From Escherichia coli (GTDB taxonomy: Bacteria; Pseudomonadota; Gammaproteobacteria; Enterobacterales; Enterobacteriaceae), in assembly GCF_044324785.1 (NCBI RefSeq), contig NZ_CP172127.1: a stretch of 64,000 bases of DNA; one strand, given 5' to 3'. The notes beneath the pieces are model-generated. The model searched no databases. It saw only the letters and a program-made list of their open reading frames with translations, and was not told the DNA's origin. The position numbers were made by a program, and so were the translations under genes. Shown here piece by piece: positions 1-64,000 of this stretch (positions are counted from its first letter, which is position 1; the number at the start of each line of letters is the position of its first letter).

Positions 1-327
1 GAGGACACCGCGCATACGATTAATAAAAAAGTGGGCTGGTTGCTGCATGGGCAGGAGTCGATTCTGGTGCCAGATTTCAACACCAAATGTCAGTGCCAGA
101 TTTTAGGTGAAGGAATTGGTTTTTTGCCGGATTACATGGTCCGTGAGGCGATGGCGCAATCCCTGCTGGTTACCCGACAAATCCATAATCCGCGCCAGGA
201 TTCACGCATGTTACTCGCAACTCAGCATTCTGCTACGGGTCAGGTGACGCAGTGGATTAAAAAACAATTTTCGCCAAATGGCATATTAACGGGGATCTAT
301 CAGGATTTACTGCATCGGGAGAATTAA
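1..327 (+). CDS. yahB: LysR-family regulator, C-terminal part (gene begins upstream of the window)
   Basis: Frame 1 is open from base 1 to the stop at 325-327. It sits beside pdeL/betT as in the recalled K-12 gene order. Confidence 0.6.
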   Translation, partial: EDTAHTINKKVGWLLHGQESILVPDFNTKCQCQILGEGIGFLPDYMVREAMAQSLLVTRQIHNPRQDSRMLLATQHSATGQVTQWIKKQFSPNGILTGIYQDLLHREN

Positions 328-368
328 TCGCTGCCAACCTCCCGATGCGCTGTGAATAGCGGTTTACA

Positions 369-1457
369 TCAACCACCAGCTTTCATTACCCATTCAGAAA
401 CAAATTTATTACCTGGTACTGGCGGAGAGTACAAATAGCCCTGCAAAAAGTGAACGCCTTTACCGATCATTAAATCCGCCTGCTCCTGGGTTTCTACCCC
501 TTCCGCCACGATACTCAGACCAGGCTTACGCGCCAGTTCGACAATATTGTCCACAATATGACCGGATATTTCGTCCACGCTCGCCATTTGCACAAACGAC
601 TTATCGATCTTAATAAAATCGACCGGAAACGCCTGCAAATAACGATAGGTCGCATAACCCGTACCAAAATCATCCAGCGCAAAGGTAATGTTGTGCTGAT
701 GAAGGCTGTCAAATATCGCTCTGGCTTCTGGCGTTACCGGAATAGGGTTACGTTCCGTTAGCTCGAGAACCAGTTTGATTTTATCGTTTCCTAATTTCTT
801 GACCAGGTTCAGGCATTCTTTTTCAAATCCCGCGGCCAAAAAACAACCCGCCGAGACGTTGATGCCAATATGGAAATTATCCGGCAGCAAATGTTTTACC
901 GGCATCAGAATATCCGCAGTCTGTTTCATCAACTGGCGAGTCATTATGACGATAAGACCAGATGACTCCGCCAGAGGAATAAACTGATCCGGTGGGATAA
1001 TTCCCGTTTGTGGATGTTCCCAGCGGACAAGCACCTCACAGCCCGTCAGTACCCCAGTCTGCGCGCAGAAAACCGGTTGGATCCACGGTTTAAATTCATG
1101 GTTTTCCAACGCCAGACTGATGGCTTCAGGCGTGACGATATGGTGATAGTGATTATCATTAATATATTTGTGACTATTATTACCCGTGGCGGATATGATC
1201 TCCGGATTGTACTGAAAGAAAATATCCCGCCAGAAAGTAATATCGCTCTGAATCCCCAGTTTCTCAAAGAGCTGTTTCTTTTGATGTGAAATGGTCTTTG
1301 CACTGCGATTTCTGTACTGTGATATTTCTGTTACAGACATTCCCTGCATCAGCAGCTTGAGTAGCAGTCGTTCTTTCTCGGATACGCTACCAGGCAATGA
1401 CAAATGAACCGTTGTACCGAACTCTTGCAGAAAAACACGAAAATCACATGAATTCAT
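369..1457 (-). CDS. pdeL: c-di-GMP phosphodiesterase / transcriptional regulator PdeL (LuxR-type HTH + EAL domain)
   Basis: N-terminal HTH (LLKLLMQGMSVTEISQYRNRSAKTISHQKK) and C-terminal EAL-domain motifs (EVLVRWEHP, ELTE, DDFGTGYA). Start set at the ATG giving MNSCDFRV, as recalled for YahA/PdeL. Confidence 0.9.
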   Translation of the reverse strand: MNSCDFRVFLQEFGTTVHLSLPGSVSEKERLLLKLLMQGMSVTEISQYRNRSAKTISHQKKQLFEKLGIQSDITFWRDIFFQYNPEIISATGNNSHKYINDNHYHHIVTPEAISLALENHEFKPWIQPVFCAQTGVLTGCEVLVRWEHPQTGIIPPDQFIPLAESSGLIVIMTRQLMKQTADILMPVKHLLPDNFHIGINVSAGCFLAAGFEKECLNLVKKLGNDKIKLVLELTERNPIPVTPEARAIFDSLHQHNITFALDDFGTGYATYRYLQAFPVDFIKIDKSFVQMASVDEISGHIVDNIVELARKPGLSIVAEGVETQEQADLMIGKGVHFLQGYLYSPPVPGNKFVSEWVMKAGG

Positions 1458-2290
1458 GAACACACCTTTATCTTTTATCGCTGTTCAGTATGAGTGATTA
1501 CCTGTGGATTCCTGAGCACACATAAGGGGTAACCATAAACATCAGCGATGCCATACGCATAACATCCCACATCACTATCAAAAAGATTATCTTTACCTCT
1601 GATGCTCGCTCAAAAACAGTTACGCTAAATACCTTAAAAAGGTAATCACAAGTCAAACTCAGGAGATAATCACGCAAGAATGCAATATTAAAATTCAGAT
1701 ACTCATTTTTGGTAATAAAGAAGTAGTTGGACTATTTCAATATTTATAATTTCCCACTACGTATTGACGCCCATTCATGAGTAAAGGCGCATTATATGAA
1801 TTTAACAATCCAGATCAACTGAAAATACCTCAACCTCATAAACACATAGCGTCAACATTCAATGACATAATGAGTAAAGATGTTGGTTATGCATACACGT
1901 CATTACTCTATGCCTATCCCTTAACAACCTGCTTTTTAAGGCTGAATCCATTCAGCAATAGATAGCCAACATTATAACAATGACAATAAAAACAATATTT
2001 AAAACAATCAATAAAATATCAGACACAGACAATTAAACCTTAAACAACAAACAGTTACATTGATTTTAGTTGATTTGCGCTACGCGTTTCCCATGAATAA
2101 AGCGTCATTTCAAATTAGCACCAATATTTACATTAAATAAGACTAAGCTTATTGAACATTCACAACAGTCCAAGCGTAGGTTTTGGGCTTCAATAGTTCT
2201 TTTCTTTTTTATTATCTGTTGCCTGGCAATCATCAATCGATACTAAGGGCTTAACTGTACACAGATATAACGTATCAAGAGGTAAGAGAA

Positions 2291-2318
2291 ACCGCGCCAT
2301 ATGCAGACATGGCGCGGT
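2291..2318 (-). terminator. hairpin terminator downstream of betT
   Basis: A perfect 10-bp stem, accgcgccat / atggcgcggt, with an 8-nt loop lies just 3' of the betT stop. T-rich tracts are present on both strands. Confidence 0.5.
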
Positions 2319-2333
2319 TTTATGCAATAACAA

Positions 2334-4367
2334 TCACGCGTCCGGGAACATCACGCTATGGCCCGGCGCTTCACGATGGAGATGGATAAAGTTAAGGTGC
2401 CGCTCGTACTGGTCGAGAATATCGGTGATCACCTGCTCTTTGCTGTAGTCCATCAGGTCGTTGCCCTGGCTGCCTTCTAACAGGAAAGTTTCCAGCCGGT
2501 AGTAGGTCGATTTACCGCTACGTGCGCGGTAGGTAAAGCCCGGCACCGAATATTGCTGCGGCCAAATCTGATAGACAAAGTTTTGCTCTTCGCCCATATG
2601 CACCAACAAATCCAGATGCCCCAACTGTTGTCCCTCTTCCGGCGGCAGGCTTTTTAGCTCCACGTACGCGCCGCGCAACCGCAGCTCCTGCGCCACTTCT
2701 TCCATTGCCGGGTAACAGACCGTCTCCATCATCTGTTTAGTGTAACGCGTGCCCGGATAATTCATCAGGCGCGAGAGACGTTTTTTCCAGCTCAGGCGAT
2801 CCTGAAGCCCCAGCGGTCGCGGCGCGGTATCACGGTTGGCACTTTCACGGCGGTAATCTTCTACCTTCAGAGATTTATACAACCCCGCCATCACGAAGAA
2901 AATCACAAAGCTGAACGGCAGCCCCATGATTACCGTGGTGTTTTGCAGCGCGGATATCCCGTTGGTCATCAGCATGCCAAGCGTCAGCAGACCAATCGCC
3001 ACCGACCAGAAGACGCGCAGCCAGCCGGGGGCGTCGCTGTTGATATCTTTAAGCTGCGAGGTGAAATTCCCCAGCACCAGCGCGCCGGAGTCCGCCGAGG
3101 TCACATAAAACAGCAGGCCAGTAATGGTGGCGACGGAGGCGCTAAAGGTAAACGCCGGATACTGCGCCAGCAGGCTGTAGAAGCCGCGCTCCGGATGGAC
3201 CATCGCTTCCTCGGCAAATGCCGCGCCGCCGTGGATGATTTCATACAGCGCGCTATTGCCGAACACCGAGAGCCATAACAGCGTGAAGGTAAACGGAATA
3301 ATCAACGTGCCCAGCACGAACTGGCGAATGGTACGCCCACGCGAGATACGCGCCAGGAACAGGCCGACAAACGGCGACCATGCCACCCACCATGCCCAGA
3401 AGAAGAGCGTCCAGTTATTCATCCACTCAACCGGACGGTCGAAGGCAAAACTGTTGAGCGTCATTCCCATAAAGCGATTCACATAGTCGCCAACGTTCAG
3501 CACCAGCGCATTAAGCAGGAACGAGGTGTCGCCCATAAACAGCACGAACAGGATCAGCCCCAGCGCCAGCGCAACGTTGAGTTCCGATAACACACGAATG
3601 CCCTTATCGACACCGGAGGTGACAGAGATCGTTGCGATGATCACCGACAAGGCGATCAGTGCCGCTTTTGCCGCCATCGAATCAGGAATATCAAACAGTA
3701 CGCTCAAGCCATAGTTAAGCTGCACCACACCGATACCGAGCGTAGTGGCAATACCGAAGATGGTGCCGATCACTGCTGCAATATCCACTGAGTGACCTAT
3801 CGGCCCGTTAATCCGTTTACCGAAGATCGGGTACAGCGCTGAGCGGATGGTGAGCGGCAAATTATAACGATAGCTAAAGTATCCGAGCGCCATGCCCATC
3901 AGCGCATACATCGACCAGCCGGTTAAGCCGTAGTGAAACAGCGTCCAGACCATCGCCTGACGCGCGGCCTCAATCGTCTGACCCGCGCCTTCCGGCGGCT
4001 GCATATACTGCGTTACCGGTTCGGCTACGGAGAAGAACATCAGGTCGATACCGATCCCGGCAGCAAACAGCATCGCCGCCCAACTCAGCAGACTGAACTC
4101 CGGTTTGGATTGTTCTGGCCCGAGCTTCACCGAACCAAAACGCGAACAAGCGATACAGACCACAAAGACAATATAGAGCGTTGCCGCCAGCAGATAGTAC
4201 CAACCGAAGGTTTTAGAGACCCAGTCCAGCGTGCGTCCAATCCACAGGGCCGAGAAGTCGCGAAACAGGATCGTTGTCAGGGAAAACAACAAAATCAGTC
4301 CGGCGGAAGTGTAAAACACCACCGGATTGATTTTGTCCTTTTCCCTGCTGTGTGAAAGGTCTGTCAT
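2334..4367 (-). CDS. betT: choline transporter BetT (BCCT family)
   Basis: 677-aa polytopic membrane ORF starting MTDLSHSREKDK. It is divergent from betI, the classic bet locus arrangement. Confidence 0.95.
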   Translation of the reverse strand: MTDLSHSREKDKINPVVFYTSAGLILLFSLTTILFRDFSALWIGRTLDWVSKTFGWYYLLAATLYIVFVVCIACSRFGSVKLGPEQSKPEFSLLSWAAMLFAAGIGIDLMFFSVAEPVTQYMQPPEGAGQTIEAARQAMVWTLFHYGLTGWSMYALMGMALGYFSYRYNLPLTIRSALYPIFGKRINGPIGHSVDIAAVIGTIFGIATTLGIGVVQLNYGLSVLFDIPDSMAAKAALIALSVIIATISVTSGVDKGIRVLSELNVALALGLILFVLFMGDTSFLLNALVLNVGDYVNRFMGMTLNSFAFDRPVEWMNNWTLFFWAWWVAWSPFVGLFLARISRGRTIRQFVLGTLIIPFTFTLLWLSVFGNSALYEIIHGGAAFAEEAMVHPERGFYSLLAQYPAFTFSASVATITGLLFYVTSADSGALVLGNFTSQLKDINSDAPGWLRVFWSVAIGLLTLGMLMTNGISALQNTTVIMGLPFSFVIFFVMAGLYKSLKVEDYRRESANRDTAPRPLGLQDRLSWKKRLSRLMNYPGTRYTKQMMETVCYPAMEEVAQELRLRGAYVELKSLPPEEGQQLGHLDLLVHMGEEQNFVYQIWPQQYSVPGFTYRARSGKSTYYRLETFLLEGSQGNDLMDYSKEQVITDILDQYERHLNFIHLHREAPGHSVMFPDA

Positions 4368-4431
4368 CCAGTATCCCCACTGTTATTGTTACCATTTAAA
4401 ATCAAATTCGTAACAATTAAGACACATTTTA

Positions 4432-4451
4432 TATTGAACGTCCAATCAATA
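4432..4451. promoter_or_regulatory. candidate BetI operator palindrome in the betT-betI divergent promoter region
   Basis: TATTGA-N8-TCAATA inverted repeat in the 128-bp intergenic region. TetR-family repressors bind such palindromes; the assignment is inferred. Confidence 0.4.
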
Positions 4452-4495
4452 ACCGCTTTAATAGATAAACAACGCTGATGAATGGAGTGGCGAAA

Positions 4496-5083
4496 ATGCC
4501 CAAATTGGGGATGCAGTCGATCCGGCGCAGACAACTGATCGACGCCACGCTGGAAGCAATAAATGAAGTGGGCATGCACGATGCAACGATCGCGCAGATC
4601 GCCCGCCGTGCAGGCGTTTCTACGGGGATCATCAGCCACTATTTCAGGGACAAAAATGGTCTGCTGGAAGCAACCATGCGCGATATCACCAGTCAGCTGC
4701 GTGACGCGGTTTTGAATCGATTACATGCACTTCCGCAGGGCAGTGCAGAGCAGCGATTACAGGCGATTGTTGACGGGAATTTCGATGAATCGCAGGTCAG
4801 TAATGCTGCGATGAAAGCCTGGTTGGCGTTTTGGGCCAGCAGTATGCATCAGCCGATGCTTTACCGTTTGCAGCAGGTGAGCAGCCGCCGCTTGTTGTCG
4901 AATCTGGTGAGCGAATTTCACCGCGAGTTACCGCGCCAACAGGCACAGGAAGCGGGCTACGGCCTTGCCGCGCTGATTGACGGATTATGGCTGCGCGCGG
5001 CACTGAGCGGCAAACCGCTGGATAAACCTCTCGCACACTCGCTGACCCGTCACTTTATTACTCAGCATTTACCCACCGATTAA
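4496..5083 (+). CDS. betI: TetR-family repressor BetI
   Basis: [23 protein letters not shown]. Start taken at MPKLGMQS (ATG 4496), giving 195 aa, rather than at the upstream in-frame ATG 4478. Confidence 0.9.
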
Positions 5084-5096
5084 CCGAGGAGACGTG

Positions 5097-6569
5097 ATGT
5101 CCCGAATGGCAGAACAGCAGCTTTATATACATGGTGGTTATACCTCCGCCACCAGCGGTCGCACCTTCGAGACCATTAACCCGGCCAACGGTAACGTGCT
5201 GGCGACCGTGCAGGCCGCCGGGCGTGAGGATGTCGATCGCGCCGTGAAGAGTGCCCAACAGGGGCAAAAAATCTGGGCGGCGATGACCGCTATGGAACGC
5301 TCGCGTATTCTGCGTCGGGCCGTTGATATTCTGCGTGAACGCAATGACGAACTCGCAAAACTGGAAACCCTCGACACCGGAAAAGCGTATTCGGAAACCT
5401 CAACCGTCGATATCGTTACCGGCGCGGACGTGCTCGAGTACTACGCCGGGCTGATCCCGTCGCTGGAAGGCAGCCAGATCCCATTGCGTGAGACGTCATT
5501 TGTCTATACCCGCCGCGAACCGCTGGGCGTAGTGGCAGGGATTGGCGCATGGAACTACCCGATCCAGATTGCCCTGTGGAAATCCGCCCCGGCGCTGGCG
5601 GCAGGCAATGCAATGATTTTCAAACCGAGTGAAGTCACCCCGCTTACCGCGTTAAAGCTGGCCGAAATTTACAGCGAAGCGGGCCTGCCGGACGGTGTAT
5701 TTAACGTGCTGCCGGGCGTAGGTGCGGAAACCGGGCAGTATCTGACCGAGCATCCGGGCATTGCCAAAGTGTCATTTACCGGCGGTGTCGCCAGCGGCAA
5801 AAAAGTGATGGCTAACTCGGCGGCCTCTTCCCTGAAAGAAGTGACCATGGAGCTGGGCGGTAAATCACCGCTGATCGTTTTCGACGATACAGACCTCGAT
5901 CTCGCCGCTGATATCGCCATGATGGCGAACTTCTTCAGCTCCGGTCAGGTGTGTACCAACGGCACCCGCGTCTTCGTTCCGGCGAAATGCAAAGCCGCAT
6001 TTGAACAAAAGATTCTGGCTCGCGTTGAGCGCATTCGCGCGGGCGACGTTTTCGATCCGCAAACTAACTTTGGCCCGCTGGTCAGCTTCCCGCATCGCGA
6101 TAACGTGCTGCGTTACATCGCCAAAGGCAAAGAGGAAGGCGCGCGCGTACTGTGCGGCGGCGATGTACTGAAAGGCGATGGCTTCGATAACGGCGCATGG
6201 GTTGCACCGACCGTGTTCACCGATTGCCGCGACGAAATGACCATCGTGCGCGAAGAGATCTTCGGTCCGGTGATGTCGCTTCTCACTTATGAATCTGAGG
6301 ACGAAGTGATTCGCCGCGCCAATGATACCGACTACGGCCTGGCGGCGGGCATCGTGACGGCGGACCTGAACCGCGCGCATCGCGTCATTCATCAGCTGGA
6401 AGCGGGTATTTGCTGGATCAACACCTGGGGCGAATCCCCTGCTGAGATGCCCGTTGGCGGCTACAAACACTCCGGCATTGGTCGCGAGAACGGCGTGATG
6501 ACGCTCCAGAGTTACACCCAGGTGAAGTCCATCCAGGTTGAGATGGCTAAATTCCAGTCCATATTCTAA
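5097..6569 (+). CDS. betB: betaine aldehyde dehydrogenase BetB
   Basis: Aldehyde dehydrogenase motifs ELGGKSP and [11 protein letters not shown]. 490 aa starting [14 protein letters not shown]. Confidence 0.95.
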
Positions 6570-6582
6570 CCAGGAGGTTTAT

Positions 6583-8271
6583 TTGCAATTTGACTACATC
6601 ATTATTGGTGCCGGCTCAGCTGGCAACGTTCTCGCTACCCGTCTGACTGAAGATCCGAACACAACCGTGCTGCTGCTTGAAGCAGGCGGCCCGGACTATC
6701 GCTTTGACTTCCGCACCCAGATGCCCGCCGCGCTGGCATTCCCGCTGCAGGGTAAACGCTACAACTGGGCCTATGAAACGGAGCCCGAACCGTTTATGAA
6801 TAACCGCCGCATGGAGTGCGGACGCGGTAAAGGTCTGGGCGGATCGTCACTGATCAACGGCATGTGCTACATCCGTGGCAATGCGCTGGATCTCGATAAC
6901 TGGGCGCAAGAACCCGGTCTGGAGAACTGGAGCTACCTCGACTGCCTGCCCTACTACCGCAAGGCCGAGACTCGCGATGTGGGCGAGAACGACTACCACG
7001 GCGGTGATGGCCCGGTGAGCGTCACCACCTCCAAACCCGGCGTCAATCCGCTGTTTGAAGCGATGATTGAAGCGGGCGTGCAGGCGGGCTACCCGCGCAC
7101 GGAGGATCTCAACGGTTATCAGCAGGAAGGTTTTGGCCCGATGGATCGCACCGTCACGCCGCATGGCCGTCGCGCCAGCACCGCGCGTGGCTATCTCGAT
7201 CAGGCCAAATCGCGCCCTAACCTGACCATTCGTACTCACGCCATGACCGATCACATCATTTTTGACGGCAAACGCGCGGTGGGCGTCGAGTGGCTGGAAG
7301 GCGACAGCACCATTCCGACCCGCGCGGCGGCGAATAAAGAAGTGCTGTTATGTGCAGGCGCGATTGCTTCACCGCAGATCCTGCAACGCTCCGGCGTCGG
7401 CAACGCTGAACTGCTGGCGGAGTTTGATATTCCGCTGGTGCATGAATTACCTGGCGTCGGCGAAAATCTTCAGGATCACCTGGAGATGTATCTGCAATAT
7501 GAGTGCAAAGAACCGGTTTCCCTCTACCCTGCCCTGCAGTGGTGGAATCAGCCGAAAATCGGTGCGGAGTGGCTGTTTGGCGGCACCGGCGTTGGTGCCA
7601 GCAACCACTTTGAAGCTGGCGGATTTATTCGCAGCCGTGAGGAATTTACGTGGCCGAATATTCAGTACCATTTCCTGCCAGTGGCGATTAACTATAACGG
7701 CTCGAACGCAGTGAAAGAGCACGGCTTCCAGTGCCACGTCGGATCGATGCGCTCGCCAAGCCGTGGGCATGTGCGGATTAAATCCCGCGACCCGCACCAG
7801 CATCCGGGAATTCTGTTTAACTACATGTCGCACGAGCAGGACTGGCAGGAGTTCCGCGACGCAATTCGCATCACCCGCGAGATCATGCATCAACCGGCGC
7901 TGGATCAGTATCGTGGCCGCGAAATCAGCCCCGGTGTCGAATGCCAGACGGATGAGCAGCTCGATGAGTTCGTGCGTAACCACGCCGAAACCGCGTTTCA
8001 TCCGTGCGGTACCTGCAAAATGGGTTATGACGAGATGGCTGTGGTTGACGGCGAAGGCCGCGTACACGGGCTGGAAGGCCTGCGCGTGGTGGATGCGTCA
8101 ATTATGCCGCAAATTATCACCGGCAATTTGAACGCCACGACGATTATGATTGGCGAGAAAATAGCGGATATGATTCGTGGGAAGGAAGCGTTGCCGAGGA
8201 GCACGGCAAGATATTTTGTGGCAAATGGGATGCCAGTAAGAGCGAAAAAAATGAGTCGTGATTTGAACTAA
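6583..8271 (+). CDS. betA: choline dehydrogenase BetA (GMC oxidoreductase)
   Basis: FAD fold [15 protein letters not shown] at the N-terminus. TTG at 6583 lies 5 nt after AGGAGG (6572-6577). The longer ORF from 6538 would overlap betB and lacks an SD. Confidence 0.9.
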
Positions 8272-8464
8272 CTCAGGAACCTATCAGATTGAGAGTTACC
8301 GTTCTACTATGAGGACCGAATCCTTATATAAAACACTGAGGTAACTCTCATGCTTCATATCCAGTATTCATGATGCTGGTTTTTTGCTGATATTTAACCC
8401 GAACACTCCTGATACAGACTATTAATTCATTTATCTGCGACAGATTTCATTTTCTGGATATATT

Positions 8465-9133
8465 ATGAGTGAACAAATCAAACAGGATATCGATCTGATT
8501 GAGATTTTATTTTATCTGAAGAAAAAGATTCGTGTTATCCTTTTTATTATAGCCATCTGTATGGCAATGGTGCTTTTATTTCTGTATATCAATAAAGATA
8601 ATATAAAAGTGAGTTACAGCCTAAAAATAAACCAGACAACACCAGGCATACTTGTTAACTGTGATAGCAATAATAACTTTGCCTGTCAGACCACAATGAC
8701 TGAAGATGTTATTCAGCGAATTACTACATTTTTTCACACCAGCCCAGATGTCAAGAACAGAGAAATAAAGCTGGAATGGTCAGGAGATAAGAGAGATTTA
8801 CCAACTGCTGAAGCGGAAATATCTCGCGTGCAGGCGTCTATTATCAAATGGTATGCGTCAGAATATCATAATGGCAGGCAAGTTCTCGATGAGATACAAA
8901 CACCTTCAGCAATTAACAGTGAGCTTTATACAAAAATGATATACCTGACCAGGAACTGGTCATTGTATCCGAACGGTGATGGCTGTGTAACTATAAGCTC
9001 ACCAGAAATAAAAAATAAATACCCTGCTGCCATTTGCCTGGCTCTGGGATTTTTTATAAGCATTGTAATTTCTGTAATGTTTTGCCTTGTCAAAAAAATG
9101 GTAGATGAATACCAACAAAACTCTGGGCAGTAA
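8465..9133 (+). CDS. ykgH: inner-membrane protein YkgH (N- and C-terminal TM segments)
   Basis: 222-aa low-GC ORF with hydrophobic segments near both ends. Its position between betA and ykgG matches the K-12 order. Confidence 0.75.
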   Translation: MSEQIKQDIDLIEILFYLKKKIRVILFIIAICMAMVLLFLYINKDNIKVSYSLKINQTTPGILVNCDSNNNFACQTTMTEDVIQRITTFFHTSPDVKNREIKLEWSGDKRDLPTAEAEISRVQASIIKWYASEYHNGRQVLDEIQTPSAINSELYTKMIYLTRNWSLYPNGDGCVTISSPEIKNKYPAAICLALGFFISIVISVMFCLVKKMVDEYQQNSGQ

Positions 9134-9375
9134 TAAACAGCATTCTGACAGAGAGTGCCTGTATAAAACTATAGTGACAATGACCGGGAAGGGAGCCCGT
9201 CTTCAGGAATGGATTCCTGTCTTTTTCACTGTAAATATCCTGGCATTATTAATGTCAGGATATTTACAGAAGAGCAGCATAACCATGACGGAACGGGGTT
9301 AAGTCAGGTTGTCCTTAACGCTATTCACAACCTCGTATGCCGCCTTCAGGTTTATGTCCAGACTTCATATCTCTC

Positions 9376-10071
9376 TCAGCAATCCTCAATAATCAGATAC
9401 ACCGCTTTCACCGGGCCATGAACCCCGACGACTTTGATAAGCTCAATATCCGCCGTTGAACTAGGGCCGCTAATGATGTTAATGCAGGACGGCATTCGTT
9501 CACCGGCCTGCGCTTTCTGATGCAATTTTTCTGCGAGTTGCGCTACACGCGGCAGGATAGTGCTTTTACGCAGGATAAAAAGAGAAGATTCCGGGAGCAG
9601 GCTCAATGAACGCCCGCGCCCGGCGGCGGAAAAAAGAACCACGCCTCCCGATTCGGTTAAACCATATTCAGCATACACTACGCCAACTTTAGCCTGCTCT
9701 GCCTGCGAGATATTCTCGGCACCTTTCGCCGGATCCCAAACAACGGCATTGCATTCCTGCTGCAAACGTTCGCTAATCCCCAATTCCTCCAGCCTCGTGT
9801 CACCGCTAATCACGATCGACTGATCTCCCAGCTCTTTACACAGACGTATTGCAGCTTCTGCGGCCTGCGCCTCGCTGGTCAGTTCACAGCGCGTCAACAT
9901 AACATCGCTGGCAAACTGGATAAACGCGTCACAGCGCTGCTGTTGGTTAAGTTCGGTAAGCCGCTCGTTAGCATAGTTGTTAAGCGGCGCATCTTCTGCT
10001 TGCGGTTCAAGTCGCAGCGGGCGACCCAGTGCCTGAGCAACGTTATTCAAAAATTCGCTCCGATTATCCAT
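9376..10071 (-). CDS. ykgG: LutC-like lactate-utilisation protein YkgG
   Basis: Start at the ATG giving MDNRSEF, which overlaps the ykgF stop by 8 nt. It is the third gene of the ykgEFG operon. Confidence 0.85.
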   Translation of the reverse strand: MDNRSEFLNNVAQALGRPLRLEPQAEDAPLNNYANERLTELNQQQRCDAFIQFASDVMLTRCELTSEAQAAEAAIRLCKELGDQSIVISGDTRLEELGISERLQQECNAVVWDPAKGAENISQAEQAKVGVVYAEYGLTESGGVVLFSAAGRGRSLSLLPESSLFILRKSTILPRVAQLAEKLHQKAQAGERMPSCINIISGPSSTADIELIKVVGVHGPVKAVYLIIEDC

Positions 10072-11491
10072 TCTTTTTCTCCTGCGCCTGATGTTTCTTA
10101 AACCAACTACGGAAACTCTCTCCGTCAGCTTCAGGAAGATCGCGTGCTTCCATCCAGTCGCTAATCGCGCCAAATTTGAGTGGTGTTTTGCCGCCATTGA
10201 TAAACCAGCTTGCCGCATGAGCACCGGCCATCATCCCGACTTTCCACAATCCTGGATGACTATTGGCATAAGCGAACATTTTTATCGCCCGTTGCTCTGC
10301 TTTTGCGGTGATCCCTTTTTCAGCCATCACCCGACGATGACGCAAAATCAGTTTTGACAGCGGAATACGCACCGGACACACGCTGTCACAAGCAGTGCAT
10401 AAAGAGCAGGCGTAGGGTAAATCTTTAAAATCTTTATAGCCGCCAAGTAGCGGAGAAATCACCGCACCAATTGGCCCTGGATAAATAGAGCCATATCCAT
10501 GACCGCCAATGTGGCGATATGCCGGACAAGTATTCATACAAGCCCCGCAGCGAATACAGCGCAGCACATCCCGAAATTCAGAGGCCAGCACCTCAGAACG
10601 CCCGTTATCGACAATAACCAGATGAAACTCTTCAGGACCATCAACGTGCCCCGCTTCGCGCGGTCCTGTCAGCCAGGTGTTGTATCCCGTCAAACGTGCA
10701 CCAACGGCACTGCGCGCCAGCATGGTGATCAATACATCTACCTCGGCAAACGTGGGGGCAATACGCTCCATTCCCATCACTGCAATATGCGTTTTAGGCA
10801 GCGTGGTACACATTCGCGCATTACCTTCATTGGTCACCAGGCATACCGAACCGGTCTCTGCCACCGCGAAATTACAGCCGGTAATACCTATTTCAGCACT
10901 GAGGAAATCTTCGCGGATTTTTTGCCGGATGAATAAGGTCATTGCTTCAGGCGTTTCCGACCCCTCATAGCCCAGACGTTCGTGTAGCACCCGACGGATC
11001 TGATGGCGATCTTTATGAATTGCCGGGACCACAACATGAGAGGGCGGATCTTGATCCAGCTGGAGAATGTATTCACCCAGATCGGTTTCAATCACCTGAA
11101 TGCCAGCATCCTGCAACACATGATTGACACCAATCTCTTCGGTCACCATCGATTTAGATTTCACCACCTTCCGGGCATTTTTGCGTTGGGCAACCTGTAA
11201 AATGTAGCGGGTAGCGTCTTCTTTGGTTTTTGCAAAATAGACGTGACCGCCGTTTTGCGTCACTTTTTCTGAGAGCTGGTACAGATAAGCGTCGAGATTA
11301 CTCAGAACATGATCACGTATCTGGGCGGCCCGATCGCGCCACTCCTCCCAGTGCCCCAATTCATCGACCATTTTTTGCCGATTTGCCCCGATACGCTGCT
11401 GCGCGTTTGCCACCGCTTTGCGCATGATCGGATCTTCAATTTGCTGACGGATGCGTGTCTTAAAATCTGTATTACTGGTTTTGATCGACAT
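10064..11491 (-). CDS. ykgF: LutB-like iron-sulfur oxidoreductase YkgF
   Basis: Two ferredoxin-type cysteine clusters (CIRCGACMNTCP, CSLCTACDSVCP). 475 aa. Confidence 0.9.
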   Translation of the reverse strand: MSIKTSNTDFKTRIRQQIEDPIMRKAVANAQQRIGANRQKMVDELGHWEEWRDRAAQIRDHVLSNLDAYLYQLSEKVTQNGGHVYFAKTKEDATRYILQVAQRKNARKVVKSKSMVTEEIGVNHVLQDAGIQVIETDLGEYILQLDQDPPSHVVVPAIHKDRHQIRRVLHERLGYEGSETPEAMTLFIRQKIREDFLSAEIGITGCNFAVAETGSVCLVTNEGNARMCTTLPKTHIAVMGMERIAPTFAEVDVLITMLARSAVGARLTGYNTWLTGPREAGHVDGPEEFHLVIVDNGRSEVLASEFRDVLRCIRCGACMNTCPAYRHIGGHGYGSIYPGPIGAVISPLLGGYKDFKDLPYACSLCTACDSVCPVRIPLSKLILRHRRVMAEKGITAKAEQRAIKMFAYANSHPGLWKVGMMAGAHAASWFINGGKTPLKFGAISDWMEARDLPEADGESFRSWFKKHQAQEKKNG

Positions 11492-11501
11492 CTTTATATC
11501 C

Positions 11502-12221
11502 TCAGCGGCTCATCAACACTTCAGCAATATGCATCACTTTGACTTTCTGCCCTTCCCGTTGTAATCGCCCACTGATGTTCAGCAGGCAACTCACGTCAGC
11601 ACCAATTAAATACTCAGGGCGGACTTCCATCAGGTGCGCAACCTTTTCTTTCACCATCTCGCCGGATATTTCGGCCATTTTGACCGAGAACGTGCCGCCA
11701 AATCCGCAGCAGGTATCCTGTTCAGCAAAGGTCAACAGCTCCAGTCCACGCACATTTTTCAGCAGCGTAAGTGGCTCGTCCTTCACCCCCAGCTTACGGG
11801 CCAGGCTACAAGATGGGTGATACACCGCTCTCCCTTGCAAACTGGCACCTACATCGACTACCCCTAATGTATTAACAATAAAAGAGGTGAGATCCTGCAT
11901 ACGCGCGGCAACCTTTTCGGCACGTGATGCCCATTCAGGTTCATCCGCCAGATACGTCGGGTAACTTTTTACGGCATAGGTGCAAGAGCCAGCCGGTGAA
12001 ATAATGGGATCGTCGTTATCCTCCAGTGCGGCGATCAGATTTTTCATCCCTGGAATCGCTTCTTTGATATAACCACTATTGATCGCAGGCTGACCGCAGC
12101 ATCCCTGTTTCTCCGGGAAATTTACGCGACAGCCGAGTTTTTCCAGTAGCAGCACGGAGTCTCGTGCCATTCTTGATTTCAGGGCGTCACCAATACAGGT
12201 GACAAAGAAATTGACATTCAC
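11502..12221 (-). CDS. ykgE: LutA-like cysteine-rich (CCG-domain) oxidoreductase YkgE
   Basis: CCGQP and CCGFGG motifs. 239 aa, the first gene of the operon. Confidence 0.9.
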   Translation of the reverse strand: MNVNFFVTCIGDALKSRMARDSVLLLEKLGCRVNFPEKQGCCGQPAINSGYIKEAIPGMKNLIAALEDNDDPIISPAGSCTYAVKSYPTYLADEPEWASRAEKVAARMQDLTSFIVNTLGVVDVGASLQGRAVYHPSCSLARKLGVKDEPLTLLKNVRGLELLTFAEQDTCCGFGGTFSVKMAEISGEMVKEKVAHLMEVRPEYLIGADVSCLLNISGRLQREGQKVKVMHIAEVLMSR

Positions 12222-12747
12222 AACTAATACTCCATTACTTCATGCCCATTTATGCCCGATGGTTCCCCCCTTCCGGGGGATCAATCATCAATAAATATGG
12301 CGTTCTTTTTTAATTGGCTAGCAACATACCACCCCTCATTTGTATGACAAATGATAATCTTTCATCCAAACTTCAAATGCAATAACTAATTTTATTTCTT
12401 TCGGCATCGCTCACATTTTATAGGGAAATCGACGATCATTTTTGGCATAAGAAATCCATTTAAAAAGGCTACATCCCTTATACCTATTCAGTGCTACTTA
12501 TTCAGGGGTTATTGAGATATACACTGATGGTGTACAAACAAAATCACCAACAATAATTACGTATCAAGTAATAATCGGCATTTTATTTAATTGAAGCAAT
12601 TTAGTTTGCATTTTTATTTAAAAACTGAGCTAGAGTCCATCAGAAAAAATATATAAAGCCCAAACCACCGTTGGAAATAGAAATAGTTGAAAGGCTCACA
12701 ACTCCCGGAATGCGGATTATCTTTGCCCTGATTTCTGGCGGTTTTAT

Positions 12748-13602
12748 TCAGGGTGCAAGCTGTCTGACCCTTTCCCGATATTCTCCCGGAGTACAACCAA
12801 ACTCGCGGACAAACGCCTTGTGAAAAGAGGATTCACTGGCATAGCCTACTGACTCAGCGATCACCGCAACAGGGAGCGTTTCCCGGGAAAACATCTGGGC
12901 CGCTATTTGTAGACGCAACTTTGTTAATACAGACAGCGGCGTGGTTCCGGAAACATCACGGAAAAGCAGGGCAAAACTTGCCCGGGACATGTGGGCGATG
13001 CTGGCCAGCGATTCGACGGTCCAGGCGTGTCCTGGCATTTCCAGCATTTGCTGTATTACCGCACCAAGACGTGGATGCAGAAGCAAACTGAGAATGTTTT
13101 TCTCAGTATTAACCTGTGCAATCCACTCACGCACCGCGAGGATAAAGAATGTAGCGCAGATCTGGCTACACAGTGCATCCACTCCCGGCATTGCCGATCT
13201 GGATTCCTGTTGTAAAAACGGGATCGCCTCCCTCAGCCAGTTATATTCCACGCTGTGGTTAACCGGTGCTAAAAACAGCGTTTCCGGCAAAGACGTTAAA
13301 AAATAACGCGCCGAATGTTGCAGCCGAAGAGTGCCGCAGACAATACAGGTCGATTCATTATCGACATGACTCAGGCGATGAGCTGAATTTTGTGGTAGCA
13401 GGACCACATTTCCCGGGCGTAATGTAAAAATCTCCCCCGTCGGCATTTCCAGCTTCGCCGCTCCTTGCGTTAACGCATGCCAACGAATAACCGATAATTC
13501 CCCGGCACCATGTGGAAGCTGCCAGTCACTTCCTAACACGCAATTCTTATCGATCGTTCCTTGTGGAGCGTTAAGCATCAACAAACGGCTAAGGGCATCC
13601 AT
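12748..13602 (-). CDS. rclR: AraC-family reactive-chlorine-responsive activator RclR
   Basis: C-terminal AraC HTH (SIAHMSRASFALLFRDVSG...ESVGYASESSFHKAF). It is divergent from rclABC. Confidence 0.9.
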   Translation of the reverse strand: MDALSRLLMLNAPQGTIDKNCVLGSDWQLPHGAGELSVIRWHALTQGAAKLEMPTGEIFTLRPGNVVLLPQNSAHRLSHVDNESTCIVCGTLRLQHSARYFLTSLPETLFLAPVNHSVEYNWLREAIPFLQQESRSAMPGVDALCSQICATFFILAVREWIAQVNTEKNILSLLLHPRLGAVIQQMLEMPGHAWTVESLASIAHMSRASFALLFRDVSGTTPLSVLTKLRLQIAAQMFSRETLPVAVIAESVGYASESSFHKAFVREFGCTPGEYRERVRQLAP

Positions 13603-13827
13603 ATCAGACTCCTGAGTGGTTTTTGATTACAAACACCAACAATCTTACACAATAATTAATCTAATACCATCAAATGGTTAATCATGGTTATTGTTTTTTG
13701 ACTCTGATTAAGAAAAAGAAAATACCAGACGATAAGACAAAATATCAAGCGTTGTGAAGAAATGTTATTTGCTCTTTTGCGTCTATAGTCATGATGTCAA
13801 ATGAACGCGTTTCGACAGGAAATCATC

Positions 13828-15153
13828 ATGAATAAATATCAGGCAGTGATTATTGGTTTTGGCAAGGCTGGAAAAACATTAGCCGTCACGCTGGCAAAAG
13901 CAGGTTGGCGAGTGGCTCTCATCGAACAATCAAATGCAATGTATGGCGGGACCTGTATTAATATCGGCTGCATCCCAACCAAAACATTGGTTCATGACGC
14001 ACAGCAGCACACAGATTTTGTCCGTGCCATACAGCGTAAAAATGAAGTGGTTAATTTTTTACGTAATAAGAATTTTCATAATCTTGCGGATATGCCCAAT
14101 ATCGACGTGATCGACGGCCAGGCGGAGTTTATCAATAATCATAGCCTGCGTGTTCATCGGCCTGGGGGAAATCTGGAGATTCATGGCGAGAAAATTTTTA
14201 TTAATACCGGTGCACAAGCCGTGGTTCCGCCAATTCCTGGAATTACCACCACGCCTGGTGTATATGACAGCACCGGATTACTTAATCTAAAAGAATTGCC
14301 TGGGCATTTAGGTATTTTGGGCGGCGGATATATTGGCGTTGAGTTCGCCTCTATGTTCGCTAATTTTGGCAGCAAAGTAACCATTTTAGAAGCAGCTTCG
14401 CTGTTTTTGCCTCGGGAAGATCGGGATATTGCTGATAATATCGCGACGATTTTACGCGATCAGGGCGTCGATATTATCCTCAATGCCCATGTGGAGCGAA
14501 TCAGTCACCATGAAAATCAAGTGCAAGTGCATAGCGAGCACGCCCAACTGGCGGTGGATGCACTGTTAATAGCTTCCGGTCGTCAACCGGCTACCGCTTC
14601 GTTACATCCAGAAAATGCCGGTATCGCAGTAAACGAGCGCGGGGCAATTGTCGTTGACAAGCGATTACATACCACCGCAGACAATATTTGGGCGATGGGA
14701 GATGTTACCGGCGGGCTGCAATTTACTTACATATCACTGGATGATTACCGCATTGTACGTGATGAGTTACTGGGTGAAGGCAAACGTAGTACTGATGATC
14801 GGAAAAATGTGCCTTATTCCGTATTTATGACACCGCCCCTGTCCAGGGTTGGTATGACAGAAGAACAAGCCAGAGAGAGTGGTGCTGATATTCAGGTGGT
14901 GACATTGCCTGTAGCTGCAATTCCCCGCGCCAGAGTGATGAACGATACCCGTGGGGTATTAAAAGCGATTGTTGATAATAAAACCCAACGTATATTAGGG
15001 GCATCACTGCTGTGTGTTGACTCCCACGAGATGATTAATATAGTGAAAATGGTGATGGATGCCGGACTGCCTTATAGCATATTACGCGATCAGATATTTA
15101 CTCATCCGTCGATGAGCGAATCACTCAATGATCTATTTTCATTAGTCAAATAA
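13828..15153 (+). CDS. rclA: pyridine nucleotide-disulfide oxidoreductase RclA
   Basis: GFGKAGK dinucleotide fold and redox-active GGTCINIGCIPTK. Start at MNKYQAVIIGFG gives 441 aa. Confidence 0.9.
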   Translation: MNKYQAVIIGFGKAGKTLAVTLAKAGWRVALIEQSNAMYGGTCINIGCIPTKTLVHDAQQHTDFVRAIQRKNEVVNFLRNKNFHNLADMPNIDVIDGQAEFINNHSLRVHRPGGNLEIHGEKIFINTGAQAVVPPIPGITTTPGVYDSTGLLNLKELPGHLGILGGGYIGVEFASMFANFGSKVTILEAASLFLPREDRDIADNIATILRDQGVDIILNAHVERISHHENQVQVHSEHAQLAVDALLIASGRQPATASLHPENAGIAVNERGAIVVDKRLHTTADNIWAMGDVTGGLQFTYISLDDYRIVRDELLGEGKRSTDDRKNVPYSVFMTPPLSRVGMTEEQARESGADIQVVTLPVAAIPRARVMNDTRGVLKAIVDNKTQRILGASLLCVDSHEMINIVKMVMDAGLPYSILRDQIFTHPSMSESLNDLFSLVK

Positions 15154-15261
15154 ACTCAAAATCAGACGCCAGAACAAATATTCTGGCGTCTCAGAGAAAA
15201 GAATCTTATTAATTCTCTGTTACTCTATAAATTCTTAATCACTTCATTGATGGTATTTTAT

Positions 15262-15498
15262 ATGTTTAAAAAATCCGTTTTATTTGCAACACTATTATCT
15301 GGCGTTATGGCATTTTCCACCAATGCAGATGATAAAATAATTCTGAAACATATCAGCGTCTCGTCAGTATCAGCATCACCGACAGTTCTGGAGGATACCA
15401 TTGCTGATATAGCCAGAAAATATAATGCTTCATCCTGGAAAGTCACATCGATGCGAATTGATAATAATTCAACCGCAACAGCAGTATTGTATAAATAA
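15262..15498 (+). CDS. rclB: small periplasmic protein RclB
   Basis: 78 aa with a signal peptide, MFKKSVLFATLLSGVMAFSTNA. It lies between rclA and rclC. Confidence 0.85.
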   Translation: MFKKSVLFATLLSGVMAFSTNADDKIILKHISVSSVSASPTVLEDTIADIARKYNASSWKVTSMRIDNNSTATAVLYK

Positions 15499-15509
15499 GG
15501 ATGTTCACA

Positions 15510-16103
15510 ATGGAAAAATACCTGCACCTGTTAAGTCGGGGAGATAAAATTGGCCTGACATTGATTCGTCTGAGTATTGCGATTGTTTTTATGTGGATTG
15601 GGTTATTAAAGTTTGTCCCTTACGAGGCAGACAGCATTACACCATTCGTCGCAAACAGTCCACTAATGTCGTTCTTTTATGAACACCCGGAAGACTATAA
15701 ACAGTATCTGACTCACGAAGGCGAATACAAACCAGAAGCAAGGGCATGGCAATCGGCCAATAATACCTATGGTTTTTCCAACGGTCTTGGCGTCGTGGAG
15801 GTGATTATTGCTCTGCTGGTTTTGGCTAATCCTGTCAATCGCTGGTTAGGTTTATTGGGAGGGCTGATGGCATTTACCACACCGTTGGTAACACTCTCAT
15901 TTTTAATCACCACCCCGGAGGCATGGGTACCCGCATTGGGTGACGCTCATCATGGTTTCCCTTATTTATCCGGTGCTGGTCGCCTGGTATTGAAAGATAC
16001 TCTGATGCTGGCAGGTGCTGTCATGATAATGGCAGATTCGGCGCGGGACATTCTTAAACAACGCAGTAATGAATCCAGTTCAACGTTAAAAACTGAATAT
16101 TGA
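15510..16103 (+). CDS. rclC: inner-membrane protein RclC
   Basis: 197-aa multi-TM ORF starting MEKYLHLLSRGDK. It is the last gene of rclABC. Confidence 0.85.
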   Translation: MEKYLHLLSRGDKIGLTLIRLSIAIVFMWIGLLKFVPYEADSITPFVANSPLMSFFYEHPEDYKQYLTHEGEYKPEARAWQSANNTYGFSNGLGVVEVIIALLVLANPVNRWLGLLGGLMAFTTPLVTLSFLITTPEAWVPALGDAHHGFPYLSGAGRLVLKDTLMLAGAVMIMADSARDILKQRSNESSSTLKTEY

Positions 16104-16262
16104 TAATCCGAACACTGTCTGTTGTTCACTTTTTCAGGCGTCAGGCCCCCTTTCTGATGATGAAGCCTGACGCCATATTACTGGAGATATGACAGAGTGA
16201 AGATCAATATCACTCCCCTGTTAAAAGATTCTTGTCGTCTCAGGTAAAATACATGATTAATA

Positions 16263-17132
16263 TCAATCATGTATTTTTACAGCAAGACAACCACGAACAA
16301 ATTCAGGATTAAAATGTTTTACCGACTCCCCAACATAACCCAAATCAAGCGAACTAATTTGTGCCATTTCTTTCTCTGTCAGTGAGAAATCCCAGATAGC
16401 AAAATTTTCTTCGATACGCTGTTGATGTGTCGATTTCGGAATAACGACCACTCCCCGTTGAATATTCCAACGCAGAATGACTTGAGAAATCGATTTTTGA
16501 TGGGCATCTGCAATACTCTGAAGCAGATTATTTTCAAAGGGTTTATGTCGTCCACCACCTAACGGAGCCCATGCTTCAGGCTGCACGTTATAATACTTCA
16601 TGGTTGCCAGCGCCTCTGGTTGGGCAAAATAGGGATGCAACTCGACCTGGTTGACCATCGGTTTAACTCTTACCGTTTCACAAAAGTTCGCCAGAACATG
16701 AGGATAGAAATTGGAAACCCCAATTGCTTTTAATTTGCCCTCTTCATAGGCATCTTCGAGTGCACGCCACGCACTGAAATAATCGCGCATAGCCTGGTGC
16801 AATAAATAGAGGTCGAAGTATTCTAGTCCCGATTTTTTTAATGACGCTTCAATACCTGCTTTTGCCGTATCCTGATTCAACATATCCTGCACCCACAATT
16901 TAGACGTTATAAATAACTCATCTCGGGTACATAAACCTTCAGATATAGCTTCACGAACGGCTTCACCGACGGCATCTTCATTACCGTATACCGCTGCAGT
17001 GTCGATGAGTCGATAACCCGTGCGGATAGCGTTCAACACTGACTGTTTGCACACGTTTTTATCGGTAACCTGAAAAACACCAAATCCCATCATCGGCATT
17101 TTCAGATTGTTACTTAATACGGAAAATTCCAC
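16263..17132 (-). CDS. aldo-keto reductase (intact; occupies the position of the K-12 ykgQ remnant)
   Basis: AKR motifs GFGVFQ, IDTAAVYGNE, LHQ, GVSNF. Start proposed at GTG 17132, 7 nt after GGAGGG; ATG 17147 is the alternative. Confidence 0.8.
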   Translation of the reverse strand: MEFSVLSNNLKMPMMGFGVFQVTDKNVCKQSVLNAIRTGYRLIDTAAVYGNEDAVGEAVREAISEGLCTRDELFITSKLWVQDMLNQDTAKAGIEASLKKSGLEYFDLYLLHQAMRDYFSAWRALEDAYEEGKLKAIGVSNFYPHVLANFCETVRVKPMVNQVELHPYFAQPEALATMKYYNVQPEAWAPLGGGRHKPFENNLLQSIADAHQKSISQVILRWNIQRGVVVIPKSTHQQRIEENFAIWDFSLTEKEMAQISSLDLGYVGESVKHFNPEFVRGCLAVKIHD

Positions 17133-17380
17133 TGTCAGTCCCTCCATTAGGCATGAACAATGAGTCTACGTTAAAACGTAACCTCAAATTAGTATGTGGA
17201 TTTTGATATCACTTATGCAAAAAATTCATTAATAATGTAGGGTTGAAACCTCTCTATTTTCGGGGACAACGAAGCAGACGCTATCAGTGCTTTTGCCTTG
17301 CGCCTTGCTGTTTTTGATACACTTAGGGCCCAGGACATAACGAAAATGTGCGATATGACAAAGAATTAACGGAGAATGTG

Positions 17381-18238
17381 ATGATCAGGCAGAAGATTCT
17401 ACAGCAGCTCCTGGAGTGGATTGAGTGCAATCTTGAGCACCCTATTTCAATCGAAGATATCGCACAGAAATCTGGCTACAGCAGACGCAACATCCAGCTT
17501 CTGTTCCGAAATTTCATGCATGTGCCTTTGGGAGAATACATTCGCAAACGAAGGCTTTGTCGTGCCGCCATTCTTGTCCGGCTCACCGCGAAATCTATGC
17601 TTGATATTGCACTTTCTTTGCATTTTGATTCACAGCAGTCATTCAGCCGCGAATTTAAAAAGTTATTCGGCTGCTCTCCCCGTGAATACCGCCACCGTGA
17701 TTATTGGGATCTCGCAAATATCTTCCCTTCTTTTTTAATACGTCAACAACAAAAGACGGAGTGTAGATTAGTCAACTTTCCTGAGACACCTATTTTTGGC
17801 AACTCATTTAAATATGACATTGAAGTGTCGAATAAATCACCGGATGAAGAAGTCAAACTGCGACGTCATCATTTATCCAGATGTATGAATAATTTTAAGA
17901 CGGATATCTATTTCGTCTCCACGTTTGAACCGTCAACAAAATCGGTCGATTTGCTCACGGTTGAAACTTTTGCCGGTACGGTATGCAAACAAACCGATTC
18001 AGAGATGCCGAAAGAGTGGACAATTAACCGAGGACTGTATGCCTCTTTCCGCTATGAAGGTGAGTGGGAGCACTACCCTGAATGGGCGCGAAACCTCTAT
18101 CTGATGGAATTACCTGCCAGGGGGTTAGCCAGAGTGAACGGCAGTGATATTGAGCGGTTTTATTACAATGAAAACTTCGTCGAAATTGATAGCAATAACA
18201 TTGTTTGCGAAATTTTTATCCCCGTTCGTCCGGTTTAG
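17381..18238 (+). CDS. ykgA: AraC/Rob-like regulator with a C-terminal GyrI-like effector domain
   Basis: N-terminal double HTH (IEDIAQKSGYSRRNIQLLF ... ALSLHFDSQQSFSREFKKLFG). Start at ATG 17381 (MIRQKILQQLLEWIE). The symbol is assigned from synteny only. Confidence 0.7.
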   Translation: MIRQKILQQLLEWIECNLEHPISIEDIAQKSGYSRRNIQLLFRNFMHVPLGEYIRKRRLCRAAILVRLTAKSMLDIALSLHFDSQQSFSREFKKLFGCSPREYRHRDYWDLANIFPSFLIRQQQKTECRLVNFPETPIFGNSFKYDIEVSNKSPDEEVKLRRHHLSRCMNNFKTDIYFVSTFEPSTKSVDLLTVETFAGTVCKQTDSEMPKEWTINRGLYASFRYEGEWEHYPEWARNLYLMELPARGLARVNGSDIERFYYNENFVEIDSNNIVCEIFIPVRPV

Positions 18239-18358
18239 TTGTCGCTAAATCTAAGTGAATATATAACGAGACTACTGTCAGGAAATTCAATAAATAATGG
18301 CGTTGAATATGTCAACGCCATTAATGTTTATTAGAATGCTACTTTCATATTCTTAAAA

Positions 18359-21300
18359 TTATTTCATCGCCTCCTCGTCCTTTGCCGTATCGGCATCCAC
18401 CGCGGTAATGGTCACCGTCACTGGCTTCATTTCGTACCCGCCATACGTCAGGGCGTTAAATGTGAACGTATAGACACCAGGCTTGCTGGTACTAAATTTA
18501 CGCGTGATTTTTCCGCTCACGAAATGGTCATTTTTCGACGGCAGGAATTGATAATCCTTCTCCGTCACTCCTTCCGGAGCCTCAATGTCGACCCACACAT
18601 TCCCGCCAACAGGGTTATTTGCCGAGAACAGGGTCACCTCCAGCTTCGCAGTCGATTTCCCATCCGCCACCAGCGATTGCACATCAGATGATGCGGTGAG
18701 CTCCGCGTTTTTATCATCCGCGACGAATTTAGATTCGGCAGTTTTCGTTGATACCTGACCGTTGGTCTGACTCACTTGCGCCTTGAGTGTGTATGTCGCC
18801 GCAACAGTAGTGGTAGCGGTGAAAATAGCCTGCCCTTGCTCATTCGTTGTCGCAGTGCCATTCGGTTCCAGGTTTAACGAAGCCGGGCTGGCAGTCAGCG
18901 TCACGTCGCTATCTTTCAACAGGTTGTTATTGGCATCAGTCACCGTAACTTTATACGTCTGTTTGGCTTTGCCGTCCGCCAGCGCATAGTTGCCAATCAC
19001 CTCAATACCGGAGACGGTTGCGGTAGTCTTATCGGCTACAAACGTTATAGTCTGCGTATTCGAAGGCTGGCTATTCCCTGCCGATGCCGTGATCTCATAC
19101 GTTCCGGCAGTCACTGAAACCACCTGCAACTCTGCTTTCCCCTCATCGTTGGCTTTCACCCAGACATTATCGCCAGTAAGCGGCTTGACACCCCGGGGCA
19201 GATTAAAGGTCACCAGAGTTCCTGGAACAGGGTTACCGTTTTTATCCTCAACGGTCGCCGTCAGCGTAAAGGCATCTTTGCCGTTTGCCACTTTTTGAAC
19301 GGCGGTGTCTACCTGCAGGTTTGCCTGACCGGTGCTGGCATCCGCGTTGAATTTCACCGTGACCGTCTTCTGAGAGTTTTTCACCACGGCCGCGATTTCA
19401 AGTTCCCCTGCAACGGTTGATATCAACTCAATATCCGCTTTCCCTGCCGCATTGGTTGTTACTGTATTCCCCGTCTTGCTGGTCACACCCTGCGGTAAAG
19501 TCAGCGTAACTTCTTGCCCCTGCAACGGGTTACCATAGCTGTCCACGACGGTCAGGGTTACCTGGTTAGCAGACTGTCCATTTGCCAGTTGGTTATTCAC
19601 CTTCACCGCCATATCACTGATCACTGCCCGGGAAGCGTCGCCTGCAACATTCAGCACCAGTGGCTGAGCAACGGCATTTTGGCCGTTCACGCGCGGCATG
19701 ACTGATAGCTGACCTGCAGCCGATCCCAGCGTTAAGGTCGCCACGTAGACCCCATTACTTTGCTCTGTCCAGCTTCCTGCTGAAGGTCGCGCTGATCCCG
19801 TGCTGGCGGCACCGCTAAACACTGGTGCATCTGGCTTCAGCCCGGTGACCGGGTTCCCGTACGCATCCTTCACGGTGAAGGTGAGTTCCGTCGTCGTTTT
19901 AACCGTTGGAGTCTTATTGTCCGCAACAAGCGTAGAGTTCGCTGATGACATCTCCCCGGCGATGACCGTCAACTGCGCGGCTTCGGTGGCTGCTGGCTGG
20001 CCGTTGAAGAGAGGCATGACACGAAGCTCGCCCGTCTTTCCGCCTGTGGTCAACGTAGCAACATAGTAACCGTCACCTTTTTCGGTCCAACTGGAAATAG
20101 TCGCCCCTTCAGAGGCGGTCCCCGTCAAACTTGCCGACAACGAAAGACCACTGATAGCGTTGCCATGCGCATCTTTCGCCACCAGCGTCACGGTTGTGCT
20201 TTCGCCTGCTTTTACGCGATCTGCGGCTACAGACACTGTCGACTGGCCTGAAGATAACGCATCAGCCACCACGGTTACTTTTGCCGCGTTTGCTGCCGCA
20301 TCCTGTCCATTTAGCTTCGGCATAACTTCTAATTCACCCGCCGTAGAGCCGAGAGTAATCTGCGCAGTCCACGTCCCATCACCATTATTTGTCCAGCCAG
20401 ATGCCGTAGAACCTACAGCAGCGGCACCCGCTAATGACGGCGCTTCCGGCGTGAGGCTGGTCACAGGGTTGTCATTGGCATCTTTTGTCGACCAGATTGC
20501 CGTAAGCGTACCGCCGACCACCGGTTTATCAGGATTCAGGGTGATGGACGAATGTGCTGCATCAAGCGGCCCGGCAACAAACTTCAGCGTTTGTTGTAAT
20601 GTGCCCAGCTGATACTGCTCGCTGAAGGCACGCACAACAACGTTTCCGGCACGGGTCGAAGAAACCGTGGCGCTGTAAACCCCAGGTTTTATTTCCGAAA
20701 TGGCACCAACGGTAACACCATTAGTGTCTTGCGGAACAAGTCGCAGGCGGCTGGCTTCTCCCGTCACCGGATTACCCTCGGAGTCCACCGCAGTCAGCGT
20801 CAGCGTGTAGGCTTGCTGACCATCAGCAACCACGTCACCTGACGGCTCGTTAGCGCTCAGGGTGGAGTTTGCCACATCCATCATCGTGGCCCGCAGTTCT
20901 GCAGTGACGGTTTTGCTCATGCCATCAACGCTAACAGTAATCGTTGCCTCACCTGACTGCGTTCCGGTCGTAAAGACAGACTGGTACACCCCTGCTTCAG
21001 TTTCGGTGAACTCACCCAGTGTGGGCTGTGCCTGTGATTTAGTGGCCTTCAGGGTACGAGTCACAATATTTCCAGCCGGTTTGAAGGTTAGTTCAGTCTT
21101 GATCTGCTCCTTCATGCCCGTGACTGGCTGGCCCTCGGCGTCGCGCAGAGACAGCACCAGCGGCTTTTGCTCATTACCGTTAGCAAGCATTTGAATACGG
21201 CTCTGACCGTCAAGCGTTAACGCCGTGCGATCGGCGCTCATACCAGCTCCGGTAATAACCACTTCTGTCTGCACACGTTTCGAGGCATTACCTTTCTTAT

Positions 21301-22612
21301 CGTAGGCAACTGCTGAAATCGCATAATAATTGTCTTTGCCTGGACGGTAAGCCGGGAGCGTTACTTGCCACTGACTACCCTGACCGGTAATTTTGCCACC
21401 TTCAGCCAGTAATGACGGCGCTTCCCACTGCACATTTTTCAGTCCGTGAGTTGCTTTGCTCACCACAAGTCCCAGGGAAAGTGTCTGACCGCCCTTGCCT
21501 TCAATACGCTCAGGCAGAGCAATACGAATCACTTCAGATTTGCGGTACTCAAGAACGATGTTGTTATTACGCTCAACCAGGTCATAGCGGCTGCCTGCCA
21601 GCATTCGACGCTCGCGAATGCTGTCTGTATCGAGTTGTTTTTCCAGAGGTTCGCCAATTCGGTAGTTAACTTCCAGGCCAAAGCGAGTGTCATTCTCACC
21701 ACTCTTGCCCTGCTTATGCCCGGCGCTCAGTGTCAGAAGAGGCACTGGTGTATAGGTTACCTCGGCAGAAATAGCATGCGGGTCTTTCTGGCGTTTATCT
21801 TTACCAAACAGCCCGACTTCATCGCCATAATACTGCTCATACATCAGGCTTGCGCCAAGCTGCGGCCAGGCAGGTAAATAGCCCTCAGCACGAATATCCC
21901 AGCCATTCGCCGGGCGTTCCTGATAATCCTCAACATCCGGCGATTTTTTCCAGCCAGAAGCCCGGATATAACCATTGGCGCTCAGTTTCAAATAATCACG
22001 CCAGTATTCCGCACCAACACCAATGCGGGTATGACTACGGGATAAATCATGATCGATAAAAGTGTTCACCCCCGCCATCCAGTCATTTCCTGAAAAATGA
22101 CGCCAGCCAAAACCAATATTTGACTGAGTACGATCGTCGGTACGATGTATTGCCCCCTGAGTGAACAACATATTTGTCGGCGTGTCATAAATCGGATAAA
22201 GCATTTCCAGCGAAGAGTCCTTCAGCGAGAAATCTTTATCGACATTCAGTTTGACGCGCGCAGTACCATATTTCCCGAGCCACTCCTGTATTTCCTGGTT
22301 AGCTTTAGCTGTGGCCATTCCGGTAATAAAGTTACGTGTCGCATCGCTATCTGGCTGACTGCTTAAAAATGTCCCGGCATTTGCGGCAAACGACGCGACA
22401 TTTTTCTCCACGTTATTATCAGCAGTTACCGTAGTATTTCCCATGCTCAACCGTGGCTGAACCGCATGCTGCGCACGTGCCGCCATTACTGGGGTAAAGG
22501 TGACAGCGAGTGGAAAAAGAACCTGAACAGAGATATTTGCCCACGCCACGCAGCGGGCCAGAACTGAATAACGAAATCGTGGTTGTTTATGACCTGTTTT
22601 ATAACGTGACAT
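18359..22612 (-). CDS. eaeH: intimin/invasin-like outer-membrane adhesin with tandem bacterial Ig-like repeats (EaeH/FdeC)
   Basis: 1417-aa ORF. An N-terminal beta-barrel region is followed by more than 10 repeats of the pattern ...TLT..D..GNPV.G.... Confidence 0.9.
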   Translation of the reverse strand: MSRYKTGHKQPRFRYSVLARCVAWANISVQVLFPLAVTFTPVMAARAQHAVQPRLSMGNTTVTADNNVEKNVASFAANAGTFLSSQPDSDATRNFITGMATAKANQEIQEWLGKYGTARVKLNVDKDFSLKDSSLEMLYPIYDTPTNMLFTQGAIHRTDDRTQSNIGFGWRHFSGNDWMAGVNTFIDHDLSRSHTRIGVGAEYWRDYLKLSANGYIRASGWKKSPDVEDYQERPANGWDIRAEGYLPAWPQLGASLMYEQYYGDEVGLFGKDKRQKDPHAISAEVTYTPVPLLTLSAGHKQGKSGENDTRFGLEVNYRIGEPLEKQLDTDSIRERRMLAGSRYDLVERNNNIVLEYRKSEVIRIALPERIEGKGGQTLSLGLVVSKATHGLKNVQWEAPSLLAEGGKITGQGSQWQVTLPAYRPGKDNYYAISAVAYDKKGNASKRVQTEVVITGAGMSADRTALTLDGQSRIQMLANGNEQKPLVLSLRDAEGQPVTGMKEQIKTELTFKPAGNIVTRTLKATKSQAQPTLGEFTETEAGVYQSVFTTGTQSGEATITVSVDGMSKTVTAELRATMMDVANSTLSANEPSGDVVADGQQAYTLTLTAVDSEGNPVTGEASRLRLVPQDTNGVTVGAISEIKPGVYSATVSSTRAGNVVVRAFSEQYQLGTLQQTLKFVAGPLDAAHSSITLNPDKPVVGGTLTAIWSTKDANDNPVTSLTPEAPSLAGAAAVGSTASGWTNNGDGTWTAQITLGSTAGELEVMPKLNGQDAAANAAKVTVVADALSSGQSTVSVAADRVKAGESTTVTLVAKDAHGNAISGLSLSASLTGTASEGATISSWTEKGDGYYVATLTTGGKTGELRVMPLFNGQPAATEAAQLTVIAGEMSSANSTLVADNKTPTVKTTTELTFTVKDAYGNPVTGLKPDAPVFSGAASTGSARPSAGSWTEQSNGVYVATLTLGSAAGQLSVMPRVNGQNAVAQPLVLNVAGDASRAVISDMAVKVNNQLANGQSANQVTLTVVDSYGNPLQGQEVTLTLPQGVTSKTGNTVTTNAAGKADIELISTVAGELEIAAVVKNSQKTVTVKFNADASTGQANLQVDTAVQKVANGKDAFTLTATVEDKNGNPVPGTLVTFNLPRGVKPLTGDNVWVKANDEGKAELQVVSVTAGTYEITASAGNSQPSNTQTITFVADKTTATVSGIEVIGNYALADGKAKQTYKVTVTDANNNLLKDSDVTLTASPASLNLEPNGTATTNEQGQAIFTATTTVAATYTLKAQVSQTNGQVSTKTAESKFVADDKNAELTASSDVQSLVADGKSTAKLEVTLFSANNPVGGNVWVDIEAPEGVTEKDYQFLPSKNDHFVSGKITRKFSTSKPGVYTFTFNALTYGGYEMKPVTVTITAVDADTAKDEEAMK

Positions 22613-23162
22613 TGAGATAATTTCCTGATGAACGAATTAACGAACATAGGCAGACACAAATAGTGGCGTCTGCTTGTCAGAAAAACCGGGAAATCCCCGA
22701 TTTCCTTTTCCGCAGAAAAGGAAATACCTTTATGTAAGAAAGTACACCGCCACCTAATATATCCAGTGTCTGTAGCCACTCATCAGGTGGTTGGGCGCGG
22801 GATTATATTTTTATTTATGGGTAAAAATTTAGCTTTTTGTGCAAGTTATTAAATAGATACTTAAGTTATATTTCTTACTCTGCGGGCAGTGAATAATTCA
22901 TTATTAAGAGTGAATAATAATGACCTGTCTTTAATTAATCGCTATTGGGAATACGTCGAAGTAGGTATATACACCAGGATAAACCAATATATTTTTTATG
23001 GATATTCATTTTCCTTCATCAGACTGTGAATTGCAGGGATATCGAACTTGCACGACTCATCGCAACACTCAAACAGATTTATGAATTTCGTTCATAACCC
23101 CTGACAAATCCTGCCGTCTAATCGAGCTTTTCCCTTTACGTTATGCTTCTCATGAACGATAA

Positions 23163-25154
<1,992 letters not shown>

Positions 25155-25433
25155 CTAAACTTTCAGGAGATTTATTATGAATAAACGTACCCTCACGATT
25201 GTGCCATTCTTCTTACCGATATTCTGACACACATCATTAACTTTCTATTTTTACTCTTTTCTCCACCATAAAATCAATAAAAGCACTAACAGTAATTATA
25301 AATAAAAACAAAGCCAAAAATCTTGGTTCCAAAGCTGGTAACAACTAACCAGTTTAAATATACGCATCAAAATCAGATAAATATTTGAGGTATTGTCATA
25401 ACAAATAAACACCTATCACTGTTTTCTCCTTTT

Positions 25434-25640
25434 ATGCTGACAGAAAAAATAAAGCCATGTAATCGTATCGTTATGGCTCCTATGACGACCTGGTCAGCTA
25501 ATCCTGATGGAACCATCTCTGAGCAAGAACTCGAATATTATAAACGTCGCTCACAAAATATTGGTTTAGTAATTACAGGATATACCTATGTCACGCCAAG
25601 GAAATTCAGACATCTAGAGGAACTGGCTGGTTTCCGTTAA
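25434..25640 (+). pseudogene. N-terminal fragment of an Old-Yellow-Enzyme-type NADH:flavin oxidoreductase
   Basis: The first ~55 residues fit the OYE N-terminus (NRIVMAPMTTW...YYKRRSQNIGLVITG.TYV.P), then the frame ends. Full-length enzymes are about 340-370 aa. Confidence 0.6.
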
Positions 25641-26121
25641 TGGATTAAATATCTATTACTCTCCCGAGAGTAAAACTATCAAATCAATGAGTAACCGATA
25701 CAGTCTCACAAATTCTTTCAGATAATTAACCCGTCACTGCGGCACGTTCTCTCATAAGGCGTGCCTGCAGTGTAATCCAGTATGTATCCGGCATAGTTGA
25801 CGGTTTAATAAAGCTCAATTCCTCGCCCAGGTTACCAACAACGATATCTTGTATAACACCCCAGGAGATACGACATTATGATGAGATGCGATATGCTCCT
25901 CAGCGCCAATCAACTCGAGGACTGGGCCAGTCTTGAGATCAGACTCATTCCCGGAACTGACTTTAGGCGACATATATCAATGACGTTGGGGCAATAAAAG
26001 ATAGTCGATGTAATACATCTATTCAAATTTGTGATACATGTCAAAAAATTGGTTGACCAAACTCGTTATTTATATAAGGGCACTTACGAAGTGCGCTCTT
26101 TTTTAAAGCGAGGAAGTACCA

Positions 26122-26223
26122 ATGAAAGAGAATAAAGTACAACAAATCAGTCATAAACTGATTAATATCGTTGTTTTTGTCGCAATTGTAGAATACGCCT
26201 ATTTATTTCTCCATTTCTATTAA
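26122..26223 (+). CDS. ykgR: 33-aa small membrane protein YkgR
   Basis: ATG 26122 follows an AGGAAG SD and encodes MKENKVQQISHKLINIVVFVAIVEYAYLFLHFY, which matches the recalled K-12 YkgR. Confidence 0.75.
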   Translation: MKENKVQQISHKLINIVVFVAIVEYAYLFLHFY

Positions 26224-26561
26224 TAACGGCAATAAACTGTTCACTGCAGTGATATTTAAAATATGCATCCTCTCCCTTTTTTGTAAGTAATTATTATATC
26301 CGTGGGAGAGGAATACACGCTGTCAGGTAATCAATCATACTACGATAAATCATCGGCCAGTAAAGTGGAGATAACCTCCATTCTCGAAAAATCCATACTC
26401 TCAGCAAAACCATCATCAATCACTCATCCAGGCGTTTATGGGAGCGTCACCAATGGCTGCTAACAATGCCAGAGTTCCCCGTTGCCGAAATTCCACATCC
26501 ACAAAGGGTCACAGGGATTGGGTGTTGAAATGATCCGGATGAGCATGTATCCTTACGGTTA

Positions 26562-26576
26562 TGTTATAACATAACA
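26562..26576. promoter_or_regulatory. Zur box upstream of rpmE2-rpmJ2
   Basis: TGTTAT-AAC-ATAACA palindrome lies 11 nt upstream of the rpmE2 ATG. ykgM-ykgO are known zinc-repressed paralogs. Confidence 0.75.
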
Positions 26577-26586
26577 GGCGAAAATA

Positions 26587-26850
26587 ATGAAACCCAATAT
26601 CCATCCTGAGTATCGTACTGTGGTGTTCCACGACACCAGTGTTGATGAGTACTTTAAAATCGGCTCGACTATCAAAACAGACCGTGAGATTGAGCTGGAT
26701 GGCGTAACGTATCCGTACGTAACAATTGATGTCTCTTCGAAATCGCACCCGTTCTATACAGGGAAGCTGAGAACAGTGGCATCAGAAGGAAATGTTGCAC
26801 GGTTCACCCAACGTTTTGGTCGTTTTGTTAGCACGAAAAAGGGGGCATGA
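26587..26850 (+). CDS. rpmE2: ribosomal protein L31 type B (zinc-independent paralog)
   Basis: [18 protein letters not shown]..., 87 aa, lacking the CxxC zinc motif. Confidence 0.95.
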
Positions 26851-26990
26851 TGAAAGTCCTTAACTCTCTGCGTACCGCAAAAGAACGCCATCCAGACTGT
26901 CAGATTGTGAAGCGAAAAGGACGGCTGTATGTGATTTGTAAATCTAATCCACGTTTTAAGGCCGTTCAGGGTCGTAAGAAAAAACGTTGA
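26850..26990 (+). CDS. rpmJ2: ribosomal protein L36 paralog
   Basis: Its ATG overlaps the rpmE2 stop (ATGA). It encodes [46 protein letters not shown] (46 aa). It is below the ORF-track size cutoff. Confidence 0.9.
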
Positions 26991-27041
26991 GTTAAAATTC
27001 GACGAATTAACGATATTTGTCTGATTAATAATCAGACCGGA

Positions 27042-27080
27042 TTAATGTTGGTGTATTTATTACACCAGCATTAATTTTCC
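27042..27080 (+). terminator. rho-independent terminator after rpmJ2
   Basis: 14-bp stem ttaatgttggtgta / tacaccagcattaa with a 5-nt loop, followed by TTTT. Confidence 0.8.
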
Positions 27081-28004
27081 TGGGGATGTATCTTCCTGTT
27101 CATTTAAGGTCAACTGCCTGACGTTTCTCTCCGAATATTCCATTATATTAATGTTGACTTGTTGACCAGCTTCGCCCTGTATGCTGGCATCAACTCTATT
27201 TTAGACTGAACACGCCACTCAGTTTCCTCCCTTTGCGACGCAGCCTGCATTTACACTCAAACTGTTAAGATGATAAATGTGGTAAATCTGTTGGTACTGA
27301 CATAAAAACGTTTACGCCACAGGAACGACCTGATCCATCGGTAACCCCATCGCCGACGTTCGAGTGCCAGTTAGAGTAACGCGCACAGATGACTGAATGC
27401 AGTGCCCTGGCAAAGAGGCCATCGTTCCTGTGACAACTGGCAGTCTTCGTTTAACTTCACTTAATTTGGCTCTTAGGGGGCTTACCGGACAGATGACGTA
27501 CTTACGCCTGTTTAATTTTTCATCACTTATTGGGATGAACACCCATAACCATTTTGTGCGGCATGTTAATCCATTAAAACACCTTACTGATTGGCAAATC
27601 ATCTTTAATTATGACTTATGATAGTTTTATATTCTATTTCTTATCATTTAAACTTGTTTTTTTACTAGTCCATTACACAACACATTAAGACTATTCCTAA
27701 CACCTCAGGGCAAAGTTCCTGGCTAATATAAAATGCAAGTAAGAATTGAACGTTATATTGCCAATAACCTTATGAAACTGAATGTCTTTTTCTTCTTATC
27801 AAAAAAGCAATATTTTCATTTTTTGTAAATATTGACTTAACCATGGAATTCATTTTCTGTTCACATATTGACACTCATCAGGAAAAAAACATAAATTTAA
27901 ACCTAATCGAAATAATTAAAACTTAATCTCGTTTAACCTATATTGATATGTGCTACGTATCTTATTTACTTCCGATTTACTAAAGAAACTGAATGTACCT
28001 GTAA

Positions 28005-28616
<612 letters not shown>

Positions 28617-28690
28617 ACTCCAGGCAAGTTAGTTTTAAAAAATGACTCACAGGGACATCACGTCCTCAATTCAACTCGGGAAGAAATGCA

Positions 28691-29278
28691 ATGAAAAAAA
28701 AGGTTCTGGCAATAGCTCTGGTAACGGTGTTTACCGGCATGGGTGTGGCGCAGGCTGCTGACGTAACAGCTCAGGCTGTAGCGACCTGGTCAGCAACAGC
28801 CAAAAAAGACACCACCAGTAAGCTGGTTGTGACGCCACTCGGTAGCCTGGCGTTCCAGTATGCCGAAGGCATTAAAGGTTTTAACTCACAGAAAGGTCTA
28901 TTTGACGTGGCTATCGAGGGTGACTCAACGGCTACCGCCTTTAAACTGACCTCACGTCTTATCACCAACACCTTAACCCAGTTGGATACCTCAGGTTCCA
29001 CACTGAATGTGGGCGTGGATTATAACGGCGCGGCAGTCGAAAAAACTGGCGATACCGTGATGATCGATACCGCCAACGGCGTACTGGGCGGCAACCTTAG
29101 CCCACTGGCTAACGGTTACAATGCCAGCAATCGTACCACCGCACAGGATGGTTTCACTTTCTCCATCATCAGCGGCACCACCAATGGTACCACCGCAGTA
29201 ACCGATTACAGCACTCTACCGGAAGGCATCTGGAGCGGCGACGTTAGCGTACAGTTCGACGCTACCTGGACCAGTTAA
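28691..29278 (+). CDS. ecpA: common pilus major subunit EcpA/MatB
   Basis: 195 aa with a signal peptide. It is Thr/Gly-rich and pilin-like, and is the first structural gene of the operon. Confidence 0.9.
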
Positions 29279-29293
29279 TCTCTCTGATGTACC

Positions 29294-29320
29294 AGCAGGG
29301 GTACCCCCCTGCTTTATTCC
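29294..29320 (+). terminator. intra-operon hairpin (attenuator-type) after ecpA
   Basis: 8-bp GC-rich stem agcagggg / cccctgct with a 4-nt loop and a T-rich tail, between ecpA and ecpB. Confidence 0.45.
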
Positions 29321-29334
29321 TGGACGGAATTGTT

Positions 29335-30003
29335 ATGAAAAAGCACCTTCTGCCTCTCACTCTGCTGTTTTCCGGAATATCTCCGGCCCAGGCGCTGGAT
29401 GTCGGCGATATATCATCGTTTATGAACAGTGACAGCAGCACGCTGAGCAAAACGATCCAAAACAGTACCGACAGTGGCCGCCTCATCAATATCCGTCTCG
29501 AACGGCTCTCTTCACCGCTTGACGACGGGCAGGTTATCGCAATGGACAAGCCGGATGAGTTGCTACTCACTCCCGCCAGCTTGCTGCTACCCGCCCAAGC
29601 CAGCGAAGTGATCCGCTTCTTCTATAAGGGACCCGCAGATGAAAAAGAGCGCTACTACCGCGTTGTCTGGTTTGATCAGGCCCTCAGTGATGCGCAGCGC
29701 GATAATGCCAACCGCAGCGCTGTGGCCACTGCTTCCGCCCGCATCGGCACCATTCTGGTCGTCGCACCCCGCCAGGCGAACTACCACTTTCAGTACGCCA
29801 ACAGCTCCCTGACAAATACAGGAAATGCGACGCTGCGGATCCTCGCCTACGGCCCCTGCCTGAAAGCCGCCAATGGTAAAGAGTGTAAAGAGAATTACTA
29901 CCTGATGCCGGGTAAGTCGCGTCGTTTTACCCGCGTGGATACGGCGGATAACAAAGGACGGGTTGCACTTTGGCAGGGTGATAAGTTCATTCCCGTGAAA
30001 TAG
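29335..30003 (+). CDS. ecpB: pilus chaperone EcpB
   Basis: Start at [20 protein letters not shown] (signal peptide), 222 aa. It is paralogous to EcpE (shared ERYYRV motif). Confidence 0.85.
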
Positions 30004-30028
30004 ATAGCTGTGCAGATGGATAACGACA

Positions 30029-32554
30029 ATGCCTTTACGACGGTTCTCCCCAGGACTGAAAGCCCAGTTTGCCTTCGGCATGGTCTTTTTGTTCGTTCAG
30101 CCCGATGCCAGCGCTGCTGACATAAGTGCGCAGCAAATAGGTGGGGTGATTATTCCGCAGGCCTTCAGTCAGGCGCTCCAGGACGGCATGAGCGTCCCGC
30201 TTTATATTCATCTCGCCGGTAGCCAGGGTCGCCAGGACGATCAGCGAATCGGCAGCGCTTTTATCTGGCTGGATGATGGACAGCTACGCATCCGGAAAAT
30301 ACAGCTGGAAGAGAGTGAAGATAACGCCAGTGTCAGCGAACAAACTCGACAGCAGCTGATGGCTCTGGCGAACGCCCCGTTCAATGAGGCCCTTACCATC
30401 CCCCTGACTGACAACGCGCAGCTGGATCTCAGCTTGCGCCAACTGCTGCTGCAGCTGGTGGTCAAGCGCGAAGCGCTGGGCACCGTACTACGCTCACGTA
30501 GCGAAGACATCGGGCAGTCCAGTGTTAACACCCTCAGCAGTAATCTGAGCTATAACTTCGGCGTCTATAACAACCAGTTGCGTAACGGCGGGAGCAACAC
30601 ATCCAGCTATCTGTCGCTGAATAACGTTACTGCACTGCGCGAACATCATGTGGTGCTCGACGGCTCGCTGTACGGGATCGGTAGCGGTCAACAGGACAGT
30701 GAATTATATAAAGCGATGTATGAACGCGATTTTGCCGGTCACCGATTTGCCGGTGGAATGCTCGACACCTGGAACTTGCAGTCCTTAGGGCCGATGACCG
30801 CCATTTCAGCAGGGAAGATTTACGGCCTTTCCTGGGGAAACCAGGCCAGCTCCACCATCTTCGACAGCAGCCAGTCAGCCACGCCAGTGATCGCCTTTTT
30901 ACCGGCGGCGGGCGAAGTACATCTCACCCGTGATGGGCGGCTACTAAGCGTTCAGAACTTCACCATGGGCAATCATGAAGTGGATACCCGGGGTCTACCG
31001 TACGGTATTTACGATGTGGAAGTTGAGGTGATCGTTAACGGTCGCGTGATCAGCAAACGCACTCAACGGGTCAATAAGCTGTTTAGCCGGGGGCGCGGCG
31101 TCGGTGCACCACTGGCGTGGCAGATATGGGGCGGTAGCTTTCATATGGATCGCTGGTCGGAAAACGGGAAAAAGACGCGACCAGCTAAAGAGAGTTGGCT
31201 GGCAGGTGCCTCGACCTCCGGCTCACTGAGTACGCTTAGCTGGGCGGCAACGGGATATGGATACGATAATCAGGCGGTGGGTGAAACCCGTCTGACGCTG
31301 CCGCTTGGGGGAGCGATCAACGTTAACCTGCAAAATATGCTGGCCAGTGACAGCTCATGGAGCAACATCGCCAGCATCAGCGCCACTCTACCGGGAGGCT
31401 TTAGTTCGCTGTGGGTTAACCAGGAAAAAACCCGCATTGGCAATCAATTGCGACGTAGCGATGCCGACAACCGTGCAATCGGCGGCACACTCAACCTGAA
31501 CTCACTGTGGTCGAAGCTGGGCACATTCAGCATCAGCTACAATGATGACCGCCGTTACAACAGCCATTATTACACGGCAGATTACTATCAAAGTGTCTAC
31601 AGCGGTACCTTTGGTTCGCTTGGCCTGCGGGCCGGTATTCAGCGCTATAACAACGGCGACAGCAGCGCCAATACAGGGAAATATATCGCTCTCGATCTCT
31701 CGCTACCACTGGGCAACTGGTTTAGCGCAGGGATGACCCATCAAAACGGCTACACCATGGCAAACCTGTCAGCACGCAAACAGTTTGATGAAGGAACCAT
31801 TCGCACTGTTGGTGCCAATCTGTCACGAGCCATCTCCGGCGATACCGGTGATGACAAAACCCTCAGCGGTGGGGCGTATGCACAGTTCGACGCTCGTTAC
31901 GCCAGCGGAACGCTGAACGTCAATAGCGCGGCGGACGGCTACATCAATACCAATTTGACCGCCAACGGCAGCGTCGGCTGGCAAGGTAAAAACATCGCTG
32001 CCAGCGGGCGGACCGATGGCAATGCTGGGGTGATATTCGACACTGGCCTGGAGAACGATGGTCAGATCAGCGCCAAAATCAACGGGCGGATTTTCCCGCT
32101 TAACGGCAAGCGTAACTATCTCCCGCTCTCTCCCTATGGAAGATATGAGGTGGAGTTACAGAACAGCAAAAACTCACTCGACAGTTACGATATCGTCAGC
32201 GGTCGCAAAAGCCATCTGACTCTCTATCCAGGCAATGTCGCTGTCATTGAGCCAGAAGTGAAGCAGATGGTTACCGTCTCCGGTCGTATCCGTGCGGAAG
32301 ACGGCACACTGCTGGCTAACGCACGGATTAACAACCATATCGGCCGAACCCGAACCGATGAAAACGGCGAGTTTGTCATGGACGTGGATAAGAAATACCC
32401 CACTATCGATTTTCGCTACAGTGGCAATAAAACCTGCGAAGTGGCACTGGAACTCAACCAGGCGCGCGGTGCCGTCTGGGTCGGTGATGTGGTCTGCAGC
32501 GGCCTCTCATCGTGGGCGGCGGTGACGCAGACAGGAGAAGAGAATGAGAGTTAA
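30029..32554 (+). CDS. ecpC: pilus usher EcpC
   Basis: 841-aa secreted beta-rich protein located between the chaperone and the tip adhesin. Confidence 0.85.
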
Positions 32555-34187
32555 CCTACTGATAGCGATGATAATCGTTGCGCTAATCTGGCCTGCAACC
32601 GCGCTCAGAGCGGCAGTGAGCAAAACAACCTGGGCGGATGCACCGGCACGCGAGTTTGTGTTTGTCGAAAACAACTCAGACGACAACTTTTTCGTCACTC
32701 CTGGCGGGGCGCTGGATCCGCGCCTGACCGGTGCCAACCGCTGGACCGGTTTAAAATACAATGGTTCAGGAACCATCTATCAGCAAAGTCTCGGCTACAT
32801 TGATAACGGTTACAACACCGGCCTTTATACCAACTGGAAGTTTGATATGTGGCTGGAAAATTCACCAGTTTCATCTCCTTTAACTGGCTTGCGCTGCATC
32901 AACTGGTACGCAGGGTGTAATATGACCACCAGTCTTATCCTGCCGCAAACCACCGACGCCAGTGGATTTTATGGCGCGACGGTGACCAGCGGCGGCGCGA
33001 AGTGGATGCACGGCATGTTGTCAGACGCGTTTTACCAGTATCTGCAACAAATGCCCGTCGGCAGCAGCTTTACAATGACCATCAATGCCTGCCAGACCTC
33101 TGTGAACTATGACGCCAGCAGCGGCGCACGCTGTAAGGATCAGGCCTCCGGCAACTGGTATGTTCGCAACGTCACCCATACGAAAGCAGCAAATCTGCGG
33201 TTGATAAATACCCACTCGCTGGCGGAAGTATTTATCAACAGCGACGGAGTACCGACTCTGGGCGAAGGGAACGCCGACTGCCGGACGCAAACCATCGGCA
33301 GCCGTTCAGGATTAAGTTGTAAGATGGTTAACTATACCCTGCAAACAAACGGACTCAGCAACACCTCAATCCATATATTCCCGGCGATCGCCAACTCGTC
33401 GTTAGCCTCGGCCGTCGGGGCGTACGATATGCAGTTCAGTCTGAATGGCAGTTCATGGAAACCGGTGAGCAATACCGCCTATTACTACACCTTCAACGAG
33501 ATGAAGAGCGCAGACTCGATCTATGTTTTCTTCTCGAGCAACTTCTTTAAGCAGATGGTGAACCTCGGGATCAGCGATATCAACACCAAAGATCTATTCA
33601 ACTTTCGCTTTCAGAACACCACATCACCGGAGTCTGGCTGGTATGAATTTTCTACCTCCAACACGCTGATTATCAAACCCCGTGATTTCAGCATCAGTAT
33701 TATCTCCGATGAATATACTCAGACACCGTCGCGGGAGGGATATGTCGGCAGCGGCGAGTCGGCACTCGATTTCGGCTATATCGTAACCACCAGCGGTAAA
33801 ACAGCTGCCGACGAAGTGCTGATCAAGGTGACCGGACCAGCGCAGGTGATTGGCGGACGCTCCTATTGTGTCTTCAGCTCCGATGACGGTAAGGCGAAAG
33901 TACCGTTCCCGGCGACGCTTTCCTTTATTACCCGCAACGGAGCTACAAAAACCTACGATGCCGGGTGCGATGATAGCTGGCGGGATATGACCGATGCGCT
34001 GTGGCTGACCACACCGTGGACTGATATCTCTGGCGAAGTGGGGCAGATGGATAAGACCACAGTCAAATTTTCGATTCCAATGGATAACGCCATTTCGCTG
34101 CGTACGGTAGATGATAACGGCTGGTTTGGCGAAGTCAGCGCTTCAGGAGAAATTCATGTTCAGGCGACGTGGCGTAACATTAACTAA
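32544..34187 (+). CDS. ecpD: pilus tip adhesin / polymerised minor subunit EcpD
   Basis: 547 aa with a signal peptide. It overlaps the ecpC stop by 11 nt. Confidence 0.85.
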
Positions 34188-34866
34188 GGCCCTGCTGACA
34201 GCGGTCTGTATGCTGGCGGCACCTTTGACACAGGCGATTTCGGTCGGCAATCTGACATTTTCGCTGCCGTCCGAGACTGACTTTGTCAGCAAACGTGTAG
34301 TGAATAACAACAAAAGCGCACGGATATACCGTATTGCCATCAGTGCTATCGATAGCCCGGGCAGCAGTGAATTGCGCACCCGACCGGTGGATGGTGAACT
34401 GCTTTTCGCCCCCCGCCAGCTGGCGTTGCAGGCTGGTGAGAGCGAGTATTTTAAATTTTACTATCATGGTCCACAGGATAACCGCGAGCGCTACTACCGG
34501 GTCTCATTTCGCGAGGTCCCCACTCGCAACCAGACAAGACGCAGCCCAACCGGCGGCGAGGTCAGCACGGAGCCGGTGGTGGTGATGGATACCATTCTGG
34601 TAGTACGACCTCGTCAGGTTCAGTTTAAATGGTCCTTCGACCAGGTGACAGGAACGGTAAGTAACACCGGCAACACGTGGTTTAAGCTACTGATTAAACC
34701 AGGATGTGATTCGACCGAAGAGGAAGGCGACGCCTGGTATCTACGTCCGGGAGACGTAGTTCATCAGCCTGAGTTACGTCAGCCGGGGAATCATTATCTG
34801 GTCTATAACGACAAATTCATTAAGATTAGCGATTCCTGTCCTGCTAAGCCCCCTTCGGCGGACTAA
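34156..34866 (+). CDS. ecpE: pilus chaperone EcpE
   Basis: ATG 34156 follows AGGAG (34145-34149). It starts [27 protein letters not shown] and is 236 aa. Confidence 0.85.
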
Positions 34867-35179
34867 GACTTATCCATCGGACGAGGGAAGAACTCCACCT
34901 CAGAGACTCAAATAATCGTTTAAATGATGTGGACGCGATCGTCAATGTCACCTGTAATGATGGGCTTTCTCATATGTACACCATAGTGTTCAGGAGACAC
35001 GGAAAGGTGCCAGGCAGCCTGCTAACGAGTGGTTTATTCACGAATTAGTACGTAAAATCGGTAACGGCTGGAAATCATTCAATACTTACACTATCGAAAG
35101 TTCCCCAGCCAACCGTGGTACGTTCTTACATACGATGTACCGCTGTTCTCTTTACGATTTATAGCTGTACTGGTGAATT

Positions 35180-35509
35180 ATGAGCAATCTGAATCCATGC
35201 ATGACGTGTGGTGCCTGTTGTGCATTTTTCCGCGTCTCTTTTTACTGGGCCGAAGCCGACGATGCTGGCGGTACCATTCCCGCCAGGCTCACTGAACAAA
35301 TATCCCCTTTTCACCGATGCATGAGCGGTACCAATCAGAAAAACCCCCGATGTATTGCCCTTGCAGGAACACCGGGCAAAAATGCCTGCTGCACGATATA
35401 TAAAAATCGATCGTCCACGTGCAGAGAATTCGCCATGTCTGGTGAGAACGGAGTCGTCAATGAGGCTTGCAATCGTGCAAGAGCTAAATACGGGCTGACA
35501 CCGTTATAA
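35180..35509 (+). CDS. ykgJ: cysteine-rich YkgJ-family (putative Zn/Fe-binding) protein
   Basis: 109 aa starting with a CxxCGACC motif ([12 protein letters not shown]). Confidence 0.85.
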
Positions 35510-35531
35510 ATATGCAATAATTAATTGCACT

Positions 35532-35565
35532 GCCCCGCCAGCTATAATCGCGGGGCTTCGTTTTT
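35532..35565 (+). terminator. rho-independent terminator after ykgJ
   Basis: Stem gccccgc / gcggggc followed by ttcgttttt. Confidence 0.7.
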
Positions 35566-35715
35566 CAGGGATCACAAAACCCGAAACTTCTTCCATCTGC
35601 CAGCAACAATGCCTCTTCCTTTATAGTGTTCTCCGGATCTACAGCATCCTGAAGTAGCGCGATGTACTCACTGGCTATCTGCATCAGAAAGTTAAAAACA
35701 ATGTTTTTAACCTAT

Positions 35716-35744
35716 AAAAATGGCGCTGTATTTGCGCCATTTTT
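35716..35744. terminator. bidirectional terminator downstream of yagU
   Basis: aaaaATGGCGC-tgtattt-GCGCCATtttt: a stem flanked by an A-run and a T-run. Confidence 0.7.
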
Positions 35745-35757
35745 ATCATTCAATGCA

Positions 35758-36372
35758 TTATCTGTTTGAGCCTAAAGGGATCTCAGGGTCTGGCTCATGA
35801 GTAATTCTGTTTCGTAAATCTCTGCGAATAATTTCAATGGACCAGAACCAGACTAAATGTCCAAAAATTTCAGAAACATTCTCATACCACGGGAGATCAA
35901 ACAGAGGTGGCGTCAGTCCCATGAGAGGGAATGAAATCATATGAACAAAAAGTTGGGCTAAAGCACCTGCCAGTAAGCCCTGCCAGAGTTTAATTTTTGG
36001 AAATACTTCAGCGACCACACAATAACCGACAGCAAACACTATCGAAAAGATAATGTGCGTAACACCAACCCAGTTAAAGACATGCCCGGCAAAGGTATAA
36101 ACAGCCGCATTGGGATCTGTCAGCCCCAGCCAGTCTCGAAGAAAAATATACGGAGGATTGAGAAAATTACGGGAGCAATCAATTTGCCCAGCAGCCCTGA
36201 TTAATGATTCCGGGCCACACGCTGCATTAAACATATCCACCGGGCTACGTGGCGGCAATGGAACTTCAGCCCCCCACTTCACAAATGCGGAAACAACGCC
36301 AGCAATCAGCCCAATGAATGCAGCAAGACCATAACGTCTGCGGTTCGGTGGAGTTTGTTCAAATATATTCAT
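35758..36372 (-). CDS. yagU: inner-membrane protein YagU (DUF1440 family)
   Basis: 204-aa multi-TM ORF starting [22 protein letters not shown]. Synteny with ykgJ and pao. Confidence 0.85.
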
Positions 36373-36777
36373 ATCTACCCTGCTTGTACCATTATGTTAT
36401 ACACCTCTTCAGGAGTATTCATAAAACAAGACAAATGTAAAGAACTGTATTGTTTTGTATAATGCAATGGTGACTAATCGCCAATTAATATAAGCATCAT
36501 CATTTCTCCATATTTTTATATTAAAAGTGACAACGATTTACAGGATGATGCTGAGCTGACAATCACAGGTTTCCTTATCGTTTTTTGCATCGCACAACTA
36601 AAGCAATAAACTAGCTCCCGTCATCGGCGAATATGAATTAATTAACCGGGCTCATAGCTGCATTCGCGTTTTAAGAATAATCCTCCTGCTCTCACCGACT
36701 ATGCTTAACGTTTAAAAAAGCATCAGCACTCTCGCAACGCACTCTTATTTTCCCCTTTAGAATACCGGAGGCCTGGT

Positions 36778-37467
36778 ATGAGCAACCAAGGCGAATACCC
36801 CGAAGATAATCGGGTTGGGAAGCACGAGCCGCACGATTTTAGTTTGACCCGGCGCGATCTGATTAAAGTGAGCGCCGCAACGGCGGCGACCGCCGTGGTT
36901 TATCCTCATTCTACACTTGCGGCAAGCGTTCCGGCAGCTACACCCGCGCCAGAGATAATGCCCCTGACACTGAAGGTGAACGGCAAAACCGAGCAGCTTG
37001 AGGTGGATACCCGAACCACGCTACTGGACGCTTTGCGTGAAAATCTGCATCTGATCGGTACCAAGAAAGGTTGCGATCACGGACAGTGCGGAGCCTGTAC
37101 CGTGCTGGTCAATGGTCGCAGGCTTAATGCCTGCCTGACGCTTGCAGTCATGCATCAGGGGGCCGAGATCACCACCATTGAAGGCCTGGGTTCACCAGAT
37201 AATCTTCACCCCATGCAGGCGGCCTTTATCAAGCATGATGGCTTCCAGTGCGGCTACTGCACCTCCGGGCAAATTTGCTCATCAGTAGCGGTGCTAAAAG
37301 AGATTCAGGACGGCATTCCCAGTCACGTCACGGTCGATTTGGTTTCCCCTCCAGAAAGAACGGCCGATGAGATCCGTGAACGTATGAGCGGCAACATCTG
37401 TCGCTGTGGTGCATACGCTAACATCCTTGCCGCCATTGAAGACGCTGCGGGGGAGATAAAATCATGA
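36778..37467 (+). CDS. paoA: periplasmic aldehyde oxidoreductase, 2Fe-2S subunit PaoA
   Basis: Tat signal ([14 protein letters not shown]) and two [2Fe-2S] cysteine clusters ([24 protein letters not shown]). Confidence 0.9.
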
Positions 37468-38420
37468 AGGCGTTTACCTATGAACGAGTGAACACCCCGG
37501 CCGAGGCGGCACTTAGCGCTCAGCGTGTACCCGGCGCAAAATTTATCGCTGGCGGGACCAATCTGCTGGACCTGATGAAGCTGGAAATTGAAACGCCAAC
37601 CCACCTTATCGATGTGAACGGGCTCGGGCTCGATAAGATTGAAGTGACCGACGCGGGTGGGCTGCGCATCGGCGCACTGGTACGGAACACCGACCTGGCG
37701 GCTCACGAGCGCGTGCGTCGTGATTATGCGGTACTCTCCCGCGCCTTGCTCGCGGGCGCGTCTGGTCAGTTACGTAATCAGGCAACCACCGCAGGTAATC
37801 TGCTCCAGCGCACGCGCTGCCCCTATTTTTACGACACCAATCAGCCCTGCAATAAGCGCCTGCCCGGGAGTGGCTGCGCGGCGCTTGAAGGCTTTAGCCG
37901 TCAGCACGCGGTGGTAGGCGTAAGCGAAGCCTGCATTGCCACCCATCCGAGCGATATGGCGGTCGCAATGCGGTTGCTGGATGCGGTGGTGGAAACCATC
38001 ACGCCGGAGGGAAAGACTCGCAGTATCACACTGGCTGATTTTTATCACCCACCGGGGAAAACGCCGCACATTGAAACCGCCCTGCTTCCCGGTGAGCTTA
38101 TCGTTGCGGTGACGTTACCTCCGCCGCTCGGCGGAAAACATATCTACCGTAAGGTGCGCGATCGCGCCTCCTACGCCTTTGCCCTGGTATCGGTCGCGGC
38201 GATTATTCAGCCTGACGGCAGCGGGCGCGTCGCGCTGGGCGGAGTAGCACATAAGCCCTGGCGCATTGAAGCTGCGGATGCTCAGCTATCCCTGGGGGCG
38301 CAGGCCGTATATGACGCGCTGTTCGCCAGCGCCCATCCCACCGCTGAAAACACCTTTAAACTCCTGTTGGCGAAGCGAACGCTTGCCTCCGTACTGGCTG
38401 AAGCGAGGGCACAGGCATGA
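37464..38420 (+). CDS. paoB: aldehyde oxidoreductase FAD-binding subunit PaoB
   Basis: 318 aa, CO-dehydrogenase flavoprotein-like ([13 protein letters not shown]). Its start overlaps the paoA stop. Confidence 0.9.
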
Positions 38421-40615
38421 AATTTGATAAACCCGCAGGGGAAAACCCGATCGATCAGCTGAAGGTTGTCGGTCGTCCCCATGACCGCATCGACGGACCG
38501 CTGAAAACTACCGGCACGGCACGCTACGCCTACGAATGGTTTGAAGAAGCTCCCAACGCCGCCTATGGCTATATCGTCGGTTCCGCCATTGCCAAAGGAC
38601 GCCTCACCGCCCTCGATACGGACGCCGCGCAAAAAGCGCCGGGCGTACTGGCTGTCATTACCGCCAGTAACGCCGGGGCACTCGGCAAAGGCGACAAAAA
38701 CACCGCCAGCCTGTTAGGCGGCCCCACTATTGAGCACTATCATCAGGCCATTGCGCTGGTAGTGGCCGAGACCTTCGAACAGGCGCGAGCGGCGGCCTCG
38801 CTGGTGCAGGCGCACTATCGCCGTAATAAAGGAGCTTACTCCCTGGCGGACGAGAAACAGGCCGTCAGTCAGCCGCCGGAAGACACGCCCGATAAAAATG
38901 TTGGTGACTTTGACGGGGCTTTCACCTCCGCTGCGGTGAAGATTGATGCTACCTACACGACCCCGGACCAGAGCCATATGGCGATGGAGCCGCATGCCTC
39001 GATGGCCGTCTGGGATGGAAATAAGCTTACCCTCTGGACCTCAAACCAGATGATTGACTGGTGCCGCACCGATCTGGCAAAAACGCTGAAAGTGCCTGTG
39101 GAGAATGTGCGTATTATCTCCCCGTATATCGGCGGAGGGTTTGGCGGCAAGCTGTTCCTGAGAAGCGATGCACTGCTGGCGGCCCTCGCCGCCCGAGCGG
39201 TGAAACGTCCGGTTAAAGTGATGCTCCCCCGTCCCACTATTCCCAATAACACCACGCACCGCCCCGCCACCCTTCAGCACTTGCGTATCGGTGCCGACCA
39301 GAGCGGGAAAATCACTGCTATCTCACATGAAAGCTGGTCCGGAAACCTGCCCGGTGGCACGCCGGAAACGGCGGTACAGCAAAGCGAATTTCTTTACGCA
39401 GGGGCGAATCGTCATACCGGCCTGCGGCTCGCCACGCTTGATTTGCCGGAAGGGAACGCCATGCGTGCGCCCGGCGAAGCCCCCGGTCTGATGGCGCTCG
39501 AAATCGCGATCGATGAACTGGCGGAAAAAGCGGGCATCGATCCCGTCGAGTTTCGCATCCTGAATGACACTCAGGTTGACCCCGCCGATCCGACGCGCCG
39601 CTTCTCTCGCCGTCAGCTTATCGAGTGCTTGCGCACCGGAGCGGATAAATTTGGCTGGAAGCAGCGCAACGCCACACCCGGACAGGTACGCGACGGGGAG
39701 TGGCTAGTCGGCCACGGTGTTGCGGCGGGCTTTCGCAATAATCTGCTGGAAAAATCGGGTGCGCGGGTTCACCTGGAGCAAAACGGCACCGTTACCGTGG
39801 AAACGGACATGACCGATATTGGCACTGGCAGCTACACCATTCTGGCCCAGACGGCAGCGGAAATGCTTGGCGTACCGCTGGAGCAGGTTGCGGTTCACCT
39901 CGGCGATTCCAGTTTCCCGGTTTCTGCGGGGTCTGGTGGACAATGGGGCGCGAATACCTCCACCTCCGGCGTTTACGCCGCCTGTGTGAAGCTTCGCGAA
40001 ATGATTGCCTCGGCAGTCGGGTTTGATCCTGAGCAGTCGCAGTTTGCCGACGGCAAGATTACCAACGGTACCCGAAGCGCCATGCTACATGAGGCCACCG
40101 CAGGCGGCAGACTGACAGCGGAAGAGAGCATTGAATTCGGAACACTGAGCAAGGAGTACCAGCAGTCGACCTTTGCCGGGCATTATGTGGAGGTCGGCGT
40201 GCATAGCGCGACGGGAGAAGTTCGGGTCCGGCGTATGCTCGCTGTGTGTGCTGCAGGACGCATCCTGAATCCGAAAACTGCACGCAGCCAGGTCATTGGC
40301 GCAATGACTATGGGCATGGGCGCGGCACTGATGGAGGAGCTGGCGGTAGATGACCGTTTGGGCTACTTCGTTAATCACGATATGGCGGGGTATGAGGTGC
40401 CGGTCCATGCGGATATCCCAAAACAGGAGGTGATTTTCCTGGATGATACCGACCCCATCTCCTCCCCGATGAAGGCCAAAGGTGTCGGTGAGCTGGGCCT
40501 GTGCGGCGTGAGCGCGGCTATCGCCAACGCGGTGTATAACGCCACCGGTATTCGGGTACGGGATTATCCCATCACTCTGGATAAGCTGCTCGATAAGCTG
40601 CCGGATGTGGTTTAA
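38417..40615 (+). CDS. paoC: aldehyde oxidoreductase molybdopterin subunit PaoC
   Basis: 732 aa, xanthine-dehydrogenase-family Moco subunit (GGGFGGK motif). Confidence 0.9.
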
Positions 40616-40624
40616 GGAGGAACA

Positions 40625-41581
40625 ATGTCATACCCACTTTTTGACAAAGACGAGCACTGGCATAAGCCAGAGCAGGCGTTTCTCACCGATGACCACCGGG
40701 CCATTCTGCGCTTCGCCGTAGAGGCGCTAATGTCCGGTAAAGGAGCGGTGCTGGTGACGCTGGTGGAAATACGCGGCGGCGCGGCGCGCCCGCTCGGTGC
40801 GCAGATGGTGGTGCGCGAAGATGGTCGTTACTGCGGTTTTGTCTCTGGCGGCTGCGTGGAGGCCGCTGCCGCTTTTGAAGCGCTGGAGATGATGGGCTCA
40901 GGCCGCGATCGCGAAATTCGCTATGGCGAAGGTTCGCCGTGGTTTGACATCGTTCTGCCCTGCGGCGGTGGGATCACGCTGACGCTCCATAAACTACGCT
41001 CGGCACAGCCTCTGCTCGCCGTGCTGAACCGCCTGGAACAGAGAAAACCGTCGGGTCTGCGCTACGATCCGCAAGCTCAATCGCTGGTGTGCCTGCCCAC
41101 GCAAACCCGGACGGGCTGGAATCTCAATGGCTTTGAGGTGGGGTTCAGGCCATGCGTCAGGCTGATGATTTACGGACGTTCTCTTGAGGCGCAGGCAACC
41201 GCGAGTCTTGCAGCAGCCACAGGCTATGACAGCCATATCTTCGATCTTTTTCCGGCCTCAGCCAGCGCTCAGATCGATACCGATACGGCGGTCATTTTGC
41301 TGTGCCATGATCTCAACCGGGAGCTGCCAGTGTTGCAGGCCGCGCGAGAAGCAAAACCCTTTTATCTCGGCGCATTGGGCAGCTATCGAACCCACACTTT
41401 ACGTCTGCAAAAGCTCCACGAGCTGGGATGGTCCAGGGAGGAGACAGCGCAAATCCGGGCACCCGTCGGGATATTCCCCAAAGCCCGGGATGCGCATACT
41501 CTGGCACTCTCCGTGCTGGCAGAAGTCGCCTCTGTACGTCTCCATCAGGAGGAGGATTCATGCCTGCCCCCGTCGTCCTGA
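40625..41581 (+). CDS. paoD: XdhC-like molybdenum cofactor insertion chaperone PaoD
   Basis: 318 aa. It is the last gene of paoABCD and carries XdhC/CoxI-like motifs. Confidence 0.85.
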   Translation: MSYPLFDKDEHWHKPEQAFLTDDHRAILRFAVEALMSGKGAVLVTLVEIRGGAARPLGAQMVVREDGRYCGFVSGGCVEAAAAFEALEMMGSGRDREIRYGEGSPWFDIVLPCGGGITLTLHKLRSAQPLLAVLNRLEQRKPSGLRYDPQAQSLVCLPTQTRTGWNLNGFEVGFRPCVRLMIYGRSLEAQATASLAAATGYDSHIFDLFPASASAQIDTDTAVILLCHDLNRELPVLQAAREAKPFYLGALGSYRTHTLRLQKLHELGWSREETAQIRAPVGIFPKARDAHTLALSVLAEVASVRLHQEEDSCLPPSS

Positions 41582-41640
41582 TCCTTGCGGCCGGGCGTGG
41601 GAAGCGCTTTCTCGCCTCCGGGGGAAATACCCATAAATTA
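41560..41640 (+). pseudogene. N-terminal stub of a MobA/MocA-like nucleotidyltransferase
   Basis: ATG 41560 follows GGAGGA and encodes MPAPVVLILAAGRGKRFLASGGNTHKL. This is the typical (L)AAGxGxRF...KL signature, after which similarity stops. It overlaps the paoD 3' end by 22 nt. Confidence 0.5.
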
Positions 41641-41692
41641 AGAGAAAAATCTGCAGTAGCCGTTTTAGAAAATCACCTAAATCGTTTAAAAG

Positions 41693-41716
41693 AGCGCCCA
41701 ACCCATAGTGGGCGCT
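41693..41716 (-). terminator. terminator of the MFS transporter gene
   Basis: Stem agcgccca / tgggcgct. On the minus strand it is followed by a T-run (ctctttt), 45 nt after the stop at 41761. Confidence 0.6.
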
Positions 41717-41760
41717 TATCGCCTTGTGTAACTTATTCAGCAACGCGCGCCCTCGCCGGA

Positions 41761-42954
41761 CTAAAGCGCACCGGCCTTCTGGCGTGCGGTAACAAAGGTC
41801 AGTACGCCAGCGCAAAGGAGCAGCACGCTACTCATAGCAAACGTGCTCTGCCAGCCAAGGCGGTCAAATACGATGCCTCCTGCTGTTGATCCAAGGGCGA
41901 TGGCGAGCTGAATCACCGCGACCATGAGCCCGCCTCCGGCTTCGGCGTTGTCAGGCAACGTACGCGCAATCCATGTCCACCATCCGGTTGGCGCGGCGGT
42001 GGCCAGCATGCCCCAGAGTCCTAACAGCAGCGAGACCGTCCAGACGTGATGCCCGGTAAGCATCAGACCGATAGCAATGACGGCCATCAGTCCGGGTATG
42101 GCCATCAGCGTGGGGTAGAATTTTCTGTTGAGAAATGCCGAAACAACCAGCGTGCCAATAAAACCGGCCACGCCGATAATCAGCAAAATCAACGACAAGC
42201 CTAAGGAATTAACCCGTGTCACCGACTCCAGAAACGGGCGCACATAGGTGAATAGCGCAAACTGCCCCATGAAAAACAGGCCACAAGCTATCATGCCGAC
42301 CACAACCATGCGGCGGCTAAATAAGCGGAATACCGCGCCAAGTGACGTGTGGCTTTTATTCGCATCCATACTGGGCAGGCTGATGCACTGCCAGATAAAG
42401 GCGACAACCGCGATGGGCACCAGGCACAAGAAAGCGCCTCGCCATCCGACCGTAGCCCCCAGATAGCTTCCCAGCGGTGCGGCCACGACCGTCGCCAGCG
42501 CATTACCGGCGTTGAAAATTGCCAGCGCACGCGTGACCTGATGCTGCGGCACCAGACGAATCGCCGTTGCCGCTGACATCGACCAGAATCCGCCAATAGC
42601 CACACCAATCATCGCACGACCGACCATATACATCAGATAACTGGAAGCCAGCGCAATAATAAGCCCCGATACGGCCATCAGAACCGTCATCCCCAGCAGC
42701 AGGAACTTACGATTCATCTTTCCAGCTAGCGTTGAAAGCGTCAGGCTGGTCAGAACCGCCAGCGCGCCGGAGATAGCAATCCCCTGCCCTGCCAGCCCCT
42801 CCGTCACGCCTAAATCGCGGGTAATCGGCGTGAGCAGGCTGACGGGCATAAATTCAGAAGCAATCAGCACAAACACGCACAGGGTCATGGCAAAAATACC
42901 GCCCCAGTATGCGTGCTGATGATGAGGTGATGGTGTTTGGCTTAGTGTCGACAT
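41761..42954 (-). CDS. MFS transporter (DHA1/AraJ-like, 12 TM)
   Basis: 397-aa polytopic ORF with an MFS-like loop motif. No specific substrate can be inferred. Confidence 0.8.
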   Translation of the reverse strand: MSTLSQTPSPHHQHAYWGGIFAMTLCVFVLIASEFMPVSLLTPITRDLGVTEGLAGQGIAISGALAVLTSLTLSTLAGKMNRKFLLLGMTVLMAVSGLIIALASSYLMYMVGRAMIGVAIGGFWSMSAATAIRLVPQHQVTRALAIFNAGNALATVVAAPLGSYLGATVGWRGAFLCLVPIAVVAFIWQCISLPSMDANKSHTSLGAVFRLFSRRMVVVGMIACGLFFMGQFALFTYVRPFLESVTRVNSLGLSLILLIIGVAGFIGTLVVSAFLNRKFYPTLMAIPGLMAVIAIGLMLTGHHVWTVSLLLGLWGMLATAAPTGWWTWIARTLPDNAEAGGGLMVAVIQLAIALGSTAGGIVFDRLGWQSTFAMSSVLLLCAGVLTFVTARQKAGAL

Positions 42955-43029
42955 AGTGAAATTTCACAAAGATCAGGATAAAAGCCACCTGCCATAGACC
43001 GGTGGCTTTGCATCAATTCAGGAGAGGTT

Positions 43030-44166
43030 TTATTTCAGTTTGGTCTGGAAAAATTGCTCGAACTTCGCGAAAGGTATTTTTCCGGCCACGTTATCGTACA
43101 GGTCCACGTGATTTGCCCCTGTTACCACCACCAACTCTTTGTCTTTACTGCCAACCGCCTTGTAAGCATCTTCAGCAAAATAGCGTGAATGTGCTTTCTC
43201 ACCGGTCACAATCAGCGTCGGAATGGTGATTTCACTGGCGTAGCTCAACAGCGGCATATTCATAAATGACAGCGGCATCGTTGCCGTCCACGCCCCGGTA
43301 GAGTTAACGGAACGTTCGTGGAAGCCGCGCGGCATGCGATAGTAGTCAAAGAACTCTTTCAGTACCGGATGAGGATTTGCCGGCAGCGTTTCTGGCAGAA
43401 TACGCTCGCCCGCACTGACCTTGCCGTTGCTGTCGACATTAATATCATGACCACCGTGAGCGAACGTTCCGCTCTGCGCATCCTTCCAGCGCTGTTCATT
43501 CAGATATTGCAGAACAGCACGACGGTCGGCGGTAGAATAACGGTCTTTGCCATCCCCCACACCATGGCCCATCGCCCGGCTCATGTCATACATCACGCTG
43601 GTAGCTACCGCTTTAACGCGGGTATCCATCGCCGCGTCGTTCAGCGCCATGCCGCCCCAGCCACAAATACCGAGCAGCCCGATACGGTTGCGATCTACCT
43701 CTTTTTGCAGCCCTAAGAAATCCACCGCCGCGCTGAAATCTTCAGTGTTGATATCCGGTGAGGCGACGTTTCGCGGATAGCCGCCACTTTCCCCGGTGTA
43801 AGAAGGATCGAACGCCAGGGTAACAAACCCTCGTTCCGCCAGCGTCTGCGCATACAAGCCGCTGGATTGCTCTTTCACCGCGCCAAATGGCCCACTGACC
43901 GCAATCGCCGCCAGCTTGCGATCGCCACGGTCTTTAGGCAGGTAAAGATCGCCCACTAAGGTGATGCCATATCGGTTCGGGAACGAGACTTTACGGTGAT
44001 CGACTTTCTGGCTCTCGGCGAACGTTTTATCCCATTTATCTGTCATGGACACAGGGGCATTAGGATTGGTTGAATCAGCATAACTCATTGTCGTGACTCC
44101 ACTTAATGATGCGAAAAGCAGCATGGTCGGCATCGCGGTTTTTAGCGTTCGGGTGAAGGCTTTCAT
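43030..44166 (-). CDS. secreted alpha/beta-hydrolase-fold protein
   Basis: ATG 44166 follows GGGGA. Signal peptide MKAFTRTLKTAMPTMLLFASLSGVTTMSYA and a nucleophile-elbow-like GICGWGG. Confidence 0.75.
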   Translation of the reverse strand: MKAFTRTLKTAMPTMLLFASLSGVTTMSYADSTNPNAPVSMTDKWDKTFAESQKVDHRKVSFPNRYGITLVGDLYLPKDRGDRKLAAIAVSGPFGAVKEQSSGLYAQTLAERGFVTLAFDPSYTGESGGYPRNVASPDINTEDFSAAVDFLGLQKEVDRNRIGLLGICGWGGMALNDAAMDTRVKAVATSVMYDMSRAMGHGVGDGKDRYSTADRRAVLQYLNEQRWKDAQSGTFAHGGHDINVDSNGKVSAGERILPETLPANPHPVLKEFFDYYRMPRGFHERSVNSTGAWTATMPLSFMNMPLLSYASEITIPTLIVTGEKAHSRYFAEDAYKAVGSKDKELVVVTGANHVDLYDNVAGKIPFAKFEQFFQTKLK

Positions 44167-44352
44167 AAAAATCCCCATAAAAAACAACAGAGAGATACAG
44201 GTTTCCGACGGACAACGCTGCGGTGCTTTACTTTGATGGGGTCATTATAGTGAGCAGAATTAGTGCTGATTAGGGGGCGATTAATGCTAAGATTAATACC
44301 ATATTGTTATAAATTAATGCGGAGATTGCCGGCATGAAGGAGGGATGTTTCA

Positions 44353-45237
44353 ATGGCGAAAAGGGAGAACTATAACGAGCTGTACCTGTTTATGCAGGTG
44401 GTGCGAGAAGGCAGCTTTACCGCAGCGGCTCAGCGGCTGGGTCTTGCTCAGTCAGGAGTCAGCCGTTCTGTTCGCGAGCTTGAAGAAAGGCTGGGCGTCC
44501 AGCTGCTAGTGCGCACCACGCGTAAACTGTCGCTGACACAAGCAGGCGAGCAGCTCTACCAGAAGACGGCATCTGGATTTGAAATGTTAGATCTTGGGCT
44601 TGCCACGCTGGCGCACTATCGAGAGACGCCCTCCGGCACTGTGCGTATCAATGCCAGCCAGCACGCGATTGATAAATGCCTGCTGCCAAAGCTGGCGGTA
44701 TTTAAACAGCGATATCCTGATATCCGGCTTGAACTGATAAATGAGAGCCGGTTCGTCGATATCATCGAGGAAAGATTCGATGCAGGTGTCCGCCTGGGGC
44801 CTGAAGTCGGCCAGGGTATGGTCGCGGTACGCATCACGCCCGATATGGAGATGGCAATTGTGGGGACTCCGGAACATTTTCGTCGCTATGGTTTTCCGCA
44901 AACCCCGGCGGATTTAAAGGCGCATCCCTGTATCGCCTATCAGTTTGCCGACGGCAGCGTATACCAGTGGGAACTCAATCAGGATGATAAAAAAATCACT
45001 CATCGCCCTGAAGGGCAATGGGCCTTATCCGACAGCTATATGGAAGCAGAAGCAGCCCGGCTGGGCCTCGGATTGGCCTATGTTCCTGTTGAACTGGTCG
45101 CGGATGATTTAGAACACGGTAAGCTTATCAGGGTGTTGCAGCGTTACAGCCTGCGAATGGAGGGATTGTTTCTCTATTACCCTCATCGCAACGTCTCCCC
45201 CGCCCTGCGGATGGTCATTGATACATTGAAAATCTGA
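44353..45237 (+). CDS. yagP: LysR-family regulator (full-length counterpart of the K-12 yagP remnant, by position)
   Basis: HTH FTAAAQRLGLAQSGVSRSVRELEERL, 294 aa. It is divergent from the hydrolase/MFS pair. The symbol comes from synteny only. Confidence 0.7.
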   Translation: MAKRENYNELYLFMQVVREGSFTAAAQRLGLAQSGVSRSVRELEERLGVQLLVRTTRKLSLTQAGEQLYQKTASGFEMLDLGLATLAHYRETPSGTVRINASQHAIDKCLLPKLAVFKQRYPDIRLELINESRFVDIIEERFDAGVRLGPEVGQGMVAVRITPDMEMAIVGTPEHFRRYGFPQTPADLKAHPCIAYQFADGSVYQWELNQDDKKITHRPEGQWALSDSYMEAEAARLGLGLAYVPVELVADDLEHGKLIRVLQRYSLRMEGLFLYYPHRNVSPALRMVIDTLKI

Positions 45238-45453
45238 ACGTTAACAACGACCGACTCTTCACTGTGCAAAATTGTGTCAGGTAGTCCCTCTGCGTTCAAT
45301 TCCAGGGTCTGTACACCCTGCTTTGAGCGAGAAAGAGGGGACTATCCAGCAATGGAGATCACCCAAAAGAAAAAACCACCAGGCTCCCTCGACAACCTTC
45401 ATCCGGGCATTTAGCCTCAATCAACATTTTTATATCTGTCAGGTTACTTCATT

Positions 45454-45690
45454 ATGAAAACTGATCATCATCGTTGTTTTTGTTGCAATAGTAGAATACG
45501 CGTATTTATTCCTCCATCTCTATTAATAACGGCAATAAACTGTTCACTTCACTGATATTTAAAATATACATCCTTTTCAAGCTGTTCAGCGGCGTAAGAA
45601 AAAGTATTAATTATGAATTCGACGATTTAACCATTTCTGGCTGATTGGTAATCATCTGTGATTAATGCTGGTCTATTGATTACGCCAGCA
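45454..45690 (+). pseudogene. degenerate paralogous copy of the ykgR ... rpmJ2 3' end ... terminator locus
   Basis: 45457-45573 aligns with 26155-26270 (about 90 percent identity by eye). 45581-45690 aligns with 26961-27070 (about 70-75 percent). The ykgR-like frame has lost 29 nt after ATGAAA. Confidence 0.7.
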
Positions 45691-46600
45691 CCCTCTCTAG
45701 CTTATTCACCGCCGCCACATACTTCGCCGGATTTTTATCTTTCAGCACCGCCAGATTACGTTGCTTCCAGCGAATAGCCGGAAGATGCTGAATTTCAGGA
45801 TAGCGATACCGCGACCAGTCAGGGCTGTTTTGCTTAAAACTGAGCAAGAACTCGCGATCCAGATCCGTAAGATGTGACTTCAACGCCTGCGGCAGCAAAG
45901 TCGTTACTGACAGCAGCGATTCCAGCGACGTTTCCTGCTGAGTCATCCCCGAAAATTCCTGAGCATACAGCGTCGTGATCCGCTCTGTATCCCAGTTTGG
46001 GGCCAGCAACTCGGCAATGGGGCGGGGATGGCCTGCCAGATAACAAAGAAAACCGTCAAAGATCTCCCGCATCAGTCCCGGTTTCTCCAGCATATTCAGC
46101 ACATCAAACAGATCGCGCGGGTGCTGACGATCAAGCGCTGCGCAGATTTTACCGCCATAAAGATCCGCCAGCGAGACGACACTCATGGTGGTGAAGCCAT
46201 ACTCCATTTCCACACGTTCGCACACAGGCATTTCTGCCGGAGGCAACAACAGCCCGCGCCAGACCGGGCTAACCTCGATCTTAATCTTTGCATCAGCGGT
46301 ATTCACAATGATGCGCTTTTCATCCGCTTTATTTTCCTGCCGAATCGCGGTGATCCCCGGTCTGCCGTTCAGCGATGCAGTAATCCTCTTCAAAGCGTCG
46401 TTGATAGCCGCCAGATCAGTATCGCGATCCGCAAAGCTCTTATACGCCAGATCAATATCCACCGACAGACGGGGAAAATCCTGCACAAACAAATTGATTG
46501 CCGTGCCGCCTTTCAACGCGAAACAGGACTCCTTCGCCACATGCGGCAGAGCAGCCATCAACAGCTTAACCTGCCGGGCATAACTATCACGCAGATCCAT
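45680..46600 (-). CDS. AbiEii/AbiGii-family nucleotidyltransferase toxin (type IV TA / abortive infection)
   Basis: Typical DUF1814 N-terminus FALKGGTAINLFVQDFPRLSVDIDLAY. 306 aa. It overlaps the upstream partner by 14 nt. Confidence 0.85.
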   Translation of the reverse strand: MDLRDSYARQVKLLMAALPHVAKESCFALKGGTAINLFVQDFPRLSVDIDLAYKSFADRDTDLAAINDALKRITASLNGRPGITAIRQENKADEKRIIVNTADAKIKIEVSPVWRGLLLPPAEMPVCERVEMEYGFTTMSVVSLADLYGGKICAALDRQHPRDLFDVLNMLEKPGLMREIFDGFLCYLAGHPRPIAELLAPNWDTERITTLYAQEFSGMTQQETSLESLLSVTTLLPQALKSHLTDLDREFLLSFKQNSPDWSRYRYPEIQHLPAIRWKQRNLAVLKDKNPAKYVAAVNKLERVLA

Positions 46601-47390
46601 CTTCGACTCCTTCCGGTTTAAATGCGCGTGGAACAGTAATTTGATAATCCGGCTCCAGCCAGCCGCCGGGTATGATTTGCCGCTTTCCCGTACCTGTTTC
46701 TATACCGCTTTGATCAATATACTGAAAATAAGGGTGTCCATTACGCCGGGCAAGGTAAAGCATCACCCGGTTGGTTTTAACCGAATGACTGGCGCAGAGT
46801 AACGCCTGCAATTTACGCGGGCTGAGAAGATTCATCCCCTGAAACAGAGCATCGGCATGTTCGAACGATATCAACGAAGGAACGCCGCAGGCGATCTCAT
46901 ACGCGGCCAGTTCCGGGGCACTGCCTGCTAACTGCCGGTCGCCAATTTTCAGTTCCGTAGTCAATGACGTTACATCTACGGTAAGCCCCGATGTATACAG
47001 CGTGATAAATGTTGCAGATTGTTCGAAGGCAGCAAACCATCCCGGCAGCTTAACGTAAGCCGGAAGCGCGAGCCAGACCTGCGGCTTACCCGGTTCGGTA
47101 TAGTGCGCATGGCCCTGAAACGCAAGGCTGGTTAGCCCCGCCACCCGAACAGGCTTTTCCCACTGTGTTTGAAGGCAGTAAACCGCGTCTACCCAATCCG
47201 GCTCACGGCCCGTCCGGCAGTACACGCCGTGAGCGATGCGCCTGAGCCAGCCATTTTGAACATAGAGATAAGAAAGCTTACGATCTACGCCGTTGCGGGT
47301 AAGCCATGACTGGAGCAGCACCTGACCGGGTAGCGTATTTTGCATCAACCAGTTTAGATAGTTTGGCAAATGTCGCTCCTGAATAGACAT
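46587..47390 (-). CDS. AbiEi-family antitoxin / transcriptional regulator
   Basis: 267 aa with an N-terminal winged-helix region containing WLRRIAHGVYCRTG. It lies upstream of, and is translationally coupled to, the nucleotidyltransferase. Confidence 0.8.
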   Translation of the reverse strand: MSIQERHLPNYLNWLMQNTLPGQVLLQSWLTRNGVDRKLSYLYVQNGWLRRIAHGVYCRTGREPDWVDAVYCLQTQWEKPVRVAGLTSLAFQGHAHYTEPGKPQVWLALPAYVKLPGWFAAFEQSATFITLYTSGLTVDVTSLTTELKIGDRQLAGSAPELAAYEIACGVPSLISFEHADALFQGMNLLSPRKLQALLCASHSVKTNRVMLYLARRNGHPYFQYIDQSGIETGTGKRQIIPGGWLEPDYQITVPRAFKPEGVEDGSA

Positions 47391-47652
47391 TAGTAGAAAT
47401 ATTTAAACCAGTGTAGGTTCAGGGATACGCCACAGCAAGAAATAGTTTACTTATTCCTCATTTTGTCTACTTAAAATTGACATTGAGAAAAAAATACAAA
47501 CTTACCTACATTCAGGCAAAGTGCGACAAATAGACTCGGTCGGTTTAAAGAGAACGTGTAACATAGATGCAAATCGAATAGACATTGTTGCCAGCCGTTC
47601 CAAGGTTGTGGGGCGCTGCATGGCCTGAGACGTGATAAATACAGGGAACACA

Positions 47653-50600
47653 ATGAAATTCACTGAAGATACCCGAGTAAAAATCCCCGTCATCCTCCAC
47701 CTGATACGGCTGGGCTACCACTACCTGTCCCTTAAAGAACAACGCTGGGACAAAGAAACCAATATCTTCCCTGACCTCTTCACCGCTGCGATTGGCAGAA
47801 TAAATCCCGGACTTGTGCCAGACGACATCGGACGCCTGTTAAAAGACCTCACGCTGCTTCTCGACAACGATGATCTGGGCCGCGCCTTCTTCGAAAAACT
47901 CAGTGACCGTTCCGGTATCAAACTGATCGACTTTGATAACTTCAACAACAACAGTTTCCATGTCGTCACCGAACTGACCTGCGAAAACGGTGATGAAGAA
48001 TTCCGCCCGGACATCACGCTGCTGATCAACGGCATGCCGCTAATCTTTATCGAAGTGAAAAAACCCAACAATCGGGAAGGCATCGTCGCAGAACGCAACC
48101 GCATCAACGAACGCTTTAAAAACCCCAAATTCAAACGCTTCGCCAACATCACCCAGTTCATGATCTTCTCCAATAACATGGAGTATGACGACAGCGACCC
48201 GGAGCCGATTCAAGGGGCATTCTACGCCAGCAGCTCTTACAGCAACCCGGTATTCAACTACTTCCGCGAAGAAGAACTCTTCAACCTGACCAACTTACTG
48301 AAACCGCTGTCAGAAGAAACCGAAATCGCCGTCCTGAAAGACAACAACCTGGAAGTGATCCGCACCAACCCGGAATTTCAGACCAACAAAGATCACAACC
48401 GCCCGACAAACCGCCTCTGCACCGCGCTGTTGAGCCGGGATCGGCTGGCATTTATCCTGCGCTATGCGCTGGTGTATGTAGCCGAACCGGGCGGCATCCA
48501 AAAACACATCATGCGCTACCCGCAGCTCTTCGCCACCAAAGCGATTGAGCGCAAACTGAACGCTGGCGTGAAAAAAGGCATTATCTGGCACACCCAGGGC
48601 AGTGGGAAAACCGCATTGGCATACTACAACGTGCGCTTCCTGACAGATTACTTCCAGAATCAGCAGGTGATCCCGAAATTCTACTTTATTGTCGATCGTC
48701 TTGATCTGCTCCAGCAGGCGCAGCGTGAATTCACCGCCCGTGGCTTAATCGTTCACCTTATCGACTCCCGCGAAGCCTTCACCCGCGATATCAAAGCGAC
48801 GCAGGCGCTGCACAACCACCACGGCAAAGCGGAAATCACCGTCGTCAACATCCAGAAATTCCGCGATGACCCGGATGTCGTCACCACCAAAGACTACGAC
48901 ATCAACATCCAACGCGTGTACTTCCTCGATGAAGTCCACCGCAGCTACAACCCCAAAGGGAGCTTCCTGGCGAATTTAAGCCAGTCGGACACCAACGCCA
49001 TCAAAATTGGCCTGACCGGTACGCCTCTGCTGGGCACAGACTACAACTCCCGCGACCTCTTCGGCGACTACATCCACAAATACTACTACAACGCCTCCAT
49101 TGCCGACGGCTACACGCTGCGCCTGATCCGTGAAGAGATCGCCACCAACTACCGGATGATCCTGCAACAGGCGCTAAAAGACGTAGAAGTCAGAATGGGC
49201 GATGTGGATCGCAAAGACATCTACGCCCATCCCAGTTTCGTCAAACCGATGCTGAACTACATCGTCACCGACTTTGCCAAAAGCCGGGGCGCACTGAATG
49301 ATGACACCATCGGCGGCATGGTGATTTGCGACAGCTCAGAACAGGCCAAGCAGATGTTTGAGATATTCAACACTGACTACGCCGAATCGCCCACCGCTGC
49401 CGATGACGTCGCCGAAGAAATGCCGGTATTACAGGCCGCAGAGCCTGCCGCCGTTTACCAGATCCACGCCAAAGAAACGCGGAAAATCAAACGCGCCGCC
49501 CTGATCCTGCACGACGTCGGCAGCAAGCAGGAGCGCAAAGAATGGGTGGATCAATTCAAAGCGGGCGAGATTGACCTGCTGTTCGTCTACAACATGTTGC
49601 TCACGGGCTTTGACGCCAAACGGCTAAAAAAACTCTACCTCGGGCGGGTGATCAGAAAGCACAACCTGCTCCAGGCGCTGACCCGCGTCAACCGAACCTA
49701 CAACCACTTCCGCTACGGCTATGTGGTGGACTTCGCCGACATCCGCCAGGAATTTGACGCCACCAACAAAGCCTACTTCGAAGAGCTACAGGCTGAACTG
49801 GGCGATGAAATGGAGCATTACTCCCGCCTGTTCAAATCAGCGGATGAGATTCGCGAAGAAATCGAACATATCAAAGACGTTCTGTTTAGCTTCGATACCG
49901 AAAACGCGGAAATCTTCACTGACCAGATAAACCAGATCCATGACCGGGAAACCGCGCTGGTACTGAAAAACGCGCTGGCCGACGCCCGCAGCCTGTACAA
50001 CCTGATTCGCCTCCAGGGCAACACTGAGTTTCTCCAGGCGCTGGATTTCAACAAACTCAACATCCTTTACCGCGAAGCCAGCCGCCGCCTCGACTTACTC
50101 AACCTGAAGGCGGATCTGGAACAGGGTGTTGACCTCTCCGGCCTGCTGAACCGGGCGCTGGAAGAGGTGATCTTTGAATTCCACAAAGTGGGCGAAGAAG
50201 AGCTGGTACTGGCCGACGAGCTGAAAGAGACGCTGCGCCGCACCCGCGAAGCGCTGGCCGCCAACTTCGACCAGCAGGACCCGCAGTTCGTCAGCCTGAA
50301 AGACGAACTGGAGCGTCTGTTTAAGAAAAAGAAACTCAGCGAAGTCACCCAGCAAGAAATGGTTGCGAATATCGGCACACTCAATAAAATTCATGGCCGC
50401 ATCAAAGAGCTAAACCGCCAAAATAACCTGCTGCGCCAGAAATACCGTGGCGACGTGAAATACGCGCGTACCCACAAACGCCTGCGCGAGCGCGGCGGCC
50501 TGAGCGAGCCGGAGCGTAAAATCTTCGAAGCACTGCTTGGCGTTAAGCTGGATGCGGATGAAAAAGTGCTGAATAACAGCCAGATACTGAACAACGAAAG

Positions 50601-50751
50601 CTATTTTGAGCGGCAGATTGTGTCATGTGTACTCGATCACTTTGAACAACAGCAGCACATCACCCTGAGTGCGAAAGCGGCTGGCGACATCAACCGCCTG
50701 ATTGTGGCGGAATACCTGAACGAATTTAATACCGGAGCACGTACGTGGTAG
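47653..50751 (+). CDS. hsdR: type I restriction enzyme R subunit HsdR
   Basis: N-terminal PD-(D/E)xK nuclease motif (RPDITLLINGMPLIFIEVKK), and helicase motifs GSGKT and DEVH. Start at ATG 47653 (MKFTEDT). Confidence 0.9.
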   Translation: MKFTEDTRVKIPVILHLIRLGYHYLSLKEQRWDKETNIFPDLFTAAIGRINPGLVPDDIGRLLKDLTLLLDNDDLGRAFFEKLSDRSGIKLIDFDNFNNNSFHVVTELTCENGDEEFRPDITLLINGMPLIFIEVKKPNNREGIVAERNRINERFKNPKFKRFANITQFMIFSNNMEYDDSDPEPIQGAFYASSSYSNPVFNYFREEELFNLTNLLKPLSEETEIAVLKDNNLEVIRTNPEFQTNKDHNRPTNRLCTALLSRDRLAFILRYALVYVAEPGGIQKHIMRYPQLFATKAIERKLNAGVKKGIIWHTQGSGKTALAYYNVRFLTDYFQNQQVIPKFYFIVDRLDLLQQAQREFTARGLIVHLIDSREAFTRDIKATQALHNHHGKAEITVVNIQKFRDDPDVVTTKDYDINIQRVYFLDEVHRSYNPKGSFLANLSQSDTNAIKIGLTGTPLLGTDYNSRDLFGDYIHKYYYNASIADGYTLRLIREEIATNYRMILQQALKDVEVRMGDVDRKDIYAHPSFVKPMLNYIVTDFAKSRGALNDDTIGGMVICDSSEQAKQMFEIFNTDYAESPTAADDVAEEMPVLQAAEPAAVYQIHAKETRKIKRAALILHDVGSKQERKEWVDQFKAGEIDLLFVYNMLLTGFDAKRLKKLYLGRVIRKHNLLQALTRVNRTYNHFRYGYVVDFADIRQEFDATNKAYFEELQAELGDEMEHYSRLFKSADEIREEIEHIKDVLFSFDTENAEIFTDQINQIHDRETALVLKNALADARSLYNLIRLQGNTEFLQALDFNKLNILYREASRRLDLLNLKADLEQGVDLSGLLNRALEEVIFEFHKVGEEELVLADELKETLRRTREALAANFDQQDPQFVSLKDELERLFKKKKLSEVTQQEMVANIGTLNKIHGRIKELNRQNNLLRQKYRGDVKYARTHKRLRERGGLSEPERKIFEALLGVKLDADEKVLNNSQILNNESYFERQIVSCVLDHFEQQQHITLSAKAAGDINRLIVAEYLNEFNTGARTW

Positions 50752-50909
50752 AACTGTAATTTAGAGATAAAACCAAAACCCTGATCGACAGCCTGAAAAG
50801 CATCTGTGCGAACTACGGCCTGGGCAACGACGGTAACGAATTCAAAATTATCACTCAGGCATTCCTGTACAAATTCCTGAACGACAAATTCGCCTTTGAA
50901 GCCAAAAAG

Positions 50910-52382
50910 GTGGATAAAAGCATCGCCAGCGCCGAAAAATGGGAAGTCGCGCTCAATCAGATGAGCGAAGAACAGCGGGATAAACTGCAACTGAAGATGA
51001 GCGCCGACACTGCGCGTCTGAAGCCGCATCACTTCATTCAGTATTTATACAACCGTCAAAATGAGGCCAATTTCGCCACCACCTTTGACGACACCCTGAT
51101 GGACATCGCCGCCACCAACAACGACGTCTTCGCGGTCAAAACTGACGGCGGCGCGAAAGTGGTGCTGTTTGAGCGCCTCAGCCAGTACATCGCCGACGAA
51201 TCAAGGCGCGACGACTTCTGCCGCGCCATTATCAACAAACTGGCCGATTTCAGCTTCGAGCGCATCTTCACGCAGAAATTCGACTTCTACGCCACTATCT
51301 TTGAATACCTGATCAAAGACTACAACAGCAACTCCGGCGGCAAATACGCGGAATACTATACGCCCCACGCCGTGGCGCGCATCATGGCGGAAATCCTGGT
51401 GCCGAAAGCACAACAGGGCGTAGTGCGCAACGTAAGCTGTTACGACCCGTCCGCCGGTTCCGGCACCTTACTGATGAACGTGGCGCACGCCATCGGGGAA
51501 GATCGTTGCAGCATCTTCGCGCAGGACATCTCGCAGAAATCCTCCAGCCTGCTGCGCCTGAACCTGATCCTCAACAATCTGGTGCATTCGATCCCCAACG
51601 TGATTCAGGGCAACACCATTCTGCACCCGTTCCACAAGGACGGCAGCGCGCTGAAACGCTTTGACTATATCGTCTCTAACCCGCCGTTTAAGATGGATTT
51701 CAGCGATTTCCGCGACGATTTGGATAGCAAGGAAAACCAGCAACGTTTCTTTGCCGGGATACCAAAAATCAAAGCCAAAGCCAGGGACAAAATGGAAATT
51801 TACCAGTTGTTCCTGCAACACATCATTTTCTCGCTGAAACCGGATGGTAAGGCGGCGGTCGTGGTGCCGACCGGGTTTATCACCGCGCAGTCGGGCATTG
51901 ATAAAGGGATTCGCGAACATCTGGTGAAAAACAAGATGCTGGCGGGTGTGGTTTCCATGCCGTCGAATATCTTCGCCACCACCGGCACTAACGTATCGAT
52001 CCTGTTTATTGACGCCAGCAACAAAGAGAAAGTGGTGCTGATCGACGCCTCGAATTTAGGTGAAAAGGTCAAAGACGGCAAAAACCAGAAAACGGTGCTG
52101 ACCGAAGAAGAAGAGCAGCGCATCTGCGAAGTGTTCAACAACAAGTGGAGCGAAGAGGATTTCTCGGTGGTGGTCAGCTATGACGAGATCGCCGGGAAAA
52201 ATTACTCGTTCAGCGCCGGGCAGTATTTCGATGTGAAAATTGAATACACCGATATGACGCCGGAACAGTTTGCCGCGAAGATGAACGGGTTTACGGAGAA
52301 TCTGGAGAGTTTGTTTAGCCAGTCGCGCGAGCTGGAGGTGGAGATTAAAAAGCAGATGGCGGGGCTGAATTTCCATGGTTAA
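50910..52382 (+). CDS. hsdM: type I R-M methyltransferase subunit HsdM (start codon problematic, see findings)
   Basis: AdoMet motif DPSAGSGTLL and catalytic NPPF. The reading frame is open and HsdM-N-like from 50760, but the first canonical start is GTG 50910. Confidence 0.8.
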   Translation: MDKSIASAEKWEVALNQMSEEQRDKLQLKMSADTARLKPHHFIQYLYNRQNEANFATTFDDTLMDIAATNNDVFAVKTDGGAKVVLFERLSQYIADESRRDDFCRAIINKLADFSFERIFTQKFDFYATIFEYLIKDYNSNSGGKYAEYYTPHAVARIMAEILVPKAQQGVVRNVSCYDPSAGSGTLLMNVAHAIGEDRCSIFAQDISQKSSSLLRLNLILNNLVHSIPNVIQGNTILHPFHKDGSALKRFDYIVSNPPFKMDFSDFRDDLDSKENQQRFFAGIPKIKAKARDKMEIYQLFLQHIIFSLKPDGKAAVVVPTGFITAQSGIDKGIREHLVKNKMLAGVVSMPSNIFATTGTNVSILFIDASNKEKVVLIDASNLGEKVKDGKNQKTVLTEEEEQRICEVFNNKWSEEDFSVVVSYDEIAGKNYSFSAGQYFDVKIEYTDMTPEQFAAKMNGFTENLESLFSQSRELEVEIKKQMAGLNFHG

Positions 52383-53493
52383 AACTATTGGTGATGCTTG
52401 TAATATTAGTACAGGTAAACTTGATGCAAACCAGGCTGTAAAAGGTGGTGATTATCCGTTTTTTACGTGCGCAGAGTTCCCTGAACAAATCGATCATTAT
52501 GCATTTGACGGCGATGTGGTTCTTATTGCTGGCAATAATGCAAGAGGAAACTTTCACGTAAGCAGGTATCAAGGGAAATTTAATGCTTACCAGCGAACCT
52601 ATGTGCTTACAGCCAAACATGGTTATGATATTGATTATATTTACTATGCCTTAAGACTTGAATTAAAGCGATTGCGAGAAAAATCTCAAGGCTCGCAAAC
52701 AAAGTTTCTGACAATGCCGATTTTGACCAGTATATCGCTAGGAAACCTAGTCGAGACTGAACAATCGACAGTTTCAAGAGTATTAAAAATACTGGATAAA
52801 AAAATCGCTCTCAACAATCGTATCAACGCCGAGCTGGAAGCGATGGCGAAAACACTGTATGACTACTGGTTTGTACAGTTTGATTTCCCTGATGCCAACG
52901 GAAAACCGTATAAAACCTCCGGCGGGAAGATGGTGTACAACGCCACGCTGAAACGGGAAATTCCGGCGGGGTGGAATATTAAAAATCTTGGCGATATAGC
53001 GGAACTATATCAGCCTAAGACCATTTCAGGTAACGATTTTATTGATGATGGTGAATATCTTGTATATGGAGCCAACGGTATTGTAGGAAGATTCAATAAA
53101 TATAACCATGAAGAACCTGTCGTTACAATCACCTGCCGTGGAAATACGTGCGGCAATATAAACGTCACACGACCATATTCATGGATTACAGGGAATGCAA
53201 TGGTGGTTAAGCCAAAGTTTAACTATATTTCACCTTATTATATTTATAATTTATTGTCGATATCGGAAGTTGATAAAGTCATTACTGGCTCTGCTCAACC
53301 TCAAATTACGCGAGCAAACCTAGCTCCACTTAAGGTTGTTGAACCAGCAGAGGACATTACGCAAAAATACTCAAAGTCTGTTGATGCTTTTTTTAAAAAG
53401 CATATCTCAATATTAGATGAAAATGATAATTTATTAAAACTCCGCGACTGGCTCCTCCCCCTGCTTATGAACGGACAGGTCACGGTCAAATAA
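52375..53493 (+). CDS. hsdS: type I R-M specificity subunit HsdS (two target-recognition domains)
   Basis: Its ATG overlaps the hsdM stop. It has two low-GC TRDs separated by the conserved spacer LDKKIALNNRINAELEAMAKTLYDYWFVQFDFP, and a conserved C-terminal LRDWLLPLLMNGQV. Confidence 0.85.
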   Translation: MVKTIGDACNISTGKLDANQAVKGGDYPFFTCAEFPEQIDHYAFDGDVVLIAGNNARGNFHVSRYQGKFNAYQRTYVLTAKHGYDIDYIYYALRLELKRLREKSQGSQTKFLTMPILTSISLGNLVETEQSTVSRVLKILDKKIALNNRINAELEAMAKTLYDYWFVQFDFPDANGKPYKTSGGKMVYNATLKREIPAGWNIKNLGDIAELYQPKTISGNDFIDDGEYLVYGANGIVGRFNKYNHEEPVVTITCRGNTCGNINVTRPYSWITGNAMVVKPKFNYISPYYIYNLLSISEVDKVITGSAQPQITRANLAPLKVVEPAEDITQKYSKSVDAFFKKHISILDENDNLLKLRDWLLPLLMNGQVTVK

Positions 53494-53632
53494 TCCCCGC
53501 CGTGTTTTGCGAGGCGCATTCCAGATCCACATTGCGCCGCGCTCACCGCTGTAAAACCGCTTGCCGTTCATAACCGATCGAAGTATCTTTCTCCCGCGCC
53601 TGCAAAATCAGGCGTCGGGATTAGCCTCCTGA

Positions 53633-53645
53633 AAACCGTTACAGG
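53633..53645 (+). promoter_or_regulatory. upstream target repeat (seqA-like) of the antisense RNA
   Basis: AAACCGTTACAGG; its CGTTACAGG is complementary to RNA loop nt 53739-53747. A GATTAGCCTC repeat (53619-53628) precedes it. Confidence 0.55.
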
Positions 53646-53700
53646 CGACACTTGACGCACCAGCGTCTTTTTTGTGTCGTGCGTTCGGCTACACCTCAAT

Positions 53701-53782
53701 GGCGGGCCGGGCGGGGGCGTCGCAAGACGCGCCGGTTTCCTGTAACGCCGGTAAGGCTAACCCCGTCCGGTTCCGCCACCCA
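53701..53782 (+). ncRNA. tRNA-like antisense regulatory RNA of the phage P1 C4 / P4 CI type
   Basis: Hand-folded structure. The long terminal stem pairs 53701-53716 with 53761-53777 (one bulge). A GCAA-tetraloop hairpin spans 53717-53730. A second hairpin (53731-53752) has a 12-nt loop, UUUCCUGUAACG. The 3' tail is ACCCA. The loop is complementary to both flanking repeats. Confidence 0.6.
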
Positions 53783-53813
53783 TGAGATTAGCCTCTCTAG
53801 TGGCGGACATAAT

Positions 53814-53829
53814 AAACCGTTACAGGAGA
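53814..53829 (+). promoter_or_regulatory. downstream target repeat (seqC-like) overlapping the SD of the 156-aa ORF
   Basis: CGTTACAGGAGA (53818-53829) can pair with all 12 loop nucleotides (one G-U pair). It contains AGGAG (53824-53828), 7 nt before ATG 53836. Confidence 0.55.
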
Positions 53830-53835
53830 TGCCCT

Positions 53836-54306
53836 ATGGCTACAATCCTCACCCCTGACTGCGATTTACTCGATCTGTTATCCGTTCCCTTCAATGCCAC
53901 CACGGATTTTACTGTCCTTGCCGATTACTGCACCCGCTTCGCCGAAACCCTGATAGAAACCGACGATCCCGCGCTGCGGCTGGCGCTGAGCGGACGGCTT
54001 CACGCGGCTCTTGCGCTACTGCAACCCACACTGCATGACCCCATCCCGCCGCATCTTACCGAAAGCCTGACCGTTAATACCCTTCCCGCCACACCAGAGC
54101 ACTTTATTTCCGAACCCGATTCCTTGTGCGAATACTGCCTCGCACTGCTCCAGCTTCTGCTGGAACGCCCGGCGGAGCCAAAAATGGAGCAAACCCTGAC
54201 CGGGCTGCTGTGTGAGCTGGTCTGGAATTTCACGGAAGGACTCAAATCCCCGCGCTGGCTGCGTACCGCCGACGGCGTAAAATTTATCAGTGAGGTGGCC
54301 GCATGA
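53836..54306 (+). CDS. hypothetical acidic Leu-rich protein, 156 aa, no recognisable domain
   Basis: ATG with a good SD. It starts [15 protein letters not shown]... No TM segment or signal peptide. Its stop overlaps the start of the next (broken) gene. Confidence 0.6.
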
Positions 54307-54449
54307 TGCAACAGGACTGGCATTCCACCGACATTATCGCCACGCTGAAAAAGCGGGGAACGTCTCTGGCGGCGCAGAGAAAAACTCATTGCGGACGCGC
54401 TGTAAATATCGTCAGAAATCATCTGGCCTTCAAGGTACTTTGATAGCAA
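54303..54449 (+). pseudogene. Ner/Nlp-like small DNA-binding protein, internally deleted and interrupted
   Basis: The N-terminus [24 protein letters not shown] resembles Ner/Nlp. The characteristic C-terminus (S)EI(I)WPSRYF appears only in another frame, after a stop. Confidence 0.55.
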
Positions 54450-54451
54450 AG

Positions 54452-54655
54452 GCAAGCAGGCTGGTTCAGTCCCGTGTTTCTCTTCTTGCATTTTCAGAAA
54501 TGGGAGGCTGGGAGTCTATCGAAATGGTTCGTCGATATGCTCACCTCGCACCTAATCACCTTACCGAACACGCACGGCAAATAGACTCGATCCTGAACCC
54601 ATCGGTCCCAAATTTGTCCCAGTCAAAAAATAAGGAAGGTACTAATGATGTGTAA
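54452..54655 (+). pseudogene. C-terminal ~67 codons of a lambdoid (P22-type) tyrosine integrase
   Basis: [37 protein letters not shown] contains the catalytic-Tyr box (RYAHL). There is no N-terminal or core domain upstream. It ends 14 nt before the att core. Confidence 0.75.
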
Positions 54656-54669
54656 CTTATTGATTTAAA

Positions 54670-54715
54670 TGGTGCCGATAATAGGAGTCGAACCTACGAC
54701 CTTCGCATTACGAAT
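54670..54715 (-). other. 46-nt 3' fragment of tRNA-Thr (thrW): attachment-site core, not a functional tRNA
   Basis: The reverse complement reads ATTCGTAATGCGAAGGTCGTAGGTTCGACTCCTATTATCGGCACCA, which is the anticodon loop, T-arm, acceptor 3' strand and CCA as I recall thrW. The 5' half is absent. Confidence 0.75.
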
Positions 54716-55044
54716 CTGTAGAACCAATCATAACTATCTGTTTTAGCAAGCATTAACCGCATTCACCAAGCAATAGTTGATGGCACAAACAGAAAGTTGA
54801 TGCATGATGTTGTCATGTGTATGTCACAAATACGGCACAACGATCTTCAAACATGTAGCCACCCAGCATAGAAGAGCACAAATCCTTGCAATCCAGTGCA
54901 AAGCTTTGTGTACCTTAGTTTTGTCTCATAGGTAATTCTGCTTTAACTGCGATGCAGGAATCTGTCACCAGACGCACGTCTCGTTGTTTTATGGTTTTCC
55001 GTTCATGATTAATATGTTAGCTTGTCAAAGTTTGTGTTTAAGAT

Positions 55045-55716
55045 ATGGTGATTGATGCAATGTTAAGCGTTCAGATGACTCCACAAGCAAAAGTTAGCTT
55101 CGAGGAGCAATGTTTTTTTCATGCTTCATGTCTTGTTGTTGCCCCAATAAATGTTGGAGCATTCTCCTACTTTGGCGCTAATTGTATGCTCGGCGGCTTT
55201 ACGATGGGTAGATTTTGTTCAGTTGCTCCAGGAGTAAAAATTGGCCTTGGCGAGCATGAAACTGGGTATTTTTCTACGCATCCTTTTTTCTTTGGCTCAA
55301 AAAATGGTTTTAAAATCCCTGATGGTATAGGAATGCAACGCGACCTCTCTCAACAGAAGCATGGTATACCAAGAATTGGTCATGACGTATGGATAGGTGC
55401 AAATGCGGTTATCAGGCGAGGTATAACTATTGGTACTGGCGCTGTTATTGCTGCTGGCGCTATTGTCACCAAAAATGTCGATCCATATTCAATCGTAGGT
55501 GGCGTTTCTGCAAAACACCTAGGGTACAGATTTGAGGAATCAATCATCAAAGAGTTACTGGATAGCCAATGGTGGGAATATGATTTAAGCTCATTTATTG
55601 GGATTGATACAAGGACACCGACGACTTTTTTAGAGCAGTTTAATGCTGTAAAAGATAAAAAGAAGGCATCTTATAAGAGATTTACAATTCTTCCATCCGG
55701 TGAAATTGTTGAATAG
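55045..55716 (+). CDS. XAT-class hexapeptide-repeat acetyltransferase (CatB/Vat-like)
   Basis: [66 protein letters not shown] and the C-terminal [11 protein letters not shown] fit the xenobiotic acetyltransferase pattern. The start codon is uncertain (weak SD). Confidence 0.75.
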
Positions 55717-55735
55717 CGCATCCCTGCGCTATATT

Positions 55736-58105
55736 TTAAATAAACATAAGAATAAACATCAGAAGTTCTTCGTATCTGATACCATACTGATAGCCAGCAG
55801 GTTTAATAATAACCTGCCTTCCTGTGTAATATTCCTCGTCGTACCACTCTCCTGTTTCATTGTTTTTAACACTCCTAATCAATACCTCTGGAGCATAAAT
55901 ATCATCCCATTCATCATAACACCAGAACGCATAGTTATTAGGGTCAAGACCGTATTTTCTGAGAATATTACCTACAGTTTGTGCACCAACGCCGAAATGA
56001 ATCCGAGCGCCATCACTCTTGATCTTTACTGCATCTTTAAATTTAAACCTCCAGATATTTTCCTTTATTTCAAGCGCAGCAAGACGCTCTGATTCTGTTG
56101 TTTTCTCGTCAGCCTCAATACGCAATTTCAGCTCTTCATTCGACGTGTTGATACTGCCAGTACCAGCGTATACCTGTGACCATCGAAATGCTGATGTTCC
56201 GTTTGAGTTAACATTATCAACAGTTGGTTTTATAAGGCCAGAAAAATGAGTTTCAGGTGTATTAATATATGTATATGCACCTGCTGTACTACGAGTCCTT
56301 AACTCAAAGCTGTCTATATCAACACCAGTCCTACGAATTATAAGGAAGTTATTTCCTGCGGAACCAGTATCGGTTTGAGTGCTAACAGACAATCCGTTTC
56401 GTGTATCAATACGTATATTCTTCCCGTTCTCCAGCGAAGCAGAATTATGTAGATACAGCGAGTTGTCAGTGTAGAGATTGTGTTTACCTACATTGCTAAA
56501 TGTATAAGTATTGCTTGTGTTATCACTGTTCCTATGGAATTGCTGAAGAGTGTAGGCAGAAGATGCTCCGTATCCATCACAATGGAAATTTCTGCACAGC
56601 TGCAAATCGAATAACAATACGGTGTCAGCATTAATGCTCACATTATTAAAGCATGTTGCAAAGTTGGCACCATACTGTGAATTGGAATCGCCAATCTGTG
56701 CGCACACATCAAGCAAACCAAAAGTTACATTGGTAAAGTTATTTGCATCACCGGCGTCAAGAACAATCCCTTTCTTAGTCCCTGAATACCCTCTGGCAGT
56801 GCCGATCTCAACTCCCTGGAATGAACACACGCGAGCACGACTAAGCTTAAGACCAACCCATTCCAGACCATGATCGTAACCTTTTGCTGCGCGGTGAATA
56901 AACATACCATTCATGATGAGAAGGAATCTGTTATCAAGCCGTACTGGTTCAAGTTGGGCATTAATACCAACATTTGTGCATATACATTCACCATAAGCAT
57001 AACGATTCGTTTCAAATATACGATCATCAGCGTCGTAAATGCCTCGTAATGCCTTGGCGGCATCAATATTAAGCAATGTAAAATATGTCTTCTGCTTAAT
57101 TTCAAAAAAATTTGCAACATTATGCGTTGTGATATCACTCACACGCATTGATAAAATCCCCTCTTCTGGAGCGGTGCGAATGAATCCATCAAGGAACTGT
57201 TCATTATAACTTTTGGCTATCTGATAACATCCAACAGCATCAATGCGTTCGATTGTGAACTGCCAACTATCACCACAGTTAAAAGACCATCTCCAGCCGT
57301 ATTTCTGAGCGAATTCATCATATTCAACATTTGCAGGTTCAGAACAGAAAGATAAAAATCTAAATGTTGGTTTTGGCCTTAGATGGTTAATCCCGGAACC
57401 TCTTGGGGTATATATGGCATTATCTCCATTCCCACCTTTTGTTTTAACTGTAAGGTGACTTAAACCAAATTCAATATCATATTTAGTTGGTGCGGCGAAA
57501 ACAAAGCCGTCTTTTGGTGATGTGGTATTGTCAAACACAATAACCGTTTCACCCTGCCCATCACCGCACATATTTACTGGTGGTATATTAACGGGGCCAG
57601 TCAAACTATATGTTCCAGTTGGCACATATAGTTTTCCACCCTCTCCAATAGCATTTGCCGCTGCAATAAATGCCGCCGTATCATCGTTAACACCGTCACC
57701 TTTCGCCCCATAATGCTGTGGCGTAATTAACAGCATACGGTCAGAAAAAATCTCTGTCCTAAGTTGATCAGGATCGTATTTTAATACATTTGGAAAATAA
57801 AACTGCTGAGTGCCATATGCATCATATACAGCCATAGAATGGCCTTGCACGGTAACGAATTTGGCAATCTGTCCGTTATATACCGGATAACCAGCAGCGT
57901 TAATAATGATTGGTTGAGAAACAGGAACGTGAGAACCGTCTTCGTTCTCTACATAAACCGGAATCTGGTTTTCAGGATTTACCGGGTCAGTGTCAATTTT
58001 ACCGATATAAATTTTTCCATTAGCATTTGCTTTAAACGAGCGAGCTAAAGTGAATAACTGACTTGGTTGTGAAACAACAACATTGGCATTTATTGAATCT
58101 GTCAT
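55736..58105 (-). CDS. tailspike: P22 gp9-type head-binding domain + pectate-lyase-like beta-helix depolymerase + C-terminal intramolecular chaperone (peptidase S74-like) domain
   Basis: The N-terminus [18 protein letters not shown]...[26 protein letters not shown]...[13 protein letters not shown] is nearly the P22 gp9 N-domain. [19 protein letters not shown] is a beta-helix signature. The C-terminal part has NTSNEELK (Ser-x4-Lys) and a chaperone-like tail. Confidence 0.9.
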
Positions 58106-58163
58106 TTAATTTACTCCAGATACAAGGAATCGCCGCAGCATGGCTACGGTGAATTTTGGGCAT

Positions 58164-58186
58164 AAAAAACCCAGCCGAAGCTGGGT
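58164..58186 (-). terminator. rho-independent terminator between ant and the tailspike gene
   Basis: On the minus strand: ACCCAGC-TTCG-GCTGGGT followed by TTTTTT. Confidence 0.8.
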
Positions 58187-58204
58187 CGTTGCGTTGGTTA
58201 TCTG

Positions 58205-59083
58205 TCAGTAGTTATGTACTGAAGGAGGTAATTCTTTATTCTTAAGTCTCATCCATGCGGAAATATTCGTTGGTCCGTCTGGCTCATTAATATCAACATC
58301 TCGTGTGTGATTGATTAAAACGTCTCTCGCCATTCCGATAACATACGAGAATTCATGACCGTAGTCGTAGCATCTGCCGGAATAGTTCGATTGAATTTGT
58401 TTCAGCGCCGGATACAGTTCGCGGAATAATGCCTGTGAGCGGTTGGCATAATCCCATAACCATACAAGGCTGTTTGCTTCTTTTGCAGAAAGCTCGTTGG
58501 TTTTCTTCTCTTGTTTGCCAATGAACTCACCTTCAAGCACTACCCTGTGGATGTACTCTACGGCCAGCGGGATTTGTTCAATTGAAAGTTCATCAATGCT
58601 GTCAATACCAAAACGCTGATGAACCATATTGTATGCATCGTCATAGCGAAGTCCTTTCTTTCCTACCAGCATGTTTACTGCATCGCGTAGCGGTGTTCTT
58701 TCCTCAACAGTGGTTTTCTTTCCTTTTACATACTCGCCATGTTTGCGAATTGAAGGCAGAACTTCTGCTGTTACCCACTTGCGGAATTTGTGCGGGACTG
58801 AACCTTTATTGACTGCATCGCGGCAGCGCAGAACCAATGTATACATACCTGATTCGCTCACAATGCTTAGATTCTGCTCACCACCAAGGGTGTAACTTAA
58901 AGTTACTCCCTTTTCATCGTCATCAAGTGCAGTAAGCGCCTTGCGTGAGTTAGTCAAATCTAAAGCATCACAAACATCTTTAGCTACAAACCACGGCTCA
59001 CCGCACTTGTTGATGACGCGGATTTCACTGTCGCCGAATTTGAAGATGGTGAAATCGTTTTGTGCCTTTGCTATACTTTTCAT
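58205..59083 (-). CDS. ant: antirepressor Ant (Bro-N + KilA-C type)
   Basis: [28 protein letters not shown]...[11 protein letters not shown] is a Bro-N domain. It is immediately downstream of arc, as in P22 immI. Confidence 0.9.
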
Positions 59084-59151
59084 GTCAATATTTCCTAATC
59101 CGATTTGTTGATGCCGAAGCCCTGACTGTTACAGCAGTTGGGGCTTCAACT
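59084..59151 (+). ncRNA. possible sar-type antisense RNA covering the arc-ant intercistronic region
   Basis: The 68-nt arc-ant spacer is the size recalled for P22 sar RNA. It contains a hairpin, gaagccc...gggcttc. Promoter and ends were not verified. Confidence 0.3.
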
Positions 59152-59313
59152 TTACGCACCAATGCGCCCTTCCTTCTTAAAGCTTTCCATTACTCGCTGA
59201 TAAATCTCAGAATTAACAGACCGACCATTTTCTTCCGCCACCTTGCGTACCAAATCCAATACTTCTTTAGGCCACCGCAAATTGAACTGTGGCATTTTGC
59301 TCATTCCTTTCAT
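59152..59313 (-). CDS. arc: Arc repressor
   Basis: MKGMSKMPQFNLRWPKEVLDLVRKVAEENGRSVNSEIYQRVMESFKKEGRIGA (53 aa). It is essentially P22 Arc as I recall it. Confidence 0.95.
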   Translation of the reverse strand: MKGMSKMPQFNLRWPKEVLDLVRKVAEENGRSVNSEIYQRVMESFKKEGRIGA

Positions 59314-59329
59314 GTTCACCTCACAATAT

Positions 59330-59346
59330 AGGTCCACGGTGGACCT
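59330..59346. promoter_or_regulatory. Mnt operator
   Basis: Perfect 17-bp palindrome AGGTCCACGGTGGACCT between arc and mnt, identical to the recalled P22 Omnt. Confidence 0.85.
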
Positions 59347-59355
59347 ATTGAGAAT

Positions 59356-59376
59356 ATAGTAGAGTGCTTCTATCAT
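59356..59376. promoter_or_regulatory. Arc operator
   Basis: ATAGTAGAGTGCTTCTATCAT is the reverse complement of ATGATAGAAGCACTCTACTAT, the recalled 21-bp P22 Arc operator. Confidence 0.85.
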
Positions 59377-59403
59377 GTCAATACACTAACTTGGAGTGAT
59401 GGC

Positions 59404-59658
59404 ATGGCTAGAGATGATCCGCACTTTAACTTCCGTATGCCTTTGGAAGTAAGAGAAAAATTGAAATTAAGAGCCGAGGCTAACGGAAGGTCAATGAACT
59501 CTGAGTTATTACAAATCGTTCAGGATGCACTATCAAAACCATCACCGATTACAGGATATCGCGACGAAGCTGAACGCTTGGCTGATCAGCAGGCTGAGCA
59601 GTTCAAGGCTATAGTGTTTGAGACACTTAAAAAGATTTATGAAAAGGATTTGAAATGA
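59404..59658 (+). CDS. mnt: Mnt repressor
   Basis: MARDDPHFNFRMPLEVREKLKLRAEANGRSMNSELLQIVQDAL... is a ribbon-helix-helix protein close to P22 Mnt. It is divergent from arc. Confidence 0.95.
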   Translation: MARDDPHFNFRMPLEVREKLKLRAEANGRSMNSELLQIVQDALSKPSPITGYRDEAERLADQQAEQFKAIVFETLKKIYEKDLK

Positions 59659-59709
59659 GATTTCTATCACTGTTCTTGTTAGCAGTTGTCTCTTCTTCCA
59701 GTGCTGAGC

Positions 59710-60766
59710 GGCTTTGTTGAATAAATCGAACTTTTGCTGAGTTGAAGGATCAGATCACGTATCTTCCCGACAACGCAGACCGTTCCGTGGCAAAGCAAAA
59801 GTTCAAAATCACCAACTGGCCCACCTACAATAAAGCCCTCATCAACCGTGGCTCCATAACTTTCTGGCTGGATGATGAAGCTATTCAGGCCTGGTATGAG
59901 TCAGCAACACCTTCTTCACGAGGCAGACCTCAGCGCTATTCTGACCTTGCCATCACTACTGTGCTGGTCATTAAACGCGTATTCAGGCTGACCCTGCGGG
60001 CTGCGCAGGGCTTTATTGATTCCATTTTTTCTCTGATGAACGTTCCGCTACGCTGCCCGGATTACAGCTGTGTCAGCAGGCGGGCAAAGTCGGTTAATGT
60101 CAGTTTCAAAACGCCCACCCGGGGTGAAATCGCACACCTGGTAATTGATTCCACCGGGCTGAAGGTCTTCGGTGAAGGCGAGTGGAAAGTCAAAAAGCAT
60201 GGCCAGGAACGCCGCCGTATCTGGCGTAAGCTGCATCTCGCCGTTGACAGTAAAACACATGAAATCATCTGCGCTGACCTGTCGCTGAACAACGTTACGG
60301 ACTCAGAGGCCTTCCCCGGGTTAATCCGGCAAACCCACCGGAAAATCAGGTCAGCCGCCGCCGATGGCGCTTACGATACCCGGCTATGTCACGATGAACT
60401 GCGGCGTAAGAAAATCAGCGCGCTTATCCCTCCCCGAAAAGGTGCGGGTTACTGGCCCGGTGAATATGCAGACCGTAACCGTGCAGTGGCTAATCAGCGA
60501 ATGACCGGGAGTAATGCGCGGTGGAAATGGACAACAGATTACAACCGTCGCTCGATAGCGGAAACGGCGATGTACCGGGTAAAACAGCTGTTCGGGGGTT
60601 CACTGACGCTGCGTGACTACGATGGTCAGGTTGCGGAGGCTATGGCCCTGGTACGAGCGCTGAACAAAATGACGAAAGCAGGTATGCCTGAAAGCGTGCG
60701 TATTGCCTGAAAACACAACCCGCTACGGGGGAGACTTACCCGAAATCTGATTTATTCAACAAAGCC
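59710..60766 (+). mobile_element. IS903/IS102-type insertion sequence (IS5 family), 1057 bp
   Basis: Perfect 18-bp terminal inverted repeats GGCTTTGTTGAATAAATC, flanked by a 9-bp direct duplication GTGCTGAGC (59701-59709 and 60767-60775). Confidence 0.95.
59787..60710 (+). CDS. IS903-type transposase (DDE)
   Basis: A GTG start giving (M)AKQKFKITNWPTYNKALINRGS yields 307 aa, as recalled for IS903 Tnp. The track ORF begins 15 codons earlier at TTG. Confidence 0.9.
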   Translation: MAKQKFKITNWPTYNKALINRGSITFWLDDEAIQAWYESATPSSRGRPQRYSDLAITTVLVIKRVFRLTLRAAQGFIDSIFSLMNVPLRCPDYSCVSRRAKSVNVSFKTPTRGEIAHLVIDSTGLKVFGEGEWKVKKHGQERRRIWRKLHLAVDSKTHEIICADLSLNNVTDSEAFPGLIRQTHRKIRSAAADGAYDTRLCHDELRRKKISALIPPRKGAGYWPGEYADRNRAVANQRMTGSNARWKWTTDYNRRSIAETAMYRVKQLFGGSLTLRDYDGQVAEAMALVRALNKMTKAGMPESVRIA

Positions 60767-61071
60767 GTGCTGAGCTGCGCGAGCTTCAAACGGGTAATGA
60801 CCTTCTTTACAACATTCAACAAGGTAAAAAGGGTGATGATTTTTCATCGCTTTACATTACTGGATATTTGCGCGGAGTAACTGACTCATTGATACTAATT
60901 GGTTCTCTATGTCCTCCTGATGGCGTTGACATGTATCAATACACCGATATCGTTGAGAAATCTCTAAACAAAAACCCAGAATCAAGAAATGAGAGTGCAG
61001 TTATACTAACCGCCCTAGCAGTAGGAAAAACATTTCCGTGCAAAAAGAATCAATAACAATAAGGGCTTAAA

Positions 61072-61461
61072 ATGAAATTGATTATAGCAATGGCTTTCCT
61101 TGTCTTCTCGTTTTCTGTCTCAGCAGAGTGCTGGGTCGTTGGAGATATGCACGGAATAAGCTATTCAGAACGAAATAATTTTCAACCGGAAGAAGATGGT
61201 TTTAGTGGAACATTCATCATTAAGACAAACGGTGAAGATGCCAGTATCACATATTCTGGGACGGATGCGGGCGGCATGGCTTACAAAGCATTGTCTAAAA
61301 ACTCCATCCTAGGAATTGGCGCGAATGGAGAAACTCAACGCGTTATAGACTCATGGGTAATACATCCTACTGGAACAGTTTTAATGTCAAAAACCATTTC
61401 CGGTTATGGAAATATGGATTCAACCAAAGCTTTTGTTGGAAAAGTAAAAAGAAAATGTTAA
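61072..61461 (+). CDS. hypothetical secreted protein, 129 aa
   Basis: Signal peptide MKLIIAMAFLVFSFSVSA. Same strand as, and 15 nt downstream of, the interrupted gene. No recognisable domain. Confidence 0.6.
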   Translation: MKLIIAMAFLVFSFSVSAECWVVGDMHGISYSERNNFQPEEDGFSGTFIIKTNGEDASITYSGTDAGGMAYKALSKNSILGIGANGETQRVIDSWVIHPTGTVLMSKTISGYGNMDSTKAFVGKVKRKC

Positions 61462-61482
61462 CGATAGGATTATGGCCCTACA

Positions 61483-61668
61483 TCAACAGCTTCCGCGTCC
61501 CTGAGTAATTCTGTTGCGGATTTGCTTCTTGCGGTGGTTTAAGCTGGAGAGCTTGGCTTCTGCTTCTGATATTTGCGCATCAAGATCTTTAAGCTCAAGA
61601 TCTGAAAGTCGCTGGTCAAGCAGGGTTTGGTTCAACTCAATATTGTTCAGACGTTCTTCTATGGTCAT
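61483..61668 (-). CDS. hypothetical 61-aa coiled-coil protein
   Basis: ATG 61668 lies 8 nt after AGGA. It encodes MTIEERLNNIELNQTLLDQRLSDLELKDLDAQISEAEAKLSSLNHRKKQIRNRI, which has heptad character. Confidence 0.45.
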   Translation of the reverse strand: MTIEERLNNIELNQTLLDQRLSDLELKDLDAQISEAEAKLSSLNHRKKQIRNRITQGRGSC

Positions 61669-61699
61669 AACTTTCATCCTATAACTATTTGGAATCAAA

Positions 61700-61882
61700 A
61701 TGAAAAATATATTAATTGGTTTCGTTTTTGGTGCAGCCTGCGCTGCCAGCATTAGCGTTATCGCCGCCCAGATTGTTGGTGGTAACTCATATCTAATGGG
61801 CTATGACGTCATGATAGATGGAGAGGTTGTTTGCTCAGACCCTTATGTATGGACGTCGACAAAAGAAATAGAATGTGACTAA
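61700..61882 (+). CDS. hypothetical 60-aa protein with an N-terminal signal/anchor and conserved-looking Cys pair
   Basis: [23 protein letters not shown]... followed by a terminator. Weak SD. Confidence 0.45.
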
Positions 61883-61883
61883 T

Positions 61884-61908
61884 ACCAGCCTGATGGCTGG
61901 TTAATTTT
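61884..61908 (+). terminator. rho-independent terminator
   Basis: accagcc-tgat-ggctggt followed by taattttt. Confidence 0.7.
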
Positions 61909-61992
61909 TGCATTTACCTGGGCCATATTGACTACTTATAAAATGAGATCAATATTTAATCGCCCAATAACGGGTGTATGTTGAGGTATATC

Positions 61993-62172
61993 ATGGCGAA
62001 AAAACCAGGTGAAAATACAGGGAAAAACGGCGGAATATACCAGGAAGTTGGTCCACGCGGTGGTAAGAAGGACAATTTTGCCACCGTCAGGGACAACGAA
62101 AGACTTCCGCCAACAACAAAGCCAGGTCATGGCTGGGTATTGGATAAGCGAACTCCAGACAGCAAAAAGTAA
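61993..62172 (+). CDS. YjzC-like small protein (59 aa)
   Basis: MAKKPGENTGKNGGIYQEVGPRGG...LPPTTKPGHGW fits the YjzC-family pattern as recalled. GAGG SD lies 6 nt upstream. Confidence 0.6.
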   Translation: MAKKPGENTGKNGGIYQEVGPRGGKKDNFATVRDNERLPPTTKPGHGWVLDKRTPDSKK

Positions 62173-62177
62173 TAATC

Positions 62178-62200
62178 AAGCCGGGTCACTCCGGCTTTTT
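62178..62200. terminator. hairpin terminator shared by the convergent genes
   Basis: aagccgg-gtcact-ccggctt followed by ttt. It overlaps the last codons of the minus-strand gene. Confidence 0.6.
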
Positions 62201-62551
62201 GATATGTCGCTCGCAGAACTCAACAAGCCTGCTCATTAAGTAGCAGTAAGTCTCGTTGGCTCTTCCTGGTTCAACATCAACACCTACCCTTGAGCAGATA
62301 TCGAATGCCATGTGAGCGCACTCATGGGCAATAGTAGATAGTTTGCCATTGAACACGCCTATCACATGCAAAACACCATTCTCGCTACTCATTGTATGAG
62401 ACGCTCCGTTGGCGTCCGAGTCATGCACGTCAACGCCAAGTTTTTGATGCAGGCGTTGCCATTCTGGAAAGTCTCTACAAAACACAATGGTACCGCTCTC
62501 AAAGAGCGGTACGAGCATCTTTGGTACGTTTCCAATGTTAACTTTTTTCAT
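62186..62551 (-). CDS. small HExxH protein (121 aa), possible minimal ImmA/IrrE-like metallopeptidase
   Basis: TIAHECAHMAFD...EPGRANETYCYL: an HExxH motif plus a downstream E/AN segment reminiscent of COG2856 proteins. The family assignment is tentative. Confidence 0.55.
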   Translation of the reverse strand: MKKVNIGNVPKMLVPLFESGTIVFCRDFPEWQRLHQKLGVDVHDSDANGASHTMSSENGVLHVIGVFNGKLSTIAHECAHMAFDICSRVGVDVEPGRANETYCYLMSRLVEFCERHIKKPE

Positions 62552-62581
62552 GGTATCCTGCGCAAAACTAAGGAGGTTGGT

Positions 62582-62770
62582 GTGAAGAAAAAATTTGTAA
62601 ACGTTGCAAAGTGCGCAATTTTTATATTTTTTATGACCTTTTACGGATTTAGTGCCGGAGAAGGTTTCGATCGTGATGCCAATGCATTCAGTTTCTTTTG
62701 TCTGTCTATAGTGGTCATAATTGTATGGGTGGAATTAAAGCAAACATTGTTTCATGTGCTAGGGAAATAA
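62582..62770 (+). CDS. hypothetical 62-aa two-TM membrane peptide
   Basis: GTG 62582 lies 5 nt after AGGAGG. It encodes (M)KKKFVNVAKCAIFIFFMTFYGF...FSFFCLSIVVIIVWV. It is divergent from the HExxH gene, with 30 nt between the starts. Confidence 0.5.
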   Translation: MKKKFVNVAKCAIFIFFMTFYGFSAGEGFDRDANAFSFFCLSIVVIIVWVELKQTLFHVLGK

Positions 62771-62787
62771 CCATCCATGGCATTTAG

Positions 62788-63999
62788 TCACTGCTGTGTT
62801 GCCTCAGTGGCAAGCAGCGGTCTGATGGCATTCGCAGCGTTATTCAGCGCTCTTTCATAGGCTGGTGTTCCAGCTTTAGTGTTTGCCAGACGTAAGAGAG
62901 CATTCCTTGCTGCTTTGGACTCATACAAGCGCATGATTGCACCGAAACCAGCCTCAAGTCCCAGTGATACACCAAGGGTTGCAGTTGCGCCAATCGTTCT
63001 AATCCTGTTAGCTTGCGATTGTCCTGTCTGTGTTACTACATTTGCGGCGTCCGACCTTGCTGTTTGCTGTAGAACTTCATGAAGAGCATCAAGCTCTTTC
63101 ATGTGTCTCCCACTGAATATCGTGTTATAGATCTGACCGTCAGATTGCGACTTCAACTTATTTAACTCGGTAAGAAATTTTGTTGGCGAGTCTCCTGCTT
63201 TTTCTGCAATCTTGCTGATATAAGCAGCACGCATAGCGTTCTTTCCATCTTCACTAAGAGCTGGCCATATCCTCTTAATATCTGATGGTTTTCTGCTGAA
63301 TACAACGCTGTTTATTAGCTCTGGAGTAAACTCTTTTTTAGCTTTGTTGAGATTATTCGCAATCCTTTTATTAAGAACCTTATTGAAGACGTTGGAGTAG
63401 TCAGAGTTTGCTTTGACGTATCTGGCGGCCTCTCCAGCCCCCAAATACCGCGCTGCGTTATTCCTCAAATCCGCCCCCATTGCCCTCTCCACGGCATCAG
63501 TTGCGGCTTTCGCGCTATTAGGAAAAACCATGGCATCTCCCTGAATACTTTCCCTCAAGGCTGACCGCAACTCTCTCAATAGACCAAAATCTATATCTGG
63601 TTTAGCAAGTTCTTCTCGCAAATCGGATAACCCGCGAATCAAATCCTTATTTGCCACTTTCCCAAGCCTATTAGCTCTGGTAAGTACGTTGTCGATAACC
63701 TTAATAGATTTTGATGTGTCAACTGGTGTGTCTCCCATTTTGGCTGTAATGTCTTCAATAACGCTTCCGGCCGAATCCTTCCTTGACTTCAGAGAGCCAT
63801 ACAGATCGTCAACAACAACTGATGGGCTATATTCACCATATTTCTCAAGCTGTTTTTTAACTAGCTGACTTCTTTTTGCATACTGCTCAGCTCGCTTTGA
63901 GCCTGTTCCCAGCAAAGCCCCCTCAGCATCCTGAGTAAGACCACGAGTGAAAGCATTTTTCGGCGGGATTACATCAGATGTCATTGGTGTCACGCCCAT
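62788..63999 (-). CDS. phage DNA-ejection (injection) protein, gp16-position homolog; start at or near the window edge
   Basis: 403-aa Ala/Lys-rich ORF on the same strand as the tailspike, occupying the position of the last ejection gene in P22-like genomes. The start could be ATG 63999, ATG 63984, or outside the window. Confidence 0.6.
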
Positions 64000-64000
64000 C

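Follow-up and report, generated by a model that had tools for sequence, protein, structure and literature searches.

An IS903B element splits a Rap1a-family gene, a candidate orphan immunity gene, in the mnt operon of a P22-like prophage of Escherichia coli

Introduction

Directly behind the mnt repressor gene of a prophage in Escherichia coli lies a short gene that can no longer be read through, and the locus raises the question of what has happened to this gene and what its product would have done for a lysogen. [quoted passage not shown] We analyzed the locus within its 64-kb window (the whole stretch of DNA under study) and compared it with complete genomes, prophage collections, protein families and structures. 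Within the literature searched, neither Rap1a/Tai4 genes of P22-like phages nor any phage-borne Rap1a had been reported, and no paper described the prophage clade or an immunity arrangement in the mnt operon. That a prophage Rap1a-family gene has been split here by IS903B we regard as close to certain.

Results

The gene lies in the immI region of a P22-like prophage

This prophage is of the Lederbergvirus type, and its immI region has the following features upstream of the split gene:

55736..58105, minus strand: P22-type tailspike gene (Pfam Head_binding, 2.1e-64), which marks the prophage as P22-like
58205..59083, minus strand: ant antirepressor gene (Pfam Bro-N and P22_AR_C)
59152..59313, minus strand: arc repressor gene (Pfam Arc, 9.8e-31)
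59330..59381, no strand: divergent Pant/Pmnt promoters with the Mnt and Arc operators, coordinates transferred from BK000583 (Pmnt 59348-59376, plus; Pant 59381-59353, minus; Oarc 59356-59376; Omnt 59330-59352)
59404..59658, plus strand: mnt maintenance repressor gene, intact, 84 aa (Pfam Arc, 3.7e-28; Repressor_Mnt, 1.3e-11)

The gene order tailspike-ant-arc-mnt is identical in the prophage and in P22, and the arc-ant and mnt units diverge as in a P22-like immI region, with the Pfam domains Arc, Repressor_Mnt and P22_AR_C in place. The control region comprising Pmnt, Pant and the operators was identical to the annotated P22 region at 118 of 121 positions, and a consensus promoter scan recovered the same two promoters, Pant and Pmnt. 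Ant shares 99.7% amino acid identity with the Ant of the E. coli C prophage. The mnt gene was left untouched by the insertion, and its product is 100% identical in amino acid sequence to the Mnt of prophages in which the downstream Rap1a-family gene is intact.

IS903B and its insertion site

The inserted element and its borders are as follows:

59701..59709: left copy of the 9-bp target-site duplication, GTGCTGAGC
59710..60766, plus strand: IS903B, 1057 bp, with perfect 18-bp inverted repeats (IRL 59710-59727, IRR 60749-60766)
59742-60710, same strand as the mnt operon: transposase ORF (Pfam DDE_Tnp_1_5 and DDE_Tnp_1)
60767..60775: right copy of the 9-bp target-site duplication, GTGCTGAGC

The length, the perfect repeats and the duplication given in the preliminary description were all reproduced. 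The terminal inverted repeats match for exactly 18 bp (GGCTTTGTTGAATAAATC), and this 18-mer occurs at two places only in the window, both of them ends of the element, with 0.01 occurrences expected by chance. The duplication is exactly 9 bp long, with no further extension on either side. The transposase matched the NCBIfam model NF033579 (IS5 transposase) at 6e-107. Over its full length the element is 100% identical to a copy in E. coli XDL, annotated by PGAP as 'IS5-like element IS903B family transposase' with a CDS that is also 969 nt long, and its identity to annotated IS903B copies is 99-100%. The earlier naming as IS903-type was thus correct, as the element has the length of ~1057 bp, the 18-bp repeats, the 9-bp duplication and the single, IS5-family DDE transposase of the IS903 group (IS5 family).

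The junction between the element and the gene was absent from all complete E. coli genomes, viral contigs and metagenome contigs searched. The insertion is therefore specific to this strain and probably recent; the sequence of the element does not differ from that of other IS903B copies. Alternatively, the element could be an assembly artefact, or the 9-bp repeat a coincidence, in which case the gene would never have been continuous in this strain. We found no evidence for this, although short-read assemblies can be confused by IS903B, which is multicopy in many E. coli genomes, with as many as 47 matching places in one of them. Against it, each inverted-repeat end forms an exact junction, the duplication has the expected length, and excision in silico yields an ORF only 1 nt away from the alleles of 15 complete genomes. 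We therefore consider the chance of such an artefact to be negligible.

The split gene can be restored in silico

The insertion point falls at codon 18/19 of a 111-codon gene, which is left in two pieces:

59655..59709, plus strand: 5' fragment of the Rap1a-family gene (codons 1-18 plus the first base of codon 19), little more than the putative signal peptide
60776..61056, plus strand: 3' fragment of the Rap1a-family gene, the rest of codon 19 to codon 111 and the stop, comprising the whole mature domain

Removal of the element together with one copy of the duplication joins 59655-59709 to 60776-61056 and restores 336 nt in frame (111 codons and a stop), as had been proposed, and the interval 59655-61056 assigned earlier to the split gene is exactly its extent. 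The ATG (59655-59657) overlaps the TGA of mnt (59656-59658) as ATGA, at 59655-59658, as described earlier, and an AAGGA Shine-Dalgarno sequence lies 7-8 nt 5' of the ATG. The expected co-expression with mnt from Pmnt in lysogens would fit the control region, identical to that of P22 at all but three of the 121 positions, and the lack of any gap between mnt and the gene.

As it now stands, the 5' fragment runs into the element and stops after 21 residues (MRFLSLFLLAVVSSSSAERLC, followed by the stop), and the 3' fragment, with the mature domain, has neither a start codon nor a signal peptide. The gene is thus inactivated, in agreement with the preliminary description. Between the restored ORF and the E. 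coli C allele we noticed a single nucleotide difference, A242C, which changes Y81 to S (Y81S) at a conserved aromatic position. Because the allele carries Y81S, simple excision of the element may not bring function back. Taken by itself, what the window shows is an ordinary knockout by IS903B, and the affected gene already has a name in RefSeq, where its intact form is listed as 'Rap1a/Tai family immunity protein'. The practical value lies mainly in correct annotation, as one split pseudogene and not two small ORFs.

The restored protein belongs to the Rap1a family

The restored protein contains the motif GY.RGV.D....C.P.GV....Y..IV.K.L..NPE.R...A.....AL...FPC, on which the assignment had been based. 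The HMM search suggested for the restored ORF gave a match to Pfam PF18602 (Rap1a) with E=1e-13 and 52 bits, above the gathering cutoff of 27.7 bits, over profile positions 1-90 of 90, and homologues were found. A profile built from 77 family sequences and compared with the PDB identified Agrobacterium tumefaciens Tai4 (2e-8) and Serratia marcescens Rap1a (2.7e-6), with both cysteines aligned; this profile was needed, as a single-sequence phmmer search of the PDB reached Tai4 with no better than E=1.7. No NCBIfam model matched the restored protein, and the PADLOC models matched neither it nor its neighbours beyond weak coiled-coil noise. Its PHROG assignment is PHROG 3870, a phage protein family of unknown function.

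The AF2 model of the restored protein (pLDDT 80.7) has four long helices and a 3-residue helical turn after the signal peptide, and as modelled it would match the compact five-helix subunit fold of Rap1a. In a Foldseek search of the PDB with this model, the top seven matches were Rap1a (4bi8, 3zfi) and A. tumefaciens Tai4 (6ije, 6ijf), with TM 0.73-0.78 and probability 1.0, and the next match dropped to TM 0.17. The residues C64 and C107, each kept in 76 of the 77 aligned family members, correspond in position to Cys78 (alpha2-alpha3 loop) and Cys122 (C-terminus) of Rap1a, whose disulfide is described as needed for folding (PMC3852654). The N-terminus reads MR, a 10-residue hydrophobic core and SSSSA, followed by E, with the Pfam domain starting at residue 24; it reads as a putative Sec-type signal peptide, and the N-termini of homologues vary in sequence yet stay hydrophobic. 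Judged from the substitution pattern, the Rap1a-family gene is a real gene under purifying selection, with pN of 0.10-0.22 against pS of 0.53-0.86 and dN/dS of ~0.12 in the sole comparison with unsaturated synonymous sites.

We also considered membership in the main Tai4 family (STTai4, EcTai4, Rap2a) and rejected it, as no such structures appeared among the Foldseek or profile matches. Rap1a is treated as a fold family separate from the main Tai4 (PMC3852654). The Rap1a/Tai4-type assignment was thus supported, with a refinement: Rap1a/Tai4a is supported by PF18602, by the PDB profile and by the fold, whereas the Tai4 fold of Salmonella and Enterobacter is not that of the prophage protein, so that the label 'Tai4-type' holds in the Rap1a/Tai4a sense only.

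Intact alleles occupy the same position in related prophages

Uninterrupted alleles, for which the preliminary description had called, were found at the same position. Among 5,426 complete E. coli genomes, 24 carry an intact allele, and so do 16 prophage contigs of IMG/VR, with 98.5-99.7% nucleotide identity; diverged alleles occur in Serratia and Silvania. In scans of one genome per species, a single-sequence search found no relative and an alignment-based search found Silvania confinis as the only one. A tblastn search of 50,697 GenBank phage records gave no close homologue and four weak matches (28-34% identity); the intact alleles are those of prophages inside bacterial genomes and IMG/VR, not of isolated phages. 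All six close protein clusters sit in P22-like prophages, and the prophage clade stands well apart from other family members (5e-40 to its own cluster, 3.7e-14 to the next representative), so that effector specificity cannot be read from homology. The close relatives that we found were all prophage-borne, an observation that fits a phage-directed role equally well.

In every related locus the Rap1a-family gene lies directly 3' of mnt, usually with the 4-nt overlap kept. What follows it in the related loci (>20 examined) is a secreted beta-barrel gene, a second Rap1a paralogue or an ejection-protein gene. In the prophage studied here it is the first of these, located downstream of the element:

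61072..61461, plus strand: 129-codon gene for a predicted secreted beta-barrel protein (Sf6 gp38-like, PHROG 2651)

Most related loci have this gene together with the Rap1a gene. Its product has no Pfam match, and its AF2 model (pLDDT 85) is all-beta with generic barrel matches only. In a Serratia fonticola prophage, mnt is followed by two tandem Rap1a genes, 30% identical to each other, a pair that resembles the arrays of T6SS immunity loci.

No effector gene was seen beside the Rap1a-family gene in the related loci examined, and the prophage gene is on this ground defined as an orphan, as had been suspected. The nearest relatives outside the prophage clade showed no effector, on contigs that were too short or in entries that lacked DNA. 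The absence of an adjacent Tae4-family effector has no bearing on membership in the fold family.

Discussion

We propose that in the intact prophages the Rap1a-family gene would be transcribed from Pmnt in lysogens, and that its product would be exported to the periplasm and oxidised there to a disulfide-stabilised dimer. There the dimer would block a Tae4-family peptidoglycan amidase/endopeptidase at its active site when a rival injects this enzyme through its type VI secretion system. With no accompanying effector, the gene would be an orphan immunity gene given to the host by the phage, that is, a lysogenic conversion to toxin resistance, and the strain with the IS903B-split gene would have lost this protection. 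For the account as a whole, a prophage gene split by IS903B that served as orphan immunity against Tae4-family T6SS amidases, we estimate a probability of roughly 60%.

Alternatively, the Rap1a-like protein may serve the phage itself, as a periplasmic superinfection-exclusion or lysis-control factor against the peptidoglycan hydrolase of incoming or resident phages, the fold being merely common with T6SS immunity proteins. The slot between mnt and gene 16 is P22's place for orf59a and the exclusion gene sieA, the confinement of all six close clusters to P22-like prophages and their distance from the rest of the family point in the same direction, as does the PHROG 3870 assignment, and the weak Rap1a-like tblastn matches in other phages include a Bacillus phage whose host lacks a T6SS. 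However, the sole characterised members, Rap1a and A. tumefaciens Tai4, neutralise T6SS Tae4-family amidases; no NlpC/P60-type hydrolase was seen among the flanking prophage genes, and the one peptidoglycan-hydrolase domain seen there, at an ejection-protein position, is SLT; the PADLOC defence models gave no match; and the two divergent tandem paralogues in Serratia look like an immunity repertoire. A role for the phage is, in our judgement, unlikely.

The protein could also inhibit a different antibacterial hydrolase of the periplasm, one not brought in by a T6SS (for instance a host enzyme, a contact-dependent toxin or a bacteriocin), or its periplasmic role could be other than inhibition. 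This would be in line with the finding that none of the loci examined links the gene to an effector or to T6SS genes, with the low identity to characterised members (22-26% in structural alignments) and with a conserved partner gene that encodes a secreted beta-barrel of unknown function. Against it, sequence profile, fold and cysteine pattern all support the family membership, and every characterised member of the family acts on Tae4-family T6SS effectors, which leaves this explanation somewhat less probable even than a role for the phage.

Should immunity to T6SS amidases be the function, temperate phages would be vehicles that spread T6SS-toxin resistance among gut Enterobacterales, the mnt promoter would couple its expression to lysogeny, and interbacterial-toxin immunity would join the list of lysogenic-conversion traits. 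The system would then also be compact and easily tested, as it consists of a single gene of 111 codons that occurs naturally in both intact and IS-disrupted form. More broadly, P22-like temperate phages of Enterobacterales may keep their own Rap1a-type clade in the mnt operon, sometimes in tandem or with the beta-barrel gene, making lysogens resistant to specific T6SS peptidoglycan amidases of gut competitors, and decay by IS insertion would mark lost selective pressure; to this generalisation we assign slightly less than even odds.

Comparison with known systems

The element has nothing noteworthy to set it apart from IS903/IS903B and is an ordinary copy at a new site. The E. coli prophage has the gene order of the P22 immI region (tailspike, ant, arc, mnt), and the two control regions are nearly identical. 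The P22 transcript of mnt runs on through a downstream ORF (orf59a) to a terminator, so that a small cargo ORF shares the mnt transcript there, as is proposed for the Rap1a-family gene. The slot after mnt is filled differently, by orf59a and sieA in P22 and by the Rap1a gene and the 129-codon secreted-protein gene in the E. coli prophage lineage.

The closest known counterpart is Rap1a (SMA2260) of Serratia marcescens Db10 (PDB 3ZFI/4BI8), a 'Tai4a' immunity protein against the T6SS effector Ssp1. It is a small periplasmic protein with a signal peptide, as the prophage protein is predicted to be, it likewise has a helical fold and the PF18602 domain, it is the best structural match to the prophage protein, and its cysteines of the alpha2-alpha3 loop and the C-terminus (C78/C122) have equivalents in C64/C107. 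The two proteins, however, are only 22-24% identical, and Rap1a is encoded in a T6SS cluster beside its effector, whereas the prophage gene belongs to the mnt operon and is disrupted by the IS. Tai4 of A. tumefaciens (PDB 6IJE, 6IJF), an immunity protein to Tae4, has the same Pfam family and fold, is the best PDB profile match (2e-8) and aligns with the prophage protein at the conserved C-terminal FPC motif; it differs in its 23-26% identity and in a gene placed beside its effector in a plant-associated alphaproteobacterium. The Tai4 proteins of Salmonella Typhimurium and Enterobacter cloacae, together with Rap2a, Rap1b and Rap2b, form small helical dimers in the periplasm and neutralise Tae4-family amidases, but their fold family is distinct from that of Rap1a (PMC3852654), and none of their structures came up among the fold or profile matches.

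Orphan T6SS immunity genes and islets are known from mobile or accessory DNA, e.g. SAIDI-1 of Salmonella Typhi; they lack a linked effector, sometimes form arrays and have been proposed to protect against the toxins of rivals (PMC7400221). What distinguishes the prophage gene from islets of the SAIDI-1 type is its carriage by a temperate phage and its wiring into the mnt operon, which maintains lysogeny.

Structure of the split gene and its setting

The chromosomal stretch of the window belongs to E. coli and shares 99.1% identity with strain N3 across 10 kb. P22-type prophage genes run from about 55.7 kb onward, and the prophage probably ends somewhere between 53.5 and 55 kb. Promoter and operator coordinates listed below were transferred from the annotation of P22 (BK000583), to which the 121-bp arc-mnt intergenic region is identical at 118 of 121 positions; Pmnt and Pant were recovered independently by a consensus scan.

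55736-58105, minus strand: P22-type tailspike gene
58205-59083, minus strand: ant
59152-59313, minus strand: arc
59330-59352: Mnt operator (transferred)
59348-59376, plus strand: Pmnt (transferred)
59356-59376: Arc operator (transferred)
59381-59353, minus strand: Pant (transferred)
59404-59658, plus strand: mnt (Pfam Arc and Repressor_Mnt)
59742-60710, plus strand: internal ORF of the IS (Pfam DDE_Tnp_1_5 and DDE_Tnp_1)
61072-61461, plus strand: 129-codon gene, following the Rap1a gene in most related loci
61700-61882: 60-aa protein with hydrophobic N-terminus (PHROG 37095)
61884-61901: terminator-like hairpin after the 60-aa protein ORF
within 61483-62780, minus strand: 64-aa coiled-coil protein (XhlA family annotation in other genomes)
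within 61483-62780: 64-aa protein, weakly YjzC-like
within 61483-62780, minus strand: 121-aa protein (PHROG 1365)
right edge of the window: homologue of ejection protein gp16

As the preliminary description had stated, the gene after mnt is interrupted by a 1057-bp element with perfect 18-bp inverted repeats and a flanking 9-bp duplication. Reading of 58800-62000 and a script check placed the element at 59710-60766, with terminal repeats identical over exactly 18 bp (GGCTTTGTTGAATAAATC) and the direct repeat GTGCTGAGC, of exactly 9 bp, on both sides (59701-59709 and 60767-60775). The inverted-repeat 18-mer has no further occurrence in the 64-kb window, against a chance expectation of 0.01 matches. 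The supposed IS903-type identity was borne out by the internal ORF, which matched the NCBIfam IS5-family transposase model at 6e-107, and by an IS903B copy in strain XDL that is 100% identical across the entire element and carries the same 969-nt CDS called by PGAP. Megablast of 5,426 complete E. coli genomes returned thousands of copies annotated 'IS5-like element IS903B family transposase', and 0 places with the IS and both flanks together at a coverage of at least 80%; the exact left IS-gene junction was likewise not found in viral and metagenome contig collections. Thus, the insertion is strain-specific, and since the IS is undamaged and the duplication perfect, the sequence points to a recent event. 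IS903B insertions are routine. An assembly artefact is essentially excluded, as the junctions are exact and the restoration is 1-nt-perfect.

Removal of the IS and one 9-bp copy in silico joined 59655-59709 to 60776-61056 in frame, giving an ORF of 336 nt (111 codons) whose ATG (59655-59657) overlaps the mnt TGA (59656-59658) as ATGA and has AAGGA 7-8 nt to its 5' side. The script reproduced the restored gene and its overlap as first described, all sequence statements of that description were correct, and we regard the structural account of the locus as practically certain. Unrepaired, the reading frame enters the IS, where a stop codon ends it after 21 residues (MRFLSLFLLAVVSSSSAERLC); mnt is left intact by the truncation.

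The restored allele differs from the commonest intact one by 1 nt, A242C, which results in Y81S; codon 81 (window 60963-60965) is TCT (Ser), with TAT (Tyr) in all close homologues. The position is Tyr in 6/6 close homologues, and 69 of 77 family members have an aromatic residue there (Y, F or W). Y81S is thus a second lesion of this allele, possibly an inactivating one, so precise excision of the IS might not give a fully functional protein.

Several other genes were noticed in the window. Just past the tailspike gene, 55045-55716 encodes a hexapeptide-repeat acyltransferase that could be O-antigen-modifying cargo, and a short ORF at 54290-54655 has a weak match to part of a phage integrase. 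The prophage end directly adjoins a type I restriction-modification locus (hsdR, hsdM, hsdS; 47632-53493) that is only about 97% identical to its best E. coli matches, and 18359-22612 (minus strand) encodes a 1417-aa inverse autotransporter with an intimin/invasin-type beta-domain and many Ig-like repeats.

Family and fold of the restored protein

The restored protein matched the entire 90-position profile of Rap1a immunity proteins (Pfam PF18602) at E=1e-13, and the 52 bits obtained for the reconstructed ORF exceed the curated cutoff of 27.7 bits. In PHROGs it belongs to family 3870, function unknown there. Exhaustive HMMER search of 1.84 billion cluster representatives gave 3,599 relatives at E<=1e-3, among which the prophage clade is isolated (own cluster 5e-40, next representative 3.7e-14). 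Among solved structures, a 77-sequence profile matched Agrobacterium Tai4 (2e-8) and Serratia Rap1a (2.7e-6), with whose cysteines both cysteines of the restored protein align. The AlphaFold2 model (pLDDT 80.7, pTM 0.70) comprises a signal-peptide helix, four longer helices and a short helical turn. Its best seven Foldseek matches in the PDB were Rap1a (4bi8, 3zfi) and AtTai4 (6ije, 6ijf), each with probability 1.00, target-normalised TM of 0.73-0.78 and 22-26% identity, with a fall to TM 0.17 at the eighth. The Rap1a/Tai4 assignment, tentative in the preliminary description, thus holds at the level of the Rap1a ('Tai4a') family.

Rap1a forms a dimer of five-helix subunits, and its folding is said to require a disulfide that links Cys78, in the alpha2-alpha3 loop, to Cys122, close to the C-terminus (PMC3852654). 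The restored protein has C64 after its long second helix and C107 four residues from the end, each being kept in 76 of the 77 aligned family members. The main Tai4 fold family (STTai4, EcTai4, Rap2a) has been set apart from Rap1a (PMC3852654), and none of these three was among the matches from Foldseek and the profile search of the PDB.

Intact alleles and their conservation

Sensitive blastn located the Rap1a gene in 25 of the 5,426 complete genomes, full-length in 24 (98.5-99.7% identity), and 16 IMG/VR prophage contigs carry it; uninterrupted alleles in related prophages were thus found at the same position after mnt, and this is a real gene of which intact alleles exist. In the protein database, six clusters with 59-97% identity came up (E. 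coli, Serratia fonticola, Serratia sp., uncultured samples), and a Silvania confinis allele stands at 66%. PGAP names the intact gene 'Rap1a/Tai family immunity protein' and its neighbour, Mnt, 'Arc family DNA-binding protein'. Every locus examined has the order arc, divergent mnt, then the Rap1a gene, most with the same 4-nt overlap even where Mnt is only 33% identical, and a few with a short gap instead (L006, L019, L021, L022, L025). No effector-like gene lies beside the Rap1a gene in any locus examined.

Diverged alleles have pS of 0.53-0.86 (synonymous sites saturated or nearly so) and pN of 0.10-0.22, and dN/dS is about 0.12 in the sole unsaturated pair, indicating that the intact gene is under purifying selection. 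Of the 5,426 genomes, 219 have a P22-type mnt region and only 25 the Rap1a gene, which is tied to one mnt allele; it is therefore variable cargo and not core phage equipment.

The same gene was lost independently in E. coli BA92 (L030, NZ_CP176406, 2501-2729), where an internal prophage deletion that starts at nucleotide 229 of the Rap1a gene and extends to the gene of antiterminator Q has removed the structural genes. Variants of a 65%-identity clade (L003 8001-8342; L006 6001-6336) have a cysteine within the signal-peptide region (…SACGAE… or …SSCGAE…) and might be lipoproteins, not soluble periplasmic proteins. Phage records OR003939.1 (25120-25359) and MW749009.1 (56689-56883) gave weak Rap1a-like tblastn matches (28-34% identity, E=1e-5); the ORF in phage DSL-LC04 is labelled 'type VI amidase', and the other match is from a phage of Bacillus, a host that lacks a T6SS.

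Downstream cargo genes

The 129-codon gene, now downstream of IS903B, encodes a protein of PHROG 2651 similar to Sf6 gp38, with a signal-peptide-like N-terminus, an invariant C20 and a nearly invariant C129. Its AF2 model (pLDDT 85) is all-beta, a roughly 8-stranded barrel; Pfam gave no match and fold searches returned generic barrels only. As its slot is taken by a second Rap1a paralogue in a Serratia fonticola prophage, the product may be another periplasmic protective factor. The four small ORFs between this gene and gene 16 (61483-62780), missing from the E. coli C prophage, are mosaic cargo.

Proposed function and comparison with known systems

From established P22 biology, the intact gene would be transcribed from Pmnt in lysogens, with translation coupled to mnt. 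By analogy with characterised family members, the protein would undergo Sec export and disulfide formation, and its dimer would sterically block a Tae4-family peptidoglycan amidase from a rival's T6SS. We put the probability of such an orphan-immunity function at roughly 0.6. The Serratia fonticola P22-like prophage (L023, 8001-8715) has two tandem Rap1a-family genes after mnt, both above the Pfam threshold and 30% identical to each other, which favours reading the prophage genes as an immunity repertoire. Inhibition of some hydrolase not delivered by T6SS, or a non-inhibitory periplasmic role, seems quite improbable.

In P22 (BK000583) the mnt transcript runs through the small orf59a to a terminator, and the exclusion gene sieA comes next with its own promoter; the split gene holds the cargo slot that has orf59a in P22. 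A phage-directed role, e.g. superinfection exclusion or lysis control, would suit a gene that occupies the sieA slot and a clade restricted to phages; however, the family's known targets are exclusively T6SS amidases, the flanking prophage genes showed no papain-like hydrolase and no defence model matched. We consider this role unlikely.

The family is already known and the intact gene is already named in RefSeq. In the searchable literature we found no account of P22-like prophages with a Rap1a-type gene as part of their mnt operon. That a phage-specific clade of such genes confers T6SS-toxin immunity by lysogenic conversion is put forward here as a hypothesis that is cheap and testable. Orphan immunity genes on accessory DNA are themselves known, an example being SAIDI-1 in S. 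Typhi (PMC7400221).

Follow-up and report, generated by a model that had tools for sequence, protein, structure and literature searches.

A mosaic of interchangeable small-gene modules in the ant moron of an Escherichia coli P22-like prophage

Introduction

P22-like phages carry an interval called the ant moron, which includes immI and is bounded by gene 16 on one side and gene 9 (tailspike) on the other (Villafane et al. 2008; PMC2629481). Its content is in rapid flux: "ten types in sixteen genomes" were recorded in 2008 (PMC2629481). In P22 the gene order is sieA-hkcC-orf59a-mnt, and the corresponding genes of HK620 are hkcB-hkcC-hkcD; hkcC and 59a are listed as P22 genes of unknown function (PMC2629481). 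The superinfection exclusion gene sieA is found in only 22 of 66 P22-like phages. A P22 construct with sieA, 85 bp upstream and 22 bp downstream only is able to confer exclusion, and mutations that escape SieA map to the C-terminal region of gp16 and to that of gp20 (PMC10883804).

Our subject here is the corresponding interval of a prophage of E. coli (contig NZ_CP172127.1, assembly GCF_044324785.1), in a window of 64,000 nucleotides. The original prediction for this DNA was that six small genes occupy the place of sieA as a unit and are a likely source of an undescribed defence or exclusion function. We provide a detailed comparison of these genes with their counterparts in P22, HK620 and other prophages.

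The interval as part of an ant moron

The interval is the gene 16-proximal half of the ant moron in a P22-like (Lederbergvirus) prophage (Table 1), and its placement in an accessory (moron) region between gene 16 and immI was right. It sits between homologues of gene 16 and gene 9, inside the late operon; the gene 16 product, "DNA transfer protein" in matching genomes, is 63% identical to the C-terminal region of P22 gp16. Pfam matches for Mnt, Arc and Ant occur in the region and immI is complete, with a sar RNA that matches Rfam RF00262 at 65.6 bits. As in described ant morons, mnt, arc, sar and ant are accompanied by variable small genes between the gene 16 and tailspike homologues, the mosaic junctions are alike and insertion sequences occur in both. 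The locus differs in its combination of Rap1a::IS903B, g1, g2, g3, orf59a, hkcC and g6, which was not found in the literature and collections searched. This is an ordinary new combination in an already known hotspot. The region as found matters little, being one more combination in which every gene is already in PHROGs, and its value is that of a pointer.

Table 1. Features of the interval and its flanks in the window
Feature	Coordinates	Strand	Remarks
tailspike (gene 9) homologue	55736-58105	-	other flank of ant moron
mnt	59404-59658	+	Arc/Mnt-family maintenance repressor; Pfam Arc E 3.7e-28, Repressor_Mnt E 1.3e-11
Rap1a/Tai-family (T6SS amidase immunity) gene, 5' part	59655-59709	+	start overlaps mnt stop (ATGA)
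IS903B-type (IS5 family) insertion sequence	59710-60766	+	1057 bp; perfect 18-bp terminal inverted repeats
Rap1a/Tai-family gene, 3' part	60776-61056	+	remainder beyond IS
g1	61072-61461	+	129-aa secreted protein
g2	61483-61668	-	61-aa coiled-coil protein, C-terminus basic
g3	61700-61882	+	60 aa; N-terminal signal or anchor, then domain of about 35 aa with two Cys
intrinsic terminator after g3	61884-61901	+	z -5.3; positional equivalent of HK620 tMNT
g4 (P22 orf59a / HK620 hkcD)	61993-62172	+	59 aa, rich in Gly and Lys; remote resemblance to YjzC
bidirectional terminator (P22 "t mnt" / HK620 "tORF59A")	62178-62197	.	z -2.7; overlaps last hkcC codons
g5 (HkcC)	62186-62551	-	121-aa minimal zincin-type metallopeptidase candidate
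PsieA promoter	62521-62551	+	inside hkcC 5' end, opposite strand
g6	62582-62770	+	62-aa two-TM hairpin, GTG start, predicted inner-membrane
gene 16 homologue (ejection / DNA transfer protein), 3' part	62788-64000	-	convergent with g6; runs past window end

All six predicted ORFs are confirmed by their PHROG matches, by their joint occurrence in E. coli ET479 and by the dN/dS values of the 62-aa and 129-aa genes. From g1 to g6 they match phrog_2651, 7586, 37095, 3202, 1365 and 21338 end-to-end, with E values of 1e-31 to 1e-60, and each recurs in other prophages. All six families belong to the function-unknown class and Pfam and NCBIfam scans of the six ORFs gave nothing above threshold, which agrees with the view that the products lack an assigned function. 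The predicted HExxH motif was recovered, as were the two TM segments and the signal peptide or anchor, and hydropathy supports three exported or membrane products. In ET479 the six ORFs lie together at 97.3% identity; among complete E. coli genomes the run is common to that strain only.

Other aspects of the prediction stand in part. The true start of the interval is at 59658, which adds a seventh gene that had been missed, of the Rap1a family and split by an IS903B-type element. The GC content (0.423) is low compared to the 0.50 of window positions 1-50000, but not to that of neighbouring phage genes (tailspike 0.40, ant 0.437, arc-mnt 0.418). The claim that the genes are bounded by their own terminators holds after the 60-aa gene and at 62178-62197, the only two sites with convincing terminators, but not at the 129-aa/61-aa and 62-aa/gene 16 junctions, where none was found. 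A promoter scan gave 7 candidates against 6.0 expected, which is not above chance, and promoters are assigned here by homology to P22 only.

Modular composition and proposed expression

When boundaries were compared across P22-like prophages, the interval resolved into four independently mobile and interchangeable modules and not one block; by these comparisons it is not a single cassette that replaces sieA. The first module is composed of the additions to the mnt unit, that is the Rap1a/Tai-family gene and g1 downstream of mnt, and the second is the divergent pair g2/g3. The third, on nucleotide alignment, is the convergent orf59a/hkcC pair with its common bidirectional terminator, a stretch of DNA that P22 and HK620 also carry. 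The fourth, on the same grounds, is g6 joined to PsieA, the RBS and the GTG start where sieA or hkcB would stand. Various assortments are found elsewhere: ETEC1747 carries Rap1a, g1, g2, orf59a, hkcC and hkcB, CH4794 carries g2 to g6, and the mnt-Rap1a-g1-g2-g3 run is intact in WCHEC050613, while in STEC384 g1 abuts gene 16 directly and in phiv205-1 g6 is present without the other five. Since the six genes are divided between the two strands, with intervening terminators, they are not one operon.

The explanation that we favour, with a confidence slightly above even, combines a mosaic ant moron, two expression programmes and the guarding of the envelope. We infer from the alternating gene orientation that two programmes are interleaved. 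Pmnt, PsieA and perhaps a promoter before orf59a would drive the plus-strand genes (mnt, Rap1a, g1, g3, orf59a and g6) in the lysogen. Four of the five accessory plus-strand products (all but that of orf59a) are exported or membrane proteins and may be lysogenic-conversion factors that guard the envelope. During lytic growth, the minus-strand genes g2 and hkcC, which are sense with the late operon, would be expressed by read-through, as suggested by their orientation and by what is known of P22. A joint reading based on sequence comparison, in which orf59a and HkcC constitute a mobile two-gene module or g6 is a minimal exclusion protein, appears unlikely as an account of the interval; its two parts are considered below with the genes concerned.

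The orf59a/hkcC block

Window positions 61884-62584 are 96% identical to P22 and HK620 and hold orf59a, hkcC, the bidirectional terminator and PsieA, in agreement with the P22-pbi and HK620 annotations, which put orf59a/hkcD, hkcC, terminators and PsieA within the block. The alignment to P22 covers 704 bp (96.3% identical) and divergence begins directly after GGAGGTTGGTGTG, the common RBS and GTG start. At the other end, the mosaic junction with the P22 backbone falls in the stem of the 61884-61901 terminator. The orf59a product is 97% identical to the P22 and HK620 versions, and HkcC is 99% identical to the HkcC protein of HK620 and to an unannotated P22 ORF. The locus differs from those of P22 and HK620 in having three to four extra genes between mnt and orf59a and, behind PsieA, a 62-aa two-TM hairpin in place of sieA (164 aa, multi-TM) or hkcB (109 aa, TM and coiled coil). 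The designation "sieA slot" is therefore apt for the last, 62-aa gene but not for orf59a, hkcC and PsieA, which are common to P22 and HK620. Of the 130 E. coli genomes that match the block at all, 112 have at least 80% of it, and some E. coli copies (e.g. H139) have hkcC without orf59a.

The two genes are tail-to-tail in all six of the distant contexts (6/6), and distant copies of the module keep the hairpin of the bidirectional terminator. The pair with its shared hairpin is found in Xenorhabdus, Proteus, Klebsiella, Rosenbergiella and metagenomic phages, and in siphovirus-type prophages it has the tail tube/chaperone genes on one side and the tape-measure gene on the other. The orientation of hkcC is that of the structural operon in every context examined. 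The HkcC family at large includes 514 clusters. A scan of GTDB genomes for HkcC gave 3 loci, too few for a catalogue of the genes behind PsieA. The resemblance of the orf59a product to YjzC (PF14168), noted in the original prediction, is a sub-threshold match (18.4-18.7 bits; cut-off 25) over nearly the full length of the profile (8-54 of 55), and 6 of 7 diverged homologues show it too, also below threshold (E 0.001 or weaker).

HkcC is a candidate minimal zincin-type metallopeptidase. In an AlphaFold2 model (pLDDT 89), H76-E77-x-x-H80 lies on helix 71-88, after a mixed beta-sheet, and E100, 20 residues past H80 at the start of helix 100-116, fits a Glu as third zinc ligand. Across 117 relatives H76, E77 and E100 never vary, and conservation of H80 is 90% or more; the catalytic residues are invariant in relatives at 23-44% identity. 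Matches to the structure in BFVD (TM up to 0.82) are unnamed phage proteins, a few being named SprT-like, Metalloprotease or IrrE. The HkcC profile retrieved myroilysin from the PDB (E 0.015), and phmmer retrieved thermolysin and neutral protease (E 0.09-0.66) in alignments that include the E100 segment. No Pfam peptidase model matched HkcC above threshold; for SprT-like, 3 of the 117 relatives gave matches, with E 1e-4 at best. HkcC shares with SprT-like proteins (PF10263) and minimal gluzincins the HExxH helix after a mixed beta-sheet, the Glu 20 residues on and a size of about 120 aa; in contrast to small stand-alone zincins, it has conserved Cys78, Cys86 and Cys103 and an obligate-looking convergent partner gene of 59 aa.

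In the scheme that we favour, HkcC would be active as a small zinc metallopeptidase and linked in function to orf59a. In the unlikely reading of the pair as a mobile two-gene module, the orf59a product would come from the lysogen and HkcC from the late operon, the coupling being through the bidirectional terminator and convergent transcription, and HkcC might remove or process its lysogen-stage partner, or a host or defence protein, on the switch to lytic growth. A possible alternative, though in our opinion a doubtful one, is that orf59a and HkcC are a self-contained two-component module (e.g. a protease plus an inhibitor, an antisense regulator or a protein that it cleaves) for phage late development or counter-defence, and not for protection of the lysogen. 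The conservation of the tail-to-tail pair and hairpin in the distant contexts, its presence within siphovirus-type tail operons, the constant sense orientation of hkcC and its invariant catalytic residues are all consistent with this; the link between the two genes is, however, purely comparative, and copies such as that of H139 lack orf59a.

If true, the reading as a mobile module would mean that the pair has entered structural operons in tailed phages that are unrelated, both P22-like podoviruses and siphovirus-type prophages, and it would give a function to two P22 genes left blank since the immI region was sequenced. No functional study of hkcC or orf59a was found in the literature, and the text of the P22 RNA-seq papers holds no per-gene values for either. 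These long-ignored P22 genes are a conserved pair, one member of which looks like an active mini-metalloprotease, and P22 genetics could address the pair directly.

The gene behind PsieA

The PsieA sequence is identical (31/31) to the promoter annotated in P22-pbi, and the 85 bp upstream of g6 match the stretch upstream of P22 sieA at 83 of 85 positions. The start of g6 is the exact start position of sieA in P22 and of hkcB in HK620. The product (phrog_21338, E 4e-45) has two hydrophobic segments by hydropathy. The gene is under purifying selection (dN/dS 0.15-0.30), is always 62 codons long and always lies 17-18 nt from the gene 16 stop, and it accompanies different gene 16 types, as low as 44% identical. 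Among 5,426 E. coli genomes 88 carry g6, which is almost never annotated.

Homologues of 62 aa (about 80% identical) occur in Salmonella and, by the protein name given in one source, in Serratia fonticola. In Salmonella prophages g6 is downstream of a gene for a 161-aa lipoprotein, and in the loci with the variant named from Serratia fonticola it is downstream of Rap1a; g6 is therefore not tied to PsieA. In a collection of phages, tblastn found g6 in three only, phiv205-1, UPF_BP1 and JEP4. The "orf62" of phage L was considered as a g6 and rejected, since phage L is not among these matches.

The membrane protein g6, which has inherited PsieA, is the only one of the six for which a role in defence or exclusion is a reasonable guess. 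Like SieA types A, B and C (PMC10883804), it has the same promoter, genomic position and predicted inner-membrane location; it differs from them in lacking sequence similarity, in being about one third of their size and in lacking the conserved cytoplasmic motif FxRYPxEAxxFNK. Homology to SieA was rejected: BLASTP against P22 SieA gave E 0.28, and g6 falls in phrog_21338 only, SieA being phrog_7745. The local match, which is not significant, falls on the conserved motif of SieA.

Within the favoured account, g6 would sit in the inner membrane, the site where SieA blocks the gp16/gp20 DNA conduit. It seems unlikely, though worth retaining, that g6 alone is a functional analogue of SieA, driven by PsieA in the lysogen and blocking superinfection by P22-like phages via that conduit. 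Its exact positional replacement of sieA with common promoter, RBS and start codon, its two TM segments, the purifying selection on the gene and its constant position at the 3' end of gene 16, whose C-terminal region, with that of gp20, is where SieA-escape mutations map (PMC10883804), argue for this; the lack of a sequence relationship to SieA types and of their motif, the other upstream genes in the Salmonella and Serratia fonticola-named loci and the pairing of the same g6 with such divergent gene 16 types, which speaks against a specific gp16 partner, argue against it. In any case annotation falls short here: the gene for a 62-aa membrane protein, although under purifying selection, is systematically overlooked exactly where SieA acts.

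The mnt unit and a split Rap1a gene

The mnt product is 81% identical to P22 Mnt, and mnt is the first gene of a prophage-expressed rightward unit which the 129-, 61- and 60-aa genes extend. It is followed by the split Rap1a/Tai-family gene. Joining 59655-59709 to 60776-61056 restores an ORF of 111 aa, which matches Pfam PF18602 Rap1a (E 1e-13, 52 bits; cut-off 27.7); intact counterparts in E. coli ETEC1747 and WCHEC050613 share 98-99% identity with it. The element that interrupts it after codon 18 is flanked by a 9-bp target duplication, GTGCTGAGC, at 59701-59709 and 60767-60775, and its transposase (59742-60710) matches Pfam DDE_Tnp_1_5 and DDE_Tnp_1; matching elements are labelled IS903B in RefSeq. 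None of 5,426 complete E. coli genomes has the same insertion site, and no intact gene for Tae4-type immunity remains here.

Rap1a/Tai4 proteins neutralise Ssp1/Tae4 peptidoglycan amidases in the periplasm. The split gene resembles them in its PF18602 match, in a hydrophobic N-terminus or signal peptide by hydropathy and in a C-terminal Cys pattern that aligns to Tai4, the sequence match to solved Tai4 being insignificant (E 1.7). It differs from them in being an orphan, placed in the repressor operon of a prophage without a neighbouring effector; it is also inactivated and falls outside the limits first drawn for the interval. Its family membership points to interbacterial (T6SS) immunity at least as much as to anti-phage defence. 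In the favoured account an intact Rap1a would neutralise incoming Tae4-type T6SS amidases, and g1 and g3 would bind some periplasm-acting agent; in this prophage the IS inactivates Rap1a and probably lowers Pmnt-driven expression of g1 and g3. P22-like prophages can carry orphan T6SS immunity genes in the maintenance-repressor operon, cargo that would tie lysogeny to survival in interbacterial warfare, beyond phage exclusion alone. No functional study of prophage-borne Rap1a or orphan T6SS immunity genes was found in the literature.

The confident model of g1, a periplasmic protein, has a soluble beta-barrel of eight strands, closed by Cys20 and Cys129, behind a signal peptide. This is a generic barrel, with no functional pointer in the fold, and dN/dS of the gene is about 0.34. 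The g3 product (phrog_37095, E 1e-45) has its signal or anchor by hydropathy, is read as a small secreted disulfide peptide and is 97% identical in ET479 and WCHEC050613.

Search for defence genes and annotation of the small ORFs

That the six genes are one accessory island replacing sieA and encoding an undescribed anti-phage defence or exclusion system, as first envisaged, now looks very unlikely. The location is that of sieA, three products are exported or membrane proteins, and at least one further E. coli strain has the full set of six genes at 97% identity. However, P22 itself carries orf59a and the hkcC ORF beside sieA (PMC2629481), so that two of the six genes, with the promoter, are P22/HK620 backbone; in addition, the cassettes assort independently and both strands are used, with terminators between genes. 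A search of PADLOC-DB v2 for known anti-phage systems gave no match for Rap1a or for five of the six ORFs, and for g2 only PbeC and JetC at E 1e-3 to 4e-3, which is coiled-coil noise. Sequence searches of the PDB with g1, g5, Rap1a and orf59a gave weak matches or none.

The notion that the small ORFs have no function, being either left over from decay or due to chance at an end of the prophage that is degrading, hardly deserves credence: an IS already disrupts one gene in the slot, PGAP omits g6 in nearly all genomes and the AT-rich region favours spurious ORFs, but each of the six matches a PHROG over its full length, dN/dS stays well under 1, lengths are conserved across genera, the g1 and g5 models are confident and the HkcC catalytic residues persist at such low identity.

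The coiled-coil gene g2, oriented as the late operon, matches phrog_7586 (E 1e-43) over exactly 61 aa. Its PGAP name, "XhlA family", was rejected (PF10779 E 0.18, 12.5 bits; cut-off 34.7), and the PGAP version of the gene is an extended ORF of 92 aa that overlaps g3.

Gene content of the prophage end

The window closes on its right with the late-operon end of a P22-like (Lederbergvirus) prophage, in which the six small genes considered here (g1 to g6) fill the last 1.7 kb of the stretch between mnt and gene 16. All six ORFs are present with the sizes and orientations first described, and each matches over its full length a single PHROG family (phrog_2651, 7586, 37095, 3202, 1365 and 21338, from g1 to g6; E 1e-31 to 1e-60), every one of them listed in PHROG as of unknown function. 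E. coli ET479 carries all six in a single 1,678-bp piece with 97.3% identity. The dN/dS values are 0.15–0.30 for g6 and about 0.34 for g1. The original prediction also credited the genes with their own terminators and a low GC content. Only two terminators are convincing, one after g3 and a bidirectional hairpin where orf59a and hkcC converge, and the GC content (0.423) is not below that of the adjoining tailspike, ant and arc-mnt DNA (0.40–0.44).

Features of the prophage end (window positions)
Feature	Position	Strand	Remarks
Tailspike	55736-58105	-	
Antirepressor (ant)	58205-59083	-	Bro-N and P22_AR_C domains
sar, antisense RNA of immI	59085-59151	+	Rfam RF00262, 65.6 bits; intact
arc	between sar and mnt		
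mnt	59404-59658	+	
Rap1a/Tai-family T6SS immunity gene, IS-split	59655-61056	+	IS inside
IS903B-type element	59710-60766		1057 bp; perfect 18-bp inverted repeats; 9-bp target duplication GTGCTGAGC
g1	61072-61461	+	129 aa, secreted
g2	61483-61668	-	61 aa, coiled coil
g3	61700-61882	+	60 aa
g4 (orf59a, HK620 hkcD)	61993-62172	+	59 aa
g5 (hkcC)	62186-62551	-	121 aa, HExxH
g6	62582-62770	+	62 aa, two TM segments
Gene 16 homologue, 3′ part	62788-64000	-	63% identity to P22 gp16 C-terminal region

Since sar is present and intact in the immI (arc/mnt/sar/ant) region, the P22-type ant control circuit appears to be complete in this prophage. To the left of the tailspike, a complete type I restriction-modification system (hsdR-, hsdM- and hsdS-like ORFs) spans 47632-53493. 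It is followed by an apparent tyrosine integrase remnant, consisting of the C-terminal part (54290-54655), and by an ORF similar to hexapeptide-repeat acetyltransferases (55045-55716). The stretch from 45000 to 64000 yielded no tRNA gene.

The coiled coil of g2 carries a basic tail, and g3 consists of a hydrophobic N-terminal signal or anchor followed by a domain of about 35 aa with two cysteines. PGAP names g2 a "hemolysin XhlA family protein" on the basis of an ORF extended to 92 aa (61483-61752, minus strand), whose match to Pfam XhlA has an E value of 0.18. We rejected this label, which is probably a propagated misannotation; in several genomes the extension overlaps the start of g3 and suppresses its annotation.

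Only g6 occupies the sieA position

The DNA at 61884-62584 is shared with P22 and HK620 (96.3% identity over 704 alignment columns). According to the P22-pbi and HK620 annotations, this block includes orf59a, a bidirectional terminator (t mnt / tORF59A), hkcC and the sieA promoter, PsieA. hkcC is annotated in HK620 and present as an unannotated copy in P22-pbi, with 99% protein identity. On the left, the junction falls within the stem of a terminator, located 3′ of mnt in P22 and HK620 and 3′ of g3 in the window. The right edge falls directly past a shared Shine-Dalgarno sequence and start codon (GGAGGTTGGTGTG), beyond which comes sieA in P22, hkcB in HK620 and g6 in the window. The annotated 31-bp PsieA is identical at 31 of 31 positions, as are 83 of the 85 bp upstream of the P22 sieA start.

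Because the similarity runs up to the start codon, only g6 occupies the sieA position. The proposal that the whole cluster replaces sieA therefore stands only for g6; it fails for orf59a (the "YjzC-like" gene) and hkcC (the "HExxH" gene), which are conserved sieA neighbours: in P22, sieA is located behind PsieA with orf59a and hkcC alongside, whereas in the window the same two genes accompany g6. In Salmonella P22-like prophages (L007–L009, 3483-3968), a 161-aa lipoprotein gene (phrog_6067, function unknown in PHROG) lies behind the PsieA leader and is followed by a g6 homologue; it is a further alternative occupant of the position.

The predicted membrane peptide g6

Two hydrophobic segments in the g6 product are joined by a short loop, GEGFDRD. 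The gene is present in 88 of 5,426 complete E. coli genomes with at least 99% identity, and homologues of 62 codons and about 80% identity occur in Salmonella enterica and in one organism named by its source as Serratia fonticola. Although g6 is under purifying selection and has a strong RBS, RefSeq/PGAP annotation omits it from nearly all of these 88 genomes, as well as from all three GenBank phages that carry it (phiv205-1, UPF_BP1 and JEP4). This unannotated, putatively PsieA-driven membrane peptide is one of the two most useful leads to come from the region.

The g6 gene always ends 17–18 nt from the gene 16 stop codon. Identical or near-identical g6 genes adjoin gene 16 homologues that differ from one another in sequence (only about 44% identity) or in length (329–786 aa; L003, L005, L007–L011), and a recombination junction must therefore lie within the spacer (window 62771-62787). 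On the 5′ side the neighbour also varies, being the 161-aa lipoprotein gene in Salmonella and mnt-Rap1a in loci with the variant named from Serratia fonticola.

SieA is found in only 22 of 66 P22-like phages, a construct of only sieA with the 85 bp that precede its start codon (the putative PsieA) and 22 bp downstream is enough for exclusion, and phages escape through mutations in the C-terminal parts of gp16 and gp20 (Leavitt et al. 2024, PMC10883804). We found no sequence similarity between g6 and SieA. The sole local alignment, between g6 residues 11–32 (62594-62679) and P22 SieA 132–158, is not significant (E 0.28) and probably reflects chance; the aligned residues (GE..GF[ND]) coincide with the most conserved motif of SieA, just past a TM segment.

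HkcC and orf59a

The structure of HkcC is predicted with confidence (pLDDT 89, pTM 0.83) and combines a sheet of four strands with one helix and a further two long ones. When 1.84 billion cluster representatives were searched with a profile, 514 relatives emerged, mostly of 110–130 aa, and Pfam has no family covering HkcC and these proteins. In 117 of these relatives (23–44% identical to HkcC), H76, E77 and E100 are invariant and H80, G49 and Y104 nearly so. The His and Glu residues among them form a gluzincin arrangement, HExxH with a Glu 20 residues downstream. Weak matches point the same way: phmmer aligned neutral protease and thermolysin over exactly the HExxH/Glu segment (E 0.09–0.66), a profile search matched myroilysin (E 0.015), and Foldseek against BFVD returned 26 phage proteins at E ≤1e-3 (TM up to 0.82), a few of them named SprT-like, Metalloprotease or IrrE. 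For orf59a, the YjzC-like match is consistent yet sub-threshold.

In all six distant contexts (Xenorhabdus, Proteus, Klebsiella oxytoca, Rosenbergiella and two metagenomic contigs; L015, L016, L018, L020, L022, L023), an HkcC homologue (44–63% identical) lies tail-to-tail with an orf59a homologue whose length is invariably 59 aa (61–83% identical), 5–30 nt apart, and in most a terminator hairpin is found at or over the hkcC end. In three of the six, from Klebsiella, Rosenbergiella and metagenomic phages, the pair is flanked by the tail tube/chaperone genes on one side and the tape-measure gene on the other, inside the tail operon of a siphovirus-type prophage. In these distant contexts hkcC is always in the sense of the structural operon. 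Since pairing and layout are kept, the two genes behave as one module, and this candidate protease pair, testable in P22 itself, is the other principal lead.

An IS-interrupted Rap1a gene

A seventh gene, absent from the original prediction, lies between mnt and g1. Its start overlaps the mnt stop (ATGA), coupling translation of this Rap1a/Tai-family gene to that of mnt. The IS903B-type element cuts it after codon 18; removal of the IS and one duplication copy restores a 111-aa preprotein that matches Pfam Rap1a (PF18602, a T6SS amidase-immunity family; 52 bits, E 1e-13) and is 98–99% identical to the RefSeq "Rap1a/Tai family immunity protein" genes that E. coli ETEC1747 and WCHEC050613 carry at this position. 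Among 5,426 complete E. coli genomes, 25 have an intact copy of this allele at the corresponding site, and the IS insertion found here is in none of the 5,426. We found no report, in the literature searched, of orphan T6SS immunity genes in a P22-like maintenance-repressor operon. In the loci with the g6 variant named from Serratia fonticola (L010, L011), g6 is again separated from mnt (or the tailspike) by a Rap1a-family gene.

Mosaicism

Cassettes between mnt and gene 16 assort independently. This interval contains Rap1a, g1, g2, g3 and then different genes in WCHEC050613; Rap1a, g1, g2, orf59a, hkcC and hkcB in ETEC1747; a different gene followed by g2 to g6 in CH4794; a ClpP-like gene, a 139-aa gene and g1 abutting gene 16 in STEC384; g6 without the other five in phiv205-1; and g2 and g3 with an hkcB-sized gene in SWYH.B349aT. 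The orf59a/hkcC block occurs in 130 of 5,426 complete E. coli genomes, with at least 80% of it covered in 112; some part of g1–g3 occurs in 249 genomes of the same set, and at least 80% of that block in only 11. The interval from gene 16 to gene 9 was named the "ant moron" by Villafane et al. (2008, PMC2629481), who distinguished ten types among sixteen genomes and concluded that it is in rapid flux. The six-gene region is a new combination in this known, published hotspot.

Proposed expression and function

In P22, mnt and sieA are expressed from the prophage and the late operon reads through the region to the tailspike (PMC2629481). The plus-strand genes of the window are co-oriented with mnt and sieA and the minus-strand genes with the late operon, from which we infer that the alternating orientation follows the P22 transcription map. 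Rap1a, g1, g3, orf59a and g6 would then be lysogen-expressed cargo, four of the five being envelope proteins, and g2 and HkcC putative late products. The envelope set would guard the periplasm and inner membrane of the lysogen, with Rap1a countering Tae4-type T6SS amidases and g6 perhaps acting against DNA delivery; for HkcC we propose protease activity and a coupling to orf59a.

The supposed defence or exclusion function starts from a real observation that was over-interpreted. No PADLOC model matched. A defence role is no better supported than one in interbacterial immunity or in phage development. In this strain, Rap1a has been destroyed by the IS, and Pmnt (mnt promoter)-driven transcription of g1 and g3 is probably weakened.

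Follow-up and report, generated by a model that had tools for sequence, protein, structure and literature searches.

Small membrane proteins encoded by phages or their morons, such as T4 Imm and HK97 gp15, are able on their own to block incoming phage DNA at the inner membrane. [quoted passage not shown] One criterion that has been used for the SieA family (types A-C) is that the gene lies in a P22-like prophage, from gene 16 to gene 9, and runs opposite to the late operon (PMC10883804). [quoted passage not shown] 2024, PMC10883804). Two further genes of the moron, hkcC and 59a, were given as of unknown function (PMC2629481), and hkcC appears again among the ORFs of unknown function in a later list (PMC4837284). 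Among zinc peptidases with very small cores, Wss1 and Spartan have been termed minigluzincins (PMC4559962).

Here we compare with these systems a locus of an E. coli prophage in which hkcC stands head-to-head with the gene of a 62-aa peptide. A preliminary description had proposed the two as one candidate module. Our analysis suggests that they are probably independent tenants of the ant moron of a P22-like prophage.

The moron and its divergent control region

The window, that is, the whole stretch of 64,000 nucleotides of E. coli DNA that was analysed, keeps the P22 gene order of tailspike, ant, arc, mnt, orf59a, hkcC, slot gene and gene 16. Records of HK620, P22 and E. coli CH4794 have, at the position of the last gene, the annotation gene 16 or DNA transfer protein, and from this gene the locus can be assigned to a P22-like prophage and its late operon. 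The features concerned are the following.

61993..62172, plus strand: orf59a homologue (YjzC family, 59 aa), convergent with hkcC
62178..62197, both strands: terminator-like sequence, a bidirectional terminator of the convergent orf59a/hkcC pair
62186..62551, minus strand: hkcC, soluble protein of 121 aa; predicted Zn-metallopeptidase site of minimal gluzincin type (H76, E77, H80, E100)
62497..62581, plus strand: conserved DNA, equivalent of the 85 bp upstream of P22 sieA (putative PsieA promoter)
62552..62581, no strand: divergent intergenic region of 30 nt, read directly
62564..62910, plus strand: exchangeable cassette in hkcC-less phages (homology blocks 62551/62564-62910 in phiv205-1, JEP4 and UPF_BP1)
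62582..62770, plus strand: ORF of the 62-aa peptide, GTG start, in the sieA (P22) / hkcB (HK620) slot
62788..63999, minus strand: 3' part of gene 16 (ejection / DNA-transfer protein), ORF cut by the window end

Identity to P22 and HK620 is about 97% from 61900 to 62584, and past the GTG the DNA is unrelated to them. The terminator tORF59A is annotated in HK620 at the place homologous to the terminator-like sequence at 62178..62197.

The layout given in the preliminary description, with 30 nt between the two starts, a GTG start, an AGGAGG Shine-Dalgarno (SD) sequence and a 62-aa peptide, could be confirmed from the sequence: AGGAGG lies at 62571-62576, 5 nt ahead of the GTG, and AGGA is found on the other strand upstream of the hkcC ATG. 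The 30-nt region is nearly identical in the window, HK620 and P22, and the same 30-nt string precedes 11 of the 12 types of gene that fill the slot (see below). The conserved stretch 62497..62581 reaches over hkcC codons 1 to 18; TGgTATCCT at 62551-62559 might be an extended -10 element, and a scan for sigma-70 consensus promoters upstream of the peptide gene returned none at the scan threshold. The compact divergent region had been taken as a possible sign that the protease and the peptide act together. Since the same sequence lies upstream of P22 sieA and of HK620 hkcB, the control region belongs to the locus; as far as sequence comparison goes, it is a fixed locus feature and not a sign of such a partnership.

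HkcC and its candidate zinc site

The 121-aa minus-strand ORF with the TIAHECAHM motif, as first described, is the hkcC gene of HK620 and P22 (PHROG 1365; hkcC is the name annotated in the HK620 record), the same gene, equally placed and oriented between orf59a and the sieA/hkcB slot, and nothing substantive differs. Its match to phrog_1365 (E 1.7e-39) and its low dN/dS of about 0.04-0.05 against P22 and HK620 indicate a real gene rather than a chance ORF. Hydropathy analysis found no hydrophobic segment, and HkcC is predicted to be a soluble, cytoplasmic protein. The HkcC family comprises 517 representative clusters of stand-alone phage proteins of about 120 aa, nearly all between 100 and 145 aa; the protein is thus short, as had been remarked, and this length is the norm of its family rather than unusual. 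The family has no Pfam or NCBIfam model, the NCBIfam search gave no match, and the family is undescribed. The phages that carry it span temperate, lytic, jumbo and crAss-like types. All 11 diverged genomic hkcC homologues point the same way as the phage genes that precede them; the contexts include lysis genes with terminase after them, tail tube and chaperone genes, a Mu-F-like gene and replication gene O.

HkcC contains TIAHECAHM (H76, E77, H80) and, from E94 to L105, EPGRANETYCYL, in which E100 lies 20 residues past H80. These four residues form the only invariant columns among 105 diverse relatives, and the first three are also invariant in 20 close relatives, so that the HExxH motif pointed out earlier is a genuine conserved signature. 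The AF2 model (pLDDT 89.3) has a beta-sheet and two helices, of which one (residues 71-88) carries HExxH and the other (residues 100-116) begins with E100. The placement of HExxH on a helix, as in gluzincins, is indicated by the invariant residues and the AF2 helix, and that of a Glu on the next helix by the invariance, modelled position and spacing of the candidate ligand E100. The invariant HExxH with a Glu 20 residues further on points to a minimal gluzincin-type zinc peptidase core, and it is likely that HkcC is a zinc peptidase. New here, at the level of sequence, are the finding that H-E-x-x-H...E is invariant throughout the family, how large the family is and its distribution over many phage types.

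With thermolysin (M4), HkcC shares HExxH and the Glu 20 residues after the second His in an ungapped alignment, and in both an Asn precedes this Glu (ANE in HkcC, LNE in the aligned neutral protease). Like the minigluzincins and the SprT-like proteins, Wss1 and Spartan among them, it has a tiny core in which a beta-sheet is joined by two helices, one of them with HExxH, but it has no DNA-binding or other accessory domains. Twenty-six viral models match HkcC at E <= 1e-3, with TM up to 0.82, and these are unnamed or labelled SprT-like or metalloprotease; a BFVD "SprT-like family protein" matches the HkcC model at E 2.5e-5. SPRTN was the top Foldseek match in the PDB at E 0.2, which is below significance. 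The Pfam SprT-like model (PF10263) matches 3 of the 105 relatives (best E 1e-4), and HkcC of the window itself has no Pfam match and does not fall within PF10263. Profile searches of the PDB gave no match with a 20-sequence HkcC profile and, with a 105-sequence profile, only zincins below threshold (myroilysin, 0.05; astacin-type proteases, 0.16-0.2).

The preliminary description had likened HkcC to ImmA/IrrE (COG2856), which are likewise HExxH metallopeptidase-type proteins of mobile elements. This kinship was not supported: PF06114 (M78) matches neither HkcC of the window (E <= 1) nor any of the 105 relatives (E <= 0.01), and viral models labelled IrrE match HkcC weakly (E >= 0.036, TM <= 0.42). 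No helix-turn-helix repressor gene of the Xre/cI type adjoins hkcC, whose neighbours are the 62-aa peptide gene and the YjzC-like orf59a; the nearest DNA-binding gene is mnt (ribbon-helix-helix), about 2.5 kb away in this window. The HkcC site is closest to SprT-like folds and not to ImmA/IrrE. Among characterised small phage HExxH anti-defence proteins, a literature search found only an unrelated Listeria pair of a secreted metzincin and a TIMP-like protein.

The sieA slot and the 62-aa peptide

P22 sieA, HK620 hkcB and the 62-aa peptide gene have one common GTG start, and homology between them stops right after that codon. Twelve unrelated types of occupant with the same start position were found in a survey of 80 IMG/VR phage loci whose hkcC is at least 99% identical, the loci being close relatives and the counts not phylogenetically independent.

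Lipoprotein, 161 aa: 18 loci
SieA: 13 loci
Secreted protein, 129 aa: 12 loci
HkcB: 8 loci
TM protein, 75 aa: 8 loci
Second 109-aa type: 6 loci
106-aa protein: 5 loci
62-aa peptide: 4 loci
Others: 6 loci

No two occupant types are similar to each other at E <= 0.01; ten of the 12 have a strong hydrophobic segment, and in 11 the junction is directly past the start codon. The sieA slot thus reads as a plug-in site for at least 12 unrelated genes, nearly all predicted to encode membrane, secreted or lipoproteins. HkcB of HK620 and the other occupants are alternative fillings of the peptide's slot, mostly envelope proteins and uncharacterised, with no sequence kinship to the peptide.

The cassette shared with the hkcC-less phages comprises the SD, the peptide gene, a 17-nt spacer and, in antisense, the last 41 codons of gene 16, within which a stem-loop resembling a terminator lies at 62859-62876. 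At 62910 the match ends in all close relatives, among them the CH4794 prophage, which is identical otherwise. The gp16 tails follow the slot type in fine detail, which is attributable to linkage by adjacency, as the slot gene's terminator lies inside the 3' end of gene 16. A C-terminal gp16 tail that co-varies specifically with the slot gene was considered and rejected, since the peptide gene and the unrelated 129-aa gene have one tail sequence.

The peptide ORF matches phrog_21338 (E 4.3e-45) and has a dN/dS of about 0.3 against its 81%-identical homologues, which together mark it as a real gene and not a chance ORF; homologues with 77-98% identity occur in E. coli, Salmonella and Serratia. 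A longer in-frame ORF of 134 aa (62366-62770) was ruled out as the gene, because DNA homology with P22 and HK620 crosses the SD and GTG and then breaks, and because the ORF is still 62 aa in contexts without hkcC. As the gene is unannotated in the one RefSeq genome and three phage records examined, surveys based on annotation will miss it.

Hydropathy agrees with the earlier view of the peptide as a membrane protein of two segments, here placed at about residues 5-25 and 32-57. Superinfection exclusion is known from this locus, and basic residues at both ends of the peptide suggest that both termini would be cytoplasmic. The gene has the position, from gene 16 to gene 9 in a P22-like prophage, and the orientation, against the late operon, expected of SieA family members, and it shares with P22 sieA the slot, the upstream DNA, the SD, the GTG, the orientation and the predicted membrane location of the product. 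SieA has 162-164 aa and three predicted TM helices, whereas the peptide has 62 aa and two hydrophobic segments. Homology to SieA was rejected (BLASTP E 0.29 against P22 SieA; motif FxRYPxEAxxFNK absent), and no SieA homologue was found elsewhere in the window. Given that nearly all slot occupants are envelope proteins, the peptide is most likely a prophage-expressed inner-membrane protein.

Association of the two genes and their possible roles

The preliminary description had staked a two-component module of protease and peptide beforehand on the co-occurrence of the two genes in other genomes. The peptide fills the slot in 4 of 80 hkcC-bearing phage contigs, and of 268 E. coli genomes with hkcC, only 18 also have the peptide gene. 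Without hkcC, the peptide occurs in all three isolated phages that carry it (phiv205-1, UPF_BP1 and JEP4; 97-98% identical) and, at 81% identity, in seven of eight other loci. As hkcC and the peptide gene co-occur only in a minority of these genomes and loci, the two-component module is rejected, and we consider it very likely that they are not a dedicated pair.

The convergent orf59a (YjzC family), possibly together with mnt, might instead be the true partner of hkcC in a portable cassette. It is convergent with hkcC in 70 of the 80 phage loci and also in three diverged loci whose phage surroundings are quite different (L083, which lies among tail genes; L084; and L085, which follows replication genes), and the two have the bidirectional terminator in common. 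Nevertheless, eight of the 11 diverged hkcC homologues lack orf59a, and orf59a homologues of 68-74% identity stand in 10 of 10 loci without an HMM-detectable hkcC-family gene; these counts rule out orf59a as an obligate partner and leave it a frequent neighbour only, while physical linkage explains the remaining adjacency, so that a portable cassette of this kind seems improbable.

It is comparably improbable that the peptide is not a passive exclusion factor but a small membrane toxin, with a pinholin-like role in lysis or as an effector of abortive infection. Its small size, two hydrophobic segments and charged C-terminus would suit such a toxin, and its gene is antisense to late read-through transcription, which could modulate it. 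Against this stand the strong SD and upstream DNA like that of sieA, which is expressed from the prophage with little or no growth effect in single copy, the distance to the lysis cassette, the many lysogens that carry the peptide stably, a dN/dS that reflects ordinary purifying selection, and the absence of a conserved antitoxin-like partner adjoining the peptide gene.

A generic role of HkcC as the lytic-phase counterpart of any slot protein, for instance clearing the prophage's own membrane blocker, would account for hkcC as the constant neighbour of a slot with 12 types of content, and the opposite orientations suggest opposite expression programmes. The slot proteins are nevertheless unrelated to one another and belong to differing compartments (lipoprotein, secreted, TM and one soluble), which makes them implausible substrates for a cytoplasmic peptidase; HkcC relatives in other phages are encoded in the midst of tail genes or between the lysis genes and terminase, and have no neighbour of this kind; slot genes are also found where hkcC is absent; and progeny production after induction is unaffected by a sieA+ prophage (PMC10883804). 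We regard this role as very improbable. Least credible of all is a dedicated unit of a protease sensor with a membrane effector, or of toxin and antitoxin, served by one divergent region: the head-to-head arrangement over 30 nt, the invariant HExxH and the inheritance of 62164-62910 as one block in four IMG/VR contigs and E. coli CH4794 speak for it, but in addition to the counts above the slot opposite hkcC holds any of 12 unrelated genes, no divergent membrane gene accompanies the family members in other phages, and a search of PADLOC-DB with hkcC, orf59a, the peptide and the 129-aa protein gave no match at E <= 1.

Under the preferred reading of two independent tenants, hkcC would be made during lytic growth by read-through from PLate. 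Since it is in sense orientation to the late operon and has no conserved promoter DNA of its own, late expression appears somewhat more probable than the contrary, and HkcC would then cleave a cytoplasmic substrate. The peptide would be expressed from the prophage through the putative PsieA inside the hkcC 5' end, insert into the inner membrane as a hairpin and exert a lysogenic-conversion function at the level of the envelope. The best guess for this function would be superinfection exclusion at the step of DNA entry, with the peptide acting alone like SieA; drawn from position and membrane character only, an exclusion role is a tentative possibility, and less probable than the other parts of this reading. 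T4 Imm and HK97 gp15 resemble the peptide by analogy of mechanism only, and they provide the favoured working model for it.

An ORF of unknown function in P22 and HK620 since their first annotation, hkcC is now placed in a large family with a minimal zinc-peptidase-like site, and the neighbouring slot represents a clean natural cassette site whose uncharacterised envelope proteins are candidates for new exclusion functions. Taken jointly, the picture of HkcC-type proteins as a widespread class of minimal, late-expressed phage zinc peptidases and of the sieA slot as a plug-in site for envelope proteins is rather unlikely to hold in full. If it did, HkcC-type peptidases would cut a host factor, such as a defence or stress protein, during lytic growth, one fixed promoter, SD and GTG would serve at least 12 swapped envelope proteins, and, among proteins that block podovirus DNA delivery on their own, the 62-aa hairpin would be the smallest.

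The sieA slot at the window's end

The window closes with the right-hand portion of a P22-like prophage's late operon, which has the following features.

Features at the window's end
55736-58105, minus strand: tailspike gene (ORF)
58205-59083, minus strand: ant (ORF)
after ant, minus strand: arc
59404-59658, plus strand: mnt (ORF)
59709-60767: IS element, just downstream of mnt
59742-60710: transposase ORF of the IS element, 322 aa
61072-61461: 129-aa protein with a signal-peptide-like N-terminus (phrog_2651)
61483-61677, minus strand: 64-aa coiled-coil-like protein (phrog_7586), in the ant moron, conserved
61700-61882, plus strand: 60-aa protein with a hydrophobic N-terminus (phrog_37095), in the ant moron, conserved
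61993-62172, plus strand: orf59a, 59-aa ORF (YjzC family)
62186-62551, minus strand: hkcC, 121-aa ORF
62582-62770, plus strand: 62-aa peptide gene (ORF)
62788 to window end, minus strand: 3' part of gene 16 (ORF)

Imperfect inverted repeats of 34 nt (GGCTTTGTTGAATAAATCG...) terminate the IS element, which presumably resembles IS5-family elements of the IS903 group; it is absent at that position in a related prophage, that of E. coli CH4794, which matches the window at 100% identity over 62150-62800.

The 121-aa ORF is already named. By megablast against phage genomes, window 61900-62584 is ~97% identical to P22, HK620, and about 55 further P22-like phages; the HK620 annotation gives the 121-aa ORF as hkcC and the plus-strand gene from the homologous GTG as hkcB, and the P22 gene at the homologous start is the superinfection-exclusion gene sieA. 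In a three-way DNA alignment with P22 and HK620, near-identity covers orf59a, a bidirectional terminator, and hkcC and continues over the 30-nt spacer to include the Shine-Dalgarno sequence and the GTG, and similarity vanishes entirely at the first codon past the GTG. The interval between gene 16 and gene 9 has been termed the "ant moron", "in a state of rapid flux", with hkcC and 59a given as its function-unknown genes and transcription from PLate passing through it into the tailspike gene (PMC2629481).

Across 80 IMG/VR loci with an hkcC at least 99% identical to that of the window, which are close relatives and not independent samples, translation from the conserved start upstream of hkcC gave 12 unrelated proteins, no two types being similar at E <= 0.01: a 161-aa lipoprotein (18/80), SieA (13/80), a 129-aa protein with a signal peptide (12/80), HkcB (8/80), a 75-aa TM protein (8/80), a second 109-aa type (6/80), a 106-aa protein (5/80), the 62-aa peptide (4/80), and four rarer types (6/80 together). 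Ten of the 12 contain a strongly hydrophobic segment. Homology breaks directly 3' of the GTG in 11 types and, in the lipoprotein type, inside the Shine-Dalgarno sequence. Ahead of hkcB, two of the comparison loci (L003 and L004) have 7 nt of the Shine-Dalgarno region duplicated in tandem (GGAGGTTGGAGGTTGGTG), a small length variant in an otherwise fixed control region. The 129-aa occupant is an 89%-identical counterpart of the window's 129-aa gene, whereas the window's copy lies elsewhere in the ant moron, across the IS from mnt, so that the same cargo gene takes different positions in the region. No SieA homologue was found in the window, and sieA is present in only 22 of 66 P22-like phages (PMC10883804).

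The peptide is a new allele, for the most part unannotated, of a cargo slot already known as hypervariable. Its ORF is unannotated in CH4794 (L102, identical in sequence and the only E. coli RefSeq genome examined closely) and in the GenBank records of the isolated phages phiv205-1, UPF_BP1, and JEP4 (L113, L114, and L115), despite its PHROG family and its clear conservation.

Separate distribution of hkcC and the peptide gene

The preliminary description had correctly noted 30 nt between the two starts, a strong AGGAGG (5 nt before the GTG), and two hydrophobic stretches in the peptide, and it proposed a two-component exclusion or toxin module, naming beforehand a lack of co-occurrence as its refutation. 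The gene distribution contradicts this proposal. Besides the 12 unrelated slot proteins, only 18 of the 268 genomes with the hkcC region, among 5426 complete E. coli genomes, contain both genes. Peptide homologues of 81% identity always adjoin the gene 16 3' end, and their other neighbour varies: a Rap1a-like gene and mnt in Serratia-type loci, or a 161-aa gene and an S24 repressor, Arc-like gene or HicA/DUF1902 in Salmonella; of the eight loci, a single one contains hkcC and seven do not. The three isolated phages likewise carry a 97-98% identical peptide gene without hkcC. At ~3640-4190 of four Serratia-type P22-like prophages (L094-L097), which are without hkcC, a 115-118-aa PF18602 (Rap1a) gene directly follows mnt and precedes the peptide gene on the same strand; we take PF18602 to be a type VI secretion immunity-protein family.

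The mobile unit is window 62564-62910. It takes in the Shine-Dalgarno sequence and the peptide gene, then 17 nt of spacer and, in antisense, the final 41 codons of gene 16, within which lies a terminator-like stem-loop for the peptide transcript. In every peptide-cassette relative the match ends at exactly 62910, inside gene 16 and 41 codons from its end, and that to CH4794 does so too, although the two are identical over 62150-62800. Since all matches stop here, the body of gene 16 in the window represents another allele, fused to a C-terminal tail that the relatives share, and 62910 is a sharp mosaic junction within this ejection-protein gene.

As an obligate partner for hkcC, orf59a was rejected. 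It is convergent with hkcC in 70 of the 80 phage loci, and also in three of the diverged loci, whose contexts differ; it is missing beside 8 of 11 diverged hkcC homologues, and all ten loci with orf59a homologues of 68-74% identity are without an hkcC-family gene. Because the two are often apart, HkcC-type proteins behave as stand-alone genes.

HkcC as a predicted minimal metallopeptidase

Pfam, NCBIfam, and PADLOC models gave no match to HkcC, which matches PHROG 1365, a family of no known function. TIAHECAHM and EPGRANETYCYL are both present as described, and AHECAH and ANET are kept in twenty homologues of 43-99% identity. The protein had been considered unusually short; an exhaustive profile search found 517 representative clusters, nearly all of 100-145 aa, which makes this length the family norm. 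The HExxH motif is real: when 105 diverse members (23-74% identity) are aligned, the invariant columns are exactly four, H76, E77, H80, and E100. The sole sequence hint from solved structures was an ungapped alignment, with the same spacing, to the thermolysin-type site HExxH...(G)xxNE at a sub-threshold E of 0.09. AlphaFold2 modelling, which had been suggested as a check, gave a confident model (pLDDT 89.3, pTM 0.83) with a four-stranded sheet backed by one helix, the HExxH helix (71-88), and another helix beginning at E100; this predicted layout is that of a minimal zincin.

Solved structures offered no significant fold match, and predicted viral structures gave 26 at E <= 1e-3 (TM up to 0.82), from Pseudomonas, Ralstonia, Erwinia (including jumbo), Salmonella, Achromobacter, Eggerthella, and crAss-like phages, either nameless or labelled "SprT-like" or "Metalloprotease". 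The suggested kinship to ImmA/IrrE is unsupported: viral models labelled IrrE match only at E >= 0.036 and Peptidase_M78 matches 0 of the 105 relatives; Pfam SprT-like matches three of them. Sequence and structure evidence combined point to a gluzincin-type protein and not ImmA/IrrE, and HkcC is predicted to be a minimal metallopeptidase of this type, with SprT-like minigluzincins as the nearest named relatives. Having no hydrophobic segment, it should be cytoplasmic.

The 11 diverged homologues (38-63% identity; hosts Xenorhabdus, Proteus, Pasteurellaceae, Kluyvera, Citrobacter, Mixta, Atlantibacter, Arsenophonus, and Moraxella) are all co-directional with upstream phage genes, lying between the lysis cassette and terminase genes (six loci), after tail-tube and chaperone genes (three), after a Mu-F-like gene (one), or after replication gene O (one). 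In a Kluyvera sp. prophage (L086, 4001-5014), a 212-aa PF18894 'putative phage metallopeptidase' (E 1.4e-42), also HExxH, starts 4 nt after the hkcC-family gene, placing two different small HExxH proteins in tandem between lysis and terminase genes. The window's hkcC is sense to the late operon, and its own-strand upstream DNA is the variable slot, leaving no conserved promoter past the 30-nt spacer; we infer that late read-through expresses the gene. Codons 14-21 of hkcC, which encode the conserved VPLFESG motif, contain a perfect palindrome of 10 bp whose loop is 3 nt (GTACCGCTCT-CAA-AGAGCGGTAC; window 62490-62512), lying 70-90 nt upstream of where the slot gene starts. The palindrome scored terminator-like on the minus strand, has one mismatch in P22 and HK620, and could be an operator, an attenuator, or a codon by-product.

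A possible role for the peptide

All functional statements here are drawn from sequence, predicted structure, and context. The peptide is under purifying selection (dN/dS about 0.3) and conserved along all 62 residues, its loop (GEGFxRDxN) and its tail (WVELKxxLFHxLGK) included; it has basic residues at the N-terminus, two hydrophobic segments, and a charged C-terminus. The DNA upstream is that which holds the putative PsieA promoter in P22. No homology links the peptide to SieA. Its position, expression signals, and membrane character lead us to suggest, tentatively and with less than even confidence, that the peptide is a prophage-expressed inner-membrane protein acting alone at the envelope, most likely in excluding incoming phage DNA; the main alternative is a membrane toxin or pinholin-like role. 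HkcC and its relatives form a defined family of predicted minimal peptidases awaiting a substrate, and the slot offers a natural site for cassettes that holds many candidate exclusion proteins.
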